Of a stretch of DNA of 64,000 bases, positions 1 through 64,000 are shown in pieces. The notes beneath the pieces are model-generated. The model worked only from the letters and a program-made list of their open reading frames with translations, was not told where the DNA came from and did not search any database. This DNA comes from Piromyces finnis finn (lineage: Eukaryota > Fungi > Neocallimastigomycota): NCBI GenBank assembly GCA_002104945.1, contig MCFH01000001.1, positions 1,488,001-1,552,000 on the forward strand, given 5' to 3'. Both the position numbers and the translations under genes were made by a program. Each line of letters begins with the position of its first letter. Positions within the stretch are counted from its first letter, which is position 1.

Positions 1-1481
1 TAATAATACTTTTTAGTAATTATGGAGGTTTATATAATACTTATATTTATTGTTACATATCAATATTAAATTTGATATATTATAAAATATAGAATTATTT
101 ATGAATAGCCAATCACTTGATTAGTTATTACTTATGTATTGTAAATTAATTCATAAATTTTCCAATAACAATATTAAAAAAATGAATTATACACAATCAT
201 AATAATAATACTTTCTTTTTCTATGAAAATCAAATAAATTAATAAAATAATAATATTTTCATATTTTCATATTATTGATTATTAAAAATTTAGATTAAAT
301 AATATGGATTTAAGTTACACAATGTTATTATAATTATAATTAAATAGAATTAGGTTTTTTTATTTGTATTATCAGTAAGAAAATGCCATATTTATAATGA
401 TAGAAAAAGTATGATATAATGTGAAACACATTATTGTTTTAAAATATGTAATATTTAATTTACTATTGTAGTACATAGATATCATTATAATCAAAAAGAA
501 TAATAATAAATAATATATAATTAATAATAATGTTATTCCTTTAAATATAAACAGTTTTTTATATTATTAATAATTTTTTTGGAAAACATTATAAGTAATA
601 AATATATAATATCTTTTTTTAATTTTCTTTTATTTAAATAAAGAAAATTTTGAATTAAAATAAGAGAAAGAAGTAATGACTAGTTTTAATTTGTATTAAA
701 GATTATGGTAATATTTCCATAAAAATTTTAATTTATAACCTAATATATACTTTGAAATGATTGGATGTGAAAGTTACACGAAATCGTAATACAAATTTTA
801 AATATTAGTAAAATTATGATTTTACTTTTTACTTCATTTTACATTACTTCTTTATTGATAATAAAAGAATCTAACAAAAGTTAATGATTATTTTTATTTT
901 TTTTTGTCGGTAGTTTAAATTGAAAATATTCAATTAATAAATTGTCATTATTATAATTTCTGCATATTAAAAATACCAACGTCTATTATATTTAATAATT
1001 GAATAAGAAATCTTTCAAATAATTATACTAAAATGTTTTTTTAAATATAATTATTTAATTATTTAAAAAAGAGTTACACGAGCGAAAATTTTATATAGTT
1101 TATCATAAATTGTTTTATTTGTTTCTTTATAAAAATATCAATTATTTTATGAAATAATGGTGAAGTATAATACTTTACATATTAAAAAGACTCACATTTT
1201 TATATTATAATCTTAATAAAACAAAGAGGAAATATCAATTATTTTCAGTAGATGAATTTATAGTGTCATATATAAATTTTTGAAAAAATCGGAAAATTTT
1301 TACATTTTAATATAATATAATATATTGTTAGAATTTTATATAAAAAAAAATAAGTTTTTTTTTTTTTTTTAAAAAAAAATTTGATTTAATATTAAAAGAA
1401 AAAATAAAAATAAAAAATAAAATAAAATCATATAGCAAATAAAGTTATTTTAATTAATTTCTAATATTATATATAAATGAA

Positions 1482-2177
1482 ATGTTAAATAAAAAGATAC
1501 TTATATTATATCAAATATTACAATGTGTAAATGCCATCTATGCAATAGTATGGGATAAACAAAAAGTGTTAGAAATTGATGTAGAGAAATATAGAGGTGT
1601 TGGTGTAGATGATTGTCCTGAATATAGTCAAGGCTATATATTTTCAAATGAATGGTGTAATTATAGCTTTTATTGTAAAGATGATCTTTGTGCAACAAGT
1701 AATAAAGACAATATAATTCAATTTAATAATAACAATAATAATAATACTATTCAAGAATATATAGTTGATGTGTGTGACCAAAATAATCCTGAGATTAATG
1801 AATGTTATCAAAAGGTTCCATGCAAATCTGATAATCATTGCCTTTCAAATAAATGTTTAAATTCAGTATGCATTGTAAATGATAATTCACCTGTAATTAA
1901 ATGTATGGACAATTATCGTTATGATTATTTTTCTTTCAAAGGTAGAGGAAAGATATATTGTGGTTTATCAGATGGTGAATATTGCAAAGAGAATCGTGAA
2001 TGTGCATCAAATGAATGTATTAAGAATAGTTGTGTTACAAAGTTTCATGATTATTCACATGATTCAATAATTAAATATATTGTACTAGCAATAGCATTAC
2101 TTATTATTGTCATTATATTAATTTGTTTATATTGTTTTCGATCTAAATGGAAGAAAAGGAATGTTGAAGTAATTTAA
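1482..2177 (+). CDS. Secreted/single-pass cysteine-rich membrane protein (231 aa), function unknown
   Basis: Intronless ORF with a hydrophobic N-terminus, repeated C-x5-C-x4-C-type clusters (CKSDNHCLSNKC, CKENRECASNEC), a C-terminal TM helix (IIKYIVLAIALLIIVIILICLYCF) and a basic tail. Confidence 0.75.
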   Translation: MLNKKILILYQILQCVNAIYAIVWDKQKVLEIDVEKYRGVGVDDCPEYSQGYIFSNEWCNYSFYCKDDLCATSNKDNIIQFNNNNNNNTIQEYIVDVCDQNNPEINECYQKVPCKSDNHCLSNKCLNSVCIVNDNSPVIKCMDNYRYDYFSFKGRGKIYCGLSDGEYCKENRECASNECIKNSCVTKFHDYSHDSIIKYIVLAIALLIIVIILICLYCFRSKWKKRNVEVI

Positions 2178-2605
2178 AAAGCAATATAATTAAATAATTG
2201 AAAACAATGTTATTGATTTTTGACATTTCATTAATTTTTAAAATATAATTAATTTAATTTTTAGTTTTTAATAAAAAAAAAACTTTTTTTTAAAAAATAA
2301 ATAATAATTTAATTTCATTAGAATCAATTTTCATATTTTATATTCATTTTATTTATCTTTCATTTATATATTATTAAATAACGTTGGATTTTCAAAATTA
2401 ATAATTATTATTTCAATGACTAAATTATTATATTAAATAAATTATTAATAATTATTAATTATTTAAAAACTCGTTGATATCATCTTAAAACATAGAAAAA
2501 AACACTGTATATATAATATATAAAATTAATTTCCTTTTCTAATTTATTAAAAGATAACTGATTTTAAACATTTTCTATTAATAATAATCTGGATACTAAA
2601 AATGC

Positions 2606-2636
<31 letters not shown>

Positions 2637-3019
2637 ATAAAAGGTAGTATACTTTTTTTTTTTAATATTAAAATTTGATTTTTTTTTTTTTTTTTTTTAT
2701 CAATTAATATAAAAACATTTCATTTAATTTATTTAACCTTAAGAAAGTAGAAAACAATAAATTATTTTTAAATTCTTATTATATTTATCAATGATTTTTA
2801 TTTTTAATGTATTTAATAAATATTTTATCATGAGTAATTGTTTATATATTATATTAATATAAATTAATGTTTAATAAAAGAAAAAAAAATCTTTATAAAT
2901 AATCATTATATAAACTATATTTGCTATTTTCTATATTCTAATGTTATTATTTTAATAATTAAAACAATTATTTAAATTATCATTATTATCTTATTGAAGA
3001 TAGATTGATAGTTTAGTAG

Positions 3020-5254
3020 CTAATTATTTAAATTGTTATTGTCAAATAATTCCATCAAATTGTTAGAATTATTTTTATCATTATCGCAATTATTATTAAA
3101 ATAATTATCATTAAAGATTTTAATTAAATTGTTTAAGTTCTTTAACGAATTATTTTCTGAGCTTACTTGACTTTCATTGCATTCATTTACTTTCTCATTG
3201 CTATATTTTAAAATATCTAACATTTTTTCTGTAACATCAATATCGTCAACGATACATTTTTTTTGAGTTGTATTATTGCTATAATTTTCAATAGGAAAGG
3301 TATTCATTAATAAATTTGGATTTAAAAAATATTTACTATCATCATTTATCCTATTTTCATTATTTATAGATTCTTTTTTTCTACTATTTCTAGAATTGGA
3401 TTCAATTGAGGGTTGTAATTCTTGATTTAAAATACAATCATCAATATTTATTATATCATATCGAATTGAAGCCCTTGTACTATCAGATTTATATGAATGC
3501 CTTACATTATACTTTGCATTTCCATATTTATCACTACCAATAATACCATCATTTTTTTCATTAAGTTTTCTTGTGCTATTATTTAATTTAACTTCATTTG
3601 TAATTATTTATAAGCAAATTATTTTTCTTAGCTATTTATACCACATAAAAATAATTGAAATAATATATATTCATGAAACATTTGACTTACTGTGTTCTTT
3701 TAATCCTTGACCATAATTTAAATAACACATTAAAATGTTAGTTATTGTTAAGATACCTAAACCAAGACAAATTATACCTTATATTTAATTATAAAAACAA
3801 TTCTGTTATTACTACTATAACAAGAAAAATAAAAACGTTATTAAGTTATTAATTATACTTACTAAAAAATGACATATAAATCATTGATCCAACATAATCG
3901 ACTTTCTTTGTAGTATTCATCCTTATTAATTTAAAAATAAAATAACAAACCTCCAATATAAAGCATAATAATATAAATTTTGTTAAATTTTTCTGTTCTT
4001 CTTTAATCTAATATTATAATTTTCCATTTAATATAATATCCAAAAAAAATAAAGTTAATATTAATAGATTTATAATAATATATTTAAATTTAATGGAAAT
4101 TAACTTACATATTTAATTGATAAATATAAAACAATCAATGATAAAAGAATTAACCCAATTGTAATATATTTTTCTGGATCATCATTTTTCAAAATCAGAA
4201 ATATCAATTGTAATGAATATGAAACGAAAAAGAAAAAATCATATTTAACAAGAGTTATAAAAATTTCATAAATCCTAAATATTTCTATAATATATATATT
4301 CATTATTTCATACAATAAAATTAATATATTTTTATACTTGTATATTTATATCAAACTTTTTTAAATATAATCATTACTTCTCAGTTTTGGGTCTGCTCCA
4401 ATAGATTTATATATTGACCACCCGAATTCTAGACATAATTTATACGCCAAATAAATATGAATTGTTGCATAAATAAAACAAATTGATGGAATTATGTAAG
4501 TATATATTTTTATTCTATTGAAACAACTTTCTGTGAAATACTTGTATAATTGATATGCTTGAATTAATGAATAAAATGAATTCAAAAGATTATAACTTGC
4601 TGATCCAATAATTTCAATATTGTTATTGTGGTATAACTATGATAACAAATAATCAAGTTAATAATTATAATATATAATATAAAATACTATAATATTTATT
4701 AAATTAATATAGTTACTGCATCATATGTAACATAGATTAAAAATAACTCAGATGTAATAAAAATGAATAAATACAATGGTAATGGAGTTATATTCTTTTC
4801 ATTTTCATTATCTAATTCATCATTATGATAACAGTGATCTTTCAATGTCATAGCCCCAAGTACACCTTCTAATATTATAATAATAATGGTTGATATTAAT
4901 ACACTCCATACTGTTATAGTAGCATATTTTCCTGAATTTATCTATTATGATAGAAATAATAATTCCTTTAGAATATAAAAATATAATAAAATAACACCTT
5001 TTATTTTATTTTCACAATCATATTATTTGATATATATTAGTTATTTTCTTCCTTGAACTTACTAAATTTGACCAATTTATTTTATGCATATACTTGATTC
5101 AGTTATTAAAAATTTCCTTTCTTTCAAGAGAAATTTAATAATTTTATATATTTTATTAAATTTTATTCACTTAATTGTGTCAAATAATAAATCTTTATTA
5201 TTTCTATTAAATTTTTGCAACAAAAAAACGAATTCTTAGCAATTTTATTGCCAT
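3020..5254 (-). CDS. Multi-exon multi-pass membrane protein, UPF0658 (fungal Golgi membrane protein)-like; 3' part needs 1-nt corrections
   Basis: Hydrophobic exons bounded by GT/AG, including YKLCLEFGWSIYKSIGADPKLR, which resembles the FGW..YK.IGAD motif I recall for UPF0658. Putative ATG at 5254. As written, the spliced frame breaks near 3765 and stops at 3594, while another frame is open 3607-3020. Boundaries are approximate. Confidence 0.55.
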
Positions 5255-6139
5255 TTATTCTTGTTAGACTCTTAAAGTATAAAACATATTATTTATTTAT
5301 ATTTAATACAAAAAAAAAAAAAGCTTTTTATTTTTTTTATTTAAATATGAAATTTCAGTTATATTAACATCAATTCATATAAAAAAAAACTTATTGTATA
5401 ATGAATGTTAAATTAACCTGTAAGAATACTAATTATACTTCTTTATAGCAAATATTTAAAGCTGCATAACTAATAATTTAAATATTTAAATAATTAATTT
5501 TAATTGATTATGAAATAACAGTAATAGTAATAAACTTTATTTCTATTTAAAAATGAAAATTAAGATCCCTTTAATATTACTATTGGTAAATTTAATTATA
5601 TTTAAAAATTCAAAAGTCTAATATTTAAGAATTCTATATTAAACAACAACGATAGAAACCTATTTTAATATTTCATTACTTAATATCTATCTAATATTAT
5701 ATTTGTATACTTTTTTTTATTATATATTTATATTTTATTATATTTTATTCTTTATATAAAATTTCAAAATTATATTCAAAATCTAAAGTAAAAAAAATTT
5801 GAATATTAAAAAACCACTTTTAAACTTTAATGAAATTAATCTAGATTTTTTATCATAATAGATTTATCCTAACTCTCAAAACAAAAAGTATAATACATTA
5901 ATATTACATTATAACAGAAATAATGTATACAATGTTAATATATTGTTAATTTAATAATAGTTTACTGTTATTATATTTAAGCTATTCAAATAATGCATTT
6001 AATGATTGGCTAATATTTTGGAATGATTGGTTATTATTGATTTTCAGTAAGGTTAGTTTTTTTTTTCAAAAAAATTAAAATAGTGTTAATTTAGCAAAAA
6101 TTTTTGTTCCCTCTTGCCTAATAATTATAATTTATTAAC

Positions 6140-7010
6140 ATGTCCACTCAAGAAACCGCTCTTGTTTACGCTGCTTTAATTTGCCAAGACTCTGACGTCG
6201 AAATTACTGTATGTTTTTGATGTTTTATTAATAGTTTTTATCTTTTTTTTATGATCTTTTCTATATGTACATTATAAATTTAGTTAAATTGATTTTAATA
6301 ACAAATTGAAAAAAGGATCAATAATTAAATGATCTTAATGTCCAATTTCAAATCTCAATAAAATAAATTTAAAAAATATATATATAATAAAATGAAAAGA
6401 AGTTATAAAAATAAAATCAAATATTTAAAATATTGGAATAAAATTTTTAATATTTTTTAAAAAATCATTTTATTTGTAATCAATGAAAAATAATTGAATT
6501 AAATCAGGATAATAACATTGTAAATATTATTTTTATATATTTTAATAAATAGGCTCAAAACCTTACCAACCTTGTTAAGGCTGCCAATGTCGAAGTCAAC
6601 GAAGTTTACTCCAACATCTTCGCTAAGGCCTTAAACGGTGCTGATGTTGCCGGTTTCATTGAAAAGCTCGCTGTTGGTAAATATCATATAAGATATATCC
6701 TCAAAAATATAATTGAATATAATTAAACTTGAGAAAATATAAAAATATATACTAATAATTAATATTATTTTTATTAAAAAATAGCTGCTCCAGTTGCTGG
6801 TTCTGGTGCTGCTGCCGGTGCTGCTGCTGCTGAAGCTGCTCCAGCTGAAGAAGCTAAGCAAGAATCTGAAGAAGAAGAATCCGACAGTGACATGGGTTTC
6901 GGTATGTATATAAATAATAAACATTTTAAGAAATATAAATATGTAAATTTTTTAATGCATGTAATTAATTTTTTTCTTTAATAAATATTAAAATAGGTCT
7001 TTTCGATTAG
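6140..7010 (+). CDS. RPP1: 60S acidic ribosomal protein P1 (107 aa, 4 exons)
   Basis: Exons 6140-6208, 6553-6676, 6785-6901 and 6997-7010 join via GT/AG to MSTQETALVYAALICQDSDVEITAQNLTNLVKAANVEV...EEEESDSDMGFGLFD*, with the canonical acidic P-protein C-terminus. Confidence 0.95.
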
Positions 7011-7230
7011 ATTGTTTAATTAATTTAAAATCTAATAGAAAAATATTTTTTTCAATAAAATATTATAATCATCAAAAAATAAGAATAACTGTGTAAAATA
7101 TTGTTTTATTTTTTTTTATTTAAATGGTGTAAAATATATAATACATATTATTTTAAAGTATATAAATTAAGAAAGTAATATATAAAGGAATAATTATGAA
7201 AATTAGATAAATATGAATATTGAAGTATTT

Positions 7231-9909
7231 TTAAATAACTGAGTCTCCTTCTTTTATATAATTTTTGTCCTCTGATTTTGACATTAAAAGTATTACTATA
7301 ATAGCAGATATTATAGCAACGATCATTAAGAAAAACATTGACATAAATATTTTATCTTTTTGTAAATTTCTATTTTTGGTTTTAATGAAAAATTGTTTTT
7401 TTATTTTGATGTTTGGTATTTTTTTATATAAAAAGGAATATTATTATGGTTTAATAGAAAGTTTATGTAAAAAGTATATTGGTATTTTTATTTTCAGATT
7501 ATGTTTAATATATATTTTTTATTTTTACCTCATGATTATTCTCACTTGTTTATCTGCTCTTCTTAAATTGCTTTCAACTAATTCAACATTTCCTTCAACA
7601 TTTTCCAATTGACCAGTTTGCATTTGTAGGTCAAGATTAACATCAGCACCAATCTATAGTTAATAACTGTCGTCAATAAATTTGATTAAAAATTTATTCC
7701 TATATATTAATAAACAATTACCATTATAATATTATCCACAACCTGCTTTGTCCTGGAAGCAGATTCTTTTGAAGCTTGTTGGATTGTTAATGCTGCATTT
7801 GTCATATCCTTTGCAGTTATTGCTACATTATTAGTAATAATAATTATTAATTATTAATTATTATTATTATTAATTATTATTATTATTAATTATTATTATT
7901 ATTATTATTATTATTATGTTTATTATTATTATCTCATATAATTATCTCATATATAAATAAATTATTACATGCAGCAGAAATAGTAGGAGCTTTTGCTTCA
8001 GCATTTAATAATTCCTGTTGTAAAGCTTGTTGCTGAGCTTCTAAACTATTTATCACCTTTTTTTTTATAAATTGGAAAATAAAAAAAAAAAAAAAAATTA
8101 ATTATAAAAATTTTATTGAATTATAATGAATTACCAAAAATAATTTACATATATATATGTATGTAATATTTTAATTTATTGATAAATTAAATAGAATACC
8201 CCTTCCCATAGCATTGTTTCTTCTGAATTAGTTAAATCATTAATTTCATGGATCATACTTCTACGAATAATCCCTACCCGTTGAAGTCTCTGTTTATAAT
8301 ATTTACATTTCTATATTATATTTAAAAATAAATATTTTTTTTTTTTAATATTAATATTATTTATGGTTTATGCATATTAGTTTTCTTTTTCCTCTTTTTT
8401 TTTTTTTTTTTTTTTATTTTTCTTCGATTAAATAAATTTTACTACTATAAAATTAATTTCAATAAATAAAATTTGTTGTTATGATGATTAATAAATAGCG
8501 ATGATCATGTATTGTAAAAAGAAAAAGAAAAAGAAAAAGAAAAAAGGAAAAGTGATACCAATCAAAAATTCACTTTAAAAGTATTTTTTTTTTATTTTAT
8601 TTTTTTTTTTTTTCATTTGTTTGTTTGTTTGTTTGTTTGAAATCATATTAATGAAATTACTATATTATAGATAAATGGATGTTACTTGTATCAATTAATA
8701 CTCTTCATTTATTAAATAAAATAATTTTTTCTTATTTTAATTATTGTCTTTTTTTTCATTTATTTATTTCTTTTGCTTTTACTATTAATTACTGTTGATT
8801 ATTTTTTTTTTTGTCATGGAAGAAAAAAAAAAAAAAAGTACTATATTAAGTAAAATAAGTTTATAACTCTTGAAATTTTAATTAGTATCATTAAAAGTAT
8901 TTTATTATATTTTTCGGATAATTTAATAAAAGTATTGAATTTTTATATATATATAATATTAATATAAAATTTTTATTAATATAAAAAATGAGTTTTTATT
9001 TCATTATTATCGAATTTGAATAATTCTTGTATTTATATATATATTATTTTTGCTTTCTGAATTACTTTTAAAAATAACTCTTATTTATTTGATCTCAAAA
9101 TAAAAAAAAAGGTCTCGCCCTTTTTTTAAATATTCTTTAAAAACTATTATTATATTAAAATATAATAACAATTTATTTTCATACATTCTCTATTATCTTT
9201 ATTAATCACATTTTCTATTATTATAAATAGTATAAATTCCTTATAAAAACTAAATGGAACATAATTTTATATATATTTCTCTTCGAATATATATCTTACA
9301 TATATATATATATTATATTTCATTAATTAGAAACTTTTCCCTATATATTCTATATATCTCCTTTTTATTTTTTATAAAAAGGAAACTTTCTATTGCATAT
9401 ACATTCTCCATTTAATAAATATATTTCCAATTTTCATCAATTTTACCATGTCAATATCCAATTATTTTATATATATATATTAAATATAATCTTTTAAATA
9501 ATAAATAAATATAATTCAATAAATGCATTTTAATGAAATGATGTTTACTTCTATTCTCTCTGGTCCACTTGTTATATGGGGTAATTCTGATTGAAGACCA
9601 TTTCGTACTTCTTTGAAAATATCTTCAATTTGTTCCTTAAAATCATCAAGCAAGTCTTTACCGATACATTAAAATATATATATAATAACCCATTTTATTA
9701 TAATACAATAAAAGAAAATTAATAAAATTATATATAATAATTAGCTATTATAATAATTTTACAATTTCTTAATTTTCAATATTATTATCAAATTATCTTT
9801 TTTTTTTTTTAAAACTATCATTCTAATTTTATTATTACTAATTTTTAATATGTATATGTTTATATTTGATAATTATTAATATATATAGTAAAATTTATCT
9901 ACCCGTCAT
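7231..9909 (-). CDS. Tail-anchored Qb-type SNARE (Vti1/NPSN-like), about 7 exons
   Basis: Manual splicing gives MTGKDLLDDFKEQIEDIFKEVRNGL...KCKYYKQRLQR..., then a heptad SNARE-like segment (IGADVNLDLQMQTGQLENVEGNVELVESNLRRADKQVRIIMRNLQKDK), then a TM helix (IFMSMFFLMIVAIISAIIVILLM). Some exon ends are approximate. Confidence 0.7.
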
Positions 9910-9949
9910 CTTGGATATATATTATATAAAGGAAATAATAGACTATACA

Positions 9950-9981
<32 letters not shown>

Positions 9982-10904
9982 TGAAATATAAACTGTATGT
10001 AACTATTTAAAAAAAATTAAGTAATAATTTTATTTTTAAAGTTTATTTTTATGAAAAAAATAAAACTATATATGAAATAATGATATTAATACTCGTAAAA
10101 AAAAAAAAAAAAAAATTTATATATTTTTAATATTTTCATAAATCTTTGTTTAAATATAAAAGAATAAATTTTAAAATATATTTTAAAACATTGATAAAGT
10201 TTAAATATAAAAACTTTTTTTGTATAATCAAAAACATTTATGTTTTGGTATAATAATACAATAAAATAATTAATGTTTATATGGAAAATATTCAATTTTT
10301 ATTTTCATGTAGTATTAAAGAATTTAAATTTTTATTATATAGGATCATTACCTTGAAATATTTGTAGAAAATAAAATATAATATATAACAAGATTAGATT
10401 AGTTATAAATCATATTTATTAATTAATATTTTTTTTATTTAAATTCTTTTTGAAATATATTTATATATTCTATTTTTTTTTATTTTAAAAATAATGCTTA
10501 ATCCCTTTTTTTTTTAAAATATATATATATATATATATATTTACTCAAATATTTTATAATTTTATAATATACATCAATACAACAATTTACAATATTAATA
10601 TTTCATATAAAATTATAAAAGTGTTAAATATAAGCAAACAAAATATCTTAATACTTATTTAATTCATTGTATATATATATAACCTTTATTTATTCAAATA
10701 ATTAAAATCTATTAACAAATAATAAATTAAACAAAATATCAAACAATTTAATTAATAAATAAAGTATATTTATATATTTTATCATAACACTAATGGTAAT
10801 ATAATAATTTATTTTCTTTTTAAATTATTGAAAATGAAATAATGTATATTAGAAATAATAAATATTATTTTTAAAAAATAATTCAATTTAGAAAAAAAAA
10901 AAAA

Positions 10905-10941
<37 letters not shown>

Positions 10942-11087
10942 AATATATTACTGATTTAAATTTATAAATCAATATTAAAACAAATAACTAAAAAAAAAAT
11001 AAAAAAAATAAAGCTGTTTTGCTTTTGGTATTAATTGAAATTTACAAAATTAGATTTAAAAAAAGGAAATAATTGAATAAATTATTT

Positions 11088-15366
<4,279 letters not shown>

Positions 15367-17594
15367 CTTTTTTTTTTTTTTTTTTTATTAAACTTTGCAC
15401 TTTATTAATAAAAAAAAAAAAATAAAGAAAATATATAAATTTCAATAATTTTTAATATAAAAAAAAAAAAGAAATGGTTAAGCTATGTTTTATTAATAAT
15501 ACCAACAAAATTTTTTTTATAAATAATATATAATTTTTCATATATTAATTATTCTTTTAACTGTATTAAAAAAATTAAGCCATATATGGAAAATATATTA
15601 CAAGAAATTTATGTTTAAAAAATTTGAAAGATACATTTTAATCAATAGTCAATAATTTAGTATTTAGTATTTAATATTTAGTATTTAGTATAAATTATTT
15701 AGTATTTCAACTTTTAAACCTAACATATAAACGAATTAAAGTATAATATAGCAATAAAAACTTTTAAAGATTCTTAAAAAAAAAAAAACTCAATAATTAA
15801 AATTATTTGACATTACAATAAACATTAATCCTAAAAAAAAAAAAAATGTTATTTCTTATGTATTTCAATTATTTGTTAATTATTAACATAATTATCTTTT
15901 ATTATCTAGTATATATTGTTTTTTAATTATAATATATTAATTTTTATCAGCTTATATATAAAAATTGAGAAGCTAAAACAAGCTTAACAAAATTTATTAA
16001 TATTAAATTATTTTAATTTAAATGTATATTATTACATATTAATAATATATTTAGAAAATATAATTCTATAATTAAACCTATTCAACAATAAAAATTGAGA
16101 GGAATTAAATTATTTTGTTGTACAATATAAGAAAAGTAGTTATGATTTATAATATTAAAAAGTAGAATAAAATTGGTAAATAGTGAATAGTGTGAATAAC
16201 ACTACTGTCTGTTAGATATATATCATAATAAGTAACTAGACCGTAATTTCTTAGTTCCTATTCATCTTGATTTTTCCTCCTTGTTTTATTATTATTTGTT
16301 ACTATATTTATATCTATATAAAAAAAGGTTAAGTCATTTTAAAATTTATAATCGATGAATTGATTTTTTTTAGTATTAAATAATGATTTATATATGGGAA
16401 ATATATTTAATATATATTCATAAAATGGGATATTATTAATTTAATATATGTAAATAATATATGGTAACAGTAATATTCTTAATAAATACTTTTGATTTTC
16501 CTTCTATTAAAAAAACTTTGGTAAAATACAATATCCTATTACAATAATTCTAGAATTTATTGTTTAATATATTATCTAATATATTTAATATATATTTATT
16601 ATATTCATAATATATATAATATATTAGTATATAATGATAACAAAAATAATCGAAAAAGTAAAACAACTATTAAGTTTTTATATACTTTACATTTAAAAAG
16701 AATATATTATGATAATATAATAATATATGGCATCCTATATTATACTTTAAATAGTAATGGTTTTACTAATTATATATAATTCTTGCGTAAAATGGATTGA
16801 AAATTTTTTATTCCTTCTATAGAAGGACTATAGATTTTTTGGGAATGGAAGAATTATTATATGAATATTCTCTAACCCTTTATTTTTTAATATAAGCAAA
16901 AAAAAAAAAAAAAAGCTATTCGCGTATCCTTTAATTTCTAAAGAAATAAAATAATCCGTAAAAGTATACTAATTCATACTAACAAAAAAGTAAAATTTAA
17001 AAAAATAAACTTCTTCTATACCAATATAATTATTTAACTTCAATATACATTTTATATTCATTTTCCTTTTTTTTATTATTCCTACACCATACACAATTTA
17101 ATTTTTTTAAAAAAAAATCTTAAAATATTTATTTGTTTATTTGTATAAAGTTTTGTAAATTTTATAAACCTTTAAACTATTTTTTTTTATCCTCTAATGT
17201 CACACCATTTATAGTATTAATTTTTTTTTTTTTTTATTTATAATAAAGTATCTTTTTGTATTCATCTTATTCATTATATCTAAATTAAAAATTTTTTTTT
17301 TTTTTTTCAAAAGATATCTTTTTCATTTTTTATTATAATTAATGGTAGTTTTTATTTATACTATTAAAAAAAAAAAAAAAAAAAAAAAGCAAAAGATATT
17401 GATCATAAATTCATAAATAAATAAAATATAGGATGATTTGTTTATTAAAATAAAAAACTTATTATCATATTATATATAATATTAAAAAGAAAAAAATAAA
17501 GTTAAATATAGGAGTATATAAACATCAATATATAAAAGGAAGAGAATATTAAATAATAATGAAATGATAATTTATTAGTAATTAAAAAATAGAA

Positions 17595-20500
17595 TTAATC
17601 ATAATTAATATTAACATCTCCTTCAACAGGTGCATCAAGATCAACATAGCTTCTAAGTTCTCTTGGATCTTTTGGGTATCTAAAAAAAAAAAATTAAATG
17701 ATTAAAAAGCGGATTAGAACGGAAATAAAATTAATAATTATTACTAATAAGGTTATTTTTAAATTAAATGCTATGATTTTAAAATTATATATATACAAAT
17801 ATATTAAAAAAAATAAAAGATAACAATATATAAATGGTATAAATGGGAAAGGATTAAATGTAGAATTAATAATAATAATAAATACATTAAAAAATATAAA
17901 AATTGTAATCTAAAAAATTTTAAAATTATTAATACCAAAATTAATAATTTAAAATAATAAAATTCCTTTTGTGTATATACTATATTTTTTTAAAAAAAAA
18001 AAACCTAAATTGTAAACAAAAAAACAAAAAAAATGAATCATTATATTTAATAAATATTATGTTTTTTAAATAAAAATATAATTATTATTATTATTAGATA
18101 TAAATAGAATATAATTAACAAGCTATTACTAATGTCTACACAATTATTAATAAAACTATAGGTTTCTCAAATGTTACCAACACCAACAACAACTAGTAAT
18201 GATAAAATAAAAACCAATCAAATAGGCATATAAAAAAAAACTACATAAAAAAAAGGTTACTTACTTTTTATCATCTCTCTTGAGTGATGTCATGGATTTT
18301 TTACTGATACCACCACCACGAGTAGATCCACGATAATAACTGCCCATGTAGTTATTTCCACGTTTCATTGGCATCATACCAACACCTAAACCCATAGTAG
18401 GTACAATTGGAGGAACCATCCATGGCATATTTTGATTCATCATTTGTGGCATTGGGAGTCTCATAGATCCACCTAAACCCATATTCATACCAATTAAGCT
18501 TTGGTTCATAGATGTTGGGAAAACACCAGTAATCTTTTGAATATCTTGAGCATAATTATTGAAAAATGCTACTTCTTCTTTGATTGGTTCAAGAGAATCA
18601 GTATGCTTTGTATTGATATGCTTCTTTACAAATGATTCTCCCTTAAACAATTTTGAACAGAGTTTACATCTATATTTGCCTTCATCAACCTTAACAACAT
18701 TTCTTGTAGCATATTTATCAATTTCATTCTCAACATTTCTACCACCAACTTTTTCTATATCTTCAGGATTCATAGGTCTCTTCATTCTTAATGTAATTTT
18801 ATGATCTATTCTTTCACATATTTTATCCTTGGTTTCAACTGGTTCCTTTTCTGGACTACTGTTTTCAGTTGGAGATGTTTGAGCAGCTGATGCCTTTGGT
18901 AATTGACGATGCAATACTGGACATTTACGATCATAATCTTCTGTACTTTCAGCCTCTGAAGCATTATAATAACAGAATAAATGAACTCTATGAAGATATT
19001 CAATATACAAATCCAATTCTTTTTTTATCTATTGTATTTTAATAAAATATTGTTATTGTTATTATCATTGCAATGAGAATATGACAGTAGCAGTAATATT
19101 ATTAGTGTTAAGAATTTTCAAAATAGATGAAATAAATTAAAATGATATCAAACAATACTTGTCTATTTTTTCTTTTGATTTTTTATAAATATATTTTACT
19201 GTATATGATTTTATACTATCTATACACTATTTTATATTTAATTTTCTAAGCTCACTACTTTTAAACATTTGTTTTAATATATTTTTTTTTCTCTATAAGC
19301 AACTATAATATTAAGTAAAAAAAAAAAAAAAAAAAAAAAAACATTAAAATCTTTTATTTACCTTTTTAGTTTCATCATATCCTTCATTATTATTAAATTC
19401 ATCTATCTTATTTTGTAATGCTTCACATCCATTATCTAAACCAATTTCTTTATCTAATGCAATTGCTAATTTTTTTGCTTGATCTAAATCATGTTTTAAT
19501 CTATCCATTGATGAGAAAATTTCTGGTACAGATTTGCTTCTTGCTGGTAATGTTTGATGATAAGCAAGATGGAATACAAAATCATCAATCTTTCATAGAT
19601 AATAAATAGTTTAATTAAAAAGGAATAGAAAATAATTATATTTAATTTTAATTAATTTATAAAATGGTTTTACCTTTGCATTATTGAATTTTTCATATGC
19701 GGCTTTGATATCTGTACCTTCTTTAAAAACAATCCAACCTAAACGATGGAATTTCTTTTGAGGATTTGGATCACTAATAGCAAGATAATCATATCCTTCA
19801 AATTTGGAACACATCTATAAAATGAAATAATGTTTTATGTTATGTATTAATTATACTTCATATAAATATAAAATTTCCAAAAAAAAAAAAAAAAAAAAAA
19901 AAGCCTTTAAAAGATAAATTACATCAACTAATTCCTTTCTTTTAACGTTTGGTGGAATACTTTTAATAAATAATTTATTTGATTTTATATCTTCTGCTTC
20001 ACTTATATTCTTCTTTTCATCTTCATCCATATCTGTATCCATAATTTCACCATTAGTTTCAGTTTCATCCTTCTTTTCTATATTGCCATCCTCTGTTGAT
20101 TCACTAGTTTTTTCTGTTTCGTCAAAATTAACATTATCATATTCACCTTCATTTAACTTTTCAATAAATTCACTATACATTTTTTCTTTTCTTTTATTCA
20201 ACTCTTCACGATATACAAGTGATTCAGTTGGATGATACTTATCTTTAAACCTGATATATACAAATTTAAATTGTTAAATTTAGCAATTGGTGATTAAAAA
20301 TTTCAACTAAAAGTATATATTAAATGCTAAATATACCATTCTTCATCTTTATGGGCTTCAAAGAATTTCTGTGATTGTTTATGGTTGAAGTTTTCTTTAT
20401 ATATAGTATATCTACGAGATAACTCTTCATCATCCATATTTTTTTCTTTTTGATGATAATAGTCTGAAAAATATTTAAATGGTACAAGTGTATCAAGTTT

Positions 20501-21353
20501 ATTTGGATCTTGCATTGAACTTTTCATTATCAAATTCGTATAATAGAATATAAAAACAATATAATTTAAATAATTAATGTTTAATATTAAATTTTTATTG
20601 AAGTTATTATAATATTTCATTTCTTATAATACTATTTTATTGGCATACCGTGAACTACTTGGTCCCCAATTACCATTATTAAACATCATACCCATCATAT
20701 TCATATTTGAACCAATATCATCTAAATTAATAATAATATTTGTTATTTAGAAAAGAATATTAATAATTCCCATCATAATTACAATATCTTTGAAAAATAT
20801 ATTCAAAACACTTACTATTCATATCTACATAAAATATAATATATTAAAAAAAAAATATTAGCTTTTTTGTTTTTTATTCTAATAAAAATAATTATATATT
20901 AATATAATAAAACGTTGATCACCTTGATATCTTGGGGCTGGATCATATCCATCTCTATTGTAATTTGGTATATAGTGATCACCTCCTCTTGGTGATGCTG
21001 ATCTTCTTCTTTTACTTCTTCGTTCTTTTATTTAATAATACAACGAAAATGAACATAATTAAATATAATTAGAGTGATTGTTTTTGCTTTGTTTATTAAA
21101 TTAAATAATACATTTATATAAATGAAATTTCATTTTTAAAATGTAAATTATATAAAATAATATTAAATATGGTATCATCTCGATAAAAACCTTCATAATC
21201 ACTTAAACCGGAACTTCTACTTCTTTCCCTTCTTCTTCTTGAAGAAGATGAATAATAATCACGATCATCTCTTCTATAATCATCTCTTTCTTTTTTAAAT
21301 TTATCACGTGAGGATCTTTCACTGCGATAACTTTTATCCTCTTTATCTGTCAT
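17595..21353 (-). CDS. ARS2: Ars2/SERRATE RNA effector homolog, multi-exon
   Basis: RS/RD-rich N-terminus; FFEAHKDEEW(F)KDKYHP segment; RRM (LFIKSIPPNVKRKEL...FHRLGWIVF); C2H2 finger (KYRCKLCSKLFKGESFVKKHINTKH); terminal YPKDPRELRSYVDLDAP exon, all characteristic of Ars2/SERRATE. Confidence 0.85.
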
Positions 21354-21975
21354 CCTTTTTGTTGAATATATTTAATATAATATATAGATGTAAAAATTCA
21401 AATTTGATATTCTTTTTGTTTATTTTAAAATTTGATTAATTTGAAATGTTTAATAATTCCATCAAAATTAAATGCATTAAATATATATATAATAATTATA
21501 AAATATTTTTTTTATATTAGTATTTATGTTTTACTTTATATGTTTTTCATTTAATATAATATAAAAAGTGAATTTTTTTTTTTTTTTTTTTTTATTAGAT
21601 TAAATAAAAAAAGCTGAGAAAATCATTAATCAATAATTTAAGAAATTTATTAAGTAAAAGATTGCATAAATATAAATAAATCGTTAATTATCTAAAAATT
21701 ATCTATCGTTATTGTTGTTTTTATATTTATTATTGAAAAACGAATTTATTATGCTATAAAATAATGTTTCTGATATATATCATATATACAATTCTTATGG
21801 TAATAATTTAGAATTAAGATTCTCGTTATATTACATATTTTTGATGTATTATTTCTAATTCGATTCATTTATTTTATAAAATACTAATTTCTTATTTTTA
21901 CTAATATAAATTTATGAATAATCTGCTGATAATAATGGCTATACTATTAAATATAAAAAGAACATTTCATATATA

Positions 21976-22006
<31 letters not shown>

Positions 22007-22923
22007 GATTACTATACATTTAATGGATTCATTATAAAATATAATTTTTGTTGATGTATATTGTTAGATATAATATATATTTTAGTAATTATATGATTGA
22101 ATTTTTATTAGTTATGTGTAATAATATGTTAATACGTTTTTTATTAAAAGTTTTTTTTTTAAAAAAAAAAAAAAGAAAAGAATGAATGAATGAAAGAAAA
22201 GAAAAGAAAAGAAAAAGTAAAAAAAGTAAAAATAAAAAAAAAAAAGTTGTTTTAAAAAGGTATAATATTAAGGAATTATATAAATTGTATATATTATAAA
22301 TATATATAAATGTTTAAACATTTATAATATAGTATTTTCATTAATAATTAATAGAAGCATTTCAAAATTGTATATTTTTTGTTATAATGTTACATACTTT
22401 ATGCTACTTTTTTTTTTAAAGAAAAAAAAATATATTATTTTAAAATTTATTTATTTATTCATTTAGTCACTAATTAAATTAATAATTTGAAATTTCCAAA
22501 TAAATAATTTCCTATAATAATATATATAGAAATACTATTATTATTATTATAAATTAAATTATTAATTTACAATCACTTATTTAATTTCGTTTAATATACA
22601 TTATTTTTTATTATTTTTTGGATAATATCCATATAATATTATAAAAAAATAGGTAATATTCCAAAAGTAACAATATAATAATTATAGATTATAGAAAATA
22701 TTAAAAATATATAATTAGTAAAGATAATACTACAATATATATTACTTTGTCTAACTATTTAAAATTATCATTGCTTTATATTTTTTTTATAATTAAATTA
22801 TTGTCCATTTTTTATAATTAAAATAAATTACATATATAACAATGTATACATTAATAATTAATATTTAATTATATAATTATATTTTGAAAGTTAAATTGTA
22901 CTACTTTTTATCTGCTTATTTTC

Positions 22924-23426
22924 ATATTTATTTTATTTTATTTTATTTTATTTTATTTTATTTTATTTTATTTTATTTTATTTTATTTTATTTTATTTTT
23001 TTTTTTATTTTATTTTATTTTATTTTATTTTTTTTATTTTATTTTATTTTATTTTATTTTATTTTATTTTATTTTATTTTATTTTATTTTATTTTATTTT
23101 ATTTATTTTATTTTATTTTATTTTATTTTATTTTATTTTATTTTATTTTATTTTATTTTATTTTATTTTATTTTATTTTATTTTATTTTATTTTATTTTA
23201 TTTTATTTTATTTTATTTTATTTTATTTTATTTATTTTATTTTATTTTATTTTATTTTATTTTATTTTATTTTATTTTTATTTTATTTTATTTATTTTAT
23301 TTTATTTTATTTTATTTTATTTTATTTTATTTTATTTTATTTTATTTTATTTTATTTTATTTTATTTTATTTTATTTTATTTTATTTTATTTTATTTTAT
23401 TTTATTTTATTTTATTTTATTTTATT
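22924..23426. repeat. (ATTTT)n pentanucleotide satellite, ~500 bp
   Basis: Near-perfect tttta repeats with occasional 4-nt units. Confidence 0.97.
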
Positions 23427-23624
23427 TGTTGTTCTTATTTCATCATTACTATTTTATTTGTTTTTTTCTATTATTTTATAATTATAATTGTTTAATTTTT
23501 ATACAATAATTTTAAATTTAATAAAATTAATTATTGATTTATATTTTTCTATTATTTCATCTTTAATTTTATGATTTATCTATCAAGGAATATTAAAACA
23601 ATTTTATTACATTAATTATATGAT

Positions 23625-24773
23625 TTAAAATATATATAAAGTAACAATTGCAAAAAATAATGATTTTGCAATTATTGTTATAATTTTATCAGTTTTTGAA
23701 AATCCTGAAATAGCATCATGCGGAACTACACCTGCCGGCCACTCAATTTCAATTTGTAATTTTGATTCATTTGGGTCAGCACCTAATGCATTCCAAGCCT
23801 TTTCACCATAAATATCTACATTTCTAGCAAGATATTCATCTTTCCATAAACAATGACCAATTGGACAAAAATCAACAATTGTTGCTTCAATAACGTATTC
23901 TGGTTTGTTTTTATTTCTTATTTTGATTTTCTTCCAGCAAACATCTTCTTTATTCCAAACAGCAAGTGCAACAGCTACAGTATAAGTAACTGGCCAAACA
24001 GTTTTTTCATGATTAACAATATTTGCTAATAATTAATAAATTACATATATATATATATATTGTTATATCATTAATTACTTTATCTAATTTTTTTTTACTA
24101 CTAATTTTATATATAAATATTTAGTAATATTCTTACGAGGTGGATAAACCCCTTTTGCTAAAATTTCATTCCATTTTGGATCACCACCTGGTCGACCATC
24201 TGAACAGCCTACACCCACATCATTTGGTTGATAACCAATTTCTGAAAAATGAGGAAGTGATGGAAATGGTCCTTAATATTAAAAAAAAAATAAAAAAGGT
24301 TTCTTTAGTAGGAAATAATGAATAATAATTATAGGATCATAAATACATTTGCACATACCATAATGAGTTCCATAACCATATGTCCAATTAGTATTTTTAT
24401 CATATTCAATTACCACTGTATTATTTGAATATGGATATTCATTAGTAGTAATGTTTAAAAATGGTTTTTTATCTCCAATTAAATCAGTACTGTTATCATT
24501 AATATTTGGGGCAAAGTTATTTATTCCATTATCTTTATTATATGAATCAGTAAAATCAATATTTTCCATAGGACCTGAATTTAAATCTTCAGTAGCATTT
24601 TGTGGTATAGTTTTAGTAAAAATATTAGTTGTAACAGAGGGTTTAAGAATATTTGTATTATATTGATTTGGAATAATATTGGTTGTAATTGTTTTAGTTG
24701 TAATTTGACAATTACTAATTTGTGATAATGCTATTAAGCATACATTAATAATACTTAATTTATTAAAATACAT
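23625..24773 (-). CDS. Secreted expansin-like/RlpA double-psi beta-barrel protein with a possible GPI signal (3 exons)
   Basis: Signal peptide (MYFNKLSIINVCLIALSQISNC), T/N-rich linker, then TYTVAVALAVWNKEDVCWKKIKIRN...VIEATIVDFCPIGHC...VDIYGEKAWNALG (DPBB pattern). Hydrophobic C-terminus IITIIAKSLFFAIVTLYIF*. Confidence 0.7.
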
Positions 24774-27449
24774 TTTATTTCATAATTTTTAATTTATTTA
24801 ATATTATTGTATTAAATAATCTTTACTAATATTTTCCTAAATTAATAATTGTAAGAAAATTATTTAAATATTCAATTTATTTTTATATTTAATTTATTCT
24901 TAATATTTGATAGATAATATTAATAAATGCTAAATATATTTAATTATACTGTTGTATTTTAATTTAAATATCTAAAGGATGTTTTGATAATCAATATTTC
25001 AAAGGAAGCAAAATTTATAAATATAGTATTAGCACGTTAAATCATTTTTAATACATTAAAGGTCGATATGTCAATGAAATTCAAATATAAAATTTTACAG
25101 TGATAAATATCGGATTATGTATATCAAATTAAATATAAAATATGTTTTACAATGTTATTTAAAACCGGTCGGATTTAGTATTATGTTTTATATATAGTAT
25201 ATCAAAAAAAAAAATAAAAAAATTGGATTTTATAATAAAAAAATTTATACAATTATTAATAACCTTATGTAAAACAATTAAATTTTATATTTTTATATAT
25301 ATTTATATTCTTTTTTTTTTCTTTTAATAAACTTACATTTAAACATTTATAATTTGTGGAATGAAATTTCACTCTTCCTTTAATAATTATAATATTTATT
25401 TTTAAAAAAGAATTGATGCAAATTTTCTTTTTAATTATAAAATTATATTTAAATAAAAATTAAATTTTGTGAAACCTTAACATAAAATTCTAAAATTCTA
25501 TTTGATTTATTATTTTATTTTTTTATATAATATATTAATAAAAATAAAATTAAAATTAAAACAAAATTTTATTAATAGAATAAAATTTTTATTAGCCAAT
25601 CAAAATTATGTTTACATAAATTTTTGTATAAATCTACAATAAAAATAATTATAAAAAAAATATAAATAATAATAGTATTAAATAGCAATAAATTTTTAAT
25701 ATATATTTTATATTATTTGTTTGTAAATACAATGTAAAATAAAATAATGTAAAAACAAAGGGTTAGGTAATTTATAAAATTTTTTGAGGATTAGTTTATA
25801 TTATATATTTTTGTATAATTTTTGTATTGCTGTAATTTTATAAAAATTTTTAATTATTATAGAATATCTCAAAATAGTCAACATTTCTCTAAAACTACTA
25901 TAAGAATTATTCTAATTTATTCTAATAAATAAGAAAACCATAATTGGAAGTTAAGAAAAAAATTGATTTTTTAAATGCTTGAAATCAAAAGTTATGAAAA
26001 TAAATTCTTTTTTTTCTAAAAACTTTAAAATATGTTAATAAAAAAGAAAATATTTTTTAAGATAATTAAACAATTATCCTTTTTTTTTTTATAGAATTAT
26101 AAGTTATTTCATAGAACAAATAATATGTAATAAGAGATAGAAAAAAGTGTATTATCTTCTTTATTTAAAAAAAAGAGAAAAATAGAAATAGTTAATGGAG
26201 TATTAAGAACAACAAAAAAAATTTTTAGATAAGTTTTTTTTTTTCTTTTTTTTTTGTTGTTTCAATAATGAAATAATTAATATTTTAAATATTTTAATAT
26301 TAAACTTTTTATATTTAATGTATTATAATGCATTTTTTTGTATCATATGTATATACATGTATATAATAAAATATTTTATTTAAATAAAAAATAGCTATAT
26401 AAATTAAAATAATAAATGTATATTCACATTTATTTTTATATAAATAAATAAAATTGTTAATTGTTACATTTAGTGTGACTGTCTCCATTATAATTAATTT
26501 TAAAATTTTGATTTTGTGAATTATAGAATGATGATTTAATTAATAATTTAAAAGGAATGATAAATAGTTCAGTAACTTGTTTTTGCTAGCATATATGTAT
26601 ATATATTATATATAATAATATATGTTGTATATTAAAATATTATATAATTATATATAATATTTTCATAATTACAATAATTTAAGCTTATAATAACATTATT
26701 TTATATTAATATAATTTTATTAAAACTTATTTATTGTTTGATATTTAATTAAAATGTCTATTTAAAGAGTATAAATAATAAATGATATTGATCTGATTTT
26801 TTTTTTTTTACATAAAATTAATATATAAAGGATTGAAATGGTAAAAAAAGGACCTATTTTATAATTTTTTTAATTATTATCATATATACCTATTTTATTG
26901 TAGTAAATTCTTTTTTTTTACATACTAATAAATTGAGAAGAAAATTTATATAAATATAAATTAAAAACTAATTTAATGTAATATGAAAGAAATACAAAAT
27001 AAATTATGCATTATCTATTATAGAGTCAGTTTACTCCAAATAATTACTTAGAGTACTTATGCAATATTATTTTACATATTTCTTACTTTACCATTTATTT
27101 AATTTAATATTTTATCCATTTATTTTTTATTTTTTGCTTAATTTTATTAAGATTTTCAAAAATTGGATACAATTAATTATTATAAAATGTGGATTTAAAA
27201 AATAAAGTAATTGTTTATTTTTTAATAATTATTATTTTATTAAAATCTTATTAAAATTAGAGGTGGTTTAAGTTGATTGCTTTAAATTCAACCAATAAAA
27301 TTAATCCAACATTAATTTTAAATTTTGTTTTTAATTAAAGTTTTTAAAGTTACACCAAACTGAATTCCCACCATATTAAATTAAGCTCCGAGTAATTTAT
27401 AGATGTTTCTATTTCATTTTGTTTTTTTTGTATAATAAAAAATAGAATA

Positions 27450-27480
<31 letters not shown>

Positions 27481-30400
27481 TTTTTTTGAATTCTTCTTTA
27501 ATTATTATTATGTTAAAAATTAGAATTAAACTTTAATTATAATTATCCAATATATTATTAATTTATATAGGAATAATAACATTAACATTAAATAACAATT
27601 GTAATTATATTATATTAGTAATGCGGCGGCATATGATATGTATATTAAAGAAATATAAAAGACATATTAAATAATGAAATTAAAAGTAATAGAATCAATA
27701 TAGTTTTCTTATTGTTTTTGATAATTTTTATTAAATTTAATTTATTAATAAAAGATATTTATAAAGAATTTATAAAAAATAAGAATTAATATCACTATTT
27801 TACCGAATTCTTGTTTTTCATATATTTACTTATTAATATTAATATTTTACCAAATTAGTTAAAATACTTATTTATTGATTATAATAGTCCTTATATAATT
27901 ATTAATTTATTAGCATTAACATTCATTTCATTTATTCTATTCATACTCTATTATAATACTGTTTAATTCTTAATAACGTACCAAAAATCAATATATAATG
28001 ATTTGATTTTAAGAAAATTTTGTAGAATATAGAAAATTTTTAAAGTTAATATGTTATTTAATGAAAATAGAATTTTATAATGATAACAGTAATTCTATAT
28101 TATTACTAAAATTAAGAATTAGTATAATGTTAAAATACAATAGTTTATTAATTACAATTTTTCTTTCTTTTTCTCTTATTCTAAATCTTTCTTTACTTTT
28201 CCATTTTATTTTATTCCTTTTTTTTTTTTTTTTTTTGCATTTTACACTAAATCTATCATAAGATTAAAAATTTAATTAATTTAATTTCAGTATAAAAATG
28301 GTATCCAATGAATATTAGAAATGTCAGTTTTTGAGATTTTAATAAAAATTTAATAAATAGAATTTTTTAAAATAAAATAAAAAATGAAATAAAAACAAAT
28401 ATACTTTTTCTTTTATGCCTAAACTATTATTGAAATATATATTTTAGAAGTAAAGTAAAAAATAATGATTCACTTTAAGCGTCTAAGTATTCATTATTCA
28501 TTTAAATACTTATTTGTAAATAAATAAAAAAATATAATGAAAAAAATGCAATATAGTAATATATCAAGCAAAAAAAAATTTGTTATTTTTTATCATTGAT
28601 TGTAAATATTTCAATAATTTTCCTTTATTAAATTTATGAATTGTATATTTTATCTTTATTATTATTGAAGTTTAGTAATATTATTTTTGAATAGCCAATG
28701 ATTTTTTAGCAAGTGTTCATTTAATATATTCCTTTTTATAGTTGTTTTATTTATAATAAAATAAATATAAACGTCTCCTTTTTTCAAATTTTATTCATTT
28801 ATTCCTATATTATTGTTGTTGTTTAACTTTAATAGTATTTATTAAAAGTTTTTACATGCTAGGAATTCTTAATAATGAAGATACATTATTTTTCTATTTA
28901 TTTTACTAAGATTCTGAAAAAAACCGTTAGTTGCTTAACTAAATTATTAATATTAAAGTTATGACAATTTAATAATATTTTAATTAAAACCTTTATTTAA
29001 TGATGTGTATTCTTTTTATTTATTTGTATTTTTATTATTGGCATATTATCATTTTAAGACAATTCACAAGTATGATCGATCCATTAAATAAATTAAAAAA
29101 TATAATTTAAAATCTTTAAGCTGAAATAGAATCATAATATAAATGAATAAATACTTTTAATATATAAAACCAATGTAGTTTAAAAGATATTATTAAATCA
29201 TTTTAAAAAAAGAAGAAATAAAACAACTAGATATTACTAACATATGAAGTGACAAACAATAAACACGTGATTAGTATAAAAAAGTATCATTAGAGAAAGC
29301 TTGATGTGTAATTCTTTTTTAATAATATTTTTATATTTAATGCATATCAAATAAATTAAATAATAAAATATTAAATAATTTTAATGTTAATATTATTTTA
29401 CAATAAATACATTGATTAAACAAATATTTTAGATGATAATTATTGAAATTTAACTTTCAATTTGAATTTATAATAATATTCATTTCCATTTATAATTTTT
29501 TATTTAGTTTTTATTAATCTTTTATATCAATTTCTCGTGTGTAAAATTTACACTATTAAGTTTATTAATTTCTTTTAGTAAAATAAATAAAATGTAAAAT
29601 GTATTTATATTAAGCTTTATTTATTACTATATAAATTTATCCTCTTATTATTTTAAAATATATTGTTTTTATCCTTAATTATTATAGATAAAAACTCTAA
29701 TTCCCTATTTCTTTTAATAACAAAAAATAATGTTACTAAATTTCTTGTTAAATATAATGTATTGTAATAATTTATTAATATGCCTATTTTATTATTATAG
29801 TATATTAAATATATATTTTATTTTATTATTTAAATTTCATAAATTAAAAATATGAAAATAAAATTGACCATTAAGATTATCACAACAACAAAATAAATAT
29901 TTAATAATGTATAATTTTACTTAAAAAGTTATTATTATTATAATAAAGTATAGTTTTCAATAATATATAATCAATTGATTCTATTAAATTCTATATATTA
30001 ATATTCCATATATGTTATTTATTATTGCTAGTATTATATATACTAACTTATATTTTTATTAAATTGAAATATATTATTTAATATAAAAATTTTAATATTT
30101 ATTTTACTAATTTTTATTAAATTATTAATTAAATATTCATAAATATTTTCTATAATATATTTTATAATATATTAAATATATTATATACATTAATTTTTTT
30201 AATCAAATATATTACAATATAATAAATATTCTTGTACCTTCCATATAATATTTGTTTTAATTAATTAATCAGAAAATTATTAAAAAAATAAATAGAATAT
30301 ACTTTATATAAAAAACTATAAATATTTAGATAAAGTCGTGTTTTTTTTTTTCATTGTATTATTTTTATTTTATTTTATAAATCCCTAAAATAAAAAATAT

Positions 30401-30623
30401 AAACAAAAATAGTAAGTAGTTATTGCTATTTATTTTTTTTTTTAAAGAAAAAAATAAAAAAATAACCTATTGAAAGTAAACAATAAAAATAAATAATAAA
30501 TAATAATTAATAAAAAATTTTCTTTTTTAAATAAATATAATTATATATATTCTAGTAAAAACATAAGGGAGAAAAAACAAAAACAAAAAAAAAGAATAAA
30601 TAAATAATATAAATATAAATAAA

Positions 30624-32612
30624 ATGAGATTTTCTATTAAAAAATTATTAATCGCAGCAGCTTCTGTTGTTACCTTCTCAGCTCCAAAGGTTTTTGCCGC
30701 TGCTGATGATGATGGTAAGGTCAAGGGTCCAATTATTGGTATTGATCTTGGTACCACCTACTCTTGTGTTGGTATCTACCAAAATGGTAGAGTTGAAATT
30801 TTAGCCAACGATCAAGGTCACCGTATTACTCCATCATACGTTGCCTTCACTGAAGAAGAAAGATTAGTTGGTGATGCTGCTAAGAATCAAGCTCCATCTA
30901 ACCCAACCAACACTATTTTTGATATCAAGCGTTTAATTGGTAGAAAGTTTGATGAACCAGCTGTTCAAAAGGATTTAAAGCATTTCCCATTCAACGTTGT
31001 TAGTAAGGACAACAAGCCATTTGTTAAGGTTAATGTTAAGGGTACTGAAAAGACTTTCTCTCCAGAAGAAATTTCTGCTATGATTCTTCAAAAGATGAAG
31101 AACATTGCTGAATCTTACCTTGGTAAGTCTGTTGGTCACGCTGTTGTTACTGTTCCAGCTTATTTCAGTGATGCTCAACGTCAAGCTACTAAGGATGCTG
31201 GTACTATTGCCGGTTTAAATGTTCTTCGTGTTATTAACGAACCAACCGCCGCTGCTATTGCCTACGGTCTTGATAAGACTGGTGGTGAAAAGAACATTTT
31301 AGTTTACGATCTTGGTGGTGGTACATTCGATGTTTCCCTTTTATCTATTGATGATGGTGTCTTTGAAGTCCTTGCTACTTCTGGTGATACTCACCTTGGT
31401 GGTGAAGATTTCGATAACAGAGTTATTGAATATTTAACCAAGCAATACCAACGTAAGGCTAAGGTTGATGTTTCTAAGGATCAAAGAGCTATTGGTAAGT
31501 TAAAGAGAGAAGTCGAAAAGGCCAAGAGAACTCTTTCTTCTCAAATGTCTGTTCGTATTGAAATTGAATCTTTCTACCAAGGTGAAGATTTCTCTGAATC
31601 TCTCACTCGTGCTAAGTTCGAAGAACTTAACATGGACTTATTCAAGAAGACTATTAAGCCAGTCGAAAAGGTCTTAAAGGATGCCAGTCTCGGTAAGCAC
31701 GAAATTCACGATATTGTTTTAGTTGGTGGTTCTACTCGTATTCCAAAGATTCAACAACTTATTGAAGATTTCTTTAACGGTAAGAAGGCTAGTAAGGGTA
31801 TTAACCCAGATGAAGCTGTTGCTTATGGTGCTGCTGTTCAAGGTGGTGTCTTATCTGGTGAAGACAAGGAAAACCTTTCTAACGTTTTACTTCTCGATGT
31901 TAACCCATTAACTTTAGGTATTGAAACCACTGGTGGAGTTATGACTAAGCTTATTGGTAGAAACACTCAAATCCCAACTAAGAAATCTCAAATCTTCTCT
32001 ACTGCCGCTGATAACCAACCAATTGTACTCATCCAAGTTTACGAAGGTGAACGTTCTATGACTAAGGATAACAATCTTTTAGGTAAGTTTGAACTTAAGG
32101 ATATCCCACCAGCTCCACGTGGTGTTCCACAAATTGAAGTTACTTTCGAAATTGATGTCAACGGTATCTTAAAGGTTTCCGCTGAAGATAAGGGTACTGG
32201 TAAGTCTGAATCTATTACTATTACCAACGATAAGGGTCGTCTTTCTGAAGAAGATATTGAACGTATGGTTGCTGAAGCTGAACAATTTGCTGAAGAAGAT
32301 AAGTTATTAAAGGAAAAGATTGAATCTAAGAACACTCTTGAAAATTACCTCTACACCATTAAGAACCAAGTTAATGATGAAGAAGGTTTAGGCTCTAAGA
32401 TTTCCGATGATGACAAGAAGAAGATTCTTGATGCCGTTGAAGCTAAGATTACTTGGTTAGATGAAAACGGTAACACTGCTGTTAAGGAAGACTTTGATGA
32501 ACAAAAGTCTGAAGTCGAATCCATTGTTAATGGTATCACTTCTAAGCTCTACGGACAAAAGGGTGATGCCACTATGGAAGATGAAGAAATTCCAGATCAC
32601 GATGAACTCTAA
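30624..32612 (+). CDS. KAR2: ER Hsp70 chaperone BiP (662 aa, intronless)
   Basis: Signal peptide, [10 protein letters not shown] and [10 protein letters not shown] Hsp70 signatures, C-terminal HDEL. Confidence 0.98.
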
Positions 32613-33171
32613 GCAATTTAATTTTTTAGATAGATATTGAAAATAAAAATTAAAATAACATAAATATAAAAAAAATTACATTTAAAGAAATACAGATAAA
32701 ATATTAAAAGCTAAGTTTAAAAGATAAAAGAAAAAATCAGTAAAAAATCATTATTAAAATTTAAAATACCACATCTTATCATAATTTAAATTATAAAATT
32801 ATATATAATGAGAAATAATTGTAAGATATTATTTTTCATATTAAATTTATTTAAAACGAAAATCAATTAAACATAATTGTATATATAATTAAATTAACGT
32901 TTTTAAATTATTATTTTAAATAGAACAGAATAATCAAAGCAATTATTTTTAAAAAATAAAATTTAAAAAAGCATATAAATAAATAAAATAATACAAAAAA
33001 AAAAAAAAAATTAAAATATTTAAATGTGTTGAAAAAGAAATGAAAATTACGTGTATAAATGATAAAATGGTAGAAATATATGTTTTTTTGTTTTTATTTA
33101 TTTTTGTAAAAACTGCATTTTTCAAAGTTAATTAAAAATATTTGATTTAGTTTAAATATTAATATGTGTAT

Positions 33172-33240
33172 TACTTACTCCCTGAAACGGAAGTAAGAAA
33201 AACAATTTATAACTATATTTTTATGTTCCTTCTTGGTGAA
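33172..33240 (+). mobile_element. 5' piece of a truncated second-family LINE fragment (family B), split by the nest
   Basis: Reads YLLPETEVRKTIYNYIFMFLLG, matching family A ...SKIFKFLLGG. It continues in frame into 53491 (GGTLACDE...). Ends in ttggtgaa, echoed by ttggtggaa at 53489. Confidence 0.6.
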
Positions 33241-33850
33241 ACCCCTCTTGGGAACGTGCCTTCATTTATTTAATAAATGTAGTTTCTCAAGGGGGTCTAC
33301 TCATGCTCATTCCCTCTTGGGAACGTGCCTTCATTTATTTAATAAATGTAGTTTCTCAAGGGGGTCTACTCATGCTCATGGTACTGAGAGAGTAGAAAGA
33401 ATTAAATCCAAGTATTGCGCAATGGATGCTTGGTGCCCTCTTAGGAATGTGCCTTCATTTATTTAATAAATGTAATTTCTCAAGGGGGTCTACTCATGCT
33501 ACCTCTTGGGAACGTGCCTTCATTTATTTAATAAATGTAGTTTCTCAAGGGGGTCTACTCATGCTCATGGTACTGAGAGAGTAGAAAGAATTAAATCCAA
33601 GTATTGCGCAATGGATGCTTGGTGCCCTCTTAGGAATGTGCCTTCATTTATTTAATAAATGTAATTTCTCAAGGGGGTCTACTCATGCTCATGGTACTGA
33701 GAGAGTAGAAAGAATTAAATCCAAGCATTGCGCAATGGATGCTTGGTTAGTCTTCAAGGGAAAATTATTAGGACTAAGCTCATGGTACTGAGCGATTAAA
33801 AAACATTTTATTCATCAAATTTAAGTATTTGATGAATAAGTGAATGTTTG
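33241..33850 (+). repeat. Stacked 5' ends of three nested LINEs: ~124-nt structured 5' UTR units
   Basis: Element 5' ends (a/t)c(c)(c)tcttgggaac at 33241, 33311 and 33501. Unit period is 124 nt (ggggg at 33549 and 33673). Confidence 0.9.
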
Positions 33851-33859
33851 ATTTTTCAG

Positions 33860-34200
33860 GTAAGTTTGTATAGTATTTAATTAGAAGAGTAATACATTTT
33901 GTTGCTGTATTTTTTCTTTTATTCATGTATTCATGTAGTACTACTCTTCTCTTGTAAGAATCCAATGTAGTCAACTTTAGCATTTGCATTGTACTTTTAT
34001 ATTCATGTAGCTATTGTTGTATTGTTTCTTGTAAGAGACTGATTCACTCTACATCATGTAAAAATACTATTCACAAGCTTTCTGGTGTCGACATTCTTGA
34101 TTCAAATTTTTTACCAATTTAAATATTTAATGAAAAGTAAAGTCAAACAAGTTTAGTGTCAAAAAGCGATTCGAATTTACTAACAACAAACCAAAACTAG
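33860..34200 (+). other. Putative 341-nt spliceosomal intron in the LINE 5' UTR
   Basis: CAG|GTAAGT donor at 33857-33865, TACTAAC at 34178-34184, TAG at 34198-34200. The same signals occur in copies 2, 3 and 4. Confidence 0.55.
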
Positions 34201-34392
34201 AATTTTTAAAGAAAATTTACAACTAGAATTCAAAAAATAAGAAACTTTAAACAAAGCATCGTAACAATTTTTGTACTATCCAGTACTTTTAAGAAGAGAG
34301 AGAGAGACAGATTTTTTTCCATATACGTTATATTTGTAATTTTTATTAGTATTTATTTTATATTCAATATTTTTTAATTAGAATTTATTATC

Positions 34393-37300
34393 ATGTCAGT
34401 CCTTTATATTAAAGATAAGAATTATATCAGACGTGGTACCCGGTCTTATGGTATCCCCTTAGATGATATTCGCTCCTTCTTTATCCGTGGTATTCGATCA
34501 TGGTCAGTAAATATGCTATGGGAAAAACTCGAGGTTATTCTAGAAGATAAATTTAATTCAGTTATTAGTGTTAAATATTTTCAAACTTTCAATGATCACT
34601 TTTTCTTAGTCAAGGTTCATGGTTCATCAAAAGATTGTATTAAAATCTTACACATGTTAAAGAAGAAACTTTCAGTTACCTCAATTTCCTTTTCAGCTCG
34701 TAGTAGAAGGAATCACAAATACACTTTTTCCACTCTCAAACGTAAAATTTTAGTTTCTAATAAACATCAACATTCTATTCAACAATCATTTCAACAATCA
34801 GTTCAACAATCAGTTCAACAATCTCATCAACAATCCGATCTTCAACGAGATCTTCAACAGGATCTTCAACAAGTTTCCCATCATGAAAATATTCCAGATC
34901 TACAGCAAACACAATTTCAATCTCAACATTCAACAATTAATTCTAATAGTTCTATCAACTCTGATAACAGTTCAATAGTTGATAGTTCTTCAGTTTCACA
35001 GCCATCTAGTAATAGTTCTACTTATTCCTCTGATGCATCATCCATTAATAACGATGACTTTAATAATAATAATAATAGCAACGATTCTTCCTCATCCAAC
35101 AAGCCTGATAACTTTTCTTTTTGTCTTAGTTGGAACACCAATGGGTGGAATCATGAAAAGAGAGATAGTATTAGCTATTTCACAGCTATTTTCAAACCAT
35201 TATTCTTATGTTTCCAAGAAACTGGTAATGGTTCTGGATCGAATACAGATTATCCTTGTCGTGTTACTTTGCGAAACTATAGACACTTTTTCAAGAAAGC
35301 TGACGAATCAGTTCCGGGAATGAGAGGTTTATATTTAGGTTTTCACAATTCGTGTCAAGCCTCACTTGAAAACTTCTCTGGAAAGTATATTATTTCTATT
35401 TATACTTTTAGTCTCTGGAATAGATTCAAATGCTCGATTGGAAATGTTTATATGCCTCATAGTCATCACAACATCTATGTTGATCATGCAAAGTTAGAAG
35501 TTCGCTTGTGGTTACAAACTCATTCATCCCATCCATCGATTCTTGTTGGTGATTTTAATATGTCTAAAGTAAAATTATCCAACTGGTTATCAACTAATGG
35601 ATTAGGAGATTGGGAAATTCTTCCGCTTAGAGGGTCTACTATCTCTTGGACTCGAGGTGAACAATCTTCCGACATTGACCATGCTCTTATCAATTCGAAG
35701 ATGAAAGATCTTATTCACTCAGGATCATTTATAAATAATTTTTATCCTGTATCAGACCATAAGCCACTTCTTATTAATGGTAAAATTATTCCTATGGAAG
35801 ATTTTTCTAATGACTTTAACGTTCCTAAGAAAATTCTGAAATGGAATAGATTAAAATGTATTGAGGAAAAGGAATCTATTCTCAGTCATAATAAATTCCA
35901 AATACTTTCAGCAAAATTCAACGATCCTAATGTTTCTACAGATGATCTTTCCAAAGAATTTACTTCAACTGCTTTTTCAATTGCAGACGAGCTCAGTATT
36001 ACCTCAGCAAATAATGTTATAAAGTCTTCATTTCATATTTCACAACAAATTTTTAATCTCCAAAAAATCAAAATGAAGTTGTATAAGAGATTTAAAAAAG
36101 AAAGAATTTATGATATAGATGAATTTATTAAAAGAATTAAAATCTACCGTAAGCTCATTGATTACATCCACAAAAGATGTAATGAATTTAGGAAACAAGA
36201 ATATCTTCATTGGATTAAAACAGGATGTGAGTATATGAAGAGTCATAATCCTAAGAAGGCCTGGAAATGGATCAAGAAAACTGCAAAAATTGGAAAAGAT
36301 TCTTTCTTTATTGCTCAACCAATTAAAAATAAAAATGGAGAGTTAGTTGTTGCTACGGAAGAACAACTAGATGTGTGGCATGATCATTTCGAAAATCTTG
36401 CATCAGATCCAAGTGGCGTAAGTCTTGATTTGGAGCATTGGTATGAAGAACCAACGAATAAACGTTTTTCACTCCCTATGCTTGATGAATGGGATATCAA
36501 CCAAGATATTAGTATTGATGAAGTCAAGTCAGCTATCCTCTCTACTCCGAATTATAAAGCATCAGGTCCGGATGGTATTCCAATTGAATTTTACAAAGCA
36601 TTAATTCCATCAAGTAATGATTCTAATAATGCTACAGATAATAATTCTTCCGGTAATACCACTTCAGATAATGATTCTTATGGTTTAAATTTTATTCTTA
36701 AATTATACAACCGTATTTGGGATGGAGACTTCCCCAACTCATGGAATGAATCCAGTATTGTTTCTATTCCTAAGAAGGGAGATTTGACAGATTGTGATAA
36801 CTATCGAGGTATATCACTTATCAATAATGGTATTAAGTTGATTTCCAAAATTGTCACCACTAGAATCTCAGAATATGGTCTAAAGAATAATTTCATTAGA
36901 CCTGAACAATTTGGTTTTCGAAAAAAGGAAGAAAGTATCAGTCTTTTCATTTCAATCCAAGAAATATGCCGTAGACGTCAATTAGATAATAAAGAGACAT
37001 ATTTGGCCTTTTTAGATCTCAGGAAAGCATACGATTCAGTCCCAATCGGTAATATTCTCCATAAATTAGATTGTTTAGGAATCCGAGGTAAGAGTTTACA
37101 ATTCATCAAAAATTTATATTTAACATCTAAGGCTAATGTCAAATTAGATGGACAATTCTCGAAATCTTTTGATGTGAAGAAAGGAGTCCGTCAAGGATGC
37201 CCTCTTTCTCCTATTCTCTTTAATCTCTTTATTAATGATATATTTAAAGAGTGTGAAGATCTCGGAGTCAGTTTAGGTGACACTCGATGCTGTGGTGGAC

Positions 37301-38919
37301 TTTTTGCAGATGATATAGTTATTTGTGCTCCAACAAGAGGATGCTTAAAAAAGATGCTTAGAAGAGTTAATGAATGGGCCTTGTATAATGAAATGGAATT
37401 TGGTATCCAGAAATGTTCAACGATGGTGATTCGTCCTGAATCAATAGAAAATCAGAACAAGAGAGATCCAACATTTTACTTAGCAGGACAACCCATTCCA
37501 ACTACTGATTGTTATACTTATCTTGGTGTTCCATTTGATAAGAATCTGTCCCTTAAACCAGTTATTAAAGCTCTTAATAACAAGGTTTTGAAAGGACTTT
37601 TCTCAGTCAGTAAATTCTTAAGAAATCCTAATATTCCTATTCCCTTCAAAAAGCTAGTACTTAACTCACAAGTGATTAGCAGAGTTTCATACTTTGCACC
37701 ATTACTTGGATCCAACAAAGCCAGGTCTAGGATTGCACAGAAGCATGTTAACAAAGGAATACGATGGGTTGCCGGAGTTCATAAAGCTGTATCGTTTATA
37801 TCTTTATACTCTATCTCAAAAGATTTGAATATTCCTCCATTGTCAGCCAAATGTGCATTAGCTCAGGTTAGATGTTTTAACAAATGGAAAAACTCAAATT
37901 GTATTATCTCACACCTTGTCAATTACATTCCTAAATTTAGAAAATACACGTGGTGCAAATCAAGTAGGACACTTGATAAAAAACTAAAGAAACATGGAGA
38001 TGTTAAAGCAGTTAAAAACTTTTATTGGAAAGATCTCAAAGGGAATTCAATCAAAGCGCAATATTATGATGATAATAAGTTTATTGATACTAAAGATTTT
38101 ATTAAATTATGTTATGAGTACCCAGAGTTTGCCTATGGCTTCTACTGGCTATTGAAAGCAAGAAGCGGATACAAGTTGGATGCTAGAGTTGCCAAAGCTG
38201 CCAAATTTGTTGATCCAGTTTGTCCTAACTACTGTCCATGTTGCAAGTGTGGAGATCAAAGTATTAAACATTGGTTATTAGATTGTCCAACATTTAGAGA
38301 TATCCGTATTAAACATTATGATTCCATAGTCCAGCTATTAAATTTTTTCAGTCAACGTAATTCCAATAGTCCTATCAATAATAATGAAATTGATAATATC
38401 AGTAGAGATAGTAATAATATTAATAGTAATAGTAACAATAGTAATAATAACAATAGTAATAGTAACAATAGTAATAATAACAATAGTAGTAATAGAAATA
38501 ATAATATTAGTAATGATAGCAATAGTGAAGATAATAATTCTAATTTAGATAGTAATTTAGTTAATGATAGTAATAGTTCTAATAATCCGGTGAATATTAA
38601 TGTGTATGATTATTCTAGTGTGTGCAGTAAAATATTTAAATTCCTTCTTGGGGGAAGAAGTTTTAACAATATTAATTACAATTCAAGGGAATGGAAAGAA
38701 CTTTGTAAGCGTCAGATTCAATCTGGTACTAACGAAGGAACACCATTCTTGACGGTAACCGCGGAACTTCTAACCAAAATCATGCCTTTTGCTATTGGCC
38801 AGCAATGGTCAATGTTCAAAAGGTTTGAAGCAACATCCAAGAGCGTCAATGCTGAAGAAACAGTAAGACAGGCCAGGAGGGCCAGCGCAACCAATGGAGA
38901 TCATAATTTTGTCCCATGA
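34393..38919 (+). CDS. Single-ORF LINE protein: RRM-like N-terminus, APE endonuclease, reverse transcriptase, CCHC knuckle
   Basis: APE motifs SWNTNG, FQETG, LVGDFN, IDHAL, SDHKP. RT motifs ASGPDG, YRGISL, QFGFR, FLDLRKAYDSV, GVRQGCPLSPILF, LFADD. C-x2-C-x8-H-x4-C (CPCCKCGDQSIKHWLLDC). Confidence 0.97.
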   Translation: MSVLYIKDKNYIRRGTRSYGIPLDDIRSFFIRGIRSWSVNMLWEKLEVILEDKFNSVISVKYFQTFNDHFFLVKVHGSSKDCIKILHMLKKKLSVTSISFSARSRRNHKYTFSTLKRKILVSNKHQHSIQQSFQQSVQQSVQQSHQQSDLQRDLQQDLQQVSHHENIPDLQQTQFQSQHSTINSNSSINSDNSSIVDSSSVSQPSSNSSTYSSDASSINNDDFNNNNNSNDSSSSNKPDNFSFCLSWNTNGWNHEKRDSISYFTAIFKPLFLCFQETGNGSGSNTDYPCRVTLRNYRHFFKKADESVPGMRGLYLGFHNSCQASLENFSGKYIISIYTFSLWNRFKCSIGNVYMPHSHHNIYVDHAKLEVRLWLQTHSSHPSILVGDFNMSKVKLSNWLSTNGLGDWEILPLRGSTISWTRGEQSSDIDHALINSKMKDLIHSGSFINNFYPVSDHKPLLINGKIIPMEDFSNDFNVPKKILKWNRLKCIEEKESILSHNKFQILSAKFNDPNVSTDDLSKEFTSTAFSIADELSITSANNVIKSSFHISQQIFNLQKIKMKLYKRFKKERIYDIDEFIKRIKIYRKLIDYIHKRCNEFRKQEYLHWIKTGCEYMKSHNPKKAWKWIKKTAKIGKDSFFIAQPIKNKNGELVVATEEQLDVWHDHFENLASDPSGVSLDLEHWYEEPTNKRFSLPMLDEWDINQDISIDEVKSAILSTPNYKASGPDGIPIEFYKALIPSSNDSNNATDNNSSGNTTSDNDSYGLNFILKLYNRIWDGDFPNSWNESSIVSIPKKGDLTDCDNYRGISLINNGIKLISKIVTTRISEYGLKNNFIRPEQFGFRKKEESISLFISIQEICRRRQLDNKETYLAFLDLRKAYDSVPIGNILHKLDCLGIRGKSLQFIKNLYLTSKANVKLDGQFSKSFDVKKGVRQGCPLSPILFNLFINDIFKECEDLGVSLGDTRCCGGLFADDIVICAPTRGCLKKMLRRVNEWALYNEMEFGIQKCSTMVIRPESIENQNKRDPTFYLAGQPIPTTDCYTYLGVPFDKNLSLKPVIKALNNKVLKGLFSVSKFLRNPNIPIPFKKLVLNSQVISRVSYFAPLLGSNKARSRIAQKHVNKGIRWVAGVHKAVSFISLYSISKDLNIPPLSAKCALAQVRCFNKWKNSNCIISHLVNYIPKFRKYTWCKSSRTLDKKLKKHGDVKAVKNFYWKDLKGNSIKAQYYDDNKFIDTKDFIKLCYEYPEFAYGFYWLLKARSGYKLDARVAKAAKFVDPVCPNYCPCCKCGDQSIKHWLLDCPTFRDIRIKHYDSIVQLLNFFSQRNSNSPINNNEIDNISRDSNNINSNSNNSNNNNSNSNNSNNNNSSNRNNNISNDSNSEDNNSNLDSNLVNDSNSSNNPVNINVYDYSSVCSKIFKFLLGGRSFNNINYNSREWKELCKRQIQSGTNEGTPFLTVTAELLTKIMPFAIGQQWSMFKRFEATSKSVNAEETVRQARRASATNGDHNFVP

Positions 38920-39155
38920 TAAAATTTTGATCTTTGGCTCGGTGTCCCATTGGAAGTCAAATACAATTATTATACTTTAGTATGATAGTGGCTTTCTTAC
39001 TTTAATTAAAATTACTAGAATACATTATACCCAATTTTTATTCATTTGTGTTTATTTAAACATATTTTTTTTTATTTTTATTTTATTTTAATTTTTATAT
39101 TACATGTATTATAATTTTAATTAAATTAATAATAAAGTTTAAAATATTTGATGCC

Positions 39156-39193
<38 letters not shown>

Positions 39194-39202
39194 ACTCATG
39201 CT

Positions 39203-42200
39203 CATGGTACTGAGAGAGTAGAAAGAATTAAATCCAAGCATTGCGCAATGGATGCTTGGTTAGTCTTCAAGGGAAAATTATTAGGACTAAGCTCATGGTA
39301 CTGAGCGATTAAAAAACATTTTATTCATCAAATTTAAGTATTTGATGAATAAGTGAATGTTTGATTTTTCAGGTAAGTTTGTATAGTATTTAATTAGAAG
39401 AGTAATACATTTTGTTGCTGTATTTTTTCTTTTATTCATGTATTCATGTAGTACTACTCTTCTCTTGTAAGAATCCAATGTAGTCAACTTTAGCATTTGC
39501 ATTGTATTTTTATATTCATGTAGCTATTGTTGTATTGTTTCTTGTAAGAGACTGATTCACTCTACATCATGTAAAAATACTATTCACAAGCTTTCTGGTG
39601 TCGACATTCTTGATTCAAATTTTTTACCAATTTAAATATTTAATGAAAAGTAAAGTCAAACAAGTTTAGTGTCAAAAAGCGAATCGAATTTACTAACAAC
39701 AAACCAAAACTAGAATTTTTAAAGAAAATTTACAACTAGAATTCAAAAAAAAGAAACTTTAAACAAAGCATCGTAACAATTTTTGTACTATCCAGTACTT
39801 TTAAGAAGAGAGAGAGAGACAGATTTTTTTCCATATACGTTATATTTGTAATTTTTATTAGTATTTATTTTATATTCAATATTTTTTAATTAGAATTTAT
39901 TATCATGTCAGTCCTTTATATTAAAGATAAGAATTATATCAGACGTGGTACCCGGTCTTATGGTATCCCCTTAGATGATATTCGCTCCTTCTTTATCCGT
40001 GGTATTCGATCATGGTCAGTAAATATGCTATGGGAAAAACTCGAGGTTATTCTAGAAGATAAATTTAATTCAGTTATTAGTGTTAAATATTTTCAGACTT
40101 TCAATGATCACTTTTTCTTAGTCAAGGTTCATGGTTCATCAAAAGATTGTATTAAAATCTTACACATGTTAAAGAAGAAACTTTCAGTTACCTCAATTTC
40201 CTTTTCAGCTCGTAGTAGAAGGAATCACAAATACACTTTTTCCACTCTCAAACGTAAAATTTTAGTTTCTAATAAACATCAACATTCTATTCAACAATCA
40301 TTTCAACAATCAGTTCAACAATCAGTTCAACAATCTCATCAACAATCCGATCTTCAACAAGATCTTCAACAGGATCTTCAACAAGTTTCCCATCATGAAA
40401 ATATTCCAGATCTACAGCAAACACAATTTCAATCTCAACATTCAACAATTAATTCTAATAGTTCTATCAACTCTGATAACAGTTCAATAGTTGATAGTTC
40501 TTCAGTTTCACAGCCATCTAGTAATAGTTCTACTTATTCCTCTGATGCATCATCCATTAATAACGATGACTTTAATAATAATAATAATAGCAACGATTCT
40601 TCCTCATCCAACAAGCCTGATAACTTTTCTTTTTGTCTTAGTTGGAACACCAATGGGTGGAATCACGAAAAGAGAGATAGTATTAGCTATTTCACAGCTA
40701 TTTTCAAACCATTATTCTTATGTTTCCAAGAAACTGGTAATGGTTCTGGATCGAATACAATTATCCTTGTCGTGTTACTTTGCGAAACTATAGACACTTT
40801 TTCAAGAAAGCTGACGAATCAGTTCCGGGAATGAGAGGTTTATATTTAGGTTTTCACAATTCATGTCAAGCCTCACTTGAAAACTTCTCTGGAAAGTATA
40901 TTATTTCTATTTATACTTTTAGTCTCTGGAATAGATTCAAATGCTCGATTGGAAATGTTTATATGCCTCATAGTCATCACAACATCTATGTTGATCATGC
41001 AAAGTTAGAAGTTCGCTTGTGGTTACAAACTCATTCATCCCATCCATCGATTCTTGTTGGTGATTTTAATATGTCTAAAGTAAAATTATCCAACTGGTTA
41101 TCAACTAATGGATTAGGAGATTGGGAAATTCTTCCGCTTAGAGGGTCTACTATCTCTTGGACTCGAGGTGATCAATCTTCCGACATTGACCATGCTCTTA
41201 TCAATTCGAAGATGAAAGATCTTATTCACTCAGGATCATTTATAAATAATTTTTATCCTGTATCAGACCATAAGCCACTTCTTATTAATGGTAAAATTAT
41301 TCCTATGGAAGATTTTTCTAATGACTTTAATGTTCCTAAGAAAATTCTGAAATGGAATAGATTAAAATGTATTGAGGAAAAGGAATCTATTCTCAGTCAT
41401 AATAAATTCCAAATACTTTCAGCAAAATTCAACGATCCTAATGTTTCTACAGATGAACTTTCCAAAGAGTTTACTTCAACTGCTTTTTCAATTGCAGACG
41501 AGCTCAGTATTACCTCAGCAAATAATGTTATAAAGTCTTCATTTCATATTTCACAACAAATTTTTAATCTCCAAAAAATCAAAATGAAGTTGTATAAGAG
41601 ATTTAAAAAAGAAAGAATTTATGATATAGATGAATTTATTAAAAGAATTAAAATCTACCGTAAGCTCATTGATTACATCCACAAAAGATGTAATGAATTT
41701 AGGAAACAAGAATATCTTCATTGGATTAAAACAGGATGTGAGTATATGAAGAGTCATAATCCTAAGAAGGCCTGGAAATGGATCAAGAAAACTGCAAAAA
41801 TTGGAAAAGATTCTTTCTTTATTGCTCAACCAATTAAAAACAAAAATGGAGAATTAGTTGTTGCTACGGAAGAACAACTAGATGTGTGGCATGATCATTT
41901 CGAAAAGCTTGCATCAGATCCAAGTGGTGTAAGTCTTGATTTGGAGCATTGGTATGAAGAACCAACGAATAAACGTTTTTCACTCCCTATGCTTGATGAA
42001 TGGGATATCAACCAAGATATTAGTATTGATGAAGTCAAGTCAGCTATCCTCTCTACTCCGAATTATAAAGCATCAGGTCCGGATGGTATTCCAATTGAAT
42101 TTTACAAAGCATTAATTCCATCAAGTAATGATTCTAATAATGCTACAGATAATAATTCTTCCGGTAATACCACTTCAGATAATGATGCTTATGGTTTAAA

Positions 42201-44655
42201 TTTTATTCTTAAATTATTCAACCGTATTTGGGATGGAGATTCCCCAACTCATGGAATGAATCCAGTATTGTTTCTATTCCTAAGAAGGGAGATTTGACAG
42301 ATTGTGATAACTATCGAGGTATATCACTTATCAATAATGGTATTAAGTTGATTTCCAAAATTGTCACCACTAGAATCTCAGAATATGGTCTAAAGAATAA
42401 TTTCATTAGACCTGAACAATTTGGTTTTCGAAAAAAGGAAGAAAGTATCAGTCTTTTCATTTCAATCCAAGAAATATGCCGTAGACGTCAATTAGATAAT
42501 AAAGAGACATATTTGGCCTTTTTAGATCTCAGGAAAGCATACGATTCAGTCCCAATCGGTAATATTCTCCATAAATTAGATTGTTTAGGAATCCGAGGTA
42601 AGAGTTTACAATTATCAAAAATTTATATTTAACATCTAAGGCTAATGTCAAATTAGATGGACAATTCTCGAAATCTTTTGATGTGAAGAAAGGAGTCCGT
42701 CAAGGTGCCCTCTTTCTCCTATTCTCTTTAATCTCTTTATTAATGATATATTTAAAGAGTGTGAAGATCTCGGAGTCAGTTTAGGTGACACTCGATGCTG
42801 TGGTGGACTTTTTGCAGATGATATAGTTATTTGTGCTCCAACAAGAGGATGCTTAAAAAAGATGCTTAGAAGAGTTAATGAATGGGCCTTGTATAATGAA
42901 ATGGAATTTGGTATCCAGAAATGTTCAACGATGGTGATTCGTCCTGAATCAATAGAAAATCAGAACAAGAGAGATCCAACATTTTACTTAGCAGGACAAC
43001 CCATTCCAACTACTGATTGTTATACTTATCTTGGTGTTCCATTTGATAAGAATCTGTCCCTTAAACCAGTAATTAAAGCTCTTAATAACAAGGTTTTGAA
43101 AGGGCTTTTCTCAGTCAGTAAATTCTTAAGAAATCCTAATATTCCTATTCCTTTCAAAAACTAGTACTTAACTCACAAGTGATTAGCAGAGTTTCATACT
43201 TTGCACCATTACTTGGATCCAACAAAGCTAGGTCTAGGATTGCTCAGAAGCATGTTAACAAAGGAATACGATGGGTTGCCGGAGTTCATAAAGCTGTATC
43301 GTTTATATCTTTATACTCTATCTCAAAAGATTTGAATATTCCTCCATTGTCAGCCAAATGTGCGTTAGCTCAGGTTAGATGTTTTAACAAATGGAAAAAC
43401 TCAAATTGTATTATCTCACACCTTGTCAATTACATTCCTAAATTTAGAAAATACACGTGGTGCAAATCAAGTAGGACACTTGATAAAAAACTAAAGAAAC
43501 ATGGAGATGTTAAAGCAGTTAAAAACTTTTATTGGAAAGATCTCAAAGGGAATTCAATCAAAGCGCAATATTATGATGATAATAAATTTATTGAAACTAA
43601 AGATTTTATTAAATTATGTTATGAGTACCCAGAGTTTGCCTATGGCTTCTACTGGCTATTGAAAGCAAGAAGCGGATACAAGTTGGATGCTAGAGTTGCC
43701 AAAGCTGCCAAATTTGTTGATCCAGTTTGTCCTAACTACTGTCCATGTTGCAAGTGTGGAGATCAAAGTATTAAACATTGGTTATTAGATTGTCCAACAT
43801 TTAGAGATATCCGTATTAAACATTATGATTCATAGTCCAGCTATTAAATTTTTTCAGTCAACGTAATTCCAATAGTCCTATCAATAATAATGAAATTGAT
43901 AATATCAGTAGAGATAGTAATAAATTAATAGTAATAGTAACAATAGTATAATAACAATAGTAATAGTAACAATAGTAATAATAACAATAGTAGTAATAGA
44001 AATAATAATATTAGTAATGATAGCAATAGTGAAGATAATAATTCTAATTTAGATAGTAATTTAGTTAATGATAGTAATAGTTCTAATAATCCGGTGAATA
44101 TTAATGTGTATGATTATTCTAGTGTGTGCAGTAAAATATTTAAATTCCTTCTTGGGGGAAGAAGTTTTAACAATATTAATTACAATTCAAGGGAATGGAA
44201 AGAACTTTGTAAGCGTCAGATTCAATCTGGTACTAATGAAGGAACACCATTCTTGACGGTAACCGCGGAACTTCTAACCAAAATCATGCCTTTTGCTATT
44301 GGCCAGCAATGGTCAATGTTCAAAAGGTTTGAAGCAACATCCAAGAGCGTCAATGCTGAAGAAACAGTAAGACAGGCCAGGAGGGCCAGCGCAACCAATG
44401 GAGATCATAATTTTGTCCCATGATAAAATTTTGATCTTTGGCTCGGTGTCCCATTGGAAGTCAAATACAATTATTATACTTTAGTATGATAGTGGCTTTC
44501 TTACTTTAATTAAAATTACTAGAATACATTATACCCATTTTTATTCATTTGTGTTTATTTAAACATATTTTTTTTATTTTTATTTTATTTTAATTTTTAT
44601 TACATGTATTATAATTTTAATTAAATTAATAATAAAGTTTAAAATATTTGATGCC

Positions 44656-44696
<41 letters not shown>
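39203..44696 (+). mobile_element. LINE copy 2, 3' part (its 5' end is 33311-33500)
   Basis: 33311-33500 joined to 39203 onward rebuilds the same two-unit 5' UTR as copy 1. A38 tail at 44659-44696. TSD (a)ctcatgctcat at 33300-33310 and 44697-44707. Confidence 0.92.
39905..44423 (+). pseudogene. Frameshifted ORF of LINE copy 2
   Basis: Nearly identical to the copy 1 ORF but broken into 6 or more pieces, mostly by short (mainly single-base) deletions (~40760, 42240, 42612, 42705, 43160, 43832). These may be consensus errors. Confidence 0.8.
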
Positions 44697-44699
<3 letters not shown>

Positions 44700-44707
44700 A
44701 TGCTCAT

Positions 44708-47700
44708 TATGAAGAGTAAAAGAATTAAATCCAAGTATTGCGCAATGGATGCTTGGTGCCCTCTTAGGAATGTGCCTTCATTTATTTAATAAATGTAATT
44801 TCTCAAGGGGGTCTACTCATGCTCATGGTACTGAGAGAGTAGAAAGAATTAAATCCAAGCATTGCGCAATGGATGCTTGGTTAGTCTTCAAGGGAAAATT
44901 ATTAGGACTAAGCTCATGGTACTGAGCGATTAAAAAACATTTTATTCATCAAATTTAAGTATTTGATGAATAAGTGAATGTTTGATTTTTCAGGTAAGTT
45001 TGTATAGTATTTAATTAGAAGAGTAATACATTTTGTTGCTGTATTTTTTCTTTTATTCATGTATTCATGTAGTACTACTCTTCTCTTGTAAGAATCCAAT
45101 GTAGTCAACTTTAGCATTTGCATTGTACTTTTATATTCATGTAGCTATTGTTGTATTGTTTCTTGTAAGAGACTGATTCACTCTACATCATGTAAAAATA
45201 CTATTCACAAGCTTTCTGGTGTCGACATTCTTGATTCAAATTTTTTACCAATTTAAATATTTAATGAAAAGTAAAGTCAAACAATTTTAGTGTCAAAAAG
45301 CGAATCGAATTTACTAACAACAAACCAAAACTAGAATTTTTAAAGAAAATTTACAACTAGAATTCAAAAAAAAAGAAACTTTAAACAAAGCATCGTAACA
45401 ATTTTTGTACTATCCAGTACTTTTAAGAAGAGAGAGAGAGACAGATTTTTTCCATATACGTTATATTTGTAATTTTTATTAGTATTTATTTTATATTCAA
45501 TATTTTTTAATTAGAATTTATTATCATGTCAGTCCTTTATATTAAAGATAAGAATTATATCAGACGTGGTACCCGGTCTTATGGTATCCCCTTAGATGAT
45601 ATTCGCTCCTTCTTTATCCGTGGTATTCGATCATGGTCAGTAAATATGCTATGGGAAAAACTCGAGGTTATTCTAGAAGATAAATTTAATTCAGTTATTA
45701 GTGTTAAATATTTTCAGACTTTCAATGATCACTTTTTCTTAGTCAAGGTTCATGGTTCATCAAAAGATTGTATTAAAATCTTACACATGTTAAAGAAGAA
45801 ACTTTCAGTTACCTCAATTTCCTTTTCAGCTCGTAGTAGAAGGAATCACAAATACACTTTTTCCACTCTCAAACGTAAAATTTTAGTTTCTAATAAACAT
45901 CAACATTCTATTCAACAATCATTTCAACAATCAGTTCAACAATCTCATCAACAATCCGATCTTCAACAAGATCTTCAACAAGATCTTCAACAAGTTTCCC
46001 ATCATGAAAATATTCCAGATCTACAGCAAACACAATTTCAATCTCAACATTCAACAATTAATTCTAATAGCTCTATCAACTCTGCTAACAGTTCAATAGT
46101 TGATAGTTCTTCAGTTTCACAGCCATCTAGTAATAGTTCTACTTATTCCTCTGATGCATCATCCATTAATAATGATGACCTTGATAATAATAATAAAGCA
46201 ACGATTCTTCCTCATCCATCAAGCCTGATAACTTTTCTTTTTGTCTTAGTTGGAACACTAATGGGTGGAATCATGAAAAGAGAGATAGTATTAGCTATTT
46301 CACAGCTATTTTCAAACCATTATTTTTATGTTTCCAAGAAACTGGTAATGGTTCTGGATCGAATACAGATTATCCTTGTCGTGTTACTTTGCGAAACTAT
46401 AGACACTTTTTCAAGAAAGCTGAGAATCAGTTCCGGAATGAGAGGTTTATATTTAGGTTTTCACAATTCGTGTCAAGCCTCACTTGAAAACTTCTCTGGA
46501 AAGTATATTATTTCTATTTATACTTTTAGTCTCTGGAATAGATTCAAATGCTCGATTGGAAATGTTTATATGCCTCATAGTCATCACAACATCTATGTTG
46601 ATCATGCAAAGTTAGAAGTTCGCTTGTGGTTACAAACTCATTCATCCCATCCATCGATTCTTGTTGGTGATTTTAATATGTCTAAAGTAAAATTATCCAA
46701 CTGGTTATCAACTAATGGATTAGGAGATTGGGAAATTCTTCCGCTTAGAGGGTCTACTATCTCTTGGACTCGAGGTGATCAATCTTCCGACATTGACCAT
46801 GCTCTTATCAATTCGAAGATGAAAGATCTTATTCACTCAGGATCATTTATAAATAATTTTTATCCTGTATCAGACCATAAGCCACTTCTTATTAATGGTA
46901 AAATTATTCCTATGGAAGATTTTTCTAATGACTTTAATGTTCCTAAGAAAATTCTGAAATGGAATAGATTAAAATGTATTGAGGAAAAGGAATCTATTCT
47001 CAGTCATAATAAATTCCAAATACTTTCAGCAAAATTCAACGATCCTAATGTTTCAACAGATGAACTTTCCAAAGAGTTTACTTCAACTGCTTTTTCAATT
47101 GCAGACGAGCTCAGTATTACTTCAGCAAATAATGTTATAAAGTCTTCATTTCATATTTCACAACAAATTTTTAATCTTCAAAAAATCAAAATGAAGTTGT
47201 ATAAGAGATTTAAAAAAGAAAGAATTTATGATATAGATGAATTTATTAAAAGAATTAAAATCTACCGTAAGCTCATTGATTACATCCACAAAAGATGTAA
47301 TGAATTTAGGAAACAAGAATATCTTCATTGGATTAAAACAGGATGTGAGTATATGAAGAGTCATAATCCTAAGAAGGCCTGGAAATGGATCAAGAAAACT
47401 GCAAAAATTGGAAAAGATTCTTTCTTTATTGCTCAACCAATTAAAAATAAAAATGGAGAATTAGTTGTTGCTACGGAAGAACAACTAGAAGTGTGGCATG
47501 ATCATTTCGAAAATCTTGCATCAGACCCAAGTGGTGTAAGTCTTGATTTGGAGCATTGGTATGAAGAACCAATGAATAAACGTTTTTCACTTCCTATGCT
47601 TGATGAGTGGGATATCAACCAAGATATTAGTATTGATGAAGTCAAGTCAGCTATCCTCTCTACTCCAAATTATAAAGCATCAGGTCCAGATGGTATTCCA

Positions 47701-50295
47701 ATTGAATTTTACAAAGCATTAATTCCATCAAGTAATGATTCTAATAATGCTACAGGTAATAATTCTTCTGGTAATACTACTTCAGATAATGACGCTCATG
47801 GTTTAAATTTTATTCTTAAATTATTTAACCGTATTTGGGATGGAGATTTCCCCAACTCATGGAATGAATCCAGTATTGTTTCTATTCCTAAGAAGGGAGA
47901 TTTGACAGATTGTGATAACTATCGAGGTATATCACTTATCAATAATGGTATTAAGTTGATCTCCAAAATTGTCACCACTAGAATCTCAGAATATGGTCTA
48001 AAGAATAATTTCATTAGACCTGAACAATTTGGTTTTCGAAAAAAGGAAGAAAGTATCAGTCTTTTCATTTCAATCCAAGAAATATGCCGTAGACGTCAAT
48101 TAGATAATAAAGAGACATATTTGGCCTTTTTAGATCTCAGGAAAGCATACGATTCAGTCCCAATCGGTAATATTCTCCATAAATTAGATTGTTTAGGAAT
48201 CCGAGGTAAGAGTTTACAATTTATCAAAAATTTATATTTAACATCTAAGGCTAATGTCAAATTAGATGGACAATTCTCGAAATCTTTTGATGTGAAGAAA
48301 GGAGTCCGTCAAGGTTGCCCTCTTTCTCCTATTCTCTTTAATCTCTTTATTAATGATATATTTAAAGAGTGTGAAGATCTCGGAGTTAGTTTAGGTGACA
48401 CTCGATGCTGTGGTGGACTTTTTGCAGATGATATAGTTATTTGTGCTCCAACAAGAGGATGCTTAAAAAAGATGCTTAGAAGAGTTAATGAATGGGCCTT
48501 GTATAATGAAATGGAATTTGGTATCCAGAAATGTTCAACGATGGTGATTCGTCCTGAATCAATAGAAAATCAGAACAAGAGAGATCCAACATTTTACTTA
48601 GCAGGACAACCCATTCCAACTACTGATTGTTATACTTATCTTGGTGTTCCATTTGATAAGAATTTGTCCCTTAAACCAGTAATTAAAGTTCTTAATAACA
48701 AGGTTTTGAAAGGACTTTTCTCAGTCAGTAAATTCTTAAGAAATCCTAATATTCCTATTCCTTTCAAAAAACTAGTACTTAACTCTCAAGTGATTAGCAG
48801 AGTTTCATACTTTGCACCATTACTTGGATCCAACAAAGCTAGGTCTAGGATTGCTCAGAAGCATGTTAACAAAGGAATACGATGGGTTGCCGGAGTTCAT
48901 AAAGCCGTATCGTTTATATCTTTATACTCTATCTCAAAAGATTTGAATATTCCTCCATTGTCAGCCAAATGTGCGTTAGCTCAGGTTAGATGTTTTAACA
49001 AATGGAAAAACTCAAATTGTATTATCTCACACCTTGTCAATTACATTCCTAAATTTAGAAAATACACGTGGTGCAAATCAAGTAGGACACTTGAAAAAAA
49101 ACTAAAGAAGCATGGAGATGTTAAAGCAGTTAAAAACTTTTATTGGAAAGATCTCAAAGGGAATTCAATCAAAGCGCAATATTATGATGATAATAAATTT
49201 ATTGAAACTAAAGATTTTATTAAATTATGTTATGAGTACCCAGAGTTTGCCTATGGCTTCTACTGGCTATTGAAAGCAAGAAGCGGATATAAGTTGGATG
49301 CTAGAGTTGCCAAAGCTGCTAAATTTGTTGATCCAGTTTGTCCTAACTACTGTCCATGTTGCAAGTGTGGAGATCAAAGTATTAAACATTGGTTATTAGA
49401 TTGTCCAACATTTAGAGATATCCGTATTAAACATTATGATTCCATAGTCCAGCTATTAAATTTTTTCAGTCAACGTAATTCCAATAGTCCTATCAATAAT
49501 AATGAAATTGATAATATCAGTAGAGATAGCAATAACAGTAATAGTAATAGTAACAATAATAATTATAACAATAGTAATAATAACAATAGTAGTAATAGTA
49601 ATAATAGAAATAGTAATAATAACAATAGTAGTAATAGAAATAATAATATTAATAATGATAGCAATAGTGAAGATAATAATTCTAATTTAGATAGTAATTT
49701 AGTTAATGATAGTAATAGTTCTAATAATCCGGTGAATATTAATGTGTATGATTATTCTAGTGTGTGCAGTAAAATATTTAAATTCCTTCTTGGGGGAAGA
49801 AGTTTTAACAATATTAATTACAATTCAAGGGAATGGAAAGAACTTTGTAAGCGTCAGATTCAATCTGGTACTAATGAAGGAACACCATTCTTGACGGTAA
49901 CCGCGGAACTTCTAACCAAAATCATGCCTTTTGCTATTGGCCAGCAATGGTCAATGTTCAAAAGGTTTGAAGCAACATCCAAGAGCGTCAATGCTGAAGA
50001 AACAGTAAGACAGGCCAGGAGGGCCAGCGCAACCAATGGAGATCATAATTTTGTTCCATGACAAAATTTTGATCTTTGGCTCGGTGTCCCATTGGAAGTC
50101 AAATACAATTATTATACTTTAGTATGATAGTGGCTTTCTTACTTTAATTAAAATTACTAGAATACATTATACCCAATTTTTATTCATTTGTGTTTATTAA
50201 ACATATTTTTTTTTATTTTTATTTATTTTTAATTTTTTATTACATGTATTATAATTTTAATTAAATTAATAATAAAGTTTAAAATATTTGATGCC

Positions 50296-50326
<31 letters not shown>
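44708..50326 (+). mobile_element. LINE copy 3, 3' part (its 5' end is 33241-33310)
   Basis: 33241-33310 joined to 44708 onward rebuilds a two-unit 5' UTR, with slight degradation right after the TSD. Poly(A) at 50299-50326. Confidence 0.9.
45526..50061 (+). CDS. LINE copy 3 ORF (1511 aa): open, but the APE N-terminus is replaced by compensating frameshifts
   Basis: Between ~46190 and ~46430 it reads ATILPHPSSLITFLFVLVGT... (alternative frame) instead of SWNTNG/QETG. The RT is intact. Confidence 0.8.
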   Translation: MSVLYIKDKNYIRRGTRSYGIPLDDIRSFFIRGIRSWSVNMLWEKLEVILEDKFNSVISVKYFQTFNDHFFLVKVHGSSKDCIKILHMLKKKLSVTSISFSARSRRNHKYTFSTLKRKILVSNKHQHSIQQSFQQSVQQSHQQSDLQQDLQQDLQQVSHHENIPDLQQTQFQSQHSTINSNSSINSANSSIVDSSSVSQPSSNSSTYSSDASSINNDDLDNNNKATILPHPSSLITFLFVLVGTLMGGIMKREIVLAISQLFSNHYFYVSKKLVMVLDRIQIILVVLLCETIDTFSRKLRISSGMRGLYLGFHNSCQASLENFSGKYIISIYTFSLWNRFKCSIGNVYMPHSHHNIYVDHAKLEVRLWLQTHSSHPSILVGDFNMSKVKLSNWLSTNGLGDWEILPLRGSTISWTRGDQSSDIDHALINSKMKDLIHSGSFINNFYPVSDHKPLLINGKIIPMEDFSNDFNVPKKILKWNRLKCIEEKESILSHNKFQILSAKFNDPNVSTDELSKEFTSTAFSIADELSITSANNVIKSSFHISQQIFNLQKIKMKLYKRFKKERIYDIDEFIKRIKIYRKLIDYIHKRCNEFRKQEYLHWIKTGCEYMKSHNPKKAWKWIKKTAKIGKDSFFIAQPIKNKNGELVVATEEQLEVWHDHFENLASDPSGVSLDLEHWYEEPMNKRFSLPMLDEWDINQDISIDEVKSAILSTPNYKASGPDGIPIEFYKALIPSSNDSNNATGNNSSGNTTSDNDAHGLNFILKLFNRIWDGDFPNSWNESSIVSIPKKGDLTDCDNYRGISLINNGIKLISKIVTTRISEYGLKNNFIRPEQFGFRKKEESISLFISIQEICRRRQLDNKETYLAFLDLRKAYDSVPIGNILHKLDCLGIRGKSLQFIKNLYLTSKANVKLDGQFSKSFDVKKGVRQGCPLSPILFNLFINDIFKECEDLGVSLGDTRCCGGLFADDIVICAPTRGCLKKMLRRVNEWALYNEMEFGIQKCSTMVIRPESIENQNKRDPTFYLAGQPIPTTDCYTYLGVPFDKNLSLKPVIKVLNNKVLKGLFSVSKFLRNPNIPIPFKKLVLNSQVISRVSYFAPLLGSNKARSRIAQKHVNKGIRWVAGVHKAVSFISLYSISKDLNIPPLSAKCALAQVRCFNKWKNSNCIISHLVNYIPKFRKYTWCKSSRTLEKKLKKHGDVKAVKNFYWKDLKGNSIKAQYYDDNKFIETKDFIKLCYEYPEFAYGFYWLLKARSGYKLDARVAKAAKFVDPVCPNYCPCCKCGDQSIKHWLLDCPTFRDIRIKHYDSIVQLLNFFSQRNSNSPINNNEIDNISRDSNNSNSNSNNNNYNNSNNNNSSNSNNRNSNNNNSSNRNNNINNDSNSEDNNSNLDSNLVNDSNSSNNPVNINVYDYSSVCSKIFKFLLGGRSFNNINYNSREWKELCKRQIQSGTNEGTPFLTVTAELLTKIMPFAIGQQWSMFKRFEATSKSVNAEETVRQARRASATNGDHNFVP

Positions 50327-51237
50327 TGCTGAAGAAATGTTGCAAGTGTGGAGATCAAAGTATTAAACATTGGTTATTAGATTGTCCAACATTTAGAGAT
50401 ATCCGTATTAAACATTATGATTATATAGTCCATCTATTAAATTTTTTCAGTCAACGTAATTCCAATAGTCCTATCAATAATAATGAAAATGTTAATATCA
50501 GCAGAGATAGCAATAACAGTAATAGTAATAGTAATAATATTAATAATAACAATAGTAATAATAACAATAGTAGTAATAGAAATAATAATATTAGTAATGA
50601 TAGCAATAGTGATGATAATAATTCTAATTTAGATAGTAATTTAGTTGATGATAGTAATAGTTCTAATAATCCGGTGAATATTAATGTGTATGATTATTCT
50701 AGTGTGTGCAGTAAAATATTTAAATTCCTTCTTGGGGGAAGAAGTTTTAACAATATTAATTACAATTCAAGGGAATGGAAAGAACTTTGTAAGCGTCAGA
50801 TTCAATCTGGTACTAATGAAGGAACACCATTCTTGACGGTAACCGCGGAACTTCTAACCAAAATCATGCCTTTTGCTATTGGCCAGCAATGGTCAATGTT
50901 CAAAAGGTTTGAAGCAACATCCAAGAGCGTCAATGCTGAAGAAACAGTAAGACAGGCCAGGAGGGCCAGCGCAACCAATGGAGATCATAATTTTGTTCCA
51001 TGACAAAATTTTGATCTTTGGCTCGGTGTCCCATTGGAAGTCAAATACAATTATTATACTTTAGTATGATAGTGGCTTTCTTACTTTAATTAAAATTACT
51101 AGAATACATTATACCCAATTTTTATTCATTTGTGTTTATTTAAACATATTTTTTTTATTTTTATTTATTTTTAATTTTTTATTACATGTATTATAATTTT
51201 AATTAAATTAATAATAAAGTTTAAAATATTTGATGCC

Positions 51238-51271
<34 letters not shown>

Positions 51272-52180
51272 CTGAAGAAATGTTGCAAGTGTGGAGATCA
51301 AAGTATTAAACATTGGTTATTAGATTGTCCAACATTTAGAGATATCCGTATTAAACATTATGATTATATAGTCCATCTATTAAATTTTTTCAGTCAACGT
51401 AATTCCAATAGTCCTATCAATAATAATGAAAATGTTAATATCAGCAGAGATAGCAATAACAGTAATAGTAATAGTAATAATATTAATAATAACAATAGTA
51501 ATAATAACAATAGTAGTAATAGAAATAATAATATTAGTAATGATAGCAATAGTGATGATAATAATTCTAATTTAGATAGTAATTTAGTTGATGATAGTAA
51601 TAGTTCTAATAATCCGGTGAATATTAATGTGTATGATTATTCTAGTGTGTGCAGTAAAATATTTAAATTCCTTCTTGGGGGAAGAAGTTTTAACAATATT
51701 AATTACAATTCAAGGGAATGGAAAGAACTTTGTAAGCGTCAGATTCAATCTGGTACTAATGAAGGAACACCATTCTTGACGGTAACCGCGGAACTTCTAA
51801 CCAAAATCATGCCTTTTGCTATTGGCCAGCAATGGTCAATGTTCAAAAGGTTTGAAGCAACATCCAAGAGCGTCAATGCTGAAGAAACAGTAAGACAGGC
51901 CAGGAGGGCCAGCGCAACCAATGGAGATCATAATTTTGTTCCATGACAAAATTTTGATCTTTGGCTCGGTGTCCCATTGGAAGTCAAATACAATTATTAT
52001 ACTTTAGTATGATAGTGGCTTTCTTACTTTAATTAAAATTACTAGAATACATTATACCCAATTTTTATTCATTTGTGTTTATTTAAACATATTTTTTTTA
52101 TTTTTATTTATTTTTAATTTTTTATTACATGTATTATAATTTTAATTAAATTAATAATAAAGTTTAAAATATTTGATGCC

Positions 52181-52211
<31 letters not shown>

Positions 52212-53125
52212 TGCTGAAGAAATGTTGCAAGTGTGGAGATCAAAGTATTAAACATTGGTTATTAGATTGTCCAACATTTAGAGATATCCGTATTAAACAT
52301 TATGATTATATAGTCCATCTATTAAATTTTTTCAGTCAACGTAATTCCAATAGTCCTATCAATAATAATGAAAATGTTAATATCAGCAGAGATAGCAATA
52401 ACAGTAATAGTAATAGTAATAATATTAATAATAACAATAGTAATAATAACAATAGTAGTAATAGAAATAATAATATTAGTAATGATAGCAATAGTGATGA
52501 TAATAATTCTAATTTAGATAGTAATTTAGTTGATGATAGTAATAGTTCTAATAATCCGGTGAATATTAATGTGTATGATTATTCTAGTGTGTGCAGTAAA
52601 ATATTTAAATTCCTTCTTGGGGGAAGAAGTTTTAACAATATTAATTACAATTCAAGGGAATGGAAAGAACTTTGTAAGCGTCAGATTCAATCTGGTACTA
52701 ACGAAGGAACACCATTCTTGACGGTAACCGCGGAACTTCTAACCAAAATCATGCCTTTTGCTATTGGCCAGCAATGGTCAATGTTCAAAAGGTTTGAAGC
52801 AACATCCAAGAGCGTCAATGCTGAAGAAACAGTAAGACAGGCCAGGAGGGCCAGCGCAACCAATGGAGATCATAATTTTGTCCCATGATAAAATTTTGAT
52901 CTTTGGCTCGGTGTCCCATTGGAAGTCAAATACAATTATTATACTTTAGTATGATAGTGGCTTTCTTACTTTAATTAAAATTACTAGAATACATTATACC
53001 CAATTTTTATTCATTTGTGTTTATTTAAACATATTTTTTTTATTTTTATTTTTATTTTTTAATTTTTTATTACATGTATTATAATTTTAATTAAATTAAT
53101 AATAAAGTTTAAAATATTTGATGCC

Positions 53126-53163
<38 letters not shown>
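50327..53163 (+). mobile_element. Three tandem 5'-truncated LINE copies (~940-950 bp each), each preceded by tgctgaagaaa
   Basis: Copies at 50338-51269, 51281-52211 and 52223-53163. All start at tgttgcaagtg (inside the CCHC knuckle) and end in poly(A). The 11-mer occurs at 50327, 51270, 52212 and 53164. Confidence 0.92.
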
Positions 53164-53165
<2 letters not shown>

Positions 53166-53488
53166 CTGAAGAAACAGTAAGACAGGCCAGGAGGGCCAGC
53201 GCAACCAATGGAGATCATAATTTTGTTCCATAAAAAAATTTTGATCTTTGGCATGGTGTCCCATTGGAAGTCAAATACAATTATTCTACTTTAGTATAAT
53301 AGTGGCTTTCTTACTTTAATTAAAATTACTAGAATACATTATACCCAATTTTTATTCATTTGTGTTTATTTAAACATATTTTTTTTATTTTTAATTTTAA
53401 TTTTTTATAGCATGTATTATAATTTTAATTAAATTAATAATAAAGTTTAAAAATATTTGATGCCGTTAAAAAAAAAAAAAAAAAAAAA
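53164..53488 (+). mobile_element. Short 5'-truncated LINE 3' end of a variant (older) subfamily
   Basis: Starts tgctgaagaaacagtaag. Has a TAA stop and 3' UTR variants (ggcatggtg, ttctact, atagcatg) absent from copies 1-4. A21 tail. Confidence 0.88.
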
Positions 53489-54099
53489 TTGGTGGAACTT
53501 TAGCTTGTGATGAGCTACAAATCGATAAGACGGAACAAAGACATTTGAATAAACAGTTCTACAGTTCATCAGGATCTCATGTTCCATAGGTAGAGGGTCT
53601 CGCGGCTTTTCTTACTAAAACAATCCCTATCATTAGTAGCTCAATGAGGCTACTTTTTGATAGGTTTAGTAAGACACCGAACGTAATCAAGAGCGCCGAC
53701 GTCGTACCGATATGGCAGAGGAACATTCCTAATGTTCCGTACACAGGGTTCAATGTTAGTATTTCCTCAAATTCGAATGAAAACATTATGAACTCATGGG
53801 AGAGTTTAGTGAACACCACACTATCATACCTGATGTTACTTCTTTTTTTTATTTCATTTAATTTATTAGGTAGGGACCAATCCTACACAGTACAAATTGC
53901 AGAGTTCATTGAACTTTTATGCAACTTTAATAATTATTTTATATTATTTTATATTTTATATTTTTATTTATATATATTTTATTATTTATTATTTATTATT
54001 TATTATATCAATATGTATTATCACCTAATATTATGTAATATCACAAATTAAATAAATAAATAAAAGATGTGTATTCTCTTCCTAGTCTAAAAAAAAAAA
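53489..54099 (+). mobile_element. 3' part of a diverged second LINE family (family B) with its own 3' UTR and A11 tail
   Basis: Frame from 53491 reads GGTLACDELQIDKTEQRHLNKQFYSSSGSHVP*VEGLAAFLTKTIPIISSSMRLLFDRFSKT, aligning to family A GGRSF...REWKELCKRQ...GTPFLTVTAELLTKIMPFAIGQQWSMFKRFEAT. AT-rich UTR follows, then cctagtct-A11. Confidence 0.75.
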
Positions 54100-55992
54100 T
54101 CTTAAAAAAGAAACTTTCAGTTACCTCAATTTCCTTTTCAGCTCGTAGTAGAAGGAATCACAAATACACTTTTTCCACACTCAAACGTAAAATTTTAGTT
54201 TCTAATAAACATCAACAATCCCAGCAATAATCTGATCTTCAACAAGATCTTCAATGAGATTCCCAATATAAAAATGGTGATTCGTCCTGAATCAATAGAA
54301 AATCAGAACAAGAAAGATCCAACATTTTACTTAACAGGACAACCCATTCCAACTACTGACTGCTACACTTATCTTGGTGTTCCATTTGATAAGAATTTGT
54401 CCCTTAAACCAGTTATTAAAACTCCTAATAACAAGGTCTTGAAAGGACTTTTCTCAGTCAGTAAATTCTTAAGAAATCCTAATATTCCTATTCCCTTCAA
54501 AAAGCTAATACTTAACTCCCAAGTGATCAGCAGAGTTTCATACTTTGCACCATTACTTGGATCCAAAAAAGTTAGGTCTAGGATTGCTCCGAAGTATGTT
54601 AACAAAGGAATACAATGGGTTGTCGGAGTTCATAAAGCCGTATCGTTTATATCTCTATACTCTATCTTAAAAGATTTGAATATTCCTCCATTGATGTTTT
54701 AACAAATGGAAAAACTCAAATTGTATCATCTTACACCTTGTCAATTACATTACTAAATTTAGAAAATATACATGGTGCAAATCAAGTAGAACTCTTGGTA
54801 AAAAATTAAAGAAGCATGGAGATGTTAAAGCAGTTAAAAACTTTTATTGGAAAGATCTCAAAGGGAATTCAATCAAAGCGCAATATTATGATAATAATAA
54901 ATTTATTGAAACTAAAGATTTTATTAAATTATGTTATGAGTACCCAGAGTTTGCCTATGGCTTCTACTGGCTATTGGAAGCAAGAAGCGGATACAAGTTG
55001 GATGCTAGAGTTGCCAAAGCTGCCAAATTTGTTGATCCAGTTTGTCCTAACTACTGTCCATGTTGCAAGTGTGGAGATCAAAGTATTAAACATTGGTTAT
55101 TAGATTGTCCAACATTTAGAGATATCCGTATTAAACATTATGATTCCATAGTCCAGCTATTAAATTTTTTCAGTCAACGTAATTCCAATAGTCCTATCAA
55201 TAATAATGAAATTGATAATATCAGTAGAGATAGTAATAACATTAATAGTAATAGTAACAATAGTAGTAATAACAATAGTAATAATAACAATAGTAATAGT
55301 AACAATAGTAATAATAACAATAGTAGTAATAGAAATAATAATATTAGTAATGATAGCAATAGTGAAGATAATAATTCTAATTTAGATAGTAATTTAGTTA
55401 ATGATAGTAATAGTTCTAATAATCCGGTGAATATTAATGTGTATGATTATTCTAGTGTGTGCAGTAAAATATTTAAATTCCTTCTTGGGGGAAGAAGTTT
55501 TAACAATATCAATTACAATTCAAGGGAATGGAAAGAACTTTGTAAGCGTCAGATTCAATCTGGTACTAATGAAGGAACACCATTCTTGACGGTAACCGCG
55601 GAACTTCTAACCAAAATCATGCCTTTTGCTATTGGCCAGCAATGGTCAATGTTCAAAAGGTTTGAAGCAACATCCAAGAGCGTCAATGCTGAAGAAACAG
55701 TAAGACAGGCCAGGAGGGCCAGCGCAACCAATGGAGATCATAATTTTGTCCCATGATAAAATTTTGATCTTTGGCTCGGTGTCCCATTGGAAGTCAAATA
55801 CAATTATTATACTTTAGTATGATAGTGGCTTTCTTACTTTAATTAAAATTACTAGAATACATTATACCCAATTTTTATTCATTTGTGTTTATTTAAACAT
55901 ATTTTTTTTTATTTTTATTTTATTTTAATTTTTATATTACATGTATTATAATTTTAATTAAATTAATAATAAAGTTTAAAATATTTGATGCC

Positions 55993-56052
<60 letters not shown>
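54100..56052 (+). mobile_element. Degenerate family A copy: 5'-truncated, ~2.5 kb internal deletion, A57 tail
   Basis: 54100-54255 matches the N-terminal ORF (copy 1 ~34663-34870), then jumps at ~54272 to MVIRPES (copy 1 ~37424). A further small deletion lies near 54690. Confidence 0.88.
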
Positions 56053-56055
<3 letters not shown>

Positions 56056-59000
56056 AGGGGGTCTACTCATGCTCATGGTACTGAGAGAGTAGAAAGAATT
56101 AAATCCAAGTATTGCGCAATGGATGCTTGGTGCCCTCTTAGGAACGTGCCTTCATTTATTTATTAATGGAGTTTATCAAGGGGGTCTACTCATGCTCATG
56201 GTACTGAGAGAGTAGAAAGAATTAAATCCAAGCATTGCGCAATGGATGCTTGGTTAGTCTTTAAGGGAAAATTATTAGGACTAAGCTCATGGTACTGAGC
56301 GATTAAAAAACATTTTATTCATCGAATTTAAGTATTTGATGAATAAGTTGAATGTTTGATACTCAGGTAAGTTTGTATAGTATTTAATTAGAAGAGTAAT
56401 ACATTTTGTTGCTGTATTTTTTTTTTTTATTCATGTATTCATGTAGTACTACTCTTCTCTTGTAAGAATCCAATGTAGTCAACTTTAGCATTTGCATTGT
56501 ATTTTTATATTCATGTAGCTATTGTTGTATTGTTTCTTGTAAGAGACTGATTCACTCTACATCATGTAAAAATACTATTCACAAGCTTTCTGGTGTCGAC
56601 ATTCTTGATTCAAATTTTTTACCAATTTAAATATTTAATGAAAAGTAAAGTCAAACAATTTTAGTGTCAAAAAGCGAATCGAATTTACTAACAACAAACC
56701 AAAACTAGAATTTTTAAAGAAAATTTACAACTAGAATTCAAAAAAAAAAAGAAACTTTAAACAAAGCATCGTAACAATTTTTGTTCTATCCAGTACTTTT
56801 AAGAAGAGAGAGAGAGACAGATTTTTTTCCATATACGTTATATTTGTAATTTTTATTAGTATTTATTTTATATTCAATATTTTTTAATTAGAATTTATTA
56901 TCATGTCAGTCCTTTATATTAAAGATAAGAATTATATCAGACGTGGTACCCGGTCTTATGGTATCCCCTTAGATGATATTCGCTCCTTCTTTATCCGTGG
57001 TATTCGATCATGGTCAGTAAATATGCTATGGGAAAAACTCGAGGTTATTCTAGAAGATAAATTTAATTCAGTTATTAGTGTTAAATATTTTCAGACTTTC
57101 AATGATCACTTTTTCTTAGTCAAGGTTCATGGTTCATCAAAAGATTGTATTAAAATCTTACACATGTTAAAGAAGAAACTTTCAGTTACCTCAATTTCCT
57201 TTTCAGCTCGTAGTAGAAGGAATCACAAATACACTTTTTCCACTCTCAAACATAAAATTTTAGTTTCTAATAAACATCAACATTCTATTCAACAATCATT
57301 TCAACAATCAGTTCAACAATCTCATCAACAATCCGATCTTCAACAAGATCTTCAACAAGATCTTCAACAAGTTTCCCATCATGAAAATATTCCAGATCTA
57401 CAGCAAACACAATTTCAATCTCAACATTCAACAATTAATTCTAATAGCTCTATCAACTCTGATAACAGTTCAATAGTTGATAGTTCTTCAGTTTCACAGC
57501 CATCTAGTAATAGTTCTACTTATTCCTCTGATGCATCATCCATTAATAACGATGACTTTAATAATAATAATAATAGCAACGATTCTTCCTCATCCAATAA
57601 GCCTGATAACTTTTCTTTTTGTCTTAGTTGGAACACCAATGGGTGGAATCACGAAAAGAGAGATAGTATTAGCTATGTCACAGCTATTTTCAAACCATTA
57701 TTTTTATGTTTCCAAGAAACTGGTAATGGTTCTGGATCGAATACAGATTATCCTTGTCGTGTTACTTTGCGAAACTATAGACACTTTTTCAAGAAAGCTG
57801 ACGAATCAGTTCCGGGAATGAGAGGTTTATATTTAGGTTTTCACAATTCGTGTCAAGCTTCACTTGAAAACTTCTCTGGAAAGTATATTATTTCTATTTA
57901 TACTTTTAGTCTCTGGAATAGATTCAAATGCTCGATTGGAAATGTTTATATGCCTCATAGTCATCACAACATCTATGTTGATCATGCAAAGTTAGAAGTT
58001 CGCTTGTGGTTACAAACTCATTCATCCCATCCATCGATTCTTGTTGGTGATTTTAATATGTCTAAAGTAAAATTATCCAACTGGTTATCAACTAATGGAT
58101 TAGGAGATTGGGAAATTCTTCCGCTTAGAGGGTCGACTATCTCTTGGACTCGAGGTGATCAATCTTCCGACATTGACCATGCTCTTATCAATTCGAAGAT
58201 GAAAGATCTTATTCACTCTGGATCATTTATAAATAATTTTTATCCTGTATCAGACCATAAGCCACTTCTTATTAATGGTAAAATTATTCCTATGGAAGAT
58301 TTTTCTAATGACTTTAATGTTCCTAAGAAAATTCTGAAATGGAATAGATTAAAATGTATTGAGGAAAAGGAATCTATTCTTAGTCATAATAAATTCCAAA
58401 TTCTTTCAGCAAAATTCAACGATCCTAATGTTTCTACAGATGAACTTTCCAAAGAGTTTACTTCAACTGCTTTTTCAATTGTAGACGAGCTCAGTATTAC
58501 CTCAGCAAATAATGTTATAAAGTCTTCATTTCATATTTCACAACAAATTTTTAATCTTCAAAAAATCAAAATGAAGTTGTATAAGAGATTTAAAAAAGAA
58601 AGAATTTATGATATAGATGAATTTATTAAAAGAATTAAAATCTACCGTAAGCTCATTGATTACATCCACAAAAGATGTAATGAATTTAGGAAACAAGAAT
58701 ATCTTCATTGGATTAAAACAGGATGTGAGTATATGAAGAGTCATAATCCTAAGAAGGCCTGGAAATGGATCAAGAAAACTGCAAAAATTGGAAAAGATTC
58801 TTTCTTTATTGCTCAACCAATAAAAAATAAAAATGGAGAATTAGTTGTTGCTACGGAAGAACAACTAGATGTGTGGCATGATCATTTCGAAAAGCTTGCA
58901 TCAGATCCAAGTGGTGTAAGTCTTGATTTAGAGCATTGGTATGAAGAACCAACGAATAAACGTTTTTCACTTCCTATGCTTGATGAGTGGGATATCAACC

Positions 59001-61726
59001 AAGATATTAGTATTGATGAAGTCAAGTCAGCTATCCTCTCTACTCCAAATTATAAAGCATCAGGTCCGGATGGTATTCCAATTGAATTTTACAAAGCATT
59101 AATTCCATCAAGTAATGATTCTAATAATGCTACAGATAATAATTCTTCTGGTAATACCACTTCAGATAATGATGCTCATGGTTTAAATTTTATTCTTAAA
59201 TTATTTAACCGTATTTGGGATGGAGACTTCCCCAACTCATGGAATGAATCCAGTATTGTTTCTATTCCTAAGAAGGGAGATTTGACAGATTGTGATAACT
59301 ATCGAGGTATATCACTTATCAATAATGGCATTAAGTTGATTTCCAAAATTGTCACCACTAGAATCTCAGAATATGGTTTAAAGAATAATTTCATTAGACC
59401 TGAACAATTTGGTTTTCGAAAAAAGGAAGAAAGTATCAGTCTTTTCATCTCAATCCAAGAAATATGCCGTAGACGTCAATTAGATAATAAAGAGACATAT
59501 TTGGCCTTTTTAGATCTCAGGAAAGCATACGATTCAGTCCCAATCGGTAATATTCTCCATAAATTAGATTGTTTAGGAATCCGAGGTAAGAGTTTACAAT
59601 TCATCAAAAATTTATATTTAACATCTAAGGCTAATGTCAAATTAGATGGACAATTCTCGAAATCTTTTGATGTGAAGAAAGGAGTCCGTCAAGGATGCCC
59701 TCTTTCTCCTATTCTCTTTAATCTCTTTATTAATGATATATTTAAAGAGTGCGAAGATCTAGGAGTCAGTTTAGGTGACACTCGATGCTGTGGTGGACTT
59801 TATGCAGATGATATAGTTATTTGTGCTCCAACAAGAGGATGCTTAAAAAAGATGCTTAGAAGAGTTAATGAATGGGCATTGTATAATGAAATGGAATTTG
59901 GTATCCAGAAATGTTCAACGATGATGATTCGTCCTGAATCAATAGAAAATCAGATCAAGAGAGATCCAACATTTTACTTAGCAGGACAACCCATTCCAAC
60001 TACTGATTGCTATACTTATCTTGGTGTTCCATTTGATAAGAATCTGTCCCTTAAACCAGTAATTAAAGCTCTTAATAACAAGGTTTTGAAAGGGCTTTTC
60101 TCAGTCAGTAAATTCTTAAGAAATCCTAATATTCCTATTCCTTTCAAAAAACTAGTACTTAACTCACAAGTGATTAGCAGAGTTTCATACTTTGCACCAT
60201 TACTTGGATCCAACAAAGCTAGGTCTAGGATTGCTCAGAAGCATGTTAACAAAGGAATACGATGGGTTGCCGGAGTTCATAAAGCTGTATCGTTTATATC
60301 TTTATACTCTATCTCAAAAGATTTGAATATTCCTCCATTGTCAGCCAAATGTGCGTTAGCTCAGGTTAGATGTTTTAACAAATGGAAAAACTCAAATTGT
60401 ATTATCTCACACCTTGTCAATTACATTCCTAAATTTAGAAAATACACGTGGTGCAAATCAAGTAGGACACTTGATAAAAAACTAAAGAAACATGGAGATG
60501 TTAAAGCAGTTAAAAACTTTTATTGGAAAGATCTCAAAGGGAATTCAATCAAAGCGCAATATTATGATGATAATAAATTTATTGAAACTAAAGATTTTAT
60601 TAAATTATGTTATGAATACCCAGAGTTTGCCTATGGCTTCTACTGGCTATTGAAAGCAAGAAGCGGATACAAGTTGGATGCTAGAGTTGCCAAAGCTGCT
60701 AAATTTGTTGATCCAGTTTGTCCTAACTACTGTCCATGTTGCAAGTGTGGAGATCAAAGTATTAAACATTGGTTATTAGATTGTCCAACATTTAGAGATA
60801 TCCGTATTAAACATTGGTTATTAGATTGTCCAACATTTAGAGATATCCGTATTAAACATTATGATTCCATAGTCCAGCTATTAAATTTTTTCAGTCAACG
60901 TAATTCCAATAGTCCTATCAATAATAATGAAATTCATAATATCAGTAGAGATAGCAATAACATTAATAGTAATAGTAACAATAGTAGTAATAACAATAGT
61001 AATAGTAACAATAGTAATAATAACAATAGTAGTAATAGAAATAGTAATAATAACAATAGTAGTTATAGAAATAATAATACTAGTAATGATAGCAATAGTG
61101 AAGATAATAATTCTAATTTAGATAGTAATTTAATTAATGATAGTAATAGTTCTAATAATCCGGTGAATATTAATGTGTATGATTATTCTAGTGTGTGCAG
61201 TAAAATATTTAAATTCCTTCTTGGGGGAAGAAGTTTTAACAATATCAATTACAATTCAAGGGAATGGAAAGAACTTTGTAAGCGTCAGATTCAATCTGGT
61301 ACTAATGAAGGAACACCATTCTTGACGGTAACCGCGGAACTTCTAACCAAAATCATGCCTTTTGCTATTGGCCAGCAATGGTCAATGTTCAAAAGGTTTG
61401 AAGCAACATCCAAGAGCGTCAATGCTGAAGAAACAGTAAGACAGGCCAGGAGGGCCAGCGCAACCAATGGAGATCATAATTTTGTTCCATGACAAAATTT
61501 TGATCTTTGGCTCGGTGTCCCATTGGAAGTCAAATACAATTATTATACTTTAGTATGATAGTGGCTTTCTTACTTTAATTAAAATTACTAGAATACATTA
61601 TACCCAATTTTTATTCATTTGTGTTTATTTAAACATATTTTTTTTATTTTTATTTATTTTTAATTTTTTATTACATGTATTATAATTTTAATTAAATTAA
61701 TAATAAAGTTTAAAATATTTGATGCC

Positions 61727-61757
<31 letters not shown>
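56053..61757 (+). mobile_element. Near full-length LINE copy 4 (starts within 5' UTR unit 1)
   Basis: Begins tcaagggggtctactc directly after A57. Poly(A) at 61730-61757. Shares diagnostic variants with copy 3. Confidence 0.93.
56903..61492 (+). CDS. Intact LINE ORF, copy 4 (1529 aa; YADD variant; 15-aa duplication at the knuckle)
   Basis: All APE and RT motifs are in frame. LYADD replaces LFADD. 45-nt tandem duplication at 60761-60850. Confidence 0.95.
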   Translation: MSVLYIKDKNYIRRGTRSYGIPLDDIRSFFIRGIRSWSVNMLWEKLEVILEDKFNSVISVKYFQTFNDHFFLVKVHGSSKDCIKILHMLKKKLSVTSISFSARSRRNHKYTFSTLKHKILVSNKHQHSIQQSFQQSVQQSHQQSDLQQDLQQDLQQVSHHENIPDLQQTQFQSQHSTINSNSSINSDNSSIVDSSSVSQPSSNSSTYSSDASSINNDDFNNNNNSNDSSSSNKPDNFSFCLSWNTNGWNHEKRDSISYVTAIFKPLFLCFQETGNGSGSNTDYPCRVTLRNYRHFFKKADESVPGMRGLYLGFHNSCQASLENFSGKYIISIYTFSLWNRFKCSIGNVYMPHSHHNIYVDHAKLEVRLWLQTHSSHPSILVGDFNMSKVKLSNWLSTNGLGDWEILPLRGSTISWTRGDQSSDIDHALINSKMKDLIHSGSFINNFYPVSDHKPLLINGKIIPMEDFSNDFNVPKKILKWNRLKCIEEKESILSHNKFQILSAKFNDPNVSTDELSKEFTSTAFSIVDELSITSANNVIKSSFHISQQIFNLQKIKMKLYKRFKKERIYDIDEFIKRIKIYRKLIDYIHKRCNEFRKQEYLHWIKTGCEYMKSHNPKKAWKWIKKTAKIGKDSFFIAQPIKNKNGELVVATEEQLDVWHDHFEKLASDPSGVSLDLEHWYEEPTNKRFSLPMLDEWDINQDISIDEVKSAILSTPNYKASGPDGIPIEFYKALIPSSNDSNNATDNNSSGNTTSDNDAHGLNFILKLFNRIWDGDFPNSWNESSIVSIPKKGDLTDCDNYRGISLINNGIKLISKIVTTRISEYGLKNNFIRPEQFGFRKKEESISLFISIQEICRRRQLDNKETYLAFLDLRKAYDSVPIGNILHKLDCLGIRGKSLQFIKNLYLTSKANVKLDGQFSKSFDVKKGVRQGCPLSPILFNLFINDIFKECEDLGVSLGDTRCCGGLYADDIVICAPTRGCLKKMLRRVNEWALYNEMEFGIQKCSTMMIRPESIENQIKRDPTFYLAGQPIPTTDCYTYLGVPFDKNLSLKPVIKALNNKVLKGLFSVSKFLRNPNIPIPFKKLVLNSQVISRVSYFAPLLGSNKARSRIAQKHVNKGIRWVAGVHKAVSFISLYSISKDLNIPPLSAKCALAQVRCFNKWKNSNCIISHLVNYIPKFRKYTWCKSSRTLDKKLKKHGDVKAVKNFYWKDLKGNSIKAQYYDDNKFIETKDFIKLCYEYPEFAYGFYWLLKARSGYKLDARVAKAAKFVDPVCPNYCPCCKCGDQSIKHWLLDCPTFRDIRIKHWLLDCPTFRDIRIKHYDSIVQLLNFFSQRNSNSPINNNEIHNISRDSNNINSNSNNSSNNNSNSNNSNNNNSSNRNSNNNNSSYRNNNTSNDSNSEDNNSNLDSNLINDSNSSNNPVNINVYDYSSVCSKIFKFLLGGRSFNNINYNSREWKELCKRQIQSGTNEGTPFLTVTAELLTKIMPFAIGQQWSMFKRFEATSKSVNAEETVRQARRASATNGDHNFVP

Positions 61758-62689
61758 TGCTGAAGAAATGTTGCAAGTGTGGAGATCAAAGTATTAAACA
61801 TTGGTTATTAGATTGTCCAACATTTAGAGATATCCGTATTAAACATTATGATTATATAGTCCATCTATTAAATTTTTTCAGTCAACGTAATTCCAATAGT
61901 CCTATCAATAATAATGAAAATGTTAATATCAGCAGAGATAGCAATAACAGTAATAGTAATAGTAATAATATTAATAATAACAATAGTAATAATAACAATA
62001 GTAGTAATAGAAATAATAATATTAGTAATGATAGCAATAGTGATGATAATAATTCTAATTTAGATAGTAATTTAGTTGATGATAGTAATAGTTCTAATAA
62101 TCCGGTGAATATTAATGTGTATGATTATTCTAGTGTGTGCAGTAAAATATTTAAATTCCTTCTTGGGGGAAGAAGTTTTAACAATATTAATTACAATTCA
62201 AGGGAATGGAAAGAACTTTGTAAGCGTCAGATTCAATCTGGTACTAACGAAGGAACACCATTCTTGACGGTAACCGCGGAACTTCTAACCAAAATCATGC
62301 CTTTTGCTATTGGCCAGCAATGGTCAATGTTCAAAAGGTTTGAAGCAACATCCAAGAGCGTCAATGCTGAAGAAACAGTAAGACAGGCCAGGAGGGCCAG
62401 CGCAACCAATGGAGATCATAATTTTGTCCCATGATAAAATTTTGATCTTTGGCTCGGTGTCCCATTGGAAGTCAAATACAATTATTATACTTTAGTATGA
62501 TAGTGGCTTTCTTACTTTAATTAAAATTACTAGAATACATTATACCCAATTTTTATTCATTTGTGTTTATTTAAACATATTTTTTTTATTTTTAATTTTA
62601 ATTTTTTATAGCATGTATTATAATTTTAATTAAATTAATAATAAAGTTTAAAAATATTTGATGCCGTTAAAAAAAAAAAAAAAAAAAAA
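61758..62689 (+). mobile_element. 5'-truncated LINE copy of the 50327 type, with a recombinant 3' UTR
   Basis: Starts tgctgaagaaa+tgttgcaag. The body matches the 52223 copy; the distal UTR (atagcatg, aaaaatatttg) matches the short copy at 53164. Confidence 0.88.
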
Positions 62690-63300
62690 TTGGTGGAACT
62701 TTAGCTTGTGATGAGCTACAAATCGATAAGACGGAACAAAGACATTTGAATAAACAGTTCTACAGTTCATCAGGATCTCATGTTCCATAGGTAGAGGGTC
62801 TCGCGGCTTTTCTTACTAAAACAATCCCTATCATTAGTAGCTCAATGAGGCTACTTTTTGATAGGTTTAGTAAGACACCGAACGTAATCAAGAGCGCCGA
62901 CGTCGTACCGATATGGCAGAGGAACATTCCTAATGTTCCGTACACAGGGTTCAATGTTAGTATTTCCTCAAATTCGAATGAAAACATTATGAACTCATGG
63001 GAGAGTTTAGTGAACACCACACTATCATACCTGATGTTACTTCTTTTTTTTATTTCATTTAATTTATTAGGTAGGGACCAATCCTACACAGTACAAATTG
63101 CAGAGTTCATTGAACTTTTATGCAACTTTAATAATTATTTTATATTATTTTATATTTTATATTTTTATTTATATATATTTTATTATTTATTATTTATTAT
63201 TTATTATATCAATATGTATTATCACCTAATATTATGTAATATCACAAATTAAATAAATAAATAAAAGATGTGTATTCTCTTCCTAGTCTAAAAAAAAAAA
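62690..63300 (+). mobile_element. Second copy of the family B LINE 3' fragment
   Basis: Appears identical to 53489-54099 at an offset of 9201 bp. Confidence 0.75.
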
Positions 63301-64000
63301 TCTTAAAAAAGAAACTTTCAGTTACCTCAATTTCCTTTTCAGCTCGTAGTAGAAGGAATCACAAATACACTTTTTCCACACTCAAACGTAAAATTTTAGT
63401 TTCTAATAAACATCAACAATCCCAGCAATAATCTGATCTTCAACAAGATCTTCAATGAGATTCCCAATATAAAAATGGTGATTCGTCCTGAATCAATAGA
63501 AAATCAGAACAAGAAAGATCCAACATTTTACTTAACAGGACAACCCATTCCAACTACTGACTGCTACACTTATCTTGGTGTTCCATTTGATAAGAATTTG
63601 TCCCTTAAACCAGTTATTAAAACTCCTAATAACAAGGTCTTGAAAGGACTTTTCTCAGTCAGTAAATTCTTAAGAAATCCTAATATTCCTATTCCCTTCA
63701 AAAAGCTAATACTTAACTCCCAAGTGATCAGCAGAGTTTCATACTTTGCACCATTACTTGGATCCAAAAAAGTTAGGTCTAGGATTGCTCCGAAGTATGT
63801 TAACAAAGGAATACAATGGGTTGTCGGAGTTCATAAAGCCGTATCGTTTATATCTCTATACTCTATCTTAAAAGATTTGAATATTCCTCCATTGATGTTT
63901 TAACAAATGGAAAAACTCAAATTGTATCATCTTACACCTTGTCAATTACATTACTAAATTTAGAAAATATACATGGTGCAAATCAAGTAGAACTCTTGGT
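63301..64000 (+). mobile_element. Second copy of the degenerate internally deleted element (runs off the window)
   Basis: Appears identical to 54100 onward, with the same deletion junction and the same 142-aa remnant ORF. Confidence 0.88.

What the first reader, a model, noticed from the sequence alone, without database searches (positions are those of the whole stretch)
33241..50326. Self-targeting LINE: Russian-doll nesting into a landing pad carried in its own 5' UTR
Seen: copy 1 (33501-39190) is flanked by tctactcatgct at 33489-33500 and 39191-39202. Removing it rebuilds a complete copy 2 (33311-44696), which is flanked by (a)ctcatgctcat at 33300-33310 and 44697-44707. Removing that rebuilds copy 3 (33241-50326). 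A third poly(A) junction (56053) also opens in the same motif (tcaagggggtctactc), although its left TSD is not visible. So three junctions fall within ~14 nt of one motif, and each full-length element brings two new copies of that motif. Inference: the element targets its own 5' UTR upstream of the host ORF, leaving resident ORFs intact. That would make a self-renewing safe harbour that grows a same-strand array. Known precedents: Tx1-clade elements are sequence-specific (Tx1L inserts into Tx1D), and Chlorella Zepp inserts into itself. I know of no such description for anaerobic fungi, but I cannot search.
Basis: partly seen in the sequence, partly recalled or inferred. Interest (0 to 1): 0.92.

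Follow-up and report, generated by a model that had tools for sequence, protein, structure and literature searches.

The report
LINE nested into its own copies
A 5.7-kb jumping gene (an L1-like LINE) of a very AT-rich, gut-fungus-like genome has inserted twice into almost the same spot of the 124-bp repeat at the front of older copies of itself; the nesting is real, but this self-nesting is already known from the algal LINE Zepp and from Cnl1 of Cryptococcus, and a single dedicated landing-pad sequence is not shown.

Summary
Cutting out 33501-39190 plus one 12-bp duplication, then the next layer plus one 11/12-bp duplication, rebuilds three colinear 5.69-kb elements. Each has two 124-bp 5' monomers, one APE+RT ORF and a poly(A) tail. 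The two insertions lie 3-4 nt apart in the same monomer phase, one in monomer 1 and one in monomer 2, on the same strand. That is unlikely by chance.

The strict reading, one motif as a dedicated landing pad, is only partly supported.
- The third junction (56053) has no left half.
- The same family also inserted at a different internal site in this window (TSD tgctgaagaa).
- Contigs of a DNA run show more same-strand self-insertions at monomer phase 33 and at four ORF positions.
- The inferred nick sites share no consensus.

The whole 30-kb array is on the + strand and has been reshaped by unequal crossover and gene conversion.

The closest known case is Zepp/ZeppL, an L1-clade LINE that nests into existing copies. 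Cnl1 behaves alike but is reported as R2/MoTeR-like. The scan had already noted and followed up the same behaviour on other pieces of this genome. I rate it a new member of a known kind, of moderate interest.

The parts
33241..33310 (+). 5' part of copy 3 (first 70 nt of monomer 1). Its last 11-12 nt (33299/33300-33310) are the left TSD of copy 2.
33311..33500 (+). 5' part of copy 2 (monomer 1 plus 66 nt of monomer 2). Its last 12 nt (33489-33500) are the left TSD of copy 1.
33501..39190 (+). Copy 1, full length (5690 bp). Monomers at 33501-33624 and 33625-33748, ORF at 34393-38919 (1508 aa), poly(A) at 39159-39190.
39191..44696 (+). Rest of copy 2. It opens with the right TSD of copy 1 (39191-39202); poly(A) at 44659-44696. 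The reading frame is interrupted by single-base deletions, which may be consensus errors of the assembly.
44697..50326 (+). Rest of copy 3. It opens with the right TSD of copy 2 (44697-44707), followed by a small scar in monomer 1. ORF at 45526-50061 (1511 aa), poly(A) at 50299-50326.
50327..53163 (+). Three tandem 943-bp units. Each is tgctgaagaa plus a 5'-truncated copy (from the equivalent of 38238) plus poly(A). Units 1 and 2 are identical.
53164..53488 (+). Y: a 330-bp 3' end that starts exactly at the internal site tgctgaagaa, with poly(A). It is the host of the X insertions, and tgctgaagaa is their TSD.
53489..54098 (+). W: 610 bp of non-LINE DNA ending in A11. Its start, ttggtggaac, resembles the left flank ttggtgaa(a) at 33233-33241, so it may be the outer TSD.
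54099..56052 (+). T: an old, internally deleted LINE copy (86-94.5% identity up to about 54814). From there it continues in register as young copy-1/2-type sequence. It ends in A57.
56053..61757 (+). Copy 4. It lacks the first 46 nt and starts at monomer phase 47. ORF at 56903-61492 (1529 aa), with poly(A).
61758..62689 (+). tgctgaagaa plus X' (a 5'-truncated copy) plus poly(A).
62690..64000 (+). W' and the start of T'. This is the second unit of a 9.2-kb higher-order repeat; 785 bp are 100% identical to 53489-54273.

Best explanation
This is an APE-type, L1-like, single-ORF LINE. It is 5.69 kb long, with two 124-bp 5' monomers, an N-terminal ferredoxin/RRM-like domain, APE, RT, a CCHC knuckle and a poly(A) tail. 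It preferentially re-inserts, in the same orientation, into resident copies of its own family, as Zepp does. Here copy 2 entered monomer 1 of copy 3, and copy 1 then entered monomer 2 of copy 2. Both went in by ordinary target-primed reverse transcription with cuts staggered by 11-12 bp, 3-4 nt apart in the same monomer phase. The GC-richer monomer (39.5% GC against an 18% background) is a hot region with several preferred nick positions. It is not the only target. The downstream array grew by further same-strand, mostly 5'-truncated insertions, some joined in register with the host copy. It was then remodelled by unequal crossover and gene conversion. Shown: the nesting, the TSDs, the single orientation, the domain content, and other self-insertion positions in the genome. 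Inferred: that the preference is mechanistic (strand-specific recognition or tethering to family DNA or chromatin) rather than a result of selection.
For: Excision rebuilds three colinear elements with exact TSDs. The two TSDs cover monomer phases 56-67 and 59/60-70 in different monomers. My rough estimate of the chance of such a coincidence, given nesting somewhere in a 5.7-kb element and counting orientation, is about 0.002. All LINE pieces in the window are on the + strand and none lies in the 33 kb of gene-bearing DNA upstream. At least 8 events look separate, so the chance of one orientation is about 2^-7. The tgctgaagaa site near the ORF end was used as a target inside the family. Contigs of DNA run X1 give further same-strand junctions from a host position to the element's 5' start, with short filler bases: phase 33 twice, and 36222, 36520, 37137 and 38691 (table 5c). 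No strand-changing joint was listed. APE (PF03372, 31.4 bits) and RT (PF00078, 123.8 bits) are present, and the best solved relative is human L1 ORF2p. The young copies 1 and 2 and the young 3' part of T differ by 0-3 bases over about 930 bp, and all sit next to monomer phases 47-70. Precedents: Zepp nests into existing copies, and Cnl1 inserts into itself in tandem orientation.
Against: Only two firmly documented monomer insertions come from one locus, and the locus was picked because it looked striking. The family has very many copies: 10,364 contigs were laid, and summed depth is in the hundreds of thousands against about 150 per unique junction contig. Some coincidences are therefore expected. 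The array shows heavy gene conversion, so the events may not be fully independent. No genome-wide census was possible. Contigs were too short to confirm the long-range order.
Confidence: 0.6

Rival explanations
1. One reading: the element's endonuclease recognises one sequence (caagggggtctactcatgctcat) carried in its own 5' monomer. That sequence is a dedicated, self-renewing landing pad.
For: Two TSDs start 3-4 nt apart in the same motif, although in different monomers. A third poly(A) junction opens 9 nt upstream in the same motif. The sites flank the 5' arm of a 7-bp inverted repeat, tctactc...gagtaga. The TSDs are 38-45% GC in an 18% GC genome, which is unlike an A/T-run-seeking L1 endonuclease.
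Against: The nick positions are not identical and share no consensus. The same family used tgctgaagaa in this window. It also used monomer phase 33 and four ORF positions elsewhere in the genome. The third junction lacks a left half. No sequence-specific DNA-binding domain was found; the N-terminal domain is a generic ferredoxin/RRM-like fold.
Confidence: 0.2
2. There is no real self-targeting. The endonuclease merely avoids extremely AT-rich DNA, insertions into genes are purged, and survivors pile up in LINE DNA. Recombination then multiplies the pattern.
For: LINE DNA (31% GC) and its monomers (39.5%) are the GC-richest non-genic DNA here. There is a 9.2-kb higher-order repeat, identical X1 and X2 units, and mosaic copies.
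Against: It does not explain the uniform orientation of all pieces or of the contig joints. It also does not explain two hits within 4 nt of the same monomer phase. The TSD-bounded nesting cannot be made by recombination.
Confidence: 0.15
3. Assembly artefact: a long-read assembler mis-joined reads from different copies of a high-copy repeat.
For: Copy 2 differs from copy 1 by 12 single-base deletions and no single-base insertion, which is typical of unpolished long-read consensus. X1 and X2, and also W and W', are 100% identical.
Against: A mis-join would not create exact 12- and 11-bp target duplications that restore colinear two-monomer elements. Junctions of the same kind exist as independent contigs in a DNA run.
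Confidence: 0.04

Closest known systems
Zepp (Chlorella/Coccomyxa) and Zepp-like L1 LINEs of Chlamydomonas
   Same: L1-type, poly(A)-tailed LINE. [quoted passage not shown] Clusters of nested elements reach 42 kb and are GC-richer than the genome (PMC3446292).
   Different: Zepp arrays are described as mostly 3' ends, with one cluster per chromosome (centromeric or telomeric). Here full-length copies are nested in the 5' monomers. By unverified scan notes, nests occur on many pieces of the genome. Phylogenetic relatedness to Zepp was not tested.
Cnl1 of Cryptococcus
   Same: [quoted passage not shown] Its exact sequence specificity is still undefined (PMC12810828).
   Different: Cnl1 is subtelomeric and 3.4-3.5 kb long. 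A 2026 analysis found it closest to R2/MoTeR, which I know as restriction-like-endonuclease lineages. This element carries an APE domain and an L1-like RT, and the array starts 630 bp downstream of an Hsp70 gene.
Tx1-group sequence-specific L1-like LINEs (Tx1L in Tx1D, and snRNA, 5S and microsatellite targeters)
   Same: APE-type LINEs that land in one orientation at a defined place in another repeated sequence (my own knowledge, plus titles).
   Different: Those elements use one precise target. Here several target positions are used. Clade membership was not tested, because no reference sequences were available.
Mouse L1 monomeric 5' UTR
   Same: Tandem monomers at the exact 5' end, which probably carry the internal promoter (my own knowledge).
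   Different: Mouse L1 is not known to aim at its own monomers.

Membership tests
APE-type non-LTR retrotransposon (LINE), L1-like | Reverse transcriptase domain of the LINE type | tested here: met
   PF00078 at aa 792-1047, E 1e-35. Best solved relative is human L1 ORF2p, E 8.6e-33, ahead of R2 at 9e-18.
APE-type non-LTR retrotransposon (LINE), L1-like | Apurinic-endonuclease-like domain N-terminal to the RT | tested here: met
   PF03372 at 31.4 bits (cut-off 24.5), roughly aa 245-456. Homologues carry PF03372 or PF14529.
APE-type non-LTR retrotransposon (LINE), L1-like | Poly(A) tail, target-site duplications, 5'-truncated copies | tested here: met
   A28-A57 tails. TSDs of 12, 11/12 and 10 bp. 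Truncated copies X, Y and T.
Zepp/Cnl1-like self-nesting LINE (a behavioural class) | Copies inserted into copies of the same family, in the same orientation, forming arrays | tested here: met
   Three-layer nest and a >30-kb single-strand array. Further same-strand self-junctions in run X1.
Zepp/Cnl1-like self-nesting LINE (a behavioural class) | Self-insertion more frequent than chance across the genome | tested here: inconclusive
   Only this window and a few contig joints were available. No census was possible. Scan notes on other pieces agree but are unverified.
Zepp clade (phylogenetic) | RT/EN phylogeny groups it with Zepp/ZeppL | not tested
   No Zepp reference sequence was obtainable with the tools.
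Tx1-group sequence-specific LINE | Nearly all copies sit at one precise target sequence | tested here: not met
   At least three different internal targets are seen in the window and run X1: monomer phases 47-70, phase 33, the tgctgaagaa site and ORF positions. There is also a non-LINE outer site.
Tx1-group sequence-specific LINE | RT phylogeny within the Tx1 group | not tested
   No reference sequences were available.

The most novel reading that the evidence does not exclude
The 124-bp 5' monomer has evolved as both promoter and landing pad. The element's own APE, or a structure formed by the monomer's inverted repeat, directs new copies in sense orientation into the monomers of resident copies. 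Each insertion is then placed behind a resident promoter and adds two fresh targets. This would be a self-propagating safe harbour, not yet described for an APE-type LINE in fungi.
Probability: 0.2. Interest if true: 0.75.

Novelty: new member of a known kind. Interest (0 to 1): 0.45.

Why it matters
Self-nesting LINEs build large single-orientation arrays, which in green algae mark centromeres and in Cryptococcus fill subtelomeres. Finding the same behaviour in an APE-type LINE of an anaerobic-gut-fungus-like genome extends the phenomenon to another lineage. This element has a very high copy number, signs of transcription, and a hot region in its promoter-like monomers. It offers many insertion events for working out how such elements recognise themselves, a point still called undefined even for Cnl1. 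It also matters in practice: these arrays are prone to mis-assembly and gene conversion, which affects genome size and repeat estimates for these fungi.

Tried and rejected
- Exact-protein look-ups of the ORFs of copies 1 and 3 and of the 225-aa X ORF found nothing on record.
- Two scans of metagenome contigs found 0 hits, one for the 3' end plus A10 and one for the 21-nt motif.
- The homologue search gave nearest proteins at only 63% identity. Two relatives fetched with flanks (L001, L002) are single, un-nested copies of other families and say nothing about this one.
- Rfam at gathering thresholds and a tRNA scan of the whole window found nothing, so no known ribozyme or RNA gene explains the monomer or W.
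- The protein Atlas only confirmed APE+RT.
- The N-terminal domain model (pLDDT 79.6) gave only weak ferredoxin-like matches. L1 ORF1p ranked 50th, so I make no claim beyond the fold class.
- Read laying gave contigs of about 100 nt, too short to confirm the long-range nesting.
- I considered read-through 3' homing, in which RNA carrying downstream monomer sequence guides the next insertion. I set it aside because the three poly(A)/host junctions differ.
- I considered that copy 4 plus T is a segmental duplicate of copy 3 plus the copy-2 tail. I rejected this because the junctions differ by 13 nt and copy 4 lacks copy 3's scar.
- I considered that copy 2's broken ORF is biological. Its differences from copy 1 are 12 single-base deletions and no single-base insertion, which suggests consensus error.
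Full report
**Observation**

- tctactcatgct flanks 33501-39190, at 33489-33500 and 39191-39202.
- (a)ctcatgctcat lies at 33299/33300-33310 and 44696/44697-44707.
- Poly(A) tracts of 28-57 A end at 39190, 44696, 50326 and 56052, and 56053 opens with tcaagggggtctactc.

I cut out copy 1 with one TSD copy, then the copy-2 layer with one TSD copy, and aligned the results. This gave three colinear elements of 5690, 5684 and 5689 bp.
- Each starts at (a/t)cc(c)tcttggg.
- Each has exactly two 124-bp monomers.
- Identities are 99.5% (copies 1 and 2), 98.7% (1 and 3) and 99.0% (2 and 3).

A plain head-to-tail array of 5'-truncated copies would not leave partial monomers of 70 and 190 bp upstream that complete the downstream copies exactly. 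The nested reading is therefore right. Copy 3's monomer 1 carries a small scar (five deleted bases and a few substitutions) immediately after the TSD. That is where the second-strand cut is expected.

**The element**

Copy 1 has one ORF of 1508 aa. It holds these parts:
- A conserved N-terminal domain of about 125 aa. The model has mean pLDDT 79.6 and a beta-alpha-beta-beta-alpha-beta fold, with only weak ferredoxin/RRM-like structural matches.
- An AP-endonuclease domain, PF03372 at 31.4 bits, about aa 245-456.
- A reverse transcriptase, PF00078, E 1e-35. Its best solved relative is human L1 ORF2p.
- A CCHC knuckle with a weak zf-RVT match, followed by an N/S-rich tail.

The nearest database proteins are only 63% identical. 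They come from gut or rumen-type metagenomes, with more distant relatives in Neocallimastix and Batrachochytrium.

Copies 1, 3 and 4 have intact ORFs. Copy 2's frame is broken, but by 12 single-base deletions and no single-base insertion relative to copy 1. That looks like long-read consensus error.

**Where the insertions sit**

Phases are in copy-3 numbering.
- Copy 2's TSD covers monomer phases 59/60-70 of monomer 1.
- Copy 1's TSD covers phases 56-67 of monomer 2.
- The same phase in different monomers argues for recognition of the monomer, by sequence or structure, and against a fixed distance from the 5' tip.
- The sites lie on the 5' arm of a 7-bp inverted repeat, tctactc...gagtaga.
- Given nesting somewhere in a 5.7-kb element, a second hit within +/-4 nt of the same phase in either monomer, on the same strand, has a chance of roughly 0.002 (my estimate). 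This is post hoc, and the family is very abundant, so the number should not be over-read.

**The third junction**

Copy 4 (56053-61757) lacks its first 46 nt and follows the A57 tail of T. No left half of copy 4 exists in the window.

T is a mosaic. Sequence of 86-94.5% identity runs to about 54814. After that it continues in register as copy-1/2-type sequence, with 1-3 mismatches in about 930 bp. Two readings fit:
- A young copy nicked copy 4 at phase 46/47, and its cDNA was resolved by homology with an older copy upstream. That would leave no TSD.
- Copy 4 is a slightly truncated insertion into T's poly(A).

I count this junction as suggestive only.

**The rest of the array**

Everything from 33241 to the window's end is the same family on the + strand. 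No LINE piece lies in the 33 kb upstream, which carries ordinary genes, including an Hsp70 gene ending 630 bp before the array.

After copy 3 come these parts:
- Three 943-bp units, each tgctgaagaa plus a copy truncated at the equivalent of 38238.
- Y, a 330-bp 3' end that begins exactly with tgctgaagaa, which is an internal site at 38851-38860 in copy-1 coordinates.
- W, 610 bp of non-LINE DNA.
- T, copy 4, one more X unit, and then W and T again.

The simplest account has four steps.
- A truncated copy (X) inserted into Y with tgctgaagaa as its TSD. This is a second self-target unrelated to the monomer motif.
- Y itself may have arisen by an insertion at that site, resolved in register.
- X was then amplified by unequal crossover. 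X1 and X2 are identical.
- A 9.2-kb unit was duplicated. W and W' are 100% identical over 785 bp.

The last 300 bp are identical among copy 3, X1, X2 and copy 4. They are also identical among copy 1, copy 2 and T. Gene conversion is therefore active in the array.

**Evidence from outside the window**

The element is held by DNA runs of one organism, by RNA runs, and by gut metagenomes.

Contigs of DNA run X1 were laid on 33210-39209. In all, 10,364 contigs fitted. Summed depth was in the hundreds of thousands, against about 150 for single junction contigs. This points to a very high copy number.

Table 5c of that call lists same-strand joints from a host position back to the element's 5' start, with short filler bases:
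- Monomer phase 33, twice, with different filler.
- Host positions 36222, 36520, 37137 and 38691 in the ORF.
- One ambiguous joint near the monomer boundary.

No strand-changing joint was listed. The family therefore nests into itself at many positions. There is an apparent excess in the 248-bp monomer region: 2-3 of 7 joints against 0.3 expected. There is also a second hot nucleotide, at phase 33. The inferred bottom-strand nick sites share no consensus. The TSDs are 38-45% GC, the monomers 39.5%, the LINE 31% and the background 18%.

A census was not possible. Exact-protein look-ups and two metagenome scans returned nothing. The contigs are too short to confirm the long-range order.

**Earlier notes of this scan**

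Notes on other pieces of the same genome describe the same 124-nt-monomer LINE nested into itself. They report nests in the 5' monomer, including 'two insertions at the identical nucleotide', in the RT region and at the ORF end, always co-oriented. One of these was followed up and pointed to Cnl1 and Zepp. These are unverified AI notes. They agree with the contig joints.

**Comparison with what is known**

[quoted passage not shown] Coccomyxa has clusters of nested Zepp of up to 42 kb that are GC-richer than the genome (PMC3446292).
[quoted passage not shown] A 2026 paper finds it closest to R2/MoTeR and calls its specificity undefined (PMC12810828).
- I found no description for anaerobic fungi in the held library.

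The present element works like Zepp. Membership of the Zepp or Tx1 clades was not tested, because no references were available. The Tx1-type criterion of a single precise target is not met.

**Verdict**

- The nesting is real and non-random.
- The best explanation is a Zepp-like, orientation-specific preference for the family's own DNA, with the 5' monomer as a hot region, followed by recombination (confidence 0.6).
- The strict landing-pad model remains possible (0.2).
- Composition plus selection (0.15) and assembly artefact (0.04) are less likely.
- It is a new member of a known kind, already seen by this scan elsewhere in the genome. Interest is moderate.

Noticed in passing
window 53162-54799 vs 62363-64000; 50337-52211: There is a 9.2-kb higher-order tandem repeat. 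W plus the start of T is 100% identical to its second copy, and all 7 mismatches lie in the first 300 bp. Two 943-bp X units are identical. This is either very recent duplication or over-expansion by the assembler.
   Followed up: partly
window 39203-44696 (copy 2): Copy 2 differs from copy 1 by 12 single-base deletions and no single-base insertion; at least 7 of them fall in the ORF. This is probably long-read consensus error rather than decay.
   Followed up: partly
window 34273-34349: One DNA contig of run X1 skips 77 nt with GT..AG ends in the 5' leader, just upstream of the ATG. Some genomic copies may descend from a spliced transcript. This differs from the caggtaagt site at 33858 that another note flagged.
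   Followed up: no
window 34393-34797 (aa 1-135 of the ORF): An N-terminal domain conserved in the family (25-43% identity to 14 homologues) has a confident beta-alpha-beta-beta-alpha-beta model. It may be an ORF1-like RNA-binding module fused to the APE-RT protein.
   Followed up: partly
window 33678-33712 and the equivalent place in each monomer: A 7-bp inverted repeat, tctactc(N18)gagtaga, lies inside the monomer. Both monomer insertions cut at its 5' arm and loop.
   Followed up: partly
window 53489-54098 (W) and 33225-33241: W is 610 bp of non-LINE DNA ending in A11, with no Rfam or tRNA match. Its first bases, ttggtggaac, resemble the left flank of the whole array, ttggtgaa(a). This could be an imperfect outer TSD, which would make 33241-53488 one compound insertion.
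   Followed up: partly
window 54099-54900 (T): An old, internally deleted copy (pieces equivalent to 34654-34822 and 37423-37842, plus a 28-bp deletion at 54693) switches in register to young sequence near 54815-54890. This is a gene-conversion tract or a homology-resolved insertion.
   Followed up: partly
window 30624-32612: An intact Hsp70 gene (PF00012, 870 bits) ends 630 bp upstream of the array. The array abuts ordinary single-copy genes, and no telomere-like repeat is visible in the window.
   Followed up: no
window 50326-51003, 52211-52888, 61757-62434: The junction poly(A)+tgctgaagaa creates an ATG that opens a 225-aa ORF covering the C-terminal part of the LINE protein. It is probably incidental.
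   Followed up: no
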